DNA of 53,373 bases from Clostridiales bacterium (GTDB taxonomy: Bacteria > Bacillota > Clostridia > Oscillospirales > CAG-272): contig JAILLB010000012.1 of NCBI GenBank assembly GCA_024693345.1, forward strand, positions 1 to 53,373, read 5' to 3'. A program made the position numbers and the translations under genes. Under the pieces are notes generated by a model. It saw nothing but the letters and a program-made list of their open reading frames with translations. It had not been told where the DNA came from and searched no databases. Numbering within the stretch: the stretch's first letter is position 1; each line of letters starts with the position of its first letter. Shown piece after piece: positions 1 through 53,373 of this stretch.

Positions 1-294
1 CCTCTTATTGCAAAAGTTGTTCCACTCGACCAGACATGCCGTATGCAGCAGGTCCATGACGGATGCTTCAGTTCAATCGATGAAGTTCCGACTCATGCCA
101 TAACTCTGACTGTTCCGACATTGATGAGTGCACCTTATGTGTTCTGTATTGTCCCTGCTCCTACAAAAGCAGATGCAGTATATGCAACAGTAAACGCGAA
201 AATAGAAAAGAATGTTCCTTCAACAATTCTGAGAACACACAAAAATGCTATTATGTATCTCGATGCGGACAGTTCAAAGAGGTTGAATATCTGA
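1..294 (+). CDS. nagB: Glucosamine-6-phosphate deaminase/isomerase family protein, C-terminal part (runs off the left edge)
   Basis: Frame is open from base 1 (PLIAKVVPLDQTCRMQQVHDGCF...VPTHAITLTVPTLM...KADAV...PSTILRTH...YLDADS), matching the NagB C-terminal motifs. Confidence 0.8.
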   Translation, partial: PLIAKVVPLDQTCRMQQVHDGCFSSIDEVPTHAITLTVPTLMSAPYVFCIVPAPTKADAVYATVNAKIEKNVPSTILRTHKNAIMYLDADSSKRLNI

Positions 295-332
295 TTTCAG
301 TTAATGTCAAAAAATCGTATGATTTGGCGAAA

Positions 333-368
333 AAAGAGTCCTGCGCATTTGTTTGCAAAGGACTCTTT
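333..368. terminator. Bidirectional intrinsic terminator between convergent genes
   Basis: AAAGAGTCCT(333-342)...AGGACTCTTT(359-368) inverted repeat, with an A-run before and a T-rich run after. Confidence 0.75.
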
Positions 369-380
369 CTATACTTGAAT

Positions 381-1490
381 CTATTCTCTTTTAATTATTC
401 CGGTCATTTCTTTATGCCATTCAATCCGGCTCCACATTCCTTTGAACTGAGGCCCGCAGAAATTGCTTGTTGCCATTCCCGCCCAGCAGTCTGTTGAAAC
501 AGCAGTTTCAACTCCAAGATGGTTTAATTCTATTACCCAGTCCCAGCTTAATCCGGGCATGTCTTTGTAATCAACAATCGCCCAGCATTCGGTTGTAACA
601 AGAGGCTTTCCGGATTTATGCGACCACTCCGCCAAAAGCTGAATCCCATCTACCAGACATTTGTCATAATAATCTTTGTTTGAAAGATATTCTTTTTCAC
701 CATTCATGACAAGGTTTTCATATCCTGTGTCATCAAAGCGTTCGTAATTATATCCTATTTTCTTATAGAAATCTGAAACAGTTGGCATCCATATGTGTGG
801 CTCAAGAAAATCCAGATAGCTCACATCCATATCGAGTAATAATCTTGAGTTTCCGACACATGAAAATGTGACCGGAATATCCGGATAATGCTTTTTCAAT
901 TCATCTGTTGCTCTTTTCATCCAGGATATACTTTTTTCATCAAAAAATGTAAAACGTTCTCCAAGGAAAGGTGCCCAGTCCAAAAGAGGCCATTCATTGC
1001 CAAAATCAACATACAAGATGTTGTCCAGCTCTCCCATTTCCTTAATATAGTCCAGGGTTTTGATCCATATTTCTGCGTGGTTTTCCGGAGTCCTTATTTC
1101 CATTTCCGCATGACCTTTGTCCTGTCTGAACCATGTTGAGAGTCCTACCATTATATTGTGTTCTCGTGCAGAACGAAGAAAAGCTATCAAAGAATCTTTC
1201 AGGCACACAGTTGTTTCTTCCGATGCCCCCCAATCCTGTGTCGTCCATACGGGATTAAGTGTCCACTCTCTTTTTAAGTCTTTTGAGACAAGGTGGGGAT
1301 ATGCGTCTATTCTTACAGCATTGTATCCGCGTTCAGCAAGCTCACTTAATGATGTGTCCCAATTGTCATATCCTCCACCGGGCCAGCGCCTTTCAAGCCA
1401 CGAAAAATCCCACATTGCAATGGCAAAAGGAGCATCTGTTTTGAATAATCTTTTTGCTGTTTCTGTTAACACCTTGAGTACCTCTTCCAA
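381..1490 (-). CDS. Cellulase-like (GH-A clan, GH5-related) glycoside hydrolase, no signal peptide
   Basis: AMWDFSWLERRWPG, GYNAVRIDAYPH, GNEW (putative acid/base) and TECW (putative nucleophile). An alternative GTG start at 1472 has a GAGG RBS. Confidence 0.7.
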   Translation of the reverse strand: MEEVLKVLTETAKRLFKTDAPFAIAMWDFSWLERRWPGGGYDNWDTSLSELAERGYNAVRIDAYPHLVSKDLKREWTLNPVWTTQDWGASEETTVCLKDSLIAFLRSAREHNIMVGLSTWFRQDKGHAEMEIRTPENHAEIWIKTLDYIKEMGELDNILYVDFGNEWPLLDWAPFLGERFTFFDEKSISWMKRATDELKKHYPDIPVTFSCVGNSRLLLDMDVSYLDFLEPHIWMPTVSDFYKKIGYNYERFDDTGYENLVMNGEKEYLSNKDYYDKCLVDGIQLLAEWSHKSGKPLVTTECWAIVDYKDMPGLSWDWVIELNHLGVETAVSTDCWAGMATSNFCGPQFKGMWSRIEWHKEMTGIIKRE

Positions 1491-1532
1491 TCCAATTCAA
1501 TGTGTATTATACCATAATATTGTCACATTATC

Positions 1533-1561
1533 TTGTTCTATGGAAGAATTTGAGATAAAAT
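1533..1561 (+). promoter_or_regulatory. Putative sigma-A promoter for the nagA transcript
   Basis: TTGTTC(1533-1538)-N17-TAAAAT(1556-1561). Confidence 0.45.
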
Positions 1562-1571
1562 ACAAATGAAA

Positions 1572-1773
1572 GGGGCGCCTGTATCTCTGCGATTGAATTA
1601 CCGAGGATTAGGCGTCGGATGTCCTAAACAGAAGATTGATTTTTTAAGTTTTCCAGAAACAACAGCGACTTCCATCATGAGTTGTTCATGTCAAAAGACA
1701 GAAACAATCTCGAGATCAACCGCAAAAACGTCGCACCCCACACAAACAAGTCAAAAGCCAACGCAGAGATGCA
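1572..1773 (+). ncRNA. Candidate structured leader/ncRNA (or miniature inverted-repeat element) upstream of nagA
   Basis: Long-range pairing of TGTATCTCTGCG(1580-1591) with CGCAGAGATGCA(1762-1773), plus several internal hairpins. Confidence 0.35.
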
Positions 1774-1799
1774 CCAAATAGTTAATAGAGGTTAAACTT

Positions 1800-2972
1800 A
1801 TGATTGCAGTTCACAGTGAAAAAGTCATTCTGGATAATTCTGTACTCCAGGCGTGGATAGGAATTGAGAATGGCAGAATTGTATATGTAGGAGATGTGAA
1901 ACCAAAGGCTGAAAAGTATTACGATTTCAAAGACAAATATGTCTCACCGGGATTCATTGATCTTCACACTCATGGTGCAGGAGGCTTTGATTTCTTAAAA
2001 GAAGATCCAAACGGAATTATCCAAGGAACAAGATTGCAGATGGCTCACGGCGCAACAACCATTCTTCCAACAATTTCAGCCGCTCCGTTTTCAGACATGT
2101 GCAAGGCAGTCAAAAACATTGCCCAAGCCATGAAGAGCAAGGAACAAAAGCCAAACATTCTCGGCGTTCACATGGAAGGTCCTTACTTGTCGAAAGCTCA
2201 GTGCGGAGCTCAGTGCACTGAATATATAACTGCTCCGAAACCCGAAGAATACAAAAAGCTGATTGATGGATACGGCTCTGTAATTTCAAGATGGACATTT
2301 GCTCCTGAAGAAGACAAAGGCAGCGAGTTCTGCAAGTACCTTTCTGACCACAATATTATCCCATCCGCGGGACACACAAATGCAACTGAAGAAGATATGA
2401 AAGTTGCAATCAAAAACGGCTGCATTCTAATTACACATATGTTCTGCTGTACATCGACAATAACGAGAAACAAAGGCTTCCGTTCACTCGGCGTAATAGA
2501 ATCTGCATATCTGCACGATGAACTGTATATTGAGATAATAGCAGATGGCAAACATCTTCCCTCCGATCTCATAAAGATGGTTGTGAAGATTAAGGGAACA
2601 GATAAAACTGCTCTTGTAACCGACAGTCTTCACATAGCATGCACAGACATAAAGAAAGGATACATGAGCGGCACACCCTTCATAGTGGAAGATGGGGTTT
2701 GCAAGCTAAAAGACCGCTCAGCATTTGCAGGAAGCATTGCCACGATGGACAAGCTTGTACAAGTGGTGACAAAAGAATGCGGATTTTCTATTATCGATGC
2801 CGTCAGAATGGCATCAAAGACCCCTGCAGAAATACTGAAAGTGAAAAAGGGTTCCATCAAGGAAGGTTACGATGCAGATTTAATCGTTTTCGATGAAGAT
2901 ATACACGTATCAAATGTATTCGTAATGGGAGAAAAAATAGAAAATCTCGAGACAGAAAGGAAGATTCACTAA
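1800..2972 (+). CDS. nagA: N-acetylglucosamine-6-phosphate deacetylase
   Basis: PGFIDLHTHG, HMEGPY, GHT, THMF, IIADGKH and VTDS amidohydrolase motifs; GAGG RBS. Confidence 0.9.
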   Translation: MIAVHSEKVILDNSVLQAWIGIENGRIVYVGDVKPKAEKYYDFKDKYVSPGFIDLHTHGAGGFDFLKEDPNGIIQGTRLQMAHGATTILPTISAAPFSDMCKAVKNIAQAMKSKEQKPNILGVHMEGPYLSKAQCGAQCTEYITAPKPEEYKKLIDGYGSVISRWTFAPEEDKGSEFCKYLSDHNIIPSAGHTNATEEDMKVAIKNGCILITHMFCCTSTITRNKGFRSLGVIESAYLHDELYIEIIADGKHLPSDLIKMVVKIKGTDKTALVTDSLHIACTDIKKGYMSGTPFIVEDGVCKLKDRSAFAGSIATMDKLVQVVTKECGFSIIDAVRMASKTPAEILKVKKGSIKEGYDADLIVFDEDIHVSNVFVMGEKIENLETERKIH

Positions 2973-4045
2973 TGAAAAGACTGAAAGTTGCCATTATAGG
3001 ACAGGGGCGCAGCGGGAGAAACATCCATGGTTCATACTACCTGTCCGAAAACAACAAATATTTCGATTTGAAATACGTTGTGGATAAAGACCCCGTTTTG
3101 AGAGCGGATGCAGAAAAGCGCTATCCGAACGTCACTACCCTTTCCAGTTACAAGGAACTTTTCAAAATCAAGGATATAGACCTGGTTGTAAATGCCTCAT
3201 ATTCGGATGAACACTACGCAATTACTCTCGACCTGTTAAAACACAAATTCAATGTTCTGAGCGAAAAGCCTTTTGCCAGAAACAGATATGAGTGCGATGT
3301 CCTCATAAACACTGCAAAAGAAAACGGCGTCATACTGGCCCCGTTCCAGAACACCCAAACTTCTCCTTTCTATCTGGATGCAATACAGACAGCAAAATCC
3401 GGCATTCTCGGAGAGATAAAGCAGGTTTCAATAAGATACAATTCCCTTGCAAGGCGTTGGGACTGGCAGACTCTTCAGAAAAAGATGGGTGGCAGCGCAT
3501 ATAACACTGGACCTCACCCGATATGTATGGGTCTTGGATTTTTGGATTTTGATCCAAACACAAAAGTTGTTTTTTCAAAACTAGGACTGTGTGCAACATC
3601 GGGCGATGCAGAAGATTATGTTAAGATAATACTCGAAGCTCCGAATCACCCCGTAGTCGACATTGAAATTAACTCCACTGACCCGTTTACCGACTATAAC
3701 CTTAAACTCGTCGGAACAAGAGGAAGCATGAAGTCGACTGCTGCCAAATACACAAAGAAATACTATCTGGACAGCGAAAATCCATCTAGACCTGTAGTGG
3801 AAAAATCTCTCAGAAATGATGAAGGACTCCCCGTGTACTGCTCTGAAAAACTCGTTTCTCACGAGGAGAGCGGCGAATATAACGGAAATGCATTCAATGT
3901 AGGAACAGCTTCGATTTACGAAGGAGTATATTACGCCATAACAAAAGGAAAGGAACTTAGAGTGTCCTGCGAACAATCAGCCATGACTGTGGCGGTGATT
4001 GAAACAGTCCACGCTCAGAATCCTCTCCCTGTTGAGTTTATATAA
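2972..4045 (+). CDS. Gfo/Idh/MocA family NAD(P)-dependent oxidoreductase
   Basis: IIGQGRSG Rossmann motif, SEKP motif, GPH; TAATG overlap with nagA. Confidence 0.85.
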   Translation: MKRLKVAIIGQGRSGRNIHGSYYLSENNKYFDLKYVVDKDPVLRADAEKRYPNVTTLSSYKELFKIKDIDLVVNASYSDEHYAITLDLLKHKFNVLSEKPFARNRYECDVLINTAKENGVILAPFQNTQTSPFYLDAIQTAKSGILGEIKQVSIRYNSLARRWDWQTLQKKMGGSAYNTGPHPICMGLGFLDFDPNTKVVFSKLGLCATSGDAEDYVKIILEAPNHPVVDIEINSTDPFTDYNLKLVGTRGSMKSTAAKYTKKYYLDSENPSRPVVEKSLRNDEGLPVYCSEKLVSHEESGEYNGNAFNVGTASIYEGVYYAITKGKELRVSCEQSAMTVAVIETVHAQNPLPVEFI

Positions 4046-4051
4046 AAGCGA

Positions 4052-4081
4052 ACAGCCGTGATTTCACGGCTGTCATTTTTT
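4052..4081. terminator. Intrinsic terminator between convergent operons
   Basis: ACAGCCGTG-ATTT-CACGGCTGT followed by a T-run. Confidence 0.8.
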
Positions 4082-4853
4082 ACTTGAAGATCTTTCCGAA
4101 ATTTGCCAGCATGTCCCTGGCTCCGCTGTATACAAAGTTGTAGTCGCTTCCGACAAAGAAAATTGTTGCTCCCAAATCCGCCCACATTTTGAGCCACTCC
4201 TCGTCATAGAAAGTGGCAACTCCGAACGGCTTTCCTGATTCTCTTAAAACTTTTGCTGCTCTTTTGTATATTTCAATCATTTCCTTTGCCTTGACCTGAC
4301 CAATCATTCCGACAGATCCGGATAAATCGTTGGGACCGAAAATAAATGCATCAACTCCGTCAACCTTGACGATGTTTTCCAGGTCATTTACAGCATCAAT
4401 GTGTTCAATCTGAAGTACTCTCAGGCACTCTCTGTATGTTTGGGTCACAAATTCCATCTGAGGTATCTGACCATACAGATTGGCTCTCATCGGGCCGTAT
4501 CCCCTTACACCTTTCGGAGGATACTCACAAGCCGCAACTGCTTTTTTTGCATCTTCTGCACTCCTTATATACGGGAAAATGATGCCGTCAGCTCCCATGT
4601 CAAGTACAGGTTTAGCTAAAACCGGATCATTCCATGCAACTCTTACCCATGCAGGTGTTCCGCCGGCCTTTGCAGCTATCAAGGTGTTCTGAAGCGTTGT
4701 TCCGGAAATGAGCGTATGTTCGCAGTCTACCCAGAGCACATCTAGACCTGATAAAGACAGTGCTTCGGTAACGGCAGTATCGCCTATGCACACAATGGTA
4801 CCATACACATTTTTCTTATCATTTAGTTTTTTAAGCAAATTTTCTTTTGACAT
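4080..4853 (-). CDS. HpcH/HpaI aldolase family protein (2-keto-3-deoxy sugar acid aldolase-like)
   Basis: VDCEH, VLDMGADGIIFP, YPPKGVRGYG, QIEH and FIFGPNDLS motifs. Confidence 0.85.
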   Translation of the reverse strand: MSKENLLKKLNDKKNVYGTIVCIGDTAVTEALSLSGLDVLWVDCEHTLISGTTLQNTLIAAKAGGTPAWVRVAWNDPVLAKPVLDMGADGIIFPYIRSAEDAKKAVAACEYPPKGVRGYGPMRANLYGQIPQMEFVTQTYRECLRVLQIEHIDAVNDLENIVKVDGVDAFIFGPNDLSGSVGMIGQVKAKEMIEIYKRAAKVLRESGKPFGVATFYDEEWLKMWADLGATIFFVGSDYNFVYSGARDMLANFGKIFK

Positions 4854-4877
4854 AATCGCTCCTTGACCTCATAAGCA

Positions 4878-6035
4878 TCAATAAGACTTCGACGTATCGA
4901 AGAATGTATTGGTTACATGGGCTTTCTTTTTGCTTGTGGCAATTCTCTTGTTGAGTTCTGACAGATACAAATCATCATCAATGGGAAGAGTTACCATCTG
5001 GTCGGTCCATTCTGACAAAAGGCACGCATCCTGCAGTTCGACGCCTTTTAATCCCTCTTCTCCCTGAACAAATAAAGGCTCTTTTCCGAGAATCGCATTC
5101 GTGAAGTTTCTGAGTATTCCGACGTGCTGAGGATTCTGTCCGTCTGTTTCAACTGTTATCGTTTCGGTGTTTGGTTTTTTGTATGCGTTCTTTTCATTTC
5201 TGAGCTGAACTCTGTCTTCAACATCATTCTTTACGAATGTAAGAACATCGTTTTCGCAGATGAGTTTGCCCAAAGTTCCGGTCAATTCAAATCTGTTTGT
5301 TCCCGGAGCATCGCCTGTTGTTGTTATGAATACGCCTGTTGCTCCGTTTTCATATTCAAAATATGCTGTTACGTCATCTTCAACTTCGATGTCATGGTAT
5401 TTACCGAAATTACAATATGCTCTGACTCTCTTAGGTGACATATTCGGAACCCACTGAATGAGATCCAGCTGATGTGGGCTCTGGTTGAAAAGAACTCCAC
5501 CGCCTTCTCCGCTCCATGTTGCTCTCCACTCACCGGAGTCATAATACGCCTGTGTTCTGAACCAGTCCGTAATAATCCAGTTTATTCTTTTCACTTCCCC
5601 TATTTCGCCTGCCATTACCATTTCTCTCATCTTTCTGTACAGGCAGTTTGTTCTCTGGTTGAACATCATCGTAAACAGACCCTTGGATTTCTTTGATGCT
5701 TCAATCATTTCCTTTACCTGCTTTGTGTAAACGCCGGCAGGCTTTTCACAAACAACATTAAGGTTCTTCTCGAAAGCTTTTATGGCAAAGTACGGGTGAA
5801 AATAGTGAGGCACAACGATGATTACTGCATCTATGTCTCCTTTTTCAATAAGCTCATCTCCGGTTGAGAACACTGTCAATTCAGGATATGTTTCTTTAGC
5901 ATAATTCCTTCTCTCTTCTTTTAAATCTGCAACGCAGGTTACAACTGCATTTTCAATTTTGCCTTCCATTAAGTTTTTAAGATGGGTTGTACCCATGTTT
6001 CCGATTCCTATAATGCCGTATCTAACCTTTTCCAT
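4878..6035 (-). CDS. Gfo/Idh/MocA family oxidoreductase
   Basis: GIIGIGNMG, VPHYFH, CEKPAG, GGGVLFNQSPHQLD. Confidence 0.88.
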   Translation of the reverse strand: MEKVRYGIIGIGNMGTTHLKNLMEGKIENAVVTCVADLKEERRNYAKETYPELTVFSTGDELIEKGDIDAVIIVVPHYFHPYFAIKAFEKNLNVVCEKPAGVYTKQVKEMIEASKKSKGLFTMMFNQRTNCLYRKMREMVMAGEIGEVKRINWIITDWFRTQAYYDSGEWRATWSGEGGGVLFNQSPHQLDLIQWVPNMSPKRVRAYCNFGKYHDIEVEDDVTAYFEYENGATGVFITTTGDAPGTNRFELTGTLGKLICENDVLTFVKNDVEDRVQLRNEKNAYKKPNTETITVETDGQNPQHVGILRNFTNAILGKEPLFVQGEEGLKGVELQDACLLSEWTDQMVTLPIDDDLYLSELNKRIATSKKKAHVTNTFFDTSKSY

Positions 6036-6048
6036 AACTAATTCTCTC

Positions 6049-6813
6049 CTAAAAGTTGGATTTGATGTATTTTACGCTGATTTCTATCTGTTCTAGCGGA
6101 TGTTTGAATTCTGTTGCGTTGTCCTGTTCAATAAGGAAGTATTTTGTTCCCGCTTTTTTCATCTCAGGAACAATGGTTTTGAAATTCATGTTTCCTTCTC
6201 CGAGCGGAGCAAAGACAGGTTCAAATTTGTTGTCTTCGTTGAGCCTTATCTTGTAGTCTTTCAGATGAACACACTCTATTTTCCCATTGAGTTTTTCTAT
6301 GATCTTATGAATGTCTGCTCCGCCATACTGAACCCAGTATGTATCAAGTGTGAAATTGACATGAGGTGCATTTTCGGTTATGTACTCAAATATTGTCTTG
6401 CCTTCGTATTTGAAAAACTCAAAATGGTGATTGTGATAAAAGAACTTGAATCCTTTTTTCTCCATGTATTCGGCCGCTTTTTCAAGAGAAGCAATTGTCT
6501 TTTCCAGTTCCTTTGGATTTCGGGCTGTTCCCTGGCTCATCGCACCAAGACCTATGTTTCTGCACGAAAAAGATTCATGCTCAGCAATAAGTCTGTCCGT
6601 ATCCCCTGTTATCCTGTCAAAAGCGACATGTGTCAAGACAACAGGAAGGCCTGTCAGCTCCGACACTTTCTTAATTCTTTCGGGGATGAAATCCGCACCG
6701 GAATACTGAACAAAAGATATTCCGATCTCTTTAAGAGCATCCATTGTTTTAAGAAAGGATTTCTCTTCCTTAATCTGGTCTCTCAAAGAATACAAGTTAA
6801 GTCCTATGTCCAT
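6049..6813 (-). CDS. Sugar phosphate isomerase/epimerase (xylose isomerase-like TIM barrel)
   Basis: YHNHHFEF, LDTYW, HLKD, IEQD. Start moved to the ATG at 6813, which has a GGAGG RBS. Confidence 0.85.
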   Translation of the reverse strand: MDIGLNLYSLRDQIKEEKSFLKTMDALKEIGISFVQYSGADFIPERIKKVSELTGLPVVLTHVAFDRITGDTDRLIAEHESFSCRNIGLGAMSQGTARNPKELEKTIASLEKAAEYMEKKGFKFFYHNHHFEFFKYEGKTIFEYITENAPHVNFTLDTYWVQYGGADIHKIIEKLNGKIECVHLKDYKIRLNEDNKFEPVFAPLGEGNMNFKTIVPEMKKAGTKYFLIEQDNATEFKHPLEQIEISVKYIKSNF

Positions 6814-6841
6814 AGAATTTCCTCCGATTCTTTCATTGTTA

Positions 6842-6870
6842 ATTATGTCACACTTTTTTCTCCATGACAA
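6842..6870 (-). promoter_or_regulatory. Sigma-A promoter of the isomerase-oxidoreductase-aldolase operon
   Basis: On the minus strand: TTGTCA-N17-CATAAT with a TGn extension. Confidence 0.6.
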
Positions 6871-6972
6871 CATTTTTTCTTTGTAATCAAAGGCATGTTT
6901 TGGGAAATGGCTGAAAATCTTTTCTGTAAGAAAAAAAGTCGCAAATTTGGTGCTTTTCACATGCATAACGTA

Positions 6973-7001
6973 TTGATAATTTGCATAAAATAGTATATAA
7001 T
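6973..7001 (+). promoter_or_regulatory. Sigma-A promoter of the starch utilisation operon
   Basis: TTGATA(6973-6978)-N17-TATAAT(6996-7001). Confidence 0.7.
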
Positions 7002-7022
7002 AAATGGCGATGGCTCATATGA

Positions 7023-7041
7023 TTTGTGCACAATGCACAAA
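7023..7041. promoter_or_regulatory. Palindromic candidate operator downstream of the starch promoter
   Basis: Perfect TTTGTGCA-CAA-TGCACAAA dyad. Confidence 0.5.
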
Positions 7042-7165
7042 AACAATATCTTGTTTTTTACTCGGGCTATTTTTCGATAACAGATATATGTATCGGCCGT
7101 CGCAATTAAATCATAAACATTTTCGCACTTGGAGAGTGCGGGATTAAAAAAAAGGAGTAAAAATC

Positions 7166-8131
7166 ATGAAAAAAATCATTACTATTCTGCTCGTAGCCGC
7201 AATGGTATTTGTTCTTGCAGCTTGCGGAACCGCCAAAGTTGTTCTTGAAGACAAAACACACGAGTTGTGGGTAGCACATGGCCAGTATCTGCTTGCAGAT
7301 GGCACACAGAACGGATGGAACGGCAAAGATAATTCCCTCTATGAGAAGTCAGCTCTCAAAGCTATCGCTCTCGAAGATGTTAAGGAAATCAGCCAGGATC
7401 TCTACACCACCCTTTCCAAAAAAGATGTTAAGTATCTTTACACAATTGACATCATCGTAGGAACAAATGACGCAGGTTGGTCTTGCAAATTCGTTAAAGA
7501 CGGAAAACTGTACAGTGCTAATGGCTCATATGCAGTTAAGGTAGCTCAGTGCACATCTGACGTAGACGGTGACACAAAGGTATACGCTGAGGAACAGTGG
7601 ATTTCCGATCCTCATACAGCTCACGTAGAGTCACTTACACCTGCTACAATGTTCTATCCTACATGGACAGAAGAAAAAGATGAAAACGGTTTCTCATGGG
7701 CAGACAACCCGGTTGTTACAGGCGGAGCTGGTCTTTACACACTCGTTATCGCTCAGTACAGCAATGCTTCATCAGCAAGCCAGCCCGGATTCGGTGTAGG
7801 TCTTGTTCTCAAAGAAGCTAAAGAAGGCATCGCATACGAAGAAATCAAGACATGGATTCCTGCTGACCACACATATGGTGTTATCGGAAGCTTTGCAGGA
7901 AGCGATTGGGCAACTGATGTTGCTATGACAGCAGCTGGCGACAACACATGGCAGGCTGAAGTAACACTCGCAGCAGGAAATGAACTCAAAGTTCGTGCAG
8001 ACAGCGACTGGACAAACAGCTGGGGCGACAGCGAAGGAAACAACCTCAAGGTTGACGCTGACGGCAAATATCTCGTTAAAATCGTATTCAGCAACGGAGT
8101 AGGAACAGTTACATTATATCCTGCTAACTAA
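7166..8131 (+). CDS. Lipoprotein with a C-terminal SusE/SusF-like starch-binding module
   Basis: Lipobox VLAAC. The C-terminal YGVIGSFAGSDWATDVAMT...TWQAEVTL...ELKVRADSDWTNSWG...GKYLVKI resembles SusE/F carbohydrate-binding modules. The N-terminal ~200 aa is not recognised. Confidence 0.65.
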   Translation: MKKIITILLVAAMVFVLAACGTAKVVLEDKTHELWVAHGQYLLADGTQNGWNGKDNSLYEKSALKAIALEDVKEISQDLYTTLSKKDVKYLYTIDIIVGTNDAGWSCKFVKDGKLYSANGSYAVKVAQCTSDVDGDTKVYAEEQWISDPHTAHVESLTPATMFYPTWTEEKDENGFSWADNPVVTGGAGLYTLVIAQYSNASSASQPGFGVGLVLKEAKEGIAYEEIKTWIPADHTYGVIGSFAGSDWATDVAMTAAGDNTWQAEVTLAAGNELKVRADSDWTNSWGDSEGNNLKVDADGKYLVKIVFSNGVGTVTLYPAN

Positions 8132-8148
8132 TATCTAACTAAACCGCG

Positions 8149-8183
8149 AAGCAAGGGGGCTTTCAAAAGCCTCCTTGCTTTCA
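8149..8183 (+). terminator. Strong intercistronic stem-loop (partial terminator or mRNA stabiliser)
   Basis: AAGCAAGGGGGCT-TTCAAA-AGCCTCCTTGCTT, 13-bp stem with only a short U tail. Confidence 0.6.
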
Positions 8184-8210
8184 TTGAATTTGGAGTGGAG
8201 GCGAAGAAAT

Positions 8211-10205
8211 ATGAAGGTAATACGATTGTTGTGTGCACTTCTGTGTATAGTGTATTTATTGATGGCTTTTTGTTCCTGCGGAGCAAAAATACCGACATTT
8301 GACGACTTTGAAGACAATTATACAGACTCGCTTCCTGAAAAATCCGAAGACGGGTTGACACTTCACGCATTCAACTGGACTTACCGCGAGATAATTGAAA
8401 ATCTTGAGGGCATAAAAAATGCAGGATTTAAAAACATTCTCACAATGCCCGTTCAGCAGCCGAAAGGTGGAGGCGGTTCATGGTGGGCATTCTACCAGCC
8501 TCTCAGCATGAGTATCGGTGACAACTCGAGTCTCGGAACAAAAGAAGATCTCAAAGAATTGTGTGACAAAGCAGAAGAAATGGGCATTGCCATACTCGCC
8601 GACATTGTTGCCAATCACCTGGCAACCACAGATTCTGAAGACAAAGAACCTGACGGAACACCCACCGTATCTCCCACAGTCGAAGCTTACGAACCCGTTC
8701 TGTACAGAAACAGGAACGAAGACACCGACGGAAACGGAATTACGTTCCACCATAATAAAAAAGCAACCGGATCAGGAGCCGAAACACAGTATTACGCATT
8801 TGGAAACCTCCCTGATCTCAACACTGAAAACGCGTATGTTCAAAGCAGAGTACTGAGTCTGCTTGAAGAATGCATTGACGTCGGCATCGACGGATTCAGG
8901 TTTGATGCCGCAAAACACATAGAAACATCAAGCGACCCTGACAATCCTAGCAATTTCTGGGAGAACACTCTCGAGGTCGCAAAAGAATATTACAAAACGA
9001 AAACCGGAAAAGATCTCTATGTCTACGGAGAAATTCTCAATTCCCCGCTGGACAGAAATCTTTCATGCTATACACAATACATGAGGATAACCGATGATGG
9101 TTTTGCTGCTCAGTTCAAAAGTGCGTTTGCCACAAAGAACCCTTCCCTCATATTGAACGCATCCCTGAAAACAGGAGATGCAACCGAACTGATTGCATGG
9201 GTGGAGAGCCACGACGAATATGTGACGACAAACAGCCATTATACCGATGTAAGAGTAGCAAAGCTTTGGTCAGTAATAGCAGCCAAAACAGGTCTAGGCG
9301 GATTATATCTTGCAAGACCCACTGCAGACCTTACAGTTGGACAAATCGGTTCTTATGCATTTGAAAGCGAATACGTCGCAGTATGCAATCGCTTTCACAA
9401 CAGATTCTATGACGCGAATTCTTATGAATCGGTCGACGGAGTCTACTATATTAATGAAAAAATAAAAGAGAGCGACCAGGGTGCCTTGATACTAAGTCTT
9501 GACACAGTTGACCCAAGCGTAACAGTAACCGTTGCCGTTCCTCACCTTGAGGACGGAAATTACTACGATGCGTTGACAGGACAGTTAATCGTCGTATCAG
9601 ACCATGTTGCATACGTCCAATTCGAGGTTAACGGCATGGCCATTCTCACAAGAACACGCCAGCCTCATCCGCAGCTGGACATCTCAGACCGTGATTGCTC
9701 ATTCGTTGAAGACAAACAGATAACAATCAATGTAAAGAATGCCGAAGAAGCATATTACTGGTTCGGCGACAATGAAAGTGCAAAACAGGCAATCAATTCC
9801 AAGGCAGTTGTTTCCCTGAAAGACCATGTTGAAAACGGCGTATGCAAACTTCACATTTATCTCAAAAACGGAAACAACATTTATGAACGCACATTTACTT
9901 ATACAATAGTTGAGCTCATCGGAGACAAGTTCAACGTAATCAATCTGGATAATCGCTATTTAAACGGCGACTATGAGGTATATATCTGGAGCTGGGAGCC
10001 CGGACGCTGGAGCAAGAATTACACAATTGAAAACGGTGTCATGCTTGTTGACACAACCGGAATGAAGGGATTCCTCATTGCAGTATTTGAAAAAGGATAT
10101 GTAATTGAAAATCCCAACAAGTGGGATTCAGGCGTAATAAAACAGAGTTCGGATATTATCATAGCAACCAATACGTCCGGATTTGTAGACATGACCGGAT
10201 TTTAA
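8211..10205 (+). CDS. Lipoprotein alpha-amylase (GH13, AmyE-like) with a C-terminal starch-binding-like domain
   Basis: Lipobox FCSC; LHAFNW, YQP, GFRFDAAKH, YGEIL and WVESHD GH13 motifs; YIWSW CBM26-like motif. Start placed at ATG 8211 after GGAG. Confidence 0.85.
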   Translation: MKVIRLLCALLCIVYLLMAFCSCGAKIPTFDDFEDNYTDSLPEKSEDGLTLHAFNWTYREIIENLEGIKNAGFKNILTMPVQQPKGGGGSWWAFYQPLSMSIGDNSSLGTKEDLKELCDKAEEMGIAILADIVANHLATTDSEDKEPDGTPTVSPTVEAYEPVLYRNRNEDTDGNGITFHHNKKATGSGAETQYYAFGNLPDLNTENAYVQSRVLSLLEECIDVGIDGFRFDAAKHIETSSDPDNPSNFWENTLEVAKEYYKTKTGKDLYVYGEILNSPLDRNLSCYTQYMRITDDGFAAQFKSAFATKNPSLILNASLKTGDATELIAWVESHDEYVTTNSHYTDVRVAKLWSVIAAKTGLGGLYLARPTADLTVGQIGSYAFESEYVAVCNRFHNRFYDANSYESVDGVYYINEKIKESDQGALILSLDTVDPSVTVTVAVPHLEDGNYYDALTGQLIVVSDHVAYVQFEVNGMAILTRTRQPHPQLDISDRDCSFVEDKQITINVKNAEEAYYWFGDNESAKQAINSKAVVSLKDHVENGVCKLHIYLKNGNNIYERTFTYTIVELIGDKFNVINLDNRYLNGDYEVYIWSWEPGRWSKNYTIENGVMLVDTTGMKGFLIAVFEKGYVIENPNKWDSGVIKQSSDIIIATNTSGFVDMTGF

Positions 10206-10220
10206 TCGGAGGAGAGTTTC

Positions 10221-12992
10221 ATGAGAAACAGTTTTAAACTAATAATCGCTATATTGCTGCTTGTTGCATTGTCGATTTCATTTATCGGATGCGGCGCGAC
10301 AAGTCAAGAAGAAGGACCTGACGATGTACCGATTCAGCTTGTAAAAGCAGGAGATGTAATTGATAAATATAAATTCGACAGCACAGATTATTCTTCTCTG
10401 CCTGAATCAAAGACAACAACTGTAAGGCTTCACTACAGAAGAAATGATGACAGCAACAACGACCGCAGCTCATATCAGGCCTGGAACGTCTGGGCATGGG
10501 ATATGACAAACGGCGGAAATGGTGCAGCATATGACTTCACGGGTTATGACGATTACGGAGTATATGTAGACCTCAAACTTGACGTAATATCTGACGGAAA
10601 AGAAATCAGTTTGCTAGGATTCATTGTCCGCACGGATAACTGGTCAAAAGACCCCGACGGAGACCGTTCAATAGAAATCGCAGAAACCACTCCGGGCGGA
10701 ATTCAGAACGTATATGTAAGAACCGGAGAGTCCACAATTTTTGACACTCAGGACAATGCGTGCAAGTCCATTGTAAGCTATGCAATGCTTAAATCGTCCA
10801 AAAGAATCAGCGTGTATTTCAAGCCGTTGTCAAACGAATTCAAGGCATATGCCCCAAGATTTTATGTGACTGTCAATGGTGAAGACTATACGAAGTTCAC
10901 ATTGGACCAGTATGACTCTTCCCTGAAAAAGGTTGATCTTATCCTTTCAGACGATATAGACATCTCTGATGTTGTTACAGTCAGTTACCGATTTGACCCG
11001 ACATGGATAAACAAGGTTTCTCTTATGTTTACAAATTACTACGACACAGAAGAATTTGATCAGAAATATTCCTACACCGGAACCGATTTAGGTGTGTCCT
11101 TTGACGATGAAACAAATGTTACAAAGACAACATTCAAGGTCTGGGCACCGACAAGTACTAAAATGGTACTGAACCTTTACAACACCGGTGACTACATGAC
11201 AGAAAAAACTCCGTATGCCACATTTGACATGACAAAAGGAGAAAAAGGTGTATTCTCATACACTGCAAACGAAGATCTTGACGGAAAGTATTACACTTAC
11301 ACTGTAACAAACTCAAAAGGAACAAACGAAGTTGTCGACCCATATGCAAAGAGTGCCGGTGTAAACGGCAGACGAGGAATGGTTGTCAATTTCACCAAAC
11401 TCAATGCATCTATAGAAGGATGGAGTTCTGACACTAGACCGTTTGCAGGAAACAACACAGATGCTGTCATATACGAGATTCATGTCAGAGACATGACAAT
11501 CAGCGAAACAAGCGGAGTATCCGAAAACAACAGAGGCAGATTCTTAGGCTTGGCTGAAACCGGAACAACATATACAGAAGATGGTGTTGTTGTATCTACA
11601 GGCCTTGATCACTTAAAAGAACTCGGAATCACACATGTACAGATTCAGCCGTTCTACGATTACGCGACAGTTGATGAAACAACTTCTGACACAAAAATGT
11701 CGGAAACAAATTACAACTGGGGATATGATCCTTTGAACTATAACGTTCTTGAAGGCAGCTACTCAACTGATCCTTATGACGGATATACAAGAATCAAAGA
11801 GTTTAAAACCATGGTTATGGCAATGCACCAGGCCGGCATTTCAATCAACATGGATGTTGTGTATAACCACACAGGACCTTCAGAAAACTCAAACCTCAAT
11901 CTGCTTGTTCCCTATTACTACTACCGCACAAAGGCGAACGGAACATTCTACAATGGTTCAGGATGCGGAAACGAACTGGCTTCCGAACGCTTCATGGTCA
12001 ACAAATTTGTCAGAGAGTCATGCAAGTTCTGGACAGAAGAATACCACCTGTCAGGATTCAGATTCGACTTGATGGGACTCATTGACAATCAGACAATGAT
12101 AGACATTTACAAAGATTGTTCCGCAATATATTCAAATGTAATGGTATACGGCGAACCATGGGCAGGCGGAACAACAAAACTTAAATCAGGCACAAGCGCA
12201 CAGAACCTGACTGAACAGATGACCGTTCAGGAATCAGTCGCACAGGATTATTTCTCCGGAAGCGGCGTTCTGGTCGGTGCATTCAATGATGTTATTAGAA
12301 ACGCAATCCGCGGCGACAACAGTCCCGGCAAAGGCTATGTTCAGGGAGACTCAATGAACGCTTCAATCATTGCAATGTGTCTTGAAGGAAGATTCTCCAA
12401 AGGAACAATAAAAGCGCGTGATATAGATCCGAATCTCGTAATCAACTATGCTTCATGCCACGACAACTACACATTGTACGATCAGCTTGTTCAGACAATA
12501 AACGGAAGCACTCTGAAAGTGGCATATACTCAGGCCGAAGCACTTGTTCTCTTCTCTGAAGGTGTTCCTTTCATTCAGGAAGGCGAAGACTTCATGCGCA
12601 GCAAATACAATGCAACCACCGGCAAGTATGACGGAAACTCATATATTTCCGGCGACTATGTAAACGCAATGGATTACTCCTTGAAAGTAAAGAATCACGA
12701 CCTGTTTGAAAAGGTTAAAGAACTAATTGCAGTCAGAAAAGCTGAAAGCGCACTTAGACTTGCTTCCAGAAGTGAAATAAGCGAAAAACTCAAAGATGTC
12801 TCCTTCGCAGGTGGTGTTATCAGCTACTCAGTTGATGATGTAATTGTCATCCACACCATAAATGAAACAACGTTCAAACTTGACGGAACATATGAAATTG
12901 TTTATTCCAACATTCGCGATGTATACGGAACTATAGATTCAGAAATCACCCTTTCAGCAAACGAATCCGTACTTATCAAAAAGGTTGGCTGA
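10221..12992 (+). CDS. pulA: Lipoprotein type I pullulanase (CBM41, CBM48, GH13)
   Basis: Lipobox FIGC; N-terminal CBM41-like VRLHYRR...WNVWAW...GFIVR; FKVWAPT; YNWGYDP signature; GFRFDLMG, YGEPW, CHDN. Confidence 0.92.
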   Translation: MRNSFKLIIAILLLVALSISFIGCGATSQEEGPDDVPIQLVKAGDVIDKYKFDSTDYSSLPESKTTTVRLHYRRNDDSNNDRSSYQAWNVWAWDMTNGGNGAAYDFTGYDDYGVYVDLKLDVISDGKEISLLGFIVRTDNWSKDPDGDRSIEIAETTPGGIQNVYVRTGESTIFDTQDNACKSIVSYAMLKSSKRISVYFKPLSNEFKAYAPRFYVTVNGEDYTKFTLDQYDSSLKKVDLILSDDIDISDVVTVSYRFDPTWINKVSLMFTNYYDTEEFDQKYSYTGTDLGVSFDDETNVTKTTFKVWAPTSTKMVLNLYNTGDYMTEKTPYATFDMTKGEKGVFSYTANEDLDGKYYTYTVTNSKGTNEVVDPYAKSAGVNGRRGMVVNFTKLNASIEGWSSDTRPFAGNNTDAVIYEIHVRDMTISETSGVSENNRGRFLGLAETGTTYTEDGVVVSTGLDHLKELGITHVQIQPFYDYATVDETTSDTKMSETNYNWGYDPLNYNVLEGSYSTDPYDGYTRIKEFKTMVMAMHQAGISINMDVVYNHTGPSENSNLNLLVPYYYYRTKANGTFYNGSGCGNELASERFMVNKFVRESCKFWTEEYHLSGFRFDLMGLIDNQTMIDIYKDCSAIYSNVMVYGEPWAGGTTKLKSGTSAQNLTEQMTVQESVAQDYFSGSGVLVGAFNDVIRNAIRGDNSPGKGYVQGDSMNASIIAMCLEGRFSKGTIKARDIDPNLVINYASCHDNYTLYDQLVQTINGSTLKVAYTQAEALVLFSEGVPFIQEGEDFMRSKYNATTGKYDGNSYISGDYVNAMDYSLKVKNHDLFEKVKELIAVRKAESALRLASRSEISEKLKDVSFAGGVISYSVDDVIVIHTINETTFKLDGTYEIVYSNIRDVYGTIDSEITLSANESVLIKKVG

Positions 12993-13407
12993 TATGTTTA
13001 AAAAAGGACAGATCAGCACTGAAGTGGACAAAGGACCATTTCTGTTTTCACTTATCGCTTTTGTCGGAGGCACAGCAACAGCAGTACTCCTGTTTGTTCT
13101 GGGAAACGGCGATGCACTGGCAATATTTGCCGGAATCATGATTTCCGTTGTAGCAGTTGTGTCAGGCGCCATACTGTTTGCAGTTCTCACGGACAAAGCA
13201 TATATAGACAATGGTATCCTTTATATGTCCTACCTCTTTAAAAGACGTTCCATCCCTGTAAAGGAAATCGCAAAAATTGAACTTCGCAATGAAGTCTATT
13301 CCGTCTATAACAAAAGCGGAGCAATTGCGGGTACAATCAATGCAAAACTCACTTCGGTCGGCGACATAGTAATGGAGCTGGACAAAAGTGGCGTAAATTT
13401 CGTGTAA
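12985..13407 (+). CDS. Hypothetical membrane protein (2 TM plus a short bacterial PH-like soluble tail)
   Basis: Two hydrophobic segments followed by [17 protein letters not shown]. Overlaps or abuts the pulA stop (ATG at 12994 is also possible). Confidence 0.55.
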
Positions 13408-13441
13408 AAAAATAAATTTTTATAAATGCCTGGAGGATAAT

Positions 13442-14599
13442 ATGGCAAATCTTAAGCTTTCCCATATTTGCAAGGTCTATGACAACGGACGTAAAGCCGT
13501 AAATGATTTATCAATAGACATAGCTGATAAAGAGTTTATTGTTTTTGTCGGACCATCCGGATGCGGAAAGTCAACTGCACTGAGAATGATTGCAGGACTT
13601 GAAACAATTACTTCCGGTGAACTGTACATAGGCGACACCCTTGTAAATGACATGGAACCAAAAGACCGCGATATAGCAATGGTATTCCAGAGTTATGCTC
13701 TATACCCTCATATGTCGGTATATGAGAATATGGCATTCGGGCTCCGAAATCGCAAAATGCCCGAAGAGGAAATTAAAGAACGGGTCATGAAAGCTGCCAA
13801 GATACTCGACATAGTCGACTACCTGGACAGCAAGCCGAAAGCAATGAGCGGCGGACAAAGACAGCGTGTCGCACTTGGACGTGCACTTGTTCGTAACCCG
13901 AAAGTATTCCTGCTCGATGAACCGCTTTCAAACCTGGACGCAAAGCTTCGTGCAACAATGCGTTCTGAAATTACAGCTCTTCACAAGAGTCTGGGTGCAA
14001 CATTCATTTATGTTACACACGACCAGGTTGAAGCCATGACAATGGGCACAAGAATAGTTGTCATGAAGAATGGTTTCGTTCAGCAGATTGATTCTCCTAT
14101 GAATCTGTATAACCATCCGCACAATAAATTTGTTGCAGGCTTTATCGGAACACCTCAGATGAACTTCTTTGATGTCACGATGAAGAAAGACGGAGACAAT
14201 GTTTCTGTTTCACTTTCAAATGGTGAAAGCATTTCTCTTCCCTGTGAAGTTGTATCTGAATTTGACAGCAGTTATGTTGACGGCGGTAAACCTGCTATTC
14301 TGGGCATACGTCCTGAACACATAGATATAGCCAAAGACGGCGAAGGATTCAAATTCATAGTCACCAACGTTGAACGCCTTGGAAATGAGACAATTGTTTA
14401 TGGTAAACTCGGCGATCATCTCGGCGAATTCACGGTAAAGGACGAAGGAAATGGCATTGTGGTCAAACTGATTGACGATGAAAGCGTCTCTGTCGGAGAT
14501 GTCGTCATGGCTAAACCAAGATTGCAGAAACTCCATTTCTTTGATGCTGAAACTGAAGTTAATCTCTTGAGCAAGGAATCACCGAACACTGATGAATAA
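13442..14599 (+). CDS. msmX: Sugar ABC transporter ATP-binding subunit (MalK/MsmX)
   Basis: GPSGCGKS Walker A, MSGGQRQR signature, [16 protein letters not shown]. Confidence 0.92.
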
Positions 14600-15245
14600 T
14601 CCCTCTCAAGACGAAAGAGTCCGAATTGAGCCAAATTCAAAGCCCTATTTGTTCAAACGATTAATATCCGATGCTTTTGACATTCTTGTTGTATTTATTC
14701 TTTTCATGGTATTGTCTAATGTCTTGTTGTCGACGCCTCTGGCCAACACATACAATGAACACTATGACAATTACAAAGCAATAGAACGCAAGGTTGTTGA
14801 GCAATACGAAGACGACACAAAAGCAATAAGCGATGCATTGAATAATGATTCATACTACTTGGATGAACGTTTTGCTGCAAATCTTCACAGTTATCTTTTG
14901 AAGCTGTTTGCGGGATTCATTGCAGAAGCAGTTGTATTTCTCATTTTCCCTCTCATCTTTAAAACAAGAGGAACGCCGGGCAAACTGCTCATGAGAATAA
15001 TGCCGTTTTGTGAAAGAAAGCAGACAAGGGCTACGATACCTTCAATTATCGGAAAATTTGCATTTGTTTTCATTATAGACAGTGCTTTCCTGTATCTGTT
15101 CACCGGAATTTATACTTTTATTCTTGTTCCGGTCATCAGATTGGTTGAAATGCTGTTGAACAAGAAAAACAATACAATATGTGACGCTGTAAGCGGCGTT
15201 ACGATGATAGAACAATTATCCTATAACGGAATTTACAAATTTTAG
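14592..15245 (+). CDS. RDD family membrane protein
   Basis: KRLISDAFD at the N-terminus, [18 protein letters not shown]; overlaps the msmX stop. Confidence 0.65.
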
Positions 15246-15256
15246 GAGGAATAACT

Positions 15257-16684
15257 ATGAAAAAGGTTATTGCATCAATTTTAGTTTTGATTATGTTCGT
15301 AACAGTTCTTTCCAGCTGCGGAAGCTCAAGTGGCACAAACAATGTTATCCGCGTATGGGTTGGTGAAGAATCAGTAAGCTTCTACAAAGCTGTTTGCGAA
15401 GAGTATCTTGCTGCACACGAAGACTTTGGCTTCACAATCGATGTCAAGGGAATGGACACAGGTTCTATTGCAGGAACAATAGCAACCGACCCGAAAGCAG
15501 CTGCAGACATCTATACAGTCGCACATGACAATATCGGTAAACTTGCCGCTACTGAATGTGCAAAACCGATTGGTGATCAGTCACTTATTGATCAAGTACT
15601 TGCAGACAATCCGGAACCTTTCCAGAACGTTGTTTATTCAACTCTGAATGGACAGAAATATCTGTTTGCTGTTCCGTACATTTCACAGGCACTTTTCCTG
15701 TACTACAACAAAGCACTTGTTACAGAAGAACAGGCTGCTTCATTTGAAGGCTTAAGAGAAGCTGCAATCGCAGCAAATACAAAAGCTGTAACTGTTACAG
15801 GCGATGACGGATACAACATGTCATTCGCTCTCCTTGCAACAAAGGTATCAGACCACAGCACAACAGTTAAGATTTACGAAGGTGCCGAATCAGTTTCAGG
15901 CGGCACTAAGGGAACAAGCAACTGCCAGGGCGACGACACAATCGCAATTCTGAGATGGCTTCAGGACTATGCTGAAGATCCGAACGGATTCAAATGGGCA
16001 TCTCCGGATGGTTGGGACGCTGATCTTGACAAGAACAATAAAGGTGTTCTTGCAGTTATAGGCGGTGCTTGGCACTACAATACAGCAAAAGCAGCTCTTG
16101 GTGAAACAAACCTTGGAATAGCACTTATTCCTACACTGACACTTACTGCATCTTCAGTTGAAGGTCTTACAGGTGTATCAGCTGGTGACGTTTACAGAGG
16201 CGGTACATTTGCAGACTGCAAATGCTTCATGATTAATGCTAACTCTGCAAAAGAAAAATATGCTAAAGAGCAGGAATTGATTAAGTTCCTGTCCAGCAAG
16301 GAAATCCAGAATCGTTCTTTCCTTGAATGTCTGAATGTTCCTGCATATGTTGGTGCATCACAGTTTATTGAACAGTGCTACAATGAAGGAAAAGTTACTG
16401 AGAGCCAGTACAGCCTTGCTGCATATCAGGTAAGCATGGCTGAATGGGGTATTCCTCAGCCGTTCATCACAGGTACTCTCAACACATACTACTACTCAAA
16501 GAATGCTCCTGCAGTATTCCGTGCAATAATTGACAAGACAGCATACCCGACAACAGGTGATGTTATCATTCCGGAAACAAACACACTCGAAGGCATCCGC
16601 AAGGCTCTGTACCTCATTGAATATATCTGGATGCATGGATCAAATCCGAAATCATTCCCTGACACATTACCGGCTTCTGCATAA
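15257..16684 (+). CDS. Maltodextrin ABC transporter solute-binding lipoprotein (MalE-like)
   Basis: Lipobox LSSC; ADIYTVAHDNIG, ALFLYYNK, IGGAWH motifs; operon context. Confidence 0.85.
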   Translation: MKKVIASILVLIMFVTVLSSCGSSSGTNNVIRVWVGEESVSFYKAVCEEYLAAHEDFGFTIDVKGMDTGSIAGTIATDPKAAADIYTVAHDNIGKLAATECAKPIGDQSLIDQVLADNPEPFQNVVYSTLNGQKYLFAVPYISQALFLYYNKALVTEEQAASFEGLREAAIAANTKAVTVTGDDGYNMSFALLATKVSDHSTTVKIYEGAESVSGGTKGTSNCQGDDTIAILRWLQDYAEDPNGFKWASPDGWDADLDKNNKGVLAVIGGAWHYNTAKAALGETNLGIALIPTLTLTASSVEGLTGVSAGDVYRGGTFADCKCFMINANSAKEKYAKEQELIKFLSSKEIQNRSFLECLNVPAYVGASQFIEQCYNEGKVTESQYSLAAYQVSMAEWGIPQPFITGTLNTYYYSKNAPAVFRAIIDKTAYPTTGDVIIPETNTLEGIRKALYLIEYIWMHGSNPKSFPDTLPASA

Positions 16685-16730
16685 TCAAAGCGGATATAGT
16701 AACTCAATTGATTTTTAATTGGAGGATAAT

Positions 16731-18185
16731 ATGGGTAAGGAGAAAAAACTGTCCCATGATGCCAAAAGTACGACCTTCTTAGAAGATGTAAGGAATGCGT
16801 TTTCCACTTTTAAGAAAAGGCTTGTAGATGGTTCTATAGGCACGAAGTTGTCGCACTTAATATTTGGCGTGGGCAATTTACTTCATGGTCAGATTATCAA
16901 AGGCTTGTTATTCTTATCGCTTCAGGCGGGAATCCTGGCAATCATGATATTGTGTCCTACAATAAATGATACCCCATACGGGTGGAAGGCACTTGCCAAT
17001 CTGTCGCTTAAGAATGTCACGGTAGGCGGTGAGTTTGATCCTCTTACAGGAGAGATGACCATCGGATCCGACTGCAAGCTGATGATACTCTTTGGATTTG
17101 TTACCATAGCACTTATAGTAATCTATTTCCTGATATGGAATTTAAATATCAACTCTTCATACAAAGCAGACTTAGCTAAGAGAGCAGGCAAAAAGCCTAC
17201 CACGTTCAGAGAAGATTTGCGCGAATTGTTTGATGGCAAGTTTTACGTTCTTATGCTTACACCTACGTGTATTGCCGCAACAATTTTCACTATATTGCCA
17301 ACAATCTTCATGATTTCAATCGCTTTCACGACGTACAATCAGCAAGACATGAACGAACTCCACACCAATCTGTTTGGTTGGAACGGATTCCAGAACTTTG
17401 TGTCAGTATTTACGGGTGAAGGATCACTCGGTATGGAAATCAACAACCGATTCCTGCCTGTTCTTGGTTGGACATTCATCTGGGCTATTTTAGCTACACT
17501 GACCTGCTATTTCGGAGGCATTATACTTGCCCTCCTGATCAACAAGAAGGGCCTCAAGGGCAAAAAGATCTTCAGAACAATCTTCATTCTCACGATTGCT
17601 GTTCCGCAGTTCATTTCACTTCTGGCTGTTCGTAACATTCTCGGAGAATACGGACCGATTAACACATTGCTGTTGAACTGGGGCTGGATAACGGAACCGA
17701 TAGGATTCTTGGGACTGAAACCCGGAGACAGTGAACTACTGGCTAAGGTGATGGTCATAGTCATTAACATGTGGGTGGGTATTCCCTACACCATGCTGAT
17801 GACATCGGGTATCTTAATGAACATACCTACTGACCTCTATGAGGCGGCAAGAGTTGACGGAGCGTCGACCACAAAGATGTTCTTCAAGATTACGTTGCCA
17901 TACGTAGTATTTGTCACCACTCCGTATCTGATATCAAGCTTTGTAGGCAACATCAACTCGTTCAACTCCATTTACCTGTTGACGGGCGGTGGACCGACGT
18001 ATACAGGATATCAGGCAGGCGGAACCGATCTTCTGGTTACATGGCTTTACAAGGTTACGATTGATCAGGGTTCGTATAATACGGGTGCCGTCATAGGCAT
18101 ATTCACGTTCATTATAACAGCAACAATCACCCTCATAACCTACAGACGAAGCAAAGCATATAATGAGGAGGATACTTTCCAATGA
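16731..18185 (+). CDS. Sugar ABC transporter permease (MalF-like)
   Basis: Multiple TM segments; WVGIPYTMLM, DLYEAARVDGA (EAA loop), GGTDLLVTWLY. Start at ATG 16731 after GGAGG. Confidence 0.9.
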   Translation: MGKEKKLSHDAKSTTFLEDVRNAFSTFKKRLVDGSIGTKLSHLIFGVGNLLHGQIIKGLLFLSLQAGILAIMILCPTINDTPYGWKALANLSLKNVTVGGEFDPLTGEMTIGSDCKLMILFGFVTIALIVIYFLIWNLNINSSYKADLAKRAGKKPTTFREDLRELFDGKFYVLMLTPTCIAATIFTILPTIFMISIAFTTYNQQDMNELHTNLFGWNGFQNFVSVFTGEGSLGMEINNRFLPVLGWTFIWAILATLTCYFGGIILALLINKKGLKGKKIFRTIFILTIAVPQFISLLAVRNILGEYGPINTLLLNWGWITEPIGFLGLKPGDSELLAKVMVIVINMWVGIPYTMLMTSGILMNIPTDLYEAARVDGASTTKMFFKITLPYVVFVTTPYLISSFVGNINSFNSIYLLTGGGPTYTGYQAGGTDLLVTWLYKVTIDQGSYNTGAVIGIFTFIITATITLITYRRSKAYNEEDTFQ

Positions 18186-19114
18186 AAGATAATGTTAAAG
18201 TTAAAAAGTTCAAAAGCCAGACAGCTAACAGGCGTATTGGTCTGGGTGTAACTTACACCATGCTGATTGTCGGCGGAATAGTTTGGCTGATCCCTCTTAT
18301 TTGGATATTCCTCTCAGCTTTCCGCTGCGAATACCAGGACGGAACGTTTATCGGTCGTGTAACCAGTAACTTCTTCCCTAATGCAGTAGGTTTCGAGAAT
18401 TTCAGACTTCTGTTCACATCTACTTATTACGGTGTTGAAGGAGCATTCCTGAAATGGATGGGCAACACTCTTTTGATAGCAGCTATTGACTGTGTCATTT
18501 CAACTCTGCTTGTATTGTCCGTTGCATACTGCATGTCAAAGCTCAGATTCAAACTGAGAAGAGCGTTTATGAACATGTCCATGATTATCGGACTGTTCCC
18601 AGGCTTCATGAGCATGATAGCCATCTACTTCCTGCTTAAATCCATAGGACTTACCGGAAACCCTGCACACCCGGAATACTCGGTAATCGGCCTTATATTC
18701 GCGTACAGCGCAGGAGCTGGACTCGGGTTCCAGGTGGCCAAAGGCTTCTTTGATGTCATCCCGAATGCACTGGTCGAATCGGCAAAACTAGACGGATGTT
18801 CTAACTCAAAGATTTTCTGGAGAATCATCCTTCCGCTCTCAAAACCGATTATCATATATCAGGCATTGATGAGCTTTACCGGACCTTGGATGGACTTCAT
18901 TTTTGCAAAGGTCATCATAGGAGCAGATAACGCTCAATACTGGACTGTATCGGTTGGACTTTACTCGATGCTGTTCGGAACACATCCGGATACCAACCTG
19001 TTCACACAATTTGCTGCAGGATGCGTAATAGTGGCAATACCTATCGTTTCATTGTTCATGTTCTTGCAGAAGTATTATGTTGAAGGTGTTACAGCTGGCG
19101 CTGTAAAGGGTTAA
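18182..19114 (+). CDS. Sugar ABC transporter permease (MalG-like)
   Basis: ALVESAKLDGC EAA loop, WTVSVGL, QKYYVEGVTAGAVKG. Confidence 0.9.
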   Translation: MKDNVKVKKFKSQTANRRIGLGVTYTMLIVGGIVWLIPLIWIFLSAFRCEYQDGTFIGRVTSNFFPNAVGFENFRLLFTSTYYGVEGAFLKWMGNTLLIAAIDCVISTLLVLSVAYCMSKLRFKLRRAFMNMSMIIGLFPGFMSMIAIYFLLKSIGLTGNPAHPEYSVIGLIFAYSAGAGLGFQVAKGFFDVIPNALVESAKLDGCSNSKIFWRIILPLSKPIIIYQALMSFTGPWMDFIFAKVIIGADNAQYWTVSVGLYSMLFGTHPDTNLFTQFAAGCVIVAIPIVSLFMFLQKYYVEGVTAGAVKG

Positions 19115-19147
19115 TCGACAATAATCGACACTGAATAGTCTATAATC

Positions 19148-19187
19148 AAAAAGCACTGAGCCATCATTATGGTTTCAGTGCTTTTTT
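19148..19187. terminator. Bidirectional intrinsic terminator ending the starch operon
   Basis: AAAAAGCACTGA...TCAGTGCTTTTTT inverted repeat between convergent genes. Confidence 0.85.
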
Positions 19188-19225
19188 GTATTTTTATGAA
19201 TACTTCTGAGTTAGGTCGCTTTTGT

Positions 19226-20236
19226 TTAGCCCATCATTGATGAAAGACGCGGGGAAAGAGCCTCTTTGAAGAGTGCCAGGAAAATTACATCAGCATAATC
19301 GCGCTGGCCCTCAATGCTGTAGAAGTATTGATTGAGTTGGAACTTGGATGCGACGGGATGTGCTTCCTGTTCATCCTCGTGCATATAGCGCGAAGTCGTC
19401 TGGGCTCTTGCAGTGAGATTGTCACCTAAATAAATGTCATAGGAAATGGACACACCCTGCCCTTTTCCATATTGAATGTGAATCTTGTTAGCATCCAGAT
19501 ATTCGGTCATTTCCACGCCGTCAAATGTAAATCCCTCAGATACGGTAGTGTACTCGCTTCCTGCAGAGCTGACGTGTCCGACCTTATGTTCTGTCTCGGT
19601 TTGGCGCACGTGATCTGTAAATACATATGTATTTGCACCAACCGGATTCATTTTGGTCATCTTGCCCTCATAGAGCAAAGCGCGATTTTCGTCTTCCAGA
19701 TAAAAGCGGAGTTTGACATGTGTCTTTGTGTCCCAGGCAAAGAACATTTTTGTCGGTTCGCCGATTGTGCGACCGCTCTCAGTGATTACAGGTGCGGAGC
19801 CAATTTCTTTTTTCTTCTTGATTGAACGGATCATATTAACGATGTTCACAACTGCTATAACAGCACATACAGCTGCACCAGCAAACAAAAGTATAACAAT
19901 ATCTACTGATTTTTTTCCTTTGATTACAGAAGGATTGGCAGGATCGTAAAGAATCGTGATTTCTTTGCCTACTGAGTAACTGAATTCGAATATATTGAGC
20001 TGTACATGTTCATAACGATGCCCATCAATGGTATAGTCGACATATACCTCATGCGCCAGTTCTTCGTCTGGCGCAATATATTTAATTTCAGATATTGTAG
20101 CTGTCGTTTCAACGTAATTGTCTTTTTTGTTCGACATCATCAAAACACCAACGACAACCAGCAATACTGCCATAACAGCTGTAATGAGTGTTATCATAAT
20201 TCTGCGATAACGATTTCCTAATGTGTGTAGTTCCAT
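19226..20236 (-). CDS. DUF3592-like membrane protein with a C-terminal soluble (LURP-one/scramblase-like) region
   Basis: TM, then ETTATI...YVDYTIDG...GKEITILYDPANP, then TM (the DUF3592 pattern). Start at ATG 20236 after AAGGAG. Confidence 0.55.
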   Translation of the reverse strand: MELHTLGNRYRRIMITLITAVMAVLLVVVGVLMMSNKKDNYVETTATISEIKYIAPDEELAHEVYVDYTIDGHRYEHVQLNIFEFSYSVGKEITILYDPANPSVIKGKKSVDIVILLFAGAAVCAVIAVVNIVNMIRSIKKKKEIGSAPVITESGRTIGEPTKMFFAWDTKTHVKLRFYLEDENRALLYEGKMTKMNPVGANTYVFTDHVRQTETEHKVGHVSSAGSEYTTVSEGFTFDGVEMTEYLDANKIHIQYGKGQGVSISYDIYLGDNLTARAQTTSRYMHEDEQEAHPVASKFQLNQYFYSIEGQRDYADVIFLALFKEALSPRLSSMMG

Positions 20237-20394
20237 ATGCACTCCTTGATATGCTTTAAACTATACCCTAATTATATACGACCGAACACCTTTATACAAA
20301 TTGAAAAAACGTCAGATTTTTTGTGTAAATCTTACAAAATTATCTGTCCCTGACAAAAAAGCGAAAACAATATCATAATATTTTTCATGTTCTC

Positions 20395-20423
20395 TTGACA
20401 CTTGTTTTATACGCGTGTATAAT
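20395..20423 (+). promoter_or_regulatory. Consensus sigma-A promoter
   Basis: TTGACA(20395-20400)-N17-TATAAT(20418-20423). Confidence 0.8.
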
Positions 20424-20456
20424 TAACTCAAAGTGAAATGTCCAGGGGGCGATAAA

Positions 20457-20855
20457 ATGAAAAAATTACCGGATACAGAATATGAAGTAATGAAGGCAGT
20501 GTGGGATAATACACCGCCCGTTACAACCACCATGATTATGGAACAAATTGGTAATGAACACGGCTGGCCGGTACCGGCACTGATTACCATGCTTACACGT
20601 TTAAATGAAAAAGGATTTCTCTACTCTGAAAAGAAAGGCAAGATGAGATACTACTACCCGCTCATCAAGAAGCAGGACTATATCGAATTTGCCACAAGAG
20701 ATTTCATGCAGAAATACCACAATGATTCCTTTACAAGTTTCTACTCCACTTATTATGATGTCCGAATGATAAGCGATGAAGCACTTGACAAATTTGTCGC
20801 TTGGGTCAAGAACCGTCGCGGCGAATTCAGAAGATATCATTCGGATAATCAGTAA
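20457..20855 (+). CDS. BlaI/MecI/CopY family transcriptional regulator
   Basis: LPDTEYEVMKAVW...W...TMLTRLNEKGFL...YYYPLI. Start at ATG 20457. Confidence 0.85.
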   Translation: MKKLPDTEYEVMKAVWDNTPPVTTTMIMEQIGNEHGWPVPALITMLTRLNEKGFLYSEKKGKMRYYYPLIKKQDYIEFATRDFMQKYHNDSFTSFYSTYYDVRMISDEALDKFVAWVKNRRGEFRRYHSDNQ

Positions 20856-20867
20856 TAGGAGGCTCAT

Positions 20868-21773
20868 ATGACTCTAGTTATACTTGCAGCAGGAATGGGA
20901 AGCAGATTCGGCGGAACAAAACAGATAACTCCTCTTACGGAGAACAATGAATTTATCATCGACTTTACAGTTTACGATGCAGTTCAGGCTGGATTTGATA
21001 AAATAGTTTTTCTGATCCGCGAAGAGCACAAAGAAGCTTTTGACCAGACAATAACAAAGAGAATCAGACAGTCCGGAGTAAATGTTGAATACGCATTCCA
21101 GAGACCTGACCTTCCGGAAGGCTTTACATATCCGGACGGACGTGTTAAACCATGGGGCACCGCACATGCAGTTGCTTCTCTTGACAACGTTCATGACAAT
21201 TTCGGCGTAATGAATGCTGATGACTTTTACGGAAGAGAAACATTTGAAAAACTTGCAGCATTCTTAAAAGATGCAAAGGATACAGATAAATCTCACTATT
21301 GTCTTTTGGGTTACAACCTCAAAAACACATTGAGCGAAAACGGAACCGTTTCAAGAGGCATCTGTGCTGAAGATGAGAACGGAATGCTCACAACAATAGT
21401 TGAGAATACAAAGATTGAATCAAGAGGAGATCATGCAGTTAACGTCAATGAAGACGGCACCGAAACTTATCTGTCTCTCGATTCACTTACATCAATGAAC
21501 TGTTTTGGCTTCACTCCATCAGTCATTAAATATCTCAAGGACAACTTTGTTTCATTCCTGAAAGATAACCAGTCTAACCTTGTTAAATGTGAATATCTCC
21601 TTCCGACAACAGTTCAAAAGCTGATTAATCAGAACAAGTGCGATGTCAAAGTAATACCGACAAATGCAAAGTGGAAAGGTGTCACATACAGAGAAGACAG
21701 CGAGAGTTTCACTCAGTTTATAATCCAGCAGAGAAAAGAAGGGCTCTATCCTTCAAAACTCTGGAAAGATTAA
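20868..21773 (+). CDS. Sugar-phosphate nucleotidyltransferase family protein
   Basis: ILAAGMGSRFGG.KQ, KPWGTAHA, NADDFYG, GVTYRED. Confidence 0.8.
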   Translation: MTLVILAAGMGSRFGGTKQITPLTENNEFIIDFTVYDAVQAGFDKIVFLIREEHKEAFDQTITKRIRQSGVNVEYAFQRPDLPEGFTYPDGRVKPWGTAHAVASLDNVHDNFGVMNADDFYGRETFEKLAAFLKDAKDTDKSHYCLLGYNLKNTLSENGTVSRGICAEDENGMLTTIVENTKIESRGDHAVNVNEDGTETYLSLDSLTSMNCFGFTPSVIKYLKDNFVSFLKDNQSNLVKCEYLLPTTVQKLINQNKCDVKVIPTNAKWKGVTYREDSESFTQFIIQQRKEGLYPSKLWKD

Positions 21774-21786
21774 CCGAAATAAAATC

Positions 21787-21819
21787 GGGAAGCGATTTCA
21801 ATTCGCTTCCCTCTTTTTT
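21787..21819. terminator. Intrinsic terminator
   Basis: GGGAAGCGA-N7-TCGCTTCCC followed by a T-run. Confidence 0.8.
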
Positions 21820-21845
21820 GTCTATTCTTTGTTTGCGTTGTCTGA

Positions 21846-23201
21846 TTATTCAATTTCACGTTCTCTTTTCTTTGCAGGACGCATTATCAAAAGTGCTGCA
21901 ACAGTTGCCACCGCTGTCATCGTCAAAGAAATCGGATATACCAGTGCTATCGATGAATATGTATTGTACGCCGGGAACACGAACAGAATCCAAATTATTC
22001 TGAATACGCATATGCACAATATTGCAATGATTGCGGGAACCAATGAGTGACCAAAGCCTCTGAGATATCCCGAACACGAATCTTGAACAAGACTGCATGG
22101 ATATGACAAAAGTATAAAGTACATACCTATCCGAGCATATTCCCATACCGCCGGGTCTTTATTGAATATTGCAAAAAGACTATCTGAAAACAGCATAAGA
22201 AGTGAAGCCACAACAACAAGCACTATCATCCCTATTCCAAGAGATAGATATAGGCTCTTTCTGCACCTCTTCATGTTTCCGGCTCCGTTGTTTTGGCCTG
22301 TAAATGTTGTGGATGCCTGACCGAATGAGCTGAGAGCAAACCACGCAAATGCGGTAATGTTGTTTGCAGTCGAAGCACCTGCCATGGCAATTGCACCGAG
22401 AGAATTTGTGCCCGTCTGAAGAATAATATTGGCAACAGAATACATGCACGACTGAATGCTCGACGGAACACCTATCTTTATAATTGCCCACATTGTTTTT
22501 ACATCTATGCGTATCTTTTTGAATGTAACCCTGACTATTTGTTTTGTATTCAAAAGGATTATAAACAAAACGATTGTGCTGAGTGAGTTGGATATAATGG
22601 TTGCAATTGCAACTCCTTCAACCTTCATCCCTATAACTACCACAAAGAGAACATTCAGTACAACATTGAGCAAGCCGGATATTGCAAGCACGATAAGAGG
22701 AGTTTTTGAATCCCCGTTGCTTCTGAAGATTGCGGCTTCAAAGTTGTAGACAAAGAACATGGGCATTCCAAGAATGTATATTCTGAGATACGTGAGGGCC
22801 ATATCAAAAACTTCATCCGGAATGTTTAGAAGTGACAATATAGGCTTTGAAAATACTTCTCCTAGCACCATGACAATAAGCCCGCCGATAAGCGACATAA
22901 GAATAGATGTGTGAACACCTTTGCTTATTGCTTCCTTGTCTCCTCTTCCGATTGCAGTCGATACAACAACATTTGTACCTATGGCCATACCCATGAACAT
23001 ATTGATCAATAGCGTTATTAGAGGAGCATTGCTTCCGACTGCAGCCTGAGCTTCTGTTCCAACAAAATTGCCTACTATAGCCATGTCTGCCGAGTTGAAG
23101 AGCTGCTGAAGAATACCGGTTAAAGCTATCGGAAGTGCAAACAGCAATATTTTGTCCCATAAGGACCCAATTGTAAGATTTTTACTTCTTGCAACTGCCA
23201 T
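21846..23201 (-). CDS. MATE family efflux transporter
   Basis: FALPIALTGILQQLFNSADMAIVG, GDSKTPL, 12-TM hydrophobic pattern. Confidence 0.9.
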   Translation of the reverse strand: MAVARSKNLTIGSLWDKILLFALPIALTGILQQLFNSADMAIVGNFVGTEAQAAVGSNAPLITLLINMFMGMAIGTNVVVSTAIGRGDKEAISKGVHTSILMSLIGGLIVMVLGEVFSKPILSLLNIPDEVFDMALTYLRIYILGMPMFFVYNFEAAIFRSNGDSKTPLIVLAISGLLNVVLNVLFVVVIGMKVEGVAIATIISNSLSTIVLFIILLNTKQIVRVTFKKIRIDVKTMWAIIKIGVPSSIQSCMYSVANIILQTGTNSLGAIAMAGASTANNITAFAWFALSSFGQASTTFTGQNNGAGNMKRCRKSLYLSLGIGMIVLVVVASLLMLFSDSLFAIFNKDPAVWEYARIGMYFILLSYPCSLVQDSCSGYLRGFGHSLVPAIIAILCICVFRIIWILFVFPAYNTYSSIALVYPISLTMTAVATVAALLIMRPAKKREREIE

Positions 23202-23254
23202 ATCACACCTCCAAAATTAATGGTGCAGATTGTTTTGACTGCACCACCCTTACC

Positions 23255-24634
23255 TTAACATATTTTAATGGATTTTTTTATAAAGTCAATCTGTTTTTTG
23301 ACTTGTTCGGAACTTGTTCCGCCTTCCGAATTTCTTGAATTGACACAATTGGATAAATCTATCGATTCATATATATCTTCTTCAAATAATTCAGACATTT
23401 TCTTGTATTCTTCAAGTGTTACTTCATCAAGCACCTTTCCATTGCCTTCACAATAAGTAACTAGCTGTCCGGACAACTTGTATGCATCCCTGAAAGGCAT
23501 TCCTTTTTTTGTCAGATAGTCAGCAACATCTGTTGCATTTATGAATCCTTTTTTAGCTGCAGAAAGCATCTTGTCTTTCTGCGTTTTCATTGTTTTAACC
23601 ATTGGAGCAAAAACGTCAAGACATCCAGTAACGGTTTCAATTGCATCAAATATGCTCTCTTTGTCTTCCTGAAGATCTTTGTTATATGCAAGCGGAAGTC
23701 CTTTCAATACTGTAAGCATGGCAAACAGATCTCCGTATACCCTTCCGGTCTTTCCTCTCACGAGTTCAGCCATATCCGGATTCTTCTTTTGAGGCATAAT
23801 ACTGGAGCCTGTAGTAAATCCGTCATCGAGTTTAACAAAACCGAATTCCCAGCTTGACCACATTATTATTTCTTCTGACAACCTTGACATGTGCATCATA
23901 AGAACAGAATATGCACTTAACAGTTCAACACAATAGTCCCTGTCGGAAACAGCATCTTCCGCATTCATGCTTATGCCGTCAAAACCAAGTTCTTTTGCGG
24001 TGAATTCCCTGTCGGTATCATAACCGGTTCCGGCCAGTGCACAAGATCCCAGAGGAGAATAATTCATTCTCTTAACAGCGTCAGTGAGTCTGTCCTTATC
24101 GCGCAAAAACATCATGCAATAAGCACACATGTGAAAAGCAAATGAAATAGGCTGTGCCCTTTGAAGATGCGTGTATCCCGGCATAATTGCATCGAGATTA
24201 TTCTCGGCCTGGAACACAAGAGCATCTATTAGACTTACAGTCATTTTTATTATATCAGCAGTTTTGTCCTTGAGATATAGCTTTAAATCAGTTGCGACCT
24301 GATCGTTTCTACTCCTTGCGGTGTGCAGCTTCTTTCCAGTCTCACCAATTCTGGATATAAGCTCTGTTTCAACAAATGTATGAATGTCTTCGCAGCTGAA
24401 ATCTATATTAAGTGTTCCGGATTTCAAATCCTCGAGTATTTCAATTAGTCCGTCGGATATTTTCGAATAATCATCTGCACTGATTATGCCCTGTTTTTTA
24501 AGCATCAAAACGTGTGCAAGAGACCCCTTTATATCCTGCTCATACATTTTTGAATCAAATCCTATTGATGAATTGAAGTCGTCTGCAACCTTGTTTGTGT
24601 TTGCGTCTGTCCTTCCTGCCCAAAGTTTTACCAT
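23255..24634 (-). CDS. argH: Argininosuccinate lyase
   Basis: [45 protein letters not shown]. Confidence 0.97.
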
Positions 24635-25875
24635 TTTTGTTTCAAACCCTTCTTGGCCAATTTTTCATTTAGTTTCGCTTTGACTTTAATCGGAAGTCCG
24701 TATAGGGAGATGAACCCTGCTGCGTCTGCCTGGTTGTAGACATTGTCTTCACCGAATGTCGCAATTTCTTCGTCATAAAGCGTGTAGTCCGACCACACTC
24801 CAGCCTTGATTATATTACCCTTGTACAGCTTCAGTTTCACTTTTCCTGTCACAACTTCCTGCGTCTTGTCGACAAATGCCGAAAGTGCTTCTCTCAGAGG
24901 AGTAAACCATTGTCCGTTGTACACGAGATCAGCAAATGTAAGTGCAAGTTCCTCTTTTTTGTGGAATGTCATCTTGTCTAGACATACTGTCTCAAGATAA
25001 TTGTGAGCAAAATACAGTATTTCGCCACCAGGTGTCTCGTATACACCCCTGCACTTCATTCCGACAAGTCTGTTTTCCACTATGTCCAGTAGACCTATTC
25101 CATTCTTTCCTCCGACTTCGTTCAAAGCGAGGATTATATCCTTTGCACTCATCTTTTTGTCATTGAATGCAACCGGAACCCCTTTTTCAAATTCTATTGA
25201 AATGTATTCCGGCTTATCCGGCGCATCAATCGGGGAAACTCCCATTTCAAGAAATCCATTTTTCTCGTATTGCGGTTCATTGCCCGCATCTTCAAGGTCA
25301 AGTCCTTCATGGCTCAGATGCCACAGGTTCTTATCTTTAGAATAGTTTGTCTCTCTGCTTATTTTGAGGGGGACATTATGTGCCTCCGCGTAGTCTATTT
25401 CTTCTTCACGTGACTTTATGTTCCACTCTCTCCACGGAGCTATTATGGGCATATCCGGAGCAAATGCCTTGACAGCCAATTCAAATCTTACCTGGTCGTT
25501 TCCTTTTCCGGTACAGCCGTGAACAATTGCGTCCGCTCCCTCTTTTATTGCTATTTCTGCAAGGTGTTTTCCTATTACAGGTCTGGCCAGTGATGTACCG
25601 AGCATGTATGATTCATATTTTGCACCCGCTTTTACGGCAGGCACTATACATTCATTCACAAATTCATCGGTTAGATCCAGAATGTAAAGCTTTGATGCGC
25701 CTGTCTTAATTGCCTTTTCTTCAAGCCCCTCAAGTTCGTCAGCCTGTCCCACGTTACCGGATACTGCTATAATCTCGGGATTGTTGTAGTTTTCTTTCAG
25801 CCACGGGATTATGATGCTGGTATCGAGGCCTCCTGAATAAGCAAGTACAACCTTCTTTATTTTTGTTTTATCCAT
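24628..25875 (-). CDS. argG: Argininosuccinate synthase
   Basis: [49 protein letters not shown]. Confidence 0.97.
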
Positions 25876-25926
25876 ATACTATTACCTCTGTGTGTTTTTT
25901 TCGTTGTCACCCATATTAGCACGCTC

Positions 25927-25962
25927 TGTATAAATATGCAACATCTTTTTTATATTTATACA
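25927..25962. promoter_or_regulatory. Candidate ARG boxes (ArgR/AhrC operator) upstream of argG
   Basis: TGTATAAATATGCA(25927-25940) and TTTATATTTATACA(25949-25962), both resembling TGAATAAATATTCA. Confidence 0.5.
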
Positions 25963-26025
25963 AAAATATTCATTTATTCACCGATTTATGCATAATTGGT
26001 GTATTTGTTTTTTGCTCTCACAATG

Positions 26026-26054
26026 TTGAAAATGCCTCTATTTTGTGGTAAAAT
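26026..26054 (+). promoter_or_regulatory. Sigma-A promoter of the potassium uptake operon
   Basis: TTGAAA-N17-TAAAAT with a TGn extension. Confidence 0.65.
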
Positions 26055-26080
26055 TTTTGTGTAAATGATTTGGAGGAAAT

Positions 26081-27445
26081 ATGGAAAAGCAACACAGAAA
26101 ATTCAGACTTTCTGCTGTTCAGATCATGGTACTTGGGTTTATAGCAATCATACTTCTGGGTGCATTTATCCTGACCTTGCCTATATCGGTAAGTAATCCG
26201 GATGCTTTGCCCGAAGGCAGAACTCCGTTTATAGATGCGCTGTTCACGGCAACAAGTGCCACCTGCGTAACGGGACTGGTTGTTTATGACACATTCTCTT
26301 ACTGGTCTGAATTTGGTCAATTCATTATTCTTTTATTGATTCAAGTCGGCGGATTGGGCTTTATTACGGTTCTTTCAATGTTCACAATATTCTCTGAAAA
26401 GAGAAACCTTTCTCTGAGAGAGAGAGCTCTGTTGATGCAGACATCGGGGAGCGCAACTCTTTCAAATACGAGAGAACTCATCCGAACAATCCTGAAAGGA
26501 ACCGGTATAGTTGAAGGAGCAGGTGCAATACTGCTGTCCATAAGATTCATTCCCGAATTCGGATTCTGGAAAGGTATCTATTACGGCATATTCCACTCAA
26601 TTTCTGCATTCTGCAACGCAGGGTTCGACCTTATGGGAACAAAGATTCCCGGGTCTTCCCTTACAACATATTCAAATGATCCTTATGTGTGCATTGTAAT
26701 TTCCCTGCTCATAATACTGGGCGGAATAAGTTTCCTTGTATGGAGAGATTTCATCAAGCACAAGTTCCACTTCAAAAAGTATTCTCTGTTTTCAAAACTC
26801 GTTCTTGTAATAACTCTGTTCCTTATAACCGCAGGCTGGATAGTGTTCTTCTTCACTGAAGCAGATGCATCAATGAAAGATATGACCATATGGGAAAGAT
26901 TACTGAATTCATTCTTCCAGTCAGTGACGACAAGAACGGCAGGATTCGCTGCAGTTGATCAGGCAGCTCTTTCGCCTGCAGGTACTGGAGCTTCTCTGTT
27001 TTTGATGTTCATAGGGGGCAGTTCGGGATCAACGGCCGGAGGTATTAAAACAATCACTTTTGCAGTTATTCTTCTGAGTACTCTTTCCATTGTTCAGAAC
27101 AAGGTAGGAGTTCACGCGTTCAAAAAGCGCATTGATGATATAACAGTCAAGAGAGCTTTTTCAATCGTTGTTCTTTATGTCGGCGGAATACTGCTGTCCA
27201 CAATCCTCATATGCAGTTTTGACAGCATTTCTCTGACAGACGGACTTTATGAGACAGTATCCGCAATGGCAACTGTCGGATTGACAAAAGGCATTACTTC
27301 TGTTCTTGGAATGGGATCGAAAATAGTGCTGACCTGTCTGATGTTCACCGGACGAATAGGCGGACTATCCTTCGCTTATGCACTGCTTGAAAACAAACAA
27401 CCATTGGATTTGACAAGACCTGTAGAAAAAATAATAGTGGGGTAA
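26081..27445 (+). CDS. TrkH/KtrB potassium uptake membrane subunit
   Basis: FTATSATCVTGL, SAFCNAGF, TTRTAGF, FIGGSSGSTAGGIK, ATVGL pore loops. Confidence 0.92.
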   Translation: MEKQHRKFRLSAVQIMVLGFIAIILLGAFILTLPISVSNPDALPEGRTPFIDALFTATSATCVTGLVVYDTFSYWSEFGQFIILLLIQVGGLGFITVLSMFTIFSEKRNLSLRERALLMQTSGSATLSNTRELIRTILKGTGIVEGAGAILLSIRFIPEFGFWKGIYYGIFHSISAFCNAGFDLMGTKIPGSSLTTYSNDPYVCIVISLLIILGGISFLVWRDFIKHKFHFKKYSLFSKLVLVITLFLITAGWIVFFFTEADASMKDMTIWERLLNSFFQSVTTRTAGFAAVDQAALSPAGTGASLFLMFIGGSSGSTAGGIKTITFAVILLSTLSIVQNKVGVHAFKKRIDDITVKRAFSIVVLYVGGILLSTILICSFDSISLTDGLYETVSAMATVGLTKGITSVLGMGSKIVLTCLMFTGRIGGLSFAYALLENKQPLDLTRPVEKIIVG

Positions 27446-27449
27446 AGAT

Positions 27450-28103
27450 ATGGGAAAAAGTATTTTAGTAATTGGAATGAGCCGATTCGGACGTCATCTT
27501 GCAAAGAGACTTGCTGACCTCGGAAACGACGTAATGATTGTCGACAAGAATGAAGAAATTATAAACAAATACGGAAGCTCGTTTACGGATGCCCTCTGTG
27601 GCGACTGCACGAGCGAAGACGTTATCAAAGCTCTCGGAGTAGAGAGTTTTGACATCTGTTTTGTGGCTATAGGAGACGATTTCCAGTCGTCACTGGTAAT
27701 AACAGCCCTTTTGAAAGAATACGGAGCCAAACTCACCGTAACTAAAGCAAAACAGGATATTCAGGAAGATTTGCTTAAGCGAATCGGTGCAGATGAAGTT
27801 GTATATCCCGACAAGGAAATGGCTGAAAAAGTTGCAAGAAAATTCAATGCAAAGAACGTGTTCGACTATATCGAGCTGACTGATGAATACTCAGTATACG
27901 AAATGGCAATAATGCCCGAATGGGAAGGAAAATCCATTAATGAACTGAACATTCGCCAGAAATACAAATTCAACATAATTGCGATCAAAGCCGGTACGTA
28001 TCTGAATCCTATTCCGGGTGCCGATTATATTTTCAGAGGCGATGACCACATTATAGTAATCGGAAAGAATTCAGACGTAGTAAAGGTTGCCAAGAGAACC
28101 TGA
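27450..28103 (+). CDS. TrkA/KtrA potassium uptake RCK subunit
   Basis: VIGMSRFG Rossmann/RCK_N motif and a C-terminal RCK_C domain. Confidence 0.9.
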   Translation: MGKSILVIGMSRFGRHLAKRLADLGNDVMIVDKNEEIINKYGSSFTDALCGDCTSEDVIKALGVESFDICFVAIGDDFQSSLVITALLKEYGAKLTVTKAKQDIQEDLLKRIGADEVVYPDKEMAEKVARKFNAKNVFDYIELTDEYSVYEMAIMPEWEGKSINELNIRQKYKFNIIAIKAGTYLNPIPGADYIFRGDDHIIVIGKNSDVVKVAKRT

Positions 28104-28127
28104 TACATCTCTTCTGTATAAATTATT

Positions 28128-28157
28128 CAAGCCGCATTTTAGTGCGGCTTGTTTTTA
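28128..28157 (+). terminator. Intrinsic terminator
   Basis: CAAGCCGCA-TTTTAG-TGCGGCTTG followed by TTTTT. Confidence 0.8.
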
Positions 28158-28183
28158 TACTCACCGGGATTTGCCTGCAAGTG

Positions 28184-28212
28184 TTGACCAGACACTAATG
28201 TTAACGTATAAT
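28184..28212 (+). promoter_or_regulatory. Sigma-A promoter of the acyltransferase gene
   Basis: TTGACC(28184-28189)-N17-TATAAT(28207-28212). Confidence 0.7.
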
Positions 28213-28262
28213 ATCTACAGTGCGAAATTGTCCAGAAAAATCTTTTGAACAGGAGCCTCGTA

Positions 28263-29090
28263 ATGTTCGATCCGAAAACAAAAAAGTACCCCTATACTCA
28301 GTATACAAATCAGCACTATCTCGTTGTCAAAAAGGACAGAGGTATTGTATTTGACAGCAATTATCCGTATATAGACCACTCAAAATGGTTCAGATTCAAA
28401 CAGGCATTGAGCCGCATTCTGCTGAATGTTTTGGCATTCCCGGTTGCAACAATAAGGCTGGGATTGATAATCAAGGGAAGAAAGATAATTAAAGAAAATA
28501 AAGAATTGTTAAAAAAAGGCGCAATTTCCTGCGCCAACCATGTCCATATGTGGGATTATATCTGTCTGATGAAAGCAATCAGACCTTTCCACTCCTATAT
28601 ATTGGTGTGGGACAAAAACATCAACGGTGAAAACGGAACAATGATGCGACTTGTGGGAGGAATTCCCATTCCTGAAGGTAACATCAGAGCATCCGTTAAA
28701 TTTACACAAGAAGTTGATGAACTTGTGCAAAACGGAGGATGGCTGCACATATATCCAGAAGGAAGCATGTGGGAATACTATGCTCCAATCAGACCTTTTA
28801 AAAGCGGGATTGGATACTGTGCTGTCAGAAACAATAAACCCATATTGCCAATGGCATTTTCATACAGAGAACCGGGATGGATTAGAAAACACATATTCAA
28901 GCAGATTGCATGCTTTACTCTATCTATAGGCAATCCCATCCTTCCGGATATGTCACTTGACAAAAAGGACCGTGAACATGACTTGCTGGTGCGTAGCCAT
29001 GACGCAGTTTGCCAATTAGCCGGAATAGATCCCAAAGAAAACATATACCCGCCCGTGTTTGACAACACAGAACGGGTAGATTACTATTGA
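28263..29090 (+). CDS. Lysophospholipid acyltransferase (PlsC-like) family protein
   Basis: NHVHMWD (HX4D) and IYPEGS motifs. Start at ATG 28263 after AGGAG. Confidence 0.8.
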   Translation: MFDPKTKKYPYTQYTNQHYLVVKKDRGIVFDSNYPYIDHSKWFRFKQALSRILLNVLAFPVATIRLGLIIKGRKIIKENKELLKKGAISCANHVHMWDYICLMKAIRPFHSYILVWDKNINGENGTMMRLVGGIPIPEGNIRASVKFTQEVDELVQNGGWLHIYPEGSMWEYYAPIRPFKSGIGYCAVRNNKPILPMAFSYREPGWIRKHIFKQIACFTLSIGNPILPDMSLDKKDREHDLLVRSHDAVCQLAGIDPKENIYPPVFDNTERVDYY

Positions 29091-29095
29091 GTTTT

Positions 29096-30304
29096 TTACT
29101 CCGAATAGAGCTTAATAATATTGATGATTATATCGACTACTTTGTCCATTCTCTCAGCTGATGCAAGTTCGTATTCACCATGGAAATTGAATCCGCCTGT
29201 TCCGAGATTCGGACAAGGAAGTCCGTCCCAGCTCAGTCTTGCCCCGTCGGTTCCACCTCTGACGGGCTTTTCTATTGGTTCAAGACCAACAGCTCTTGTT
29301 GCCTTTCTGGCATTTTCAATGAGATGGAAATGAGGCTTGACCATTTCAATCATGTTTCTGTAGGAATCACGAATCTTGACGGTAGCTGTTCCCTCTCCAT
29401 ATTTCTTGTTGATGATGTCAGCGGCCTTCTGCATCATTTCTTTTTTCTCTGTCAGCTTATCCCAGTCATGGTCTCTGAGTATATATGAAATGTCTGCAGT
29501 AGCGGTCTCTCCGCTTATGTGTGATACGTGATAAAATCCTTCTCTGCCTTCGGTGTTTTCCGGGCGTTCATTTTTCGGAATCAATGAGTCATATTCCATT
29601 GCAACGTTTGATGCATTTACCAAAACCCCTTTTGCTGCACCTGGGTGAACACTGAAACCTTCAATATGGATTGATGCTGACGCAGCATTGAAGTTTTCGT
29701 ACTCTATGCCACCCGCATCATCGCCGTCAACTGTATAAGCAAAATCCGCACCGAATTTCTTTATGTCAAAGAAATCTGCTCCCTGACCAATTTCTTCATC
29801 AGGTGTAAAACCTATACATATCCTGCCGTGAGGAATGTCTGAATTGACTATTCTCTCGGCCATTGTCATAATTTCGGCGACTCCCGCCTTGTTATCCGCA
29901 CCGAGAAGCGTTGTTCCGTCAGCAGTTATAATGGTCTCTCCGACCATTTTCTTAAGGAAAGGAAAAACTTCCGGATCAATTGTTCTGCCCTTGAGAACAA
30001 TCGGTTTTCCGTCGTAGTTTTCATGGACTATGGGTTTAACATCTTTGCCCGATGCTTCTTCGACAGTATCTACATGTGCAATGAATCCAATTGAAGTTTT
30101 GTCTTCATATCCCTTTGTTGCGGGAATGACAGCATATACATAGCACTTGTCGTCAACTTCAGCTTTGATGCCCATATCTTGAAGTTCTTTAACCAGAATT
30201 CTGGCAAGATCAAATTCTCTGTCTGCACTCGGGTGTTTTCCGCTCGAACCATCGCTGGTGGTCCACACTTTTACGTATTTAAGTAATCTTTCGTATGCTC
30301 TCAT
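29096..30304 (-). CDS. pepT: Peptidase T (M20B tripeptide aminopeptidase)
   Basis: FIAHVDT, TLLGADNKAG, FTPDEEIG, ENFNAA, HPG.AKG, RGGTDGA, NFHG. Confidence 0.95.
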   Translation of the reverse strand: MRAYERLLKYVKVWTTSDGSSGKHPSADREFDLARILVKELQDMGIKAEVDDKCYVYAVIPATKGYEDKTSIGFIAHVDTVEEASGKDVKPIVHENYDGKPIVLKGRTIDPEVFPFLKKMVGETIITADGTTLLGADNKAGVAEIMTMAERIVNSDIPHGRICIGFTPDEEIGQGADFFDIKKFGADFAYTVDGDDAGGIEYENFNAASASIHIEGFSVHPGAAKGVLVNASNVAMEYDSLIPKNERPENTEGREGFYHVSHISGETATADISYILRDHDWDKLTEKKEMMQKAADIINKKYGEGTATVKIRDSYRNMIEMVKPHFHLIENARKATRAVGLEPIEKPVRGGTDGARLSWDGLPCPNLGTGGFNFHGEYELASAERMDKVVDIIINIIKLYSE

Positions 30305-30308
30305 GAGT

Positions 30309-31607
30309 TCACCTGTCTTTCAGGAATACTTCTATAACCGGAACAACAACATTCGGTTTCAGAATCGGAAGTCCGATTGATACTGCCGTTTTTGCTTCGT
30401 CGCCGGAATTAGCAGGCACATCATTGAACAAGAGTTCGCTTCCGTCGTGAAGGAATTGTACATAATCCACTTTGCCTCCAAGTCCCGGTACTACAACGCT
30501 GCTGAAAGGATAATCCAAAAGATGAATATACAATCTCTTTCCGTCGTTGCTCTGGGTCAGTCTGCAGCCGTTTGGTTCGGTAAATTCCGGATCGGCCATT
30601 GTGCAATTGTATATTGATTTGCAATTGTACTTCATCCATTCTCCGTATGTCTTCAGTGCATTTTCAGCTCTGTAATCAAAGAATCCTCTTGATGTAGGCC
30701 CTACGTTCATAATGAGGTTGCCGCCCCTTGAAACAATCTTAATCAAAAGGCTTATGAGCATTTCCGGAGATTTCCACGATGTTTCATCCCTGTAATATCC
30801 CCATGATCCGGACAATGTGTGACATGCTTCCCATACAAGTCTTTCACCTGTCTCTTTGTCTTTTGGCCACTCTTCCACACCGACCTGTTCCGGTGTTACT
30901 ATGTCCTGCTCTATTTCTGTTCTATTGTTGATTATGATGTCAGGCTGAAGAGATCTTACAAGAGCAATGAGCTTTTCGGCTTCCCAGTCCTCTTTTCCTT
31001 TTCCCTTCATCCAGTCTCTCGGTTGTTCGTTCTTTGAATATGAAAAGTCGAACCAGATTATGTCTATCTTCCCGTAGTTTGTGAGAAGTTCCCTCACCTG
31101 GTTTCTCATGTACTCGGCATATCTGTGCATGTCTCTGCCTTCGTTCAGTTCTTTTGCATTGGCATCATATCTTCTCGGATGGAACTGATCAATAGTGAAA
31201 TCCGGGTGATGCCAGTCAAGCAATGAATAGTAGAAACCGATCTTCAATCCTTCTGCTCTGAACGCATCAACATATTCTTTTACAAGATCCTTGCCGTACT
31301 GTGTATTTGTAATTTTGTAATCCGTATATTTTGTGTCAAAAAGACAGAAACCTTCATGGTGCTTTGTCGTAAGAATGGCATATTTCATGCCTGCGTTTTT
31401 TGCCTGTCTTGCCCAGTCTCTCGGGTCGAGCATATCCGGATTGAAATACTTAAAATATTGCTCGTATTTCTCTTCGGGTATCATATCTGTCTGCTTAATC
31501 CACTCATGTCTGGCCGGCAAAGCATACAAACCGAAGTGAATAAACAGTCCGAATCTGTCCTGAACGAACCACTCAGTGTTCCCCTGTGTCTTTTTTGTTG
31601 TATACAT
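30309..31607 (-). CDS. Alpha-L-fucosidase (GH29), no signal peptide
   Basis: RFGLFIHFG, TTKHHEGF, YYSLLDWH, IWFD, NVGP motifs. Start at ATG 31607. Confidence 0.9.
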   Translation of the reverse strand: MYTTKKTQGNTEWFVQDRFGLFIHFGLYALPARHEWIKQTDMIPEEKYEQYFKYFNPDMLDPRDWARQAKNAGMKYAILTTKHHEGFCLFDTKYTDYKITNTQYGKDLVKEYVDAFRAEGLKIGFYYSLLDWHHPDFTIDQFHPRRYDANAKELNEGRDMHRYAEYMRNQVRELLTNYGKIDIIWFDFSYSKNEQPRDWMKGKGKEDWEAEKLIALVRSLQPDIIINNRTEIEQDIVTPEQVGVEEWPKDKETGERLVWEACHTLSGSWGYYRDETSWKSPEMLISLLIKIVSRGGNLIMNVGPTSRGFFDYRAENALKTYGEWMKYNCKSIYNCTMADPEFTEPNGCRLTQSNDGKRLYIHLLDYPFSSVVVPGLGGKVDYVQFLHDGSELLFNDVPANSGDEAKTAVSIGLPILKPNVVVPVIEVFLKDR

Positions 31608-31756
31608 CGATTTAATCCCCCTAGTATTTCTATGACTAAATTGTACCAATTTGCGGGCGATTATTCAATCTATGATGAAAAAATATATATTTTTGTGTAC
31701 ATCAATTCTCACGTTTGGTATAATTTGAGTATACCAGAAAAGGAAGGCAAAATAGT

Positions 31757-32746
31757 ATGGATTACAATTCAAATCATCGTCCGGATTCCATGGAACGCAT
31801 TACAACTACCGAATCCGCAAACAAGTTTGTTGAAGAACAAGTAAAAGCAATGAAAGAAATGATAGGAGACAAAAAGGTTCTTTTGGCTCTGTCAGGAGGA
31901 GTGGATTCTTCAGTAGTTGCTGCACTGTTGATAAAAGCAATTGGACGCAACCTTGTGTGTGTTCACGTTAACCACGGCCTTTTGAGAAAAGGTGAATCCG
32001 AACAGGTTATCAAGGTTTTCAGAGATGAAATGAATGCAAATCTCATCTATGTAGATGCGGTAGACAGATTTTTAGATAAGCTGGCAGGTGTTTCAGAACC
32101 GGAGACAAAGAGAAAAATAATAGGCGAAGAATTTATCAAAGTATTCCAGGAAGAAGCTCAGAAACTCAATGGTATTTCGTTCCTCGCTCAGGGAACAATT
32201 TATCCCGACATTCTCGAATCCGAAGCAGGCGTAAAGGCTCATCACAATGTTGGCGGCCTTCCGAAAGATCTGAACTTTGAGCTTGTAGAGCCCGTAAAAC
32301 TCCTGTTCAAAGACGAAGTAAGAGTTGTAGGAAAAGCACTCGGCCTTCCTGACAACATGGTTTACAGACAACCCTTCCCCGGTCCCGGACTTGGTGTAAG
32401 ATGCACAGGTGCTATCACAAGAGACAGACTTGAAGCTGTAAGAGAATCCGATGCGATTCTGCGCGAAGAATTTGAAAAAGCAGGTCTCTTCCACAAAGTA
32501 TGGCAGTACTTTACAATAGTTCCGGATTACAAAACCGTCGGAGTTATTGACGGAAAGAGATCATTTGAATGGTTTGTTGTCATTAGAGCTGTTAACACAA
32601 AAGATGCAATGACTGCAACAATTGAAAGAATAGATTACGATCTGCTTGAGAGAATAACATACAGAATCACCCATGAAGTTAAACACGTAAACAGAGTTCT
32701 GTTTGACATTACTCCAAAACCAACCGGAACAATCGAGTGGGAATAA
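31757..32746 (+). CDS. GMP synthase ATP-pyrophosphatase and C-terminal domains only (no glutaminase domain)
   Basis: LSGGVDSSV, HGLLRKGE, KRKIIG, QGTIYPDILES, HHNV, RQPFPGPGLGVR, DITPKPTGTIEWE. At 329 aa it has no GATase region. Confidence 0.9.
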   Translation: MDYNSNHRPDSMERITTTESANKFVEEQVKAMKEMIGDKKVLLALSGGVDSSVVAALLIKAIGRNLVCVHVNHGLLRKGESEQVIKVFRDEMNANLIYVDAVDRFLDKLAGVSEPETKRKIIGEEFIKVFQEEAQKLNGISFLAQGTIYPDILESEAGVKAHHNVGGLPKDLNFELVEPVKLLFKDEVRVVGKALGLPDNMVYRQPFPGPGLGVRCTGAITRDRLEAVRESDAILREEFEKAGLFHKVWQYFTIVPDYKTVGVIDGKRSFEWFVVIRAVNTKDAMTATIERIDYDLLERITYRITHEVKHVNRVLFDITPKPTGTIEWE

Positions 32747-32759
32747 TAATGGCATAAGT

Positions 32760-32784
32760 AATGGCTCCGAAACCGGAGCCATTT
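32760..32784. terminator. Stem-loop between convergent genes
   Basis: AATGGCTCCG-AAAC-CGGAGCCATT. Confidence 0.7.
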
Positions 32785-32803
32785 GCTATTCTTGGGTATT
32801 GCT

Positions 32804-34108
32804 TCATATTTCCTTTACACTTTTGCTGAAAAACATAATGATTGCTGTAATCGCAAATCCAACTGAGCATACAATCAAAAGAATCGTACTGCCAAATGAA
32901 TCCAAAACTGCACCTGCCAAAACTGATGCAATCGGTATCATTCCCTGCGAGCCTATACTTGTTATACTATTAACTTTACTGAGTTTATCTTTGTCGACAA
33001 TTTTCATAATTGTTGTGGAAACCGGAATGTTGATAAACATTATTACAAACCCCAGTAAAAGGCATCCGCCACAGACTACAATCAGGAATGCACTGATAGA
33101 TGCTCCGCGTTCAACCAATAGCCAGTAACTAAGTGTCAGTACAGCAAGAATAACTGCCATAATACAGATTTTCACAGAAGTTGCGTGGCCGCATTTTTCC
33201 TTTTGAGAACGAGCACTGAGAATCACAGCACCGACCAAAGAACTTATACCGATACAAACGCTGAACATTGATGACCAGAGTTCAGGTGTCAACACTGCAT
33301 CAAACAGATAAGATGGTGCATTTGTCAAATCGGTCTTTATGAAAAACGGAATGAAATTTCCGGTAATAGGTTCGAAAAAGAAATTAATGAACAATATAGC
33401 CAAAAGCAGAGCAAGAATCGGCTTTTTGGATTTCAGGTATACTAAACCGTCTCGCATGTCCATAACGGCCAGTTTGAGTGTCAAATGCTCTTCTGAAGGA
33501 ACAAAATTGTATCGGATAAACATCTCGGATACACCTGAAGCGATGTAGCATGCTCCCACAACAAAGAACAGTGTGGTTATTGGTAAAGCCGCGTAAAGAA
33601 TGCCTGCAAGTATTATTCCGAGTATTCCCTCAAGTGAACTCTTGATAGAAAAGAAGGCATTTGCCTGCTGAAGTTTATCTTCATGAACTATCTGGGGAAA
33701 TATGGCACCCGAAGCAGGAGTAAATATACCGCTCACTGCATTGCCCAGGATTCCTGTAGCAAACAAAATCACTATCTGTGCCGATTGATCTTTAAACAAC
33801 AGCAGCATAATGGTAGCAAGTATAATCAGACTGCCCTTAATGTAGTCACATATAAACATTATTTTTGCTTTGTTGAATCGGTCTCCTAATACTCCGCCTA
33901 ACGGGGTCAGCACCAATAGTGCCACCCCGCAAAGAGCAAGATATAATCCCTGAAGAAATGCGTTGTTGTCGCTTATTTCCAGTATATAGAAACTGACAGC
34001 AAAGCTATATAATATTGCTCCCAATTCCGACACAAGTGCACCGAGAAACACCAGTCTGAAATTCTTATTTAAAAATACATTTTTACTCTTTTGAACATCA
34101 TTGTCCAT
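32804..34108 (-). CDS. MFS transporter (DHA3/macrolide-efflux-like)
   Basis: NFRLVFLGALVSELG, GGVLGDRFNKAKIM, 12-TM pattern. Real start judged to be ATG 34108, overlapping the regulator stop. Confidence 0.85.
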   Translation of the reverse strand: MDNDVQKSKNVFLNKNFRLVFLGALVSELGAILYSFAVSFYILEISDNNAFLQGLYLALCGVALLVLTPLGGVLGDRFNKAKIMFICDYIKGSLIILATIMLLLFKDQSAQIVILFATGILGNAVSGIFTPASGAIFPQIVHEDKLQQANAFFSIKSSLEGILGIILAGILYAALPITTLFFVVGACYIASGVSEMFIRYNFVPSEEHLTLKLAVMDMRDGLVYLKSKKPILALLLAILFINFFFEPITGNFIPFFIKTDLTNAPSYLFDAVLTPELWSSMFSVCIGISSLVGAVILSARSQKEKCGHATSVKICIMAVILAVLTLSYWLLVERGASISAFLIVVCGGCLLLGFVIMFINIPVSTTIMKIVDKDKLSKVNSITSIGSQGMIPIASVLAGAVLDSFGSTILLIVCSVGFAITAIIMFFSKSVKEI

Positions 34109-35174
34109 TTTCACACAATTCCTTCCAACAATCCCTGATACTCTGACAATCTGCAATATTAAGTATCTGCTCAACACTGCCCAATGCAGATGATCCAAGA
34201 ATATCAAAAGACAATAACTGGTCCCCTTTGTCTGTGAACTTGAAAGTCTCCAAGCTGAAATCCGGTTTGGAATCAAATTCACGTGCAAGTTCATAAGCTT
34301 TTTTCAGCGATTCATTGGATTCATCAGTCAATCCCGACATCTTTTGAACAATTGCAAGAACGGATAATAGCTCAGCATGCATTTTTTCGAGATAATCCGG
34401 TTTTGACTCTGTTTTAATATCCTCTATTAGTCTAATACCCCACATTACTATTTCACGGGCAGAATCCCATTCTTTTCTTTTTAAGTACACAAATGCATAA
34501 GATATAACATTCTGAAATACCTCAGTAATGCTTGATGCCAGCGATTCTGCCAAATACGGCTCAGCCTCTTCGGGTCGGTTCATATATACCGCAAGAAATG
34601 CGCCTATATTACCATTGAATATGCCACCGCAATTGTTGTTTTTCATTAACTCAAGACTTTTTTCACGTTCATCAAGCAAAAACAAGATGCTTGCCATGCC
34701 TCCGCTTATAGTAATTTCACTTATATTGCGATCATCGCTTTGATTAAGAAGTAGTTTCGCTCTCTCATACAGTTCCAATGAACGCCTTAACTGACCCTTG
34801 TCATGATTTCCCGCTCCAAAGACTAAGTAGACCATCGCACATGAATGTACCACTTTTAATGAATTGGGATATTTTCCAAGTGCCTTTTCTGCCTCATCCA
34901 AAGCCATTGGATCAAAACTCTTACAATACTCTGACATTCTGCCCAAGACTGAGTCAATGCTGTTATTAATCATTGTGTATCCGAGTAAAACGTCCACGGA
35001 AGTATCAAAGAAATCGGCTATTTCGACTAACGTGTTCAATTCCGGAACAGATAGGCCAGATTCCCATTTATGAACTGCACCTACAGTAACTCCCAATGTC
35101 TCCGCCAATTGTTCCTGTGTCATATTCCTTTGCCTTCTGAATTTGCGAATAATATCTGAAAGATTTAGTTGCAT
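34098..35174 (-). CDS. XRE-family HTH transcriptional regulator with a large helical (TPR-like) C-terminal domain
   Basis: IRKFRRQRNMTQEQLAETLGVTVGAVHKWESG...IADFFDTSVDVLLG, followed by helical repeats. Start at ATG 35174 after AGGAGG. Confidence 0.85.
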   Translation of the reverse strand: MQLNLSDIIRKFRRQRNMTQEQLAETLGVTVGAVHKWESGLSVPELNTLVEIADFFDTSVDVLLGYTMINNSIDSVLGRMSEYCKSFDPMALDEAEKALGKYPNSLKVVHSCAMVYLVFGAGNHDKGQLRRSLELYERAKLLLNQSDDRNISEITISGGMASILFLLDEREKSLELMKNNNCGGIFNGNIGAFLAVYMNRPEEAEPYLAESLASSITEVFQNVISYAFVYLKRKEWDSAREIVMWGIRLIEDIKTESKPDYLEKMHAELLSVLAIVQKMSGLTDESNESLKKAYELAREFDSKPDFSLETFKFTDKGDQLLSFDILGSSALGSVEQILNIADCQSIRDCWKELCENGQ

Positions 35175-35204
35175 GCCACTTCCTCCTTGCTTTCTCTTGA
35201 CTCC

Positions 35205-35233
35205 ATTATATTCCACTTAAAACACCAAAGCAA
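35205..35233 (-). promoter_or_regulatory. Sigma-A promoter of the XRE regulator-MFS operon
   Basis: On the minus strand: TTGCTT-N17-TATAAT. Confidence 0.65.
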
Positions 35234-35352
35234 GACACCGCTAATACCATTGGGAAAATATTTTTTATACCAACGGTATATGTTTGTCCGAATTCCGACC
35301 ATGTTTTTTCTCACATAACAATTAAAAAACAGCAAAAAATGTAATTTTTTTA

Positions 35353-35381
35353 TTGTATTGCAGAAACTGGAATTGTATAAT
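35353..35381 (+). promoter_or_regulatory. Sigma-A promoter of pyrG
   Basis: TTGTAT(35353-35358)-N17-TATAAT(35376-35381). Confidence 0.6.
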
Positions 35382-35405
35382 AGTACCGTTAAAAAAATTG
35401 ACATC

Positions 35406-35446
35406 AGGCATTATTTCATTGGCACCCATAGAGTAATGCCTTTTTT
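35406..35446 (+). terminator. Leader (attenuator-like) terminator upstream of pyrG
   Basis: AGGCATTA...TAATGCCT stem followed by TTTTT. It lies between the promoter and the pyrG RBS, and the upstream gene is divergent. Confidence 0.65.
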
Positions 35447-35453
35447 CAGTTAA

Positions 35454-37088
<1,635 letters not shown>

Positions 37089-37200
37089 CGATTTGTCTAT
37101 AGCATTTTTTGTCGAAAAAGTTGTATACTATTAGGAGAATGCTGACAATACAATCATCGGACTGAGACTATATCGATTTGCAATCGGCCGAAAGCTGTTT

Positions 37201-37980
37201 ATGGAAGAAAAGAAGATTATATACTATGATGATGAACTGAATAATGAATTTTCATCAGCTCAGATTGTTGCAAAAAAAATCGGAGATGATTACGTATACA
37301 TTCATTCAGGCATCTTTAAGAAATTCACTCATTTCTTCTGGTACAGAGTTGTCGCAACGCCGATTGCATTTTTCTATCTGAAAATTAAGTTTCACCACAA
37401 GATCATTAACCGGAAAATCCTGAAGAAATTCAAAGACAAAGGGTATTTCATGTTCGGAAACCACACGCAGCCTACAGGCGATGCAGTTATTCCCTCCATG
37501 ATAACATTTTCAAAAGATGCTTATGTCATCGTTCACCCGAACAACGTTTCAATGCCATATCTCGGAAGAGTAACACCCTCAATGGGTGCTCTGCCGCTGC
37601 CTGACACTCTTAAGGCCACAATAAACTTTTCTAAAGCTATTGAGACAAGGGTAAAGGAAAACAAAGCCCTGGTCATTTATCCCGAAGCACACATCTGGCC
37701 TTACTATACGGGAATCAGACCTTTTAAGGATGATTCATTCTACTACCCTGTCAAGTATGACACCCCCGTGTTCTGCTTCACAAACACTTATCAGAAAAGA
37801 AAGCATGGTTCAAAGCCAAACCTGGTCACGTACGTAGATGGACCGTTTTACCGTGACAAGAGCAAGAGTATACAGGAACAAAGAAAACTGCTCAGGGATC
37901 AAGTGTATGAATGCATGACAGAGAGAAGCAAATTGTCCAATGTAAATGTCATAGAATACAGAAAGAAGGAGACATTGTGA
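37201..37980 (+). CDS. Lysophospholipid acyltransferase (PlsC-like) family protein
   Basis: GNHTQPTGD (HX5D variant) and IYPEAHIWPYY..IRPFK motifs. Confidence 0.75.
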   Translation: MEEKKIIYYDDELNNEFSSAQIVAKKIGDDYVYIHSGIFKKFTHFFWYRVVATPIAFFYLKIKFHHKIINRKILKKFKDKGYFMFGNHTQPTGDAVIPSMITFSKDAYVIVHPNNVSMPYLGRVTPSMGALPLPDTLKATINFSKAIETRVKENKALVIYPEAHIWPYYTGIRPFKDDSFYYPVKYDTPVFCFTNTYQKRKHGSKPNLVTYVDGPFYRDKSKSIQEQRKLLRDQVYECMTERSKLSNVNVIEYRKKETL

Positions 37981-38810
37981 TCAACATATTATTTGCCGGT
38001 AACAAAGGTGTTTTTGATGGAATACTCACATGTGCTCTTTCCATTCTGAAGAGGAGCAAATTGGATGAGCCGCTAAGGATTTTCATTCTCACAATGGATG
38101 TTTCCCATCTAAAAGACTCATATGTACCGATTGATGACAAACAGGTATCTTTCCTTAACGATGTCGTCAAGGAATACAACCCGGAGAATTCCGTAATAAA
38201 GATTGACGTAACTGACTACTATATGCAGGATTTTTCCGGATGTCCCAATGAAGGAGCATACTGCTCACCATATACCCTGATACGTCTTTTTGCAGATAAA
38301 ATCAGCATATTACCCGACAAACTCCTGTATTTGGATGCGGATATAATGTTCAACAGAGACATCAGACTTTTATATGACATTGATGTATCCCAAGTCGAAT
38401 ATGCGGCAGGAAGAGATCACTACGGGAAATATCTCATTCAGCCCAACTACATTAATGCCGGTGTCTTGCTTTTCAATCTCAAATACATGAGAGAGACAGG
38501 CATATTTGAAAAAGCACGTGAGTGGATTAAGACCAAAAAGCTCGTCTTTGCAGATCAGAGCGCATTGATCAGATCCACGACAAAAAAGAAGGTTTTACCT
38601 CAGAGATTCAACGACCAGAAATTCTTACACAAACACACTGTTGTCAGACATTTTTCAAAGAGGTTGTTCTGGCTTCCCTATCCACACACAGACAATATAA
38701 AGCAGTGGCACGTGAGCAAGGTTCACAAAGTATTCCACTACTATGTCTTCGATGACATTCTTTATGAATACATCTACCTCAGGGAAAAGTTCAACAGGGA
38801 GAGTAATTAA
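37977..38810 (+). CDS. Glycosyltransferase family 8 protein
   Basis: YLDAD (DXD), INAGVLL, DQ, RHF. GTG start at 37977 overlaps the previous TGA, with an AAGGAG RBS. Confidence 0.85.
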   Translation: MINILFAGNKGVFDGILTCALSILKRSKLDEPLRIFILTMDVSHLKDSYVPIDDKQVSFLNDVVKEYNPENSVIKIDVTDYYMQDFSGCPNEGAYCSPYTLIRLFADKISILPDKLLYLDADIMFNRDIRLLYDIDVSQVEYAAGRDHYGKYLIQPNYINAGVLLFNLKYMRETGIFEKAREWIKTKKLVFADQSALIRSTTKKKVLPQRFNDQKFLHKHTVVRHFSKRLFWLPYPHTDNIKQWHVSKVHKVFHYYVFDDILYEYIYLREKFNRESN

Positions 38811-40627
38811 TGGAGAGAAAAGCACTACAGATTTTTTATGCATCGGATGAAAAGTTTGCCAAGTACACCCTTGTGTCATTGGTTTCTTTAATCAAAAATG
38901 CTTCAAAAAACAATCACTATCACATACATATTCTCAACTCGGACATTTCACACGAAACATCCAAAATGTTTTTGGCTCTGGCAAACGAAAACTTCGAGAT
39001 TACAATGGATGAAGTTACAGTTTATCTCAATTCGATTAAAGATAAACTGCCCACGAGAGATTATTATTCCAAAACAACATATTATCGTTTGTTTATATCC
39101 GAGATGTATCCGAGAATAAAGAAAGCCGTATATCTGGATTCCGACACAATTATCCAGGGAGACATTTCTGAACTGTTTAAAGTAGATCTCCAAGACTACT
39201 ATGTCGGAGCATGCGTCGAAAAAGTCATGGTAGATACTCCGGTTTTCAGAAATTATGTAGAAAAAACTCTTGGAATTGCAGCAAGCAAATATTTCAATGC
39301 AGGAGTTATGATCATTAACTGCAGAAAATTCCGCAGAGAATATGTTTTGGACAGATTCCTCGATCTTCTGCACGTATATAAGTTTGTGGTAACGCAGGAT
39401 GAAGATTATCTGAATGTCATATGCCATGGACAAGTCAAATTTATAGATCAGAGATGGAACGTTCAGACATATAACGAGCCATACTACCCTGCCAAAAAAG
39501 CAAAGCTCATACACTATATAATGCAGAACAAACCTTGGCATTATAAAGACTGCATTTATGAAGATGTTTTCTGGAAATATGCCAAAATGACATCATGCTA
39601 TGAAGCTATTGTTGATGAATTCAACAATTACACAGATGAAATGAGAGAAAGGGATACCCAGCAGCAGATAGCTCTGGCGGAAACTGCTCAAAGCGAAATT
39701 GACAGCGAAAACAATTATCTCAAGTCTGTAGTCCGCAAAAGCATGGCTCCTGACAGAGTTGCTGTTCTTGAAAAAATCCAGCAATATGAACAGGAAGGCA
39801 GATTTGACGAAGATGTCGAAGAAGATCCGCCTGCCCCCGTTCTCATGCCTGACAAAATCAACTATATCAGAACTGATTGGATTTCAAAAACCAAGACTGG
39901 ACTTGCTTATCTGGCAGCTCATATTTTCATCGGTCAGCAGAAGAGTAAAAAGAATTTCATCATCAGAGAAATAAGAGGAATAGAAAATCTCCACAATCTC
40001 GACTCCGGAGCGCTGATTACCTGTAACCACTTTAATGCTTTCGACAGTTTTGCAATGTATTATGCTTACAAAGCAGCACACACAAACGGAAGGACTCTCT
40101 ACAGAGTTATCAGAGAGGGCAACTATACAAACTTCCCGGGGCTTTACGGATTTTTGATGAGAAACTGCGATACATTACCTCTGTCATCAAACAGCAGAAC
40201 AATGAGAAAATTCATGAGAGCCGTGGACGAACTGCTTCAGAGCGGCAATCTGATTCTCATTTACCCCGAACAGAGCATGTGGTGGAACTACCGCAAGCCA
40301 AAGCCTCTCAAGAGCGGAGGATTCAGTATAGCCGCCAAAAACAAGGTTCCTGTTCTCCCCTGCTTCATTACAATGCAGGACAGCCAGAACCTTGGGCAAG
40401 ATGGTTTTTATGTACAGGAATACACAATACACATATTGCCTCCCATCAAACCTGATCCGACAAAGTCATATCGTGAAAATCTGAATATGATGATGGAGGA
40501 AAATTACAGAGTCTGGAAAGAAGTATACGAAAAAGAATACGGAATTCCGCTTGTTTATGACACTGATCAAGCCATCTTGGACGAGAAAGGTTTTTCAGAA
40601 CAATTCGGCATGCAGAGCAGCAAATAG
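38810..40627 (+). CDS. Fusion protein: N-terminal GT8 glycosyltransferase and C-terminal PlsC-like acyltransferase
   Basis: GT8 part: YYRL, YLDSD, YFNAGVM, QDEDYLN, IHY..KPW. Acyltransferase part: CNHFNAFD (HX4D), IYPEQSMW. TAATG overlap with the previous gene. Confidence 0.85.
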   Translation: MERKALQIFYASDEKFAKYTLVSLVSLIKNASKNNHYHIHILNSDISHETSKMFLALANENFEITMDEVTVYLNSIKDKLPTRDYYSKTTYYRLFISEMYPRIKKAVYLDSDTIIQGDISELFKVDLQDYYVGACVEKVMVDTPVFRNYVEKTLGIAASKYFNAGVMIINCRKFRREYVLDRFLDLLHVYKFVVTQDEDYLNVICHGQVKFIDQRWNVQTYNEPYYPAKKAKLIHYIMQNKPWHYKDCIYEDVFWKYAKMTSCYEAIVDEFNNYTDEMRERDTQQQIALAETAQSEIDSENNYLKSVVRKSMAPDRVAVLEKIQQYEQEGRFDEDVEEDPPAPVLMPDKINYIRTDWISKTKTGLAYLAAHIFIGQQKSKKNFIIREIRGIENLHNLDSGALITCNHFNAFDSFAMYYAYKAAHTNGRTLYRVIREGNYTNFPGLYGFLMRNCDTLPLSSNSRTMRKFMRAVDELLQSGNLILIYPEQSMWWNYRKPKPLKSGGFSIAAKNKVPVLPCFITMQDSQNLGQDGFYVQEYTIHILPPIKPDPTKSYRENLNMMMEENYRVWKEVYEKEYGIPLVYDTDQAILDEKGFSEQFGMQSSK

Positions 40628-40635
40628 ACATAAAG

Positions 40636-40675
40636 AGGAAACTTGTTCAGTTTGAACGGTTTCCTTTGTTTTTTT
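40636..40675 (+). terminator. Intrinsic terminator of the acyltransferase/GT8 operon
   Basis: AGGAAAC...GTTTCCT stem with an inner GTTCA/TGAAC pair, followed by a long T-run. Confidence 0.75.
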
Positions 40676-40757
40676 CTTGTTTTTTGCAACATTTGATGTT
40701 GAATTTGAAAAAGCGGATGATATAATTTATCTATCAATAACATTTGGGGGATTTGTT

Positions 40758-42071
40758 ATGAAACAAATACGCATAAAAGTGGTAGTTCAGGCAAAAAAGG
40801 AAAATGTTCCGGGTTGGCCGCATATAAACTATGGATATGAGAAAAAAACAGAAGAAATAATGTCATCTGTCAGAGAATACAATGACGATGCAATATTTGA
40901 TGTTGTAAAATACACTTCTCCTCAGGAAGCAGAAGAAACATTTGAAGAAGACAAGAAGAAATATGACGGAATTCTTCTACTCTTGATGACAAACTGGATT
41001 AAGATAGACAATTTCTACGCTAAGCACACAGATGAAATGCCTGTCGCAATTGCAGGTATATGCTTCTGCGGAAGCGGTTCTCTGCTTGAATCCACAGTTC
41101 CTATGATCAGAGAAAACAATCTCCCGATTCCTTACTGTTCATCCACAAACAACATGGACATTGCAAAACTCGCAAGAACTCTTGTAGTAAATGCAAAACT
41201 TAAACGCACAACAGTACTTGTTATCAAAAATGACAAGTCATTGGCAAGAGAAACAGAAGCTCACAAGAGATTCGGAACCAAATTCATTGTAAAATCTTCA
41301 AAAGAATTGATGGATGAATTTAAGAACGTTCCAAATACAGAGGCAGAGCCCATTGTCAAGAAGTGGACAGGCAACACACTCGGAATTATTGAACCTTCCG
41401 AGAGTGATATCTACGAAGGTGCGAAACTGTACCTCGCGCTGAAAAAAATGGTCAAGGAAAACAAGGCAAATGCCGTAACAGTTGACTGCCTTGCCCTTTC
41501 ATATGAAGACAAATACGGAAAGAACAGACATATGTATCCTTGTCTTTCACATTTCCAGATGAACAATGATGGTGAACTCGGTGTTTGCGAAGCTGACATC
41601 GATGCAACAATGTCCTGTCTCATTTCTTTGTACCTTGCAAAGAAAGAAGGATTTGTTTCAGATCCTGTAATTGATACATCGTCAGACCAGATTATTTATG
41701 CTCATTGCGTAGCATGCAGAAAAGTTTACGGCACTAATGATGCACGTTCTTGCGACTATTACATAAGAAGCCATGCAGAAGATCAACTCGGTGCGTCTGT
41801 ACAGGTAATCTTCCCGACCGGAGAAAAACTCACCACATTCACAATGAGCAACGTAAACGGATGGGGCGCAATTCATTCAGCTGAATCAGTAGGCAATGCA
41901 GGCGGCGATGCAGGATGCAGAAGCAAACTCGTTGCAAAGTGCAATGCAAGAGCAATAATGGACAACTGGATGCCTCAGTGGCACAGAGTAACTGTTTTTG
42001 GTGATTTCAGAACAGATATAATGAACCTGTTCAAGCTGAAAGGTATGAGAATCGTCGAAGAAGACAAATGA
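40758..42071 (+). CDS. L-fucose/L-arabinose isomerase-like protein
   Basis: VDCL, YPCL, CEADIDAT, FVSDP, AHC, IRSHAED, CRSKL, HRVTVFGD pattern. Start at ATG 40758 after GGGGG; TGnTATAAT at 40718-40726. Confidence 0.6.
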   Translation: MKQIRIKVVVQAKKENVPGWPHINYGYEKKTEEIMSSVREYNDDAIFDVVKYTSPQEAEETFEEDKKKYDGILLLLMTNWIKIDNFYAKHTDEMPVAIAGICFCGSGSLLESTVPMIRENNLPIPYCSSTNNMDIAKLARTLVVNAKLKRTTVLVIKNDKSLARETEAHKRFGTKFIVKSSKELMDEFKNVPNTEAEPIVKKWTGNTLGIIEPSESDIYEGAKLYLALKKMVKENKANAVTVDCLALSYEDKYGKNRHMYPCLSHFQMNNDGELGVCEADIDATMSCLISLYLAKKEGFVSDPVIDTSSDQIIYAHCVACRKVYGTNDARSCDYYIRSHAEDQLGASVQVIFPTGEKLTTFTMSNVNGWGAIHSAESVGNAGGDAGCRSKLVAKCNARAIMDNWMPQWHRVTVFGDFRTDIMNLFKLKGMRIVEEDK

Positions 42072-42088
42072 AAGACGCATATAATGAA

Positions 42089-42126
42089 ATGACTGCAACT
42101 CTTTAACGGGTTGCAGTCATATTTTG
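42089..42126 (+). terminator. Intrinsic terminator
   Basis: ATGACTGCAAC-N10-GTTGCAGTCAT followed by ATTTT. Confidence 0.75.
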
Positions 42127-42278
42127 TGTCACTAATCGGATTAATACTTGTTGAGAGTCACCTTGTATAGTTTTTTGGCCATCTGATCAAGCAAAGAAAT
42201 TGTATTAAGTATGTCATCAGTTGTCGAATTGGCATTAATCATTGCACATTTGCACCATGTTGTCATTATATGTGCTTT

Positions 42279-42389
42279 TTCACAAAACCGCAATGCTTTT
42301 GGATGCGCTTACCACGAAATTGCATACATTTTGCGGAGCATTTACCACGAAATTGCATGTTTTCGAGACGCGTTCACCACGAAATTGCA
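42279..42389. repeat. Direct repeats of ACCACGAAATTGCA at 32-33 bp period, next to the tmRNA 3' end
   Basis: Exact copies at 42311-42324, 42344-42357 and 42376-42389; degenerate copy TTCACAAAACCGCA at 42279-42292. Confidence 0.85.
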
Positions 42390-42440
42390 AATTGCGGGCA
42401 CAAAAACAGCCTGAACACATATGCATTCAAGCTGTTAGTA

Positions 42441-42792
42441 TGGTGGATCCGAGGAGAGTCGAACTCCTGTCCGAAAAACAATCCTTATGACCTTCTCCGA
42501 GCGCATTCAGTTTATTACCTTTCCCTAATCAAGAACCAACTGACAGGATAGCTTGAACAGGTAGCTTTTTTATGCATGATGGGTATAAAAGCTAACTCAC
42601 CATTCATGTTCACCGCTGGATCATGCCCAAATCGAAGTCGCGGTCTTCTTCAACAGGACAACGCCGCAACTTAGGCAGCGTAAGCTAAAGTATTTCTATT
42701 AGCGTTTAATTTTAGTTTGAAGATTTAAGGAGGTTCTTCATCTCCGCTCGCTTATCATATCTCACATTCCCCGTCGAAACCATTACGGACCC
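42441..42792 (-). ncRNA. ssrA: tmRNA, tag peptide (A)ANRNTLAYAA encoded at 42703-42671
   Basis: 5' GGGTCCGTAATGGTTTCGACGGGG; 3' T-arm GGAGTTCGACTCTCC and CGGATCCACCA; acceptor stem with G3.U; tag ORF ends YAA-stop; adjacent to smpB. Confidence 0.97.
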
Positions 42793-42798
42793 ATATGA

Positions 42799-43266
42799 TT
42801 AATCTTTGTTTTTTTCGTATCTCTCTATATCTCTTTCTTCCTGTTTCTTTATTTCCGTCTCTCTCTTATCGTACATTTTTTTACCCTTGCACAGACCAAT
42901 CTCAATTTTAACCAGTTTGCCCTTAAAGTAAATTGAAAGAGGCACTATCGTACAACCCTGCTGTCCGGCTTTCTGATACAGTTTGAGAATTTCCTTCTTA
43001 TGCATTAGAAGTTTTCTTTCTCTGTACGGGTCTTTGTTGAAAATGTTGCCTTTTTCGTATGGACTTATATGCATTCCAACTACGAAAATCTCCAATTTGT
43101 TTATTTCGCAATATGAATCCTTGAGGTTGACTCTTCCGTTTCTTATGCTCTTTATTTCTGTTCCGGAAAGAGAAATGCCCGCCTCATATTTTTCGAGTAC
43201 GAAATAATCATGATATGCTTTTTTATTCTGCGATATAACCTTGTGTTCGTAATCTTTTTCAGACAT
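42799..43266 (-). CDS. smpB: SsrA-binding protein SmpB
   Basis: NKKAYHDY, EAGISLSGTEIKS, RKLLMHKKEI, GKKMYDKRE. Start at ATG 43266. Confidence 0.97.
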   Translation of the reverse strand: MSEKDYEHKVISQNKKAYHDYFVLEKYEAGISLSGTEIKSIRNGRVNLKDSYCEINKLEIFVVGMHISPYEKGNIFNKDPYRERKLLMHKKEILKLYQKAGQQGCTIVPLSIYFKGKLVKIEIGLCKGKKMYDKRETEIKKQEERDIERYEKNKD

Positions 43267-43288
43267 ATCATGATCCTTTCTCAATACT

Positions 43289-43813
43289 CTATGCTCTCAT
43301 GGCAATATTGCCTTTTGAGTCTATTCCTACTATCAACGGGAAGTCTACAAAATCAAATACCCTCAACGCTTCGCATCCGAGTTCAGGAAATGCAACAACT
43401 TCAGCCTTCACAATATGCTTGCTGGCAATCGCTCCTGCTCCTCCGATTGCGCAAAAGTACAAAGCCTTATACTTCTTTATTGCCTCTACTACTTCATCGG
43501 ATCTCTTCCCTTTTCCGATTGTGGCAATTACGCCTTTTGCAATTAGATCAGGAGTGAATTTGTCCATCCTCGAAGAAGTCGTCGGACCACACGAGCCCAC
43601 AGCCTTGTCACCGAATGCTGGCGTCGGACCCGCATAATAAATCACTGCGTTCTTCAGATTCAAAGGAAGTTCTGTCCCTTTGCCCATCATCTCAAACAGT
43701 TTTTTGTGAGCTGCATCTCTGGCACAATACACTTTTCCGGAAAGAAGTATTGTTTCACCGGCAACCAATTCTCTTCCTTTTTCAGGAAGTTCACTTACAT
43801 TTATCTTTTTCAT
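43289..43813 (-). CDS. Fe-S hydro-lyase (fumarate/tartrate) beta subunit
   Basis: ARDAAH, YYAGP, GPTTSSRMD, IGKG, LGCEA. Confidence 0.88.
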   Translation of the reverse strand: MKKINVSELPEKGRELVAGETILLSGKVYCARDAAHKKLFEMMGKGTELPLNLKNAVIYYAGPTPAFGDKAVGSCGPTTSSRMDKFTPDLIAKGVIATIGKGKRSDEVVEAIKKYKALYFCAIGGAGAIASKHIVKAEVVAFPELGCEALRVFDFVDFPLIVGIDSKGNIAMRA

Positions 43814-44706
43814 TTTCTTCCAATCAAAGAATTTAGAGCGTTGATTGCTCCCTTAAAGAACTTCTCAATCTTGTCATTAATTGAAGATATGTAGTCCTTA
43901 TTGGATACAACTTCTCTTGGCTTCTTCTCTTCAGAGAAATGCATTGGCACTACTCCGCTTGTCTTTACAGTGTTTTCGTATGACTCTACACTGTCAATTC
44001 TCTGATTCAGTTCATTGCTGCCTTCAGAAACTGCTCTCAAAAGATTATCTACTGCAGCGTTGACGTTTTCCTTATATTCTGAAACAGCATTTTTGTAACT
44101 GTCTTCCAAGTTGGCCTTGAAATTCTGAGTCTTTTGTCTCGTTTCATTGACCATTTCATCGGAGATTGTCTGAGCCTGCCTTATTATCTCTGTTGCCTTG
44201 CTGTCAGCCTCTCTGAATATGTCTTCTATTCTCTGGTCAATTTTAGCATACATCTCTTCGGTCAGCTGATTCTGCTGCATCATACCATATGTCTCGCATG
44301 CGAGAGCATCGAGCTTCTGTTCTGCCAGCACACTCTTCTGGCATTCATCCTCAAACTGTTTTCTTGTAGCCTCTAGATTCATAATGGCTTCTTTTGCCGC
44401 CACCGCCATCTCGTCGAGTTTATCGCTCAGCAAAGCTCTGTCTTTTTCAAGAGCAGCAATTCGTTTTTCCAGTTCTTTCTGTTTTTGCTCAGCTCCGAAT
44501 GCGGCAATTGCTATTTCATCCAGTTTTTCATTTGTCAATCTGAGATTTTCTTCTGCCTTGTCAGCTCTGGAGCGTTCGAACGCAATTGATGCGTCTTTTT
44601 CATCGGATTGATGCTTAAAATCTGCACTCATATCGGCGATGAACTTGTTAACATCCTTCTTTGAATATCCGCCCATAAATGAGCCTTTAATTTTCTGTTC
44701 GCTCAT
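43810..44706 (-). CDS. Coiled-coil protein with an N-terminal DivIVA-like motif
   Basis: FMGGYSKKDVNKFI followed by long heptad repeats. Start at ATG 44706. Confidence 0.55.
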   Translation of the reverse strand: MSEQKIKGSFMGGYSKKDVNKFIADMSADFKHQSDEKDASIAFERSRADKAEENLRLTNEKLDEIAIAAFGAEQKQKELEKRIAALEKDRALLSDKLDEMAVAAKEAIMNLEATRKQFEDECQKSVLAEQKLDALACETYGMMQQNQLTEEMYAKIDQRIEDIFREADSKATEIIRQAQTISDEMVNETRQKTQNFKANLEDSYKNAVSEYKENVNAAVDNLLRAVSEGSNELNQRIDSVESYENTVKTSGVVPMHFSEEKKPREVVSNKDYISSINDKIEKFFKGAINALNSLIGRK

Positions 44707-44719
44707 CTTTTTCGCCTTT

Positions 44720-45325
44720 CTATGATTCTGACTTTTCTGCTTCTTTTTGTTTCTTTTTTGCAAGGAATATTGTCTTGACACTCTCGTCATAGCCTTTGTA
44801 TATGAAGTGAATCAGCATCTGCTCAAGTGATGCAAGAATACCGACAATGACTGTAATCATCATTCCTATAACCAGTATGTTAAGGATATAGTAGAACGGA
44901 ATCAAAAACGTCAATGCACCGGTAAGCTTGCTGCCATAGGTGTGTATTGAGTCGAACTTTTTGTGTTTTACGTACACATAAGCATATGTTACCACTCTTA
45001 TAGCCAGTGCAACTCCCAGTAAAATCCAGAACGCAAGCGGCAGTTCCTCCCACAATGTCATAAAGAATTTGTATGCCATTGCTGCATAGAACACTAAATC
45101 CGCGATGCTGTCCAATACAGATCCGAACTGGCTGGAACTGTTAGTTTTTCTGGCAATCATTCCGTCAAAAGCATCTGTTAATCCGGCTACACCATAAACG
45201 ATATAGTAGGCAGGTGAATCAATTGACAAGAATATAGTAACAATTGCTCCGACCAATCTAATCGATGTCAGGATGTTCGGGATAATAGATTTTTTACGTG
45301 GCTTTTCAGCAATTTGTTCGTCCAT
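44720..45325 (-). CDS. CDP-alcohol phosphatidyltransferase (PgsA-like)
   Basis: IPNILTSIR and TDAFDGMIARK...FGSVLDSIAD signature. Start at ATG 45325. Confidence 0.88.
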   Translation of the reverse strand: MDEQIAEKPRKKSIIPNILTSIRLVGAIVTIFLSIDSPAYYIVYGVAGLTDAFDGMIARKTNSSSQFGSVLDSIADLVFYAAMAYKFFMTLWEELPLAFWILLGVALAIRVVTYAYVYVKHKKFDSIHTYGSKLTGALTFLIPFYYILNILVIGMMITVIVGILASLEQMLIHFIYKGYDESVKTIFLAKKKQKEAEKSES

Positions 45326-45470
45326 TATGTCTTCCTCAAAACTAGTCGTTACTGTGTTATTATACATCTGGATTTACATTATAGCAAGAAAATGGGGCCA
45401 TTGTTAATTAATTGTAATAGAACATCGACATGTGATATAATATCAGCAAAGAATCAGGAGGATTTCACAT

Positions 45471-46130
45471 ATGGATAAAAAAGTCGTAAGAGTGTTATTT
45501 AACGGAGACAGTACCACAGATGTCGGCAGAGCAAGACCGATTGGTGATGGATTCGGAAAAATGGGAGACAGCTATCTTGCAAATATCTTTTGCATGACCT
45601 GGGCAGACCATCCGGACAACAACATAAGATACTTCAATGCAGCTGTATCAGGTGACACAACCACAAAACTGCTTGCACGTTTTGATGAAGACGTAACACC
45701 ATATGAACCGGATTACGTATTCTTCCTCATCGGCATAAATGACTGTTGGAGAAGATACGATTGTCCGCTCACTCCTTCAAGTGCGACAACACCTGAACAG
45801 TACAGAAAAAACATGCAGACATGCATAGACAAAACCAAAGCCATCGGCGCAGTTCCGACCCTCATTTCACCTTTCTTTTTTGAACTCAACAAACAGGACG
45901 CGATGAGACACGACTGTGACGAATGCAATGACATTCTCAGAGATCTTGCGGAAAAGAACGGAATTGATTTCATAGATGTTCAGTCAAGAATCGACTGGTA
46001 CCTTGAAAACGGCGGAAACTACTGTCTGCTCGGCAATGACCGAGTTCATCCGTCAGCTGTCTGCAAATCTCTAATAGCTCAATATATCTATAATCACCCT
46101 GCATTCAGAAAGATATTCAATGAGCAGTGA
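45471..46130 (+). CDS. SGNH/GDSL hydrolase family protein
   Basis: GDSTTD, VSGD, GIND, DRVHP catalytic blocks. Confidence 0.88.
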   Translation: MDKKVVRVLFNGDSTTDVGRARPIGDGFGKMGDSYLANIFCMTWADHPDNNIRYFNAAVSGDTTTKLLARFDEDVTPYEPDYVFFLIGINDCWRRYDCPLTPSSATTPEQYRKNMQTCIDKTKAIGAVPTLISPFFFELNKQDAMRHDCDECNDILRDLAEKNGIDFIDVQSRIDWYLENGGNYCLLGNDRVHPSAVCKSLIAQYIYNHPAFRKIFNEQ

Positions 46131-47196
46131 GTATATCTGGGACAAGATTGCTTCCACACAGAAACATATAGTCTTTTATGGCACGGGTGACGGAGCGGAC
46201 AAGATTGCAGTCCAAATAGAGTCACTTGGTAAAACAATGTCCGGGTACTTTGTTTCAGACGATTTTTACAGACCCGGAAAAATGTTTCGAGGCAAAGAGA
46301 TACTGACACTATCCAAAGCAGAAGATTTGTTTGGCGACTTTTTATGCATAATAGCCTTCGGGTCAAGACTTGAAAATGTTCTTGAAAACATTGAAAAAGT
46401 CAGGCATCTTCATGAGACATACATTCCGGATATGCCTTTGTGCGGCAGTGAGCTGTTCGACAAAAATTTTTATGAGCATAACAAGGAAAAACATGAGATG
46501 GTGCGGTCCATTCTTTCAGATGATGTTTCGAGAAAAACGCTTGATGGCATTGTCAAATTCAGGCTGACCGGAAATCCGGATTATCTATACGGTTGTCAAT
46601 GTTCAGACGACGACTACAAAAACATTCTCGATAAAAAATATACGGCATATGCCGATCTTGGAGCATATACCGGTGACACTCTCAGACGTGCCATAAATGA
46701 TTATCCTTCAATCAAGATTGCTGTCTGCATGGAGCCGTCTGAAAAATCTTTCAAGAAACTTGCCGAATACACAAATTCTTTCTTTGAACCGGACACAATA
46801 ATTGTAAATGCAGCTGCTTGGGACAAAGAGGATACCGGACACTTTATAGATTCAGGCGGACGTGGATCCAAGATTTCAAACACAACCACCAATTCTTTAT
46901 CCGGATCAAAAAACAGAGTTGTGGAATACCTTCCGCTAGATCATGTTTGCGAAATACACGGTGAGCAATTGCTTATAAAATATGACGTTGAAGGTGCAGA
47001 AATCAAAGCACTGAAAGGATCCTTCAACACAATTCTGAGTAATGAAACAGACTTGGAAATATCCGTATATCACAGAAGCGGTGACATTTTCGATATTCCT
47101 CTCTATGTTCACGAACTACTTCCGGAACATAAACTCTTCATGCGAAAACTGTCAGGGGTTCCTGCATGGGACATATTGCTGTACGCGACACATTAA
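46120..47196 (+). CDS. FkbM family methyltransferase
   Basis: DLGAYTGD, MEP, IKYDVEGAE, ISVYH; overlaps the SGNH gene. Confidence 0.82.
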   Translation: MSSEYIWDKIASTQKHIVFYGTGDGADKIAVQIESLGKTMSGYFVSDDFYRPGKMFRGKEILTLSKAEDLFGDFLCIIAFGSRLENVLENIEKVRHLHETYIPDMPLCGSELFDKNFYEHNKEKHEMVRSILSDDVSRKTLDGIVKFRLTGNPDYLYGCQCSDDDYKNILDKKYTAYADLGAYTGDTLRRAINDYPSIKIAVCMEPSEKSFKKLAEYTNSFFEPDTIIVNAAAWDKEDTGHFIDSGGRGSKISNTTTNSLSGSKNRVVEYLPLDHVCEIHGEQLLIKYDVEGAEIKALKGSFNTILSNETDLEISVYHRSGDIFDIPLYVHELLPEHKLFMRKLSGVPAWDILLYATH

Positions 47197-47203
47197 CAAA
47201 TTT

Positions 47204-47234
47204 GGGAAGCCCTCTCGAGCTTCCCTCTTCTTTT
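47204..47234. terminator. Intrinsic terminator between convergent genes
   Basis: GGGAAGC-N8-GCTTCCC followed by a pyrimidine/T run. Confidence 0.65.
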
Positions 47235-47235
47235 G

Positions 47236-48042
47236 TCAAGCGTTTGAAGAACTGGTTGATGAACTTCCCTGGACTCTTGCCAGCAGCATCAGTATCTTCA
47301 ATATTACCTGCAAGAACGCAAGTATCATATCGTTGATGTACTGAATGTTGTAAAGCTTGAACAATTCTTTCATCAATTCAATTTCTTCTTCAGTAGCCAT
47401 TCTTTCTTTCTGAAGTTCGACATATGCTCTCTCTTGAGCCTTAACTTCTGTCTTATAAACCTTCAAAGACAGAATGAAAGATAAAACATAGAACAATATA
47501 CCCAATATTGAGCATACAACTGTACCGAGCCCAAGAGTCGGTTCAGCACTTGTGCTGAGCACTGCTACGTCAAGCAGAACACCGATTATCAGGAGCGGAA
47601 TGAAAGCAAATGGTCCGAATGTTATTATCGGAATGAGTCTGACTCTCTGCTTCATGTCGGGGTCATTTTCTTTGTCAAGAATAGCAAGACAAGATTTCTG
47701 AACACCCATGGCAAGAGAAGTAATACTTGTCTTCTTGTTTGTCATTCTTCTTATCCTGATTTTCTTGAAATAATGTGAATAACTGTTTCCGAACATAACT
47801 GAGCCGACAACAGATACCTTTATGTGCTGAAGGCCGTTGTGATCAAGAATCTTTCTAGCCGCATCACTTCCAGTGATACCCGCACTGTTCTGTCTTCTGT
47901 TGAATTTTACATATTTGACTGCCAGCCAAATTGAAATTACAACTGAAACTACAGCAACTATTGCGATCAATCCAATAACCACAAGGATTGCTATGTGAAG
48001 AGGATTGGAAAGATCAAAATTGTTTAATAATGTTTCAGGCAT
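47236..48042 (-). CDS. YugP-like (putative neutral zinc metallopeptidase family) membrane protein lacking the HEXXH motif
   Basis: TGSDAARKILDHNGL and E.KA..RA align by eye with the YugP family; the HEXXH position reads QKSCL. Confidence 0.7.
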   Translation of the reverse strand: MPETLLNNFDLSNPLHIAILVVIGLIAIVAVVSVVISIWLAVKYVKFNRRQNSAGITGSDAARKILDHNGLQHIKVSVVGSVMFGNSYSHYFKKIRIRRMTNKKTSITSLAMGVQKSCLAILDKENDPDMKQRVRLIPIITFGPFAFIPLLIIGVLLDVAVLSTSAEPTLGLGTVVCSILGILFYVLSFILSLKVYKTEVKAQERAYVELQKERMATEEEIELMKELFKLYNIQYINDMILAFLQVILKILMLLARVQGSSSTSSSNA

Positions 48043-48097
48043 TTTATAATCTCCTATTGTTGTGTTGATACATTATTATTTCTTTGTTTTTCCAAAT

Positions 48098-49048
48098 TTA
48101 TATTTTTGTCACGACAATCTTTCCTTTTCCTTTGATGTCAACTTTTCCATCTCCGGATGGGATAAACAATGATTCGCCTTTTGACACAGTCACTTGTTCA
48201 TCCTTGTCTTTTACATCTACACTTCCATCAACGCACATCACGTGAACAAAACTCTCGCCAGTGACATTGAGCGATTCTTTAACGTTTTTATCTAAAACCA
48301 TGACTTTGAAAAATTTGCAGTCAGCAATCACGTTGTCATAACTTGTTGATGTTATGTCATCTGGATTTACAGTCTCAATTACATTCAGAGCATCTTCTAT
48401 ATGAAGCTGTCTGAGGGAACCATCAGGCTGGCGTCTGTTATAGTCATACACCCTGTACGTAATATTGGAATCCTGCTGAATTTCCGCTATGAGAAGTCCA
48501 GAGCATATAGCATGTACTGTTCCTGACGGAATGAAATATGTCTCTCCGGGCTTAACATTCACATAGTTAACACATTCTTCAAGTGTTCCGTCCTGAATTG
48601 CTTTTTCAAGTTCACTTCTTAAATATTTCTTTTTTAATCCGTAAGCAATTTTTGCACCCGGTTCTGCTTCAACTATATACCACATCTCGGTTTTTCCAAG
48701 ATCCGTTGAATGTGCCTTAGCATATTCATCATTAGGATGGACCTGAATAGACAAATCCGCACCTGCATCAATGAGTTTGATCAACAGAGGAAATCTGTCA
48801 AATGTGTTTTTTGTTCCAATAGCTAACGGGTTTTCATTAATGAATTCGGAAAATGTTCTGCCTTTATATTTTCCGTTCACTATTTCATTGTCTCCGTCTT
48901 TTCTGCACGTCAACTGCCAGGCTTCAGCAACTTTCTCGCCATCTTCACCGATTCCGTATTCTCTGGACAGTTTATCTCCGCCCCACAGAATATGCTTTAT
49001 GACAGGTTTAAGCTTTAACAGCACAATCTGTATCCTCTTTTCTTGCAT
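48098..49048 (-). CDS. manA: Mannose-6-phosphate isomerase, class I
   Basis: LWGG, FPLLIKLIDA, LSIQVHP, KTEMWY, GTVHAI, EIQQDSNITYRVYDY. Confidence 0.92.
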   Translation of the reverse strand: MQEKRIQIVLLKLKPVIKHILWGGDKLSREYGIGEDGEKVAEAWQLTCRKDGDNEIVNGKYKGRTFSEFINENPLAIGTKNTFDRFPLLIKLIDAGADLSIQVHPNDEYAKAHSTDLGKTEMWYIVEAEPGAKIAYGLKKKYLRSELEKAIQDGTLEECVNYVNVKPGETYFIPSGTVHAICSGLLIAEIQQDSNITYRVYDYNRRQPDGSLRQLHIEDALNVIETVNPDDITSTSYDNVIADCKFFKVMVLDKNVKESLNVTGESFVHVMCVDGSVDVKDKDEQVTVSKGESLFIPSGDGKVDIKGKGKIVVTKI

Positions 49049-49157
49049 TCTATATTGAGTATTTTACCACAAAAAGACAGAAAAATGTAGTGTTTACTAC
49101 ATGGTTTTTTTGTATTATAATCTATTCGAACAAATCCAAATTACAGAGGCATTTTTC

Positions 49158-50174
49158 ATGGCAAAAGTCACAATTATCGGTGCAGGAATGATGGGATCTG
49201 CAATGAGCGTTCCCGCATCATACAATCACAACCAGATCAGAATAGTAGGAACACCTCTTGATGAAGTAATTATATCCGAATTATCCAAAACCGGTTACCA
49301 TATAACACTCAAGAGAGCTTTGCCTGAAGGCATTGAGTATTATCAGTTTAAGGACATAGACAGAGTGTTAAACGACTCAGACTGCGTTATATGCGGGGTC
49401 AGCAGCTTCGGTGTTGACTGGTTTTTGGAAAATGTTTTACCTAAGCTGGATGAGAATATTCCTGTTTTGTCCATCACAAAGGGATTGAAAACCGATGAAA
49501 GCGGTAACATGATTTCTTTCCCCGAATACTATTCAAGAAAACTGCCGGACAAACACTTCTCTTTCAACTGTGTCGGAGGCCCATGCACAAGTTACGAACT
49601 TGTTGACAAACACAACACAGAAGTCGCGTTCTGCGGCAAAAACATGAAAGACCTTGAATTCTTCAAATCGATTCTTCAAACCCCTTACTACCATATTTCA
49701 TTGACTACTGATGTAATCGGTCTGGAAACTGCCGTGGCACTGAAGAATGCATATGCTCTCGGTGTTTCGCTTGCAATAGGCATGGCCGAAAAAGATCATG
49801 GCGAAGAATCTGTTCCTGATTACAACGCACAGGCGGGACTGTTTTACCAGGCTGTCAAAGAAATGTCAAAGTTAATAGCCATGAACAGAGGAGAAAGTGA
49901 CAAAATAGCTTTCGGTGCAGGTGACCTTTATGTCACGGTTTTCGGCGGAAGAACCAGAAAAATAGGAACCCTTCTCGGAAAAGGAATAAAGTATGGCCAG
50001 GCAAAAGAAATGCTGAAAGGAATAACTCTGGAATCAATTGCAATAACAAGACTTGTCACTGAATCGCTAAAAAGGACAAATAAAAATCCGGAAGACTTCC
50101 CTTTGCTGTTCCACATTCAATCACTTATTGATGAACAGCAAAAAGATATCCCCTGGGATTCATTCACATATTAA
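49158..50174 (+). CDS. NAD(P)H-dependent glycerol-3-phosphate dehydrogenase-like protein (divergent GpsA)
   Basis: IIGAGMMG, TKG, GGP, ALKNAYA, GDLYVT, GRTR. Start at ATG 49158. Confidence 0.78.
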   Translation: MAKVTIIGAGMMGSAMSVPASYNHNQIRIVGTPLDEVIISELSKTGYHITLKRALPEGIEYYQFKDIDRVLNDSDCVICGVSSFGVDWFLENVLPKLDENIPVLSITKGLKTDESGNMISFPEYYSRKLPDKHFSFNCVGGPCTSYELVDKHNTEVAFCGKNMKDLEFFKSILQTPYYHISLTTDVIGLETAVALKNAYALGVSLAIGMAEKDHGEESVPDYNAQAGLFYQAVKEMSKLIAMNRGESDKIAFGAGDLYVTVFGGRTRKIGTLLGKGIKYGQAKEMLKGITLESIAITRLVTESLKRTNKNPEDFPLLFHIQSLIDEQQKDIPWDSFTY

Positions 50175-50180
50175 GAAAAA

Positions 50181-50209
50181 CCCGGTAGAGGCTTTTGACC
50201 AATACCGGG
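50181..50209. terminator. Stem-loop between the convergent gpsA-like gene and ppdK
   Basis: CCCGGTA...TACCGGG inverted repeat preceded by an A-run. Confidence 0.5.
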
Positions 50210-50242
50210 CATATTATTGCTATTTATCGACAAGTCAGTCGA

Positions 50243-52873
50243 TTATTTTCTCTCCTTGAGAGCAGCCTGAGCAGCAGCAAGTCTAGCTATCGGTACTCTG
50301 AATGGTGAGCATGATACATAGTCAAGACCTATCTTGTTGCAGAATTCAACAGATGTAGGATCTCCGCCGTGTTCGCCGCATATACCGACGTGGAGTTTCG
50401 GATTAACCGGTTTGCCGAGCTTAATTGTCATTTCCATGAGCTTGCCGACACCATTCTGGTCAAGTTTAGCAAACGGATCGTTTTCGAAGATCTTCTTGTC
50501 ATAGTAAGCTCCGAGGAACTTGCCTGCATCATCTCTTGAGAAACCGAATGTCATCTGTGTGAGGTCGTTTGTACCGAAGCAGAAGAAGTCTGATTCAGCA
50601 GCAATCTCGTCAGCTGTAAGAGCAGCTCTCGGGATTTCAATCATTGTACCAACCTGATACTCAATCTTTACATCAGAAGCAGCGATTTCAGCATTAGCTG
50701 TTGCAACTACGATATCCTTAACATATTTGAATTCCTTAACTTCGCTTGTAAGAGGAATCATGATTTCAGGAACCATCTTCCATTCAGGATGTTTTCTCTG
50801 AACGTTGATAGCAGCACGGATAACTGCCTTTGTCTGCATTACTGCGATTTCAGGATATGTAACTGTAAGACGGCAGCCACGGTGTCCCATCATCGGGTTT
50901 ACTTCATGCAAACCTGAGATAATGTTCTTGATAGCTTCAACGGGCTTACCCATCTTGTTAGCAAGTTCAACGATGTCAGCTTCTTCTGTAGGAACGAACT
51001 CATGAAGCGGCGGGTCGAGGAATCTGATTGTAACAGGTGTTCCTTCAAGTGCTTCGTAAATCTTTTCAAAGTCGCCCTGCTGCATAGGAAGAATCTTGTT
51101 GAGTGCTTTTTCTCTTTCTTCAACTGTGTCTGAGCAGATCATCTCACGGAAAGGTTCGATTCTGTCAGCTTCGAAGAACATGTGCTCTGTACGGCAAAGA
51201 CCGATTCCCTGAGCTCCGAGTTCACGTGCTTTCTTAGCATCTCTAGGTGTATCAGCATTTGTTCTGACTTTGAGTGTTCTGAATTCATCAGCCCAAGCCA
51301 TGATTCTGCCGAATTCGCCAGCAATCTTAGCATCAACTGTCGGAATAGCTCCGTCATAAATGTTACCAGTTGTACCATCAATTGAGATTACGTCGCCTTC
51401 AGTAAATGTTTTTCCTGCAAGAACGAATCTCTTGTTTTCTTCGTCCATCTTGATGTCTCCGCATCCGGATACACAGCACGAACCCATGCCACGTGCAACA
51501 ACTGCTGCATGGCTTGTCATACCGCCACGAACTGTGAGGATACCCTGGGCAGCCTTCATGCCTTCGATGTCTTCAGGAGATGTTTCAAGTCTTACGAGGA
51601 CAACTTTCTTTCCGTTTGCTTTCCAAGCCTTTGCATCCTCAGCTGAGAATACGATCTGACCTGAAGCTGCGCCGGGAGAAGCTCCGAGTCCCTTACCAAT
51701 CGGTGTAGCAGCCTTGAGAGCGGCAGCATCGAATGTAGGATGGAGAAGTGTGTCGAGGTTTCTAGGATCAATCATGAGAACTGCTTCTTCAGGTGTTCTC
51801 ATTCCTTCATCAACCAAATCACAAGCTATCTTAAGAGCAGCCTGAGCTGTTCTCTTTCCGTTTCTTGTCTGGAGCATGTAGAGTTTTCTGTCTTCGATTG
51901 TGAACTCCATGTCCTGCATGTCACGGTAGTGTGTTTCGAGAGTATTGCATACTTTCTTGAACTGCTCAAACACCTCGGGCATAATCTCGCCCATCTTTTC
52001 GATCTTCATAGGAGTACGGATTCCTGCAACAACATCTTCGCCCTGTGCATTCATAAGGAATTCGCCCATGAGTTTCTTTTCACCTGTAGCAGGGTCACGT
52101 GTGAAGGCAACGCCTGTACCGGATGTATCACCGAGGTTACCGAATACCATCGGCATTACGTTAACTGCTGTACCCCAGCTGTAAGGGATATCGTTATCAC
52201 GACGATATACGTTTGCACGCGGGTTGTCCCAGCTGCGGAAAACTGCCTTGATAGCTTCATCAAGCTGAACATACGGATCGCTCGGGAAGTCTGTTCCGAG
52301 TTTAGCCTTGTATTCATCTTTGAACTGTCCTGCAAGTTTTTTAAGGTCATCAGCACTGAGTTCTACGTCGTACTTGATTCCCTTTTCTTCTTTCATCTTG
52401 TCTATGAGTTGTTCAAAATACTTCTTACCAACTTCCATGACAACGTCTGAGAACATCTGAATGAATCTTCTGTAGCAGTCCCATGCCCAACGAGGATTGC
52501 CGGACTTCTTAGCCAATACTTCAACAACGTCATCGTTAAGACCAAGGTTGAGGATTGTATCCATCATACCAGGCATTGAAGCACGTGCGCCTGAACGAAC
52601 GGAAACGAGAAGCGGATTCTCTTTGTCACCGAACTTCTTGCCGTTGATTTCTTCCATCCAAGTGATGTACTGCTTGATTTCAGCCATGATTTCGGGATTG
52701 ATTTTTCTTCCGTCTTCATAGTACTTTGTGCACGCTTCTGTTGTGATTGTGAATCCCTGCGGAACAGGAAGACCGATTGTTGTCATCTCAGCTAGGTTTG
52801 CACCTTTTCCTCCGAGCAACTCACGCATGTTTGCGTTGCCTTCGGAAAACTTATAAACGTATTTTGTTGACAT
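50243..52873 (-). CDS. ppdK: Pyruvate, phosphate dikinase
   Basis: GGKGANLAEM, VSVRSGARASMPGMMDT, GGMTSHAAVVAR (phospho-His), GIGLCRTEHM, GTNDLTQ, GICGEHGGD. Confidence 0.98.
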   Translation of the reverse strand: MSTKYVYKFSEGNANMRELLGGKGANLAEMTTIGLPVPQGFTITTEACTKYYEDGRKINPEIMAEIKQYITWMEEINGKKFGDKENPLLVSVRSGARASMPGMMDTILNLGLNDDVVEVLAKKSGNPRWAWDCYRRFIQMFSDVVMEVGKKYFEQLIDKMKEEKGIKYDVELSADDLKKLAGQFKDEYKAKLGTDFPSDPYVQLDEAIKAVFRSWDNPRANVYRRDNDIPYSWGTAVNVMPMVFGNLGDTSGTGVAFTRDPATGEKKLMGEFLMNAQGEDVVAGIRTPMKIEKMGEIMPEVFEQFKKVCNTLETHYRDMQDMEFTIEDRKLYMLQTRNGKRTAQAALKIACDLVDEGMRTPEEAVLMIDPRNLDTLLHPTFDAAALKAATPIGKGLGASPGAASGQIVFSAEDAKAWKANGKKVVLVRLETSPEDIEGMKAAQGILTVRGGMTSHAAVVARGMGSCCVSGCGDIKMDEENKRFVLAGKTFTEGDVISIDGTTGNIYDGAIPTVDAKIAGEFGRIMAWADEFRTLKVRTNADTPRDAKKARELGAQGIGLCRTEHMFFEADRIEPFREMICSDTVEEREKALNKILPMQQGDFEKIYEALEGTPVTIRFLDPPLHEFVPTEEADIVELANKMGKPVEAIKNIISGLHEVNPMMGHRGCRLTVTYPEIAVMQTKAVIRAAINVQRKHPEWKMVPEIMIPLTSEVKEFKYVKDIVVATANAEIAASDVKIEYQVGTMIEIPRAALTADEIAAESDFFCFGTNDLTQMTFGFSRDDAGKFLGAYYDKKIFENDPFAKLDQNGVGKLMEMTIKLGKPVNPKLHVGICGEHGGDPTSVEFCNKIGLDYVSCSPFRVPIARLAAAQAALKERK

Positions 52874-52941
52874 TACTTTTCCTCCAAATTAATGTTTTGA
52901 ATTCGTTATTACCTTTTGCGCGTCAGCGCTTGTAATCATGA

Positions 52942-52970
52942 ATTATAGCATATCTATAGAGATATATCTA
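52942..52970 (-). promoter_or_regulatory. Putative ppdK promoter
   Basis: On the minus strand: TAGATA-N17-TATAAT with a TGn extension. Confidence 0.55.
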
Positions 52971-52978
52971 TAGTTTTT

Positions 52979-53373
52979 TCATTTTTTTGCTTTTTTTCTC
53001 AGCATGTGGAACAGGACAAAAAGACCGGTAAACAGAACTATGGATCCTGCCATTACGGCAAACATGACTTCTATTGATACCTTCGTTCCAAAAAAGTAGA
53101 TGTTGTAGTCTACACTATCGCAGATTGCTGTCATTACAGCAGGCGGAAAACCGAGGTTTTCCATTTCTGCAAATACACTGCGCATCATGTGATTTTTCAG
53201 TAAGCATGTACCATATGTTCCCGGAAGGAATGACAATACTTTCTGAAGCCCCTCACCGAAACTTGCGATAGGCATATAGGCACCGCAAATAAATCCGTAT
53301 CCTGCACTTATAATCGTTCCGACAGCCGAAGCCTGTCCGTTCGTGCTCAGGAAAAAGTTGACACATGAAGACA
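52979..53373 (-). CDS. ABC-2 type transporter permease, C-terminal part (runs off the right edge)
   Basis: Frame is open from the window end: SSCVNFFLSTNGQASAVGTIISAGYGFICGAYMPIASF...SFLPGTYG. Confidence 0.75.
   Translation of the reverse strand, partial: SSCVNFFLSTNGQASAVGTIISAGYGFICGAYMPIASFGEGLQKVLSFLPGTYGTCLLKNHMMRSVFAEMENLGFPPAVMTAICDSVDYNIYFFGTKVSIEVMFAVMAGSIVLFTGLFVLFHMLRKKAKK

Follow-up and report, generated by a model that had tools for sequence, protein, structure and literature searches.

The genome of an uncultured rumen Firmicute contains a real nine-gene operon devoted to starch use, from binding and cutting to debranching and import. It lies in a window (the whole stretch of DNA that we analyzed) of 53,373 nucleotides, in which nine tightly packed, co-oriented open reading frames occupy positions 7166-19114 of the + strand, with intergenic gaps of -8 to +79 nt. 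Their order is P1 (the first-gene lipoprotein), a GH13 alpha-amylase, a type I pullulanase, a two-helix membrane protein, a MalK-type ATPase, a probable RDD-family membrane protein, a maltodextrin-type binding protein, a MalF-like permease, and a MalG-like permease. All nine genes had been recognized as a co-oriented set in the original prediction, and the division of labor that it proposed among binding, cutting, debranching, and import is consistent with the domain content. The locus is a Gram-positive polysaccharide-utilization-type starch locus, analogous and not homologous to the Sus system. Loci of this type are already known; what is new is the uncharacterized, predicted starch-binding lipoprotein encoded by the first gene, together with the patchy spread of the cassette among rumen bacteria. 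We think it likely that the cassette is a self-contained utilization locus for starch or alpha-glucans in a single-membrane (monoderm) rumen Firmicute and that it works by the mechanism proposed below.

Surface enzymes, importer, and predicted lipid anchors

The GH13 alpha-amylase (8211..10205, + strand, like all features described here) is of the AmyE / Ruminococcus bromii Amy16 type. Its assignment was borne out by a PF00128 match of 69 bits and by conserved regions I to IV of the translation, including the catalytic Asp, Glu, and Asp (motifs DIVANH, GFRFDAAKH, YGEIL, and VESHD); the real start is the ATG at 8211, not the TTG at 8175. Amy16 is the best solved relative (E 1.5e-52), and B. subtilis AmyE also matched. 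The pullulanase (10221..12992) carries PUD, CBM48, and a GH13 catalytic domain and is of type I, as had been claimed, scoring 571.7 bits against TIGR02104 (equivalog cutoff, 504.5). Its closest solved relatives are 2wan and 6jeq, with R. bromii Amy10/Amy12 also among the best. No other GH13 enzyme encoded in the genome carries an export signal.

An alternative hypothesis, which we hold to be possible but less likely than not, is that the natural substrates are soluble alpha-glucans (maltodextrins from primary degraders, or microbial and protozoal glycogen) rather than plant starch granules, making the cassette a scavenging system. Branched dextrins and glucans resembling glycogen are substrates of type I pullulanases, the cassette supplies just one amylase and one debranching enzyme, and the genome is small (2.03 Mb). 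No granule-binding modules of the CBM26 or CBM74 type were recognized, and the C-terminal extension of the amylase matched no Pfam family. However, degraders of granular starch are known to have X25 and PUD/CBM41-type modules (PMC9112005), among them R. bromii, the source of the amylase's best solved relative.

The predicted ABC importer is present. It comprises a MalK/MsmX-type ATPase (13442..14599; ABC_tran, OB_MalK, and TOBE_2; also describable as MalK/UgpC type), a CUT1/MalE-like solute-binding lipoprotein (15257..16684; SBP_bac_8), and, from domain matches, a MalF-like permease bearing a long extension at its N terminus (16731..18185) and a MalG-like permease (18182..19114). These are the components of a CUT1 (MalEFGK-type) system, which consists of an SBP_bac_1/8 protein, a pair of BPD_transp_1 permeases, and an ATPase that carries a regulatory domain of the MalK type. 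The solved sequences nearest to the binding protein, which had been called MalE-like, are maltooligosaccharide-binding proteins; the similarity is weak, and the top relatives are 4ua8 (the best, which we take to be Eubacterium rectale EUR_01830) and MalE1/MalE2. Genomic context and this weak similarity to solved MalE-type proteins suggest that the protein is probably specific for maltooligosaccharides.

Four products bear the lipoboxes originally described: P1 (LAAC|G), the amylase (FCSC|G), the pullulanase (FIGC|G), and the binding protein (LSSC|G). Each has a basic N terminus and a hydrophobic stretch, all four have Gly at +2 after the lipobox Cys and fit both the PROSITE and the G+LPP-type patterns, and virtually all homologues of the four proteins in related loci retain the Cys with which the hydrophobic stretch ends. 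The genome encodes Lgt (PF01790, 234 bits; C35:2551-3762) and LspA (PF01252, 131 bits; C64:14180-14737). From these sequence features, we infer that the four products are lipidated. The amylase and pullulanase lipoboxes, FCSC and FIGC, are less canonical than L-A/S-A/G-C, and signal peptidase I might instead cleave the enzymes, whose lipoboxes would then go unused, and set them free in the medium. The conservation of the Cys, the Gly that follows it, the pattern matches, and the presence of Lgt and LspA all argue against release, which we consider very improbable.

Lipid tethering had been put forward as a special trait of the locus, a view that did not hold. About 130 open reading frames genome-wide fit a lipobox pattern, neither sortase nor dockerin was found in the genome, and SLH gave a single match; lipid tethering is the organism's general means of holding surface proteins. 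Since Omp85/BamA is missing from the genome, no outer membrane is expected.

Two genes of the locus that were absent from the first reading's list encode small membrane proteins. One product (12994..13407; 137 amino acids) has two transmembrane helices and a small C-terminal domain with weak bacterial PH-domain signals; the other (14592..15245; 217 amino acids) probably belongs to the RDD family. PF06271 matches 17/17 aligned orthologues of the latter (best E, 3.5e-10), and the window's own copy is subthreshold (15 bits against a cutoff of 24.1; E 0.03). Both are kept in synteny across related loci. The strict co-occurrence of all parts, including these two, in fixed order in about 50 loci could be taken as a sign of a single stable, Sus-like membrane complex (a "utilisome") made up of the four lipoproteins together with the ABC permease and possibly organized by the two small proteins, and Sus proteins are known to assemble in Bacteroidota (PMC7618045). 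Binding, cutting, and import of starch would then be the work of one machine, which the original prediction implied. However, co-regulation explains the conserved synteny equally well, the products contain no cohesin or dockerin interaction domains, and some loci lack the pullulanase and the set is therefore modular. We judge such a complex improbable.

The first-gene lipoprotein

P1 (7166..8131) is a 321-amino-acid lipoprotein with an N-terminal domain of ~200 residues followed by a predicted X25-type starch-binding module. It had been labeled SusE/F-like, a label that fits residues ~235-321 (the last ~85, with the X25 fold) but not the N-terminal remainder; two thirds of the protein is a domain unrelated to SusE/F. 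When the AF2 model of P1 (pLDDT 90.9) was searched against the PDB with Foldseek, the best match was the Sca5 X25-2 module of R. bromii (E 2.8e-5), followed by SusF (4fe9; E 3.1e-4) and SusE (4fch; E 4.8e-4), and nothing else fell below 0.01. The module is single rather than tandem. Four tryptophans within it (W248, W262, W282, and W286) are invariant, and PF22058 (X25), which is recorded for many P1 homologues, scores 23.7 bits in the window's own copy, below the cutoff of 27. The Pfam families SusE and SusF_SusE gave no match to P1 even at E<=5.

The N-terminal domain is confidently modeled (pLDDT 94), matched no Pfam family, and retrieved no fold from the PDB at an E value better than 0.4. 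In other contexts its partners are a dockerin with BspA-type leucine-rich repeats, a Ser/Thr kinase, and SBP_bac_5. The structural model suggests that P1 binds starch. A single X25 module may not suffice, because those of R. bromii Sas20/Sca5 showed no binding when taken singly (PMC9112005).

Predicted promoter, hairpins, and proposed mechanism

The operon is preceded by a predicted sigma-70-like promoter, TTGATA-17 nt-TATAAT (6973..7001), followed by a leader of ~165 nt. A promoter for the operon had been claimed, and it stands as a consensus match (11/12 positions). Within the leader, the palindrome TTTGTGCA-caa-TGCACAAA (7023..7041) is a candidate operator; other lineages do not keep it upstream of P1, and its one near copy elsewhere in the genome (C23:19532) is about what chance would give. 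Just 5' of the ribosome binding site of gene 1 is a small, weak hairpin (7121..7143; -11.2 kcal/mol, z -1.6), and comparable pre-RBS hairpins were seen by eye in five related loci.

The single terminal terminator of the original prediction exists, as a hairpin with a U-run (19148..19186; -20.3 kcal/mol, z -5.6), but a second, stronger hairpin lies between gene 1 and the amylase gene (8148..8181; -26.6 kcal/mol, z -4.1). The terminal structure sits between convergent genes and may work in both directions. The internal hairpin, with a G+C-rich stem of 15 bp and a T-rich tail, has an equivalent in 57/57 related loci examined, with differing stem sequences, and is a candidate terminator-like attenuator or 3' stabilizer. 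Its position suggests differential expression within the operon.

The strength and conservation of this hairpin could also mean that gene 1 is a transcription unit of its own, ending at 8148-8181, and that P1 is a general surface adhesin or phage target loosely tied to the starch genes, in keeping with the other contexts in which its N-terminal domain occurs. The amylase gene, however, starts 29 nt after the hairpin in the window, which leaves no room for a promoter, so the downstream genes need read-through. P1 also adjoins the amylase in nearly every locus and carries an X25 module with invariant tryptophans. A separate unit with an unrelated role for P1 thus seems unlikely, and we retain the reading of one operon, probably with graded expression.

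No regulator gene was found at the locus. Eight related loci carry a LacI-type gene immediately upstream of P1, and a tblastn search with this regulator found no homologue in the present genome. Because both are missing, induction by starch is unsupported.

We postulate the following mechanism. The four exported products would be lipid-modified at the lipobox Cys by Lgt and LspA and would be retained at the cytoplasmic membrane, on its outer side. P1, as the product of the first gene, would probably be made in excess because the conserved hairpin comes after its gene, and its X25 module, perhaps with help from the novel N-terminal domain, would catch alpha-glucan chains. The amylase would cut alpha-1,4 bonds and the pullulanase would remove alpha-1,6 branches, while the MalE-like lipoprotein would hand the resulting maltooligosaccharides to the MalF/MalG-like permease, powered by the operon's own MalK-type ATPase. 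Breakdown would be finished in the cytoplasm by a GT35 phosphorylase and a cyclomaltodextrinase-like GH13 enzyme, both of which are encoded on another contig, away from the locus. The RDD-family protein and the two-transmembrane, PH-like protein would serve as conserved accessory parts.

Distribution and relation to known systems

We confirmed 130 relatives across the species collection and fetched 78 distinct loci of these. About 50 loci from rumen genome bins share the order P1-amy-pul-tm-malK-RDD-sbp(-malF-malG), and a subset of related loci is missing the pullulanase altogether. Carriers are mostly uncultured organisms. The cassette occurs in 2/97 genera of its own family and 2/178 genera of its own order, and this patchiness, set against the conserved order in rumen bins, points to horizontal spread. 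The flanking genes (encoding an AP_endonuc_2 protein, a Gfo/Idh/MocA oxidoreductase, a DUF3592 protein, and a BlaI-type repressor) are shared with no related locus. Amylase identity holds at 60-77% where that of PyrG, a poor yardstick of relatedness, drops to 61-63%. Copies labeled Erysipelotrichaceae form one clade nested among Clostridia-labeled copies on a star-like backbone, and NCBI taxon labels on genome bins can be wrong. The synteny search called for in the original prediction returned conserved order and patchy genera, and horizontal movement of the cassette among rumen Firmicutes is probable. Vertical inheritance accompanied by numerous losses may explain the pattern instead; operon similarity partly tracks relatedness, and the nearest copies belong to members of the same genus, family, and order.

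A more ambitious reading would make P1 the founder of an uncharacterized class of Gram-positive surface glycan-binding lipoproteins, its N-terminal domain a new carbohydrate-binding fold that cooperates with the one X25 module, and the entire nine-gene cassette, including the RDD and PH-like proteins, a membrane-tethered complex that spread horizontally, ready-made, among rumen Firmicutes of different classes. That all of this is true together is improbable.

The resemblance to Sus holds as a functional analogy and in the X25 module but not in the transport apparatus: SusC (the TonB-dependent transporter) and SusD had no match among the nine products in Pfam or NCBIfam. As in SusCDEFG of Bacteroides thetaiotaomicron, surface lipoproteins appear to divide the work between noncatalytic starch binders and a tethered GH13 amylase, and P1 shares the X25 beta-sandwich of SusE and SusF (PMC9112005). 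SusE and SusF, in contrast, have two or three X25 modules and an N-terminal Ig-like domain, against the one X25 module and the dissimilar N-terminal domain of P1. Here an ABC importer serves for uptake across the cytoplasmic membrane, the set includes a debranching enzyme at the surface, and there is no SusR-type regulator.

Gram-positive polysaccharide utilization loci (gpPULs), which join glycoside hydrolases to ABC importers, are an established category in Firmicutes (Sheridan et al. 2016, PMC5320581). Where that category asks for at least one enzyme that degrades polysaccharides, a system for carbohydrate transport, and a regulator of transcription, the locus has the amylase and pullulanase and the binding protein, two permeases, and ATPase, but no regulator, and therefore falls outside the formal definition in this genome. 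gpPULs are said to use carbohydrate-binding modules on enzymes, without stand-alone surface glycan-binding proteins (PMC10318527), whereas here binding would be delegated to a stand-alone lipoprotein. The starch pathway of E. rectale (Amy13K and the EUR_01830 ABC transporter), described with the gpPUL concept (PMC5320581, PMC8288039), likewise has a cell-bound extracellular GH13 enzyme feeding maltooligosaccharides to a CUT1 importer. Unlike in that pathway and in gpPULs, the ATPase gene here is inside the operon. Amy13K is sortase-anchored, whereas the present enzymes are predicted to be lipid-anchored.

The R. bromii amylosome (Sas20, Sca5, Amy16, and Amy10/12) supplies the closest solved relatives of P1 and the amylase and some of the best for the pullulanase and also sets noncatalytic X25 starch binders beside enzymes, but it relies on cohesin-dockerin pairs and a sortase-anchored scaffoldin rather than individual lipid anchors. 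Enterobacterial malEFG and Bacillus mdx operons, too, cluster MalE/F/G/K-type importer genes with amylolytic genes. In E. coli, the first gene product exceeds the permease in abundance owing to a REP hairpin after malE, a parallel to the conserved hairpin after gene 1, which here follows the predicted starch-binding lipoprotein and not the transporter's binding protein. The mdx operon of B. subtilis holds yvdJ, encoding a small membrane protein of unknown role; our locus differs from both in its two surface enzymes and two other accessory membrane proteins. Klebsiella PulA and Thermotoga maritima AmyA are amylolytic enzymes with an N-terminal lipid anchor, and thus resemble the enzymes here, but they are single enzymes of hosts with an outer membrane or toga, not parts of a conserved nine-gene cassette of monoderm rumen Firmicutes.

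Ruminal fermentation of starch drives both feed efficiency and acidosis; the cassette offers a compact, easily recognized marker of starch or maltodextrin users among rumen Firmicutes. The locus suggests that stand-alone glycan-binding lipoproteins, deemed typical of Bacteroidota, occur in Gram-positive loci too. The N-terminal domain of P1, predicted to be well folded and without known relatives, is a candidate new carbohydrate-binding module. The hairpin after gene 1 provides a testable case of graded expression within an operon, and the patchy distribution of the cassette provides one of gene transfer inside a single habitat.

Organization and products of the cassette

Nine plus-strand open reading frames run across positions 7166 to 19114 with gaps of −8 to +79 nt, in agreement with the original prediction of a co-oriented nine-gene operon, and the single promoter proposed for it corresponds to a good promoter-like site (TTGATA-17-TATAAT) at 6973 to 7001. 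Three starts were moved after we read the sequence: that of the amylase to the ATG at 8211, preceded by GGAGTGGAGG; that of a 137-aa membrane protein to the ATG at 12994, one base past the pullulanase stop; and that of the MalF-like permease to the ATG at 16731, with TGGAGGA ahead of it. An Rfam scan of positions 6500 to 20500 gave no match at an E value of ≤0.1, and therefore no known riboswitch or leader occurs there. The downstream genes (19226 to 20855) encode a DUF3592 membrane protein, in convergent orientation, and a BlaI/MecI-type repressor that has no evident BlaR1 partner beside it.

The first gene encodes P1, a lipoprotein with an X25 module at its C terminus. The amylase has a GH13 catalytic domain with all four motifs (DIVANH, GFRFDAAKH, YGEIL, and VESHD), and the solved proteins that match it best are R. 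bromii Amy16 (E value of 1.5e-52) and B. subtilis AmyE. The pullulanase is type I (TIGR02104, 572 bits versus a cutoff of 504), carries PUD and CBM48 domains, and is nearest to Bacillus type I pullulanases and R. bromii Amy10/12. The importer comprises a MalK/UgpC-type ATPase (OB_MalK and TOBE), MalF-like and MalG-like permeases, and an SBP_bac_8 binding protein nearest to the CUT1 protein 4ua8 and the MalE proteins of Lactobacillus casei and Thermotoga. Two small membrane proteins had not been named previously. The 217-aa protein probably belongs to the RDD family: 17 of 17 aligned orthologues match PF06271 (best E value of 3.5e-10), with the window's own protein scoring below threshold. The 137-aa protein combines two transmembrane helices with a small domain that gives weak signals of a bacterial PH domain.

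A terminal hairpin with a U-run at 19148 to 19186 (−20.3 kcal/mol, z score of −5.6) closes the operon as predicted, but it is not the only such structure. A G+C-rich hairpin of 15 bp, with TTTCATTGAATTT behind it, lies between the P1 and amylase genes at 8148 to 8181 and exceeds the terminal hairpin in strength (−26.6 kcal/mol, z score of −4.1). In 57 of 57 loci in which the ends of both genes could be placed, this position is taken by a hairpin that is rich in G+C and has a T-rich tail. Its stem sequences vary by lineage, and the structure is therefore maintained by selection. In the window the gap between the hairpin and the start of the amylase gene is only 29 nt, and the genes behind it must accordingly rely on read-through. 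We interpret the hairpin as a partial terminator or 3' stabilizer, which would raise the level of P1 above that of the remaining products. The REP hairpin between malE and malF in E. coli is a parallel. Another hairpin, ATCTCC...GGAGAT, lies just before the P1 ribosome binding site, about 20 to 60 nt upstream of the start, in five related loci (L002, L003, L004, L009, and L026), with CGCACT...AGTGCG at the matching place in the window; it may be a 5' stabilizer of the mRNA.

Predicted lipid anchoring and the P1 family

The four lipoboxes of the original prediction (LAAC, FCSC, FIGC, and LSSC) each follow a basic N terminus and a hydrophobic stretch. Gly comes directly after the Cys in all four products, and this Cys is retained throughout the homologues in related loci. 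No Omp85/BamA was found in the 2.03-Mb genome (96% complete), and thus the description of it as Gram-positive-type is correct. The oddity of lipoprotein anchoring, by comparison, was overstated. The genome encodes Lgt (234 bits) and LspA (131 bits), and about 130 of its open reading frames, many of them 500 to 1300 aa long, fit the Gram-positive lipobox pattern. Sortase is absent from it by Pfam model, pattern searches for sortases and for LPXTG proteins returned nothing credible, dockerin is absent as well, and SLH gave a single match. Given the missing sortase and dockerin and the many lipobox reading frames, the surface proteome appears to be lipoprotein dominated, and lipid anchoring is probably the default of this organism for surface proteins and no peculiarity of the starch locus. 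The lipobox reading frames also include a series of ~520-aa binding proteins.

The three other GH13 genes of the genome, encoding a branching enzyme and cyclomaltodextrinase-like and alpha-glucosidase-like proteins, lack signal peptides. On another contig (C106, positions 64 to 4169), the cytoplasmic cyclomaltodextrinase-like GH13 gene comes directly after one for a GT35 alpha-glucan phosphorylase, and this pair is likely the intracellular end of the pathway. With it the pathway becomes coherent: starch would be cut and debranched outside the cell, and the products would be imported and then degraded inside by phosphorolysis and hydrolysis.

P1 has 292 homologues in a large protein collection, all metagenomic, some of which carry the NCBI name [quoted passage not shown] Conservation across the family is high: the lipobox Cys is invariant, as are four tryptophans in the C-terminal part (W248, W262, W282, and W286). 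Because the sequence gave only a marginal match to solved structures (5x5s, E value of 0.2), a fold search was needed. The AlphaFold model of P1 is confident (pLDDT of 90.9), and its only significant matches in the PDB are the X25-2 module of R. bromii Sca5 (E value of 2.8e-5), SusF (3.1e-4), and SusE (4.8e-4 and 1.2e-3). In SusE/F and Sas20/Sca5, starch is bound by X25 modules (PMC9112005). The earlier label "SusE/F-like" is therefore right for residues ~235 to 321, but the N-terminal remainder differs.

Modeled alone, this remainder (residues 26 to 232) folds very confidently (pLDDT of 94.3, pTM of 0.90), and yet it matched no PDB fold better than an E value of 0.4 and no Pfam family even at an E value of ≤5. 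When a profile of it was run against 1.84 billion representatives, only 218 clusters were recovered. In larger proteins the domain is joined to dockerin and BspA-type leucine-rich repeats, to a Ser/Thr kinase with X25 and SH3, or to an SBP_bac_5 protein, and such varied partners mark it as a mobile extracytoplasmic module that most likely binds a ligand. Two P1 homologues that have lost the lipobox are anchored otherwise, through N-terminal extensions: that of L049:8699-10864 comprises a signal peptide, leucine-rich repeats, and a dockerin-like repeat, and that of L057:1146-2912 comprises a cytoplasmic TIR-like domain with one transmembrane helix. Thr/Glu/Pro-rich linkers follow the lipobox in many homologues, and two of 519 to 524 aa (P0113 and P0117) have an extra C-terminal domain of ~170 residues past the X25 module.

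Regulation

The locus in the window contains no regulator gene. In eight related loci (L013, L018, L020, L022, L024, L032, L033, and L058), a LacI-type gene stands immediately before P1 on the same strand, and it is conserved, at 66 to 95% identity among these loci. A tblastn search of the window's genome with this regulator detected no homologue at an E value of ≤1e-3; the lack of a LacI-type homologue is unusual for a sugar-fermenting Firmicute. The regions upstream of P1 vary by lineage. MalR/cre-like palindromes stand there in lineages other than those with the LacI-type gene, and in place of that gene four loci (L043, L044, L046, and L050) have GAAAACGTTTTC- or TGAAATCGATTTCA-type palindromes. 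The window leader contains a 19-nt palindrome, TGTGCA-N3-TGCACA (7023 to 7041), which we rejected as a conserved operator since 30 other loci lack it upstream of P1. Genome-wide there is one near copy with one mismatch, about the number expected by chance, at positions 19532 to 19548 of contig C23, between a divergent gene for a 411-aa coiled-coil membrane protein and another ABC transporter operon (binding lipoprotein, fused permease, and ATPase). The pair could represent a shared operator or chance. With no regulator at the locus, no LacI homologue, and an unconserved palindrome, induction of the locus by starch is therefore unsupported.

Distribution and relation to known systems

When one genome of each species was scanned, 130 relatives were confirmed and 78 distinct loci retrieved, nearly all of them in genome bins of rumen or ruminant-gut origin. 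The order from P1 through the amylase, pullulanase, 137-aa transmembrane protein, ATPase, RDD protein, and binding protein (with or without the permeases) is unchanged in about 50 of the 78. Identity to the window is 57 to 82% for P1, 59 to 87% for the amylase, 65 to 81% for the pullulanase, 74 to 91% for the ATPase, and 66 to 83% for the binding protein. Seven loci (L034, L039, L040, L048, L051, L053, and L054) lack the pullulanase and keep all other genes in order, and small Bacilli-labeled genomes hold distant versions.

As a yardstick of relatedness, CTP synthase (PyrG) separated poorly (60 to 83% identity even inside the order), and kinship was tallied instead. P1 occurs in 1 of 10 other species of the genus, in 6 of 401 genomes (2 of 97 genera) of the family, and in 2 of 401 genomes (2 of 178 genera) of the order. 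None of the window's flanking genes lies beside the cassette elsewhere. Carriers are labeled Oscillospiraceae, Lachnospiraceae, Anaerovoracaceae, Erysipelotrichaceae, and Bacilli. The tree built from P1, amylase, and ATPase has a star-like backbone (inner branches of 0.01 to 0.03) in which nine Erysipelotrichaceae-labeled rows form one clade nested among Clostridia-labeled clades, and amylases are 60 to 70% identical to the window's where CTP synthase is just 61 to 63% identical. The patchy occurrence, unshared flanks, mixed labels, tree shape, and identities favor horizontal spread followed by vertical descent inside lineages. Horizontal spread is a probable and not a certain reading, as the nearest copies of the cassette sit in related genomes, the taxon labels of genome bins may be wrong, and PyrG is a blunt yardstick. 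As to borders of a mobile element, we found no flanking direct or inverted repeats; the only repeats were short and at chance level.

The analogy with Sus is fair as function, since the division of labor is alike, but the cassette is not a member of that system: it has neither SusC/D nor an outer membrane, and its likeness to the SusE/F family is limited to the X25 fold of P1. Nor did the original prediction offer evidence that the products form a single machine. The cassette belongs to the Firmicute class that couples glycoside hydrolases to ABC importers, described as gpPULs (PMC5320581) and including the starch pathway of E. rectale (PMC8288039); because no regulator is present, it falls outside the formal gpPUL definition in this genome. 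Whereas gpPULs are said to lack stand-alone glycan-binding proteins (PMC10318527), the cassette has a predicted stand-alone glycan-binding lipoprotein, and it further differs in its putatively lipid-anchored enzymes and two accessory membrane proteins. The R. bromii amylosome is built on a cohesin-dockerin scaffold, unlike the cassette, which has none. Our literature searches found nothing specific on characterized lipoprotein amylases or pullulanases of Gram-positive bacteria or on SusE/F-like proteins in Clostridia. We consider the P1 family and its N-terminal domain, the conserved hairpin within the operon, the RDD and PH-like accessory proteins, and the patchy, habitat-bound distribution of the cassette to be worth following.
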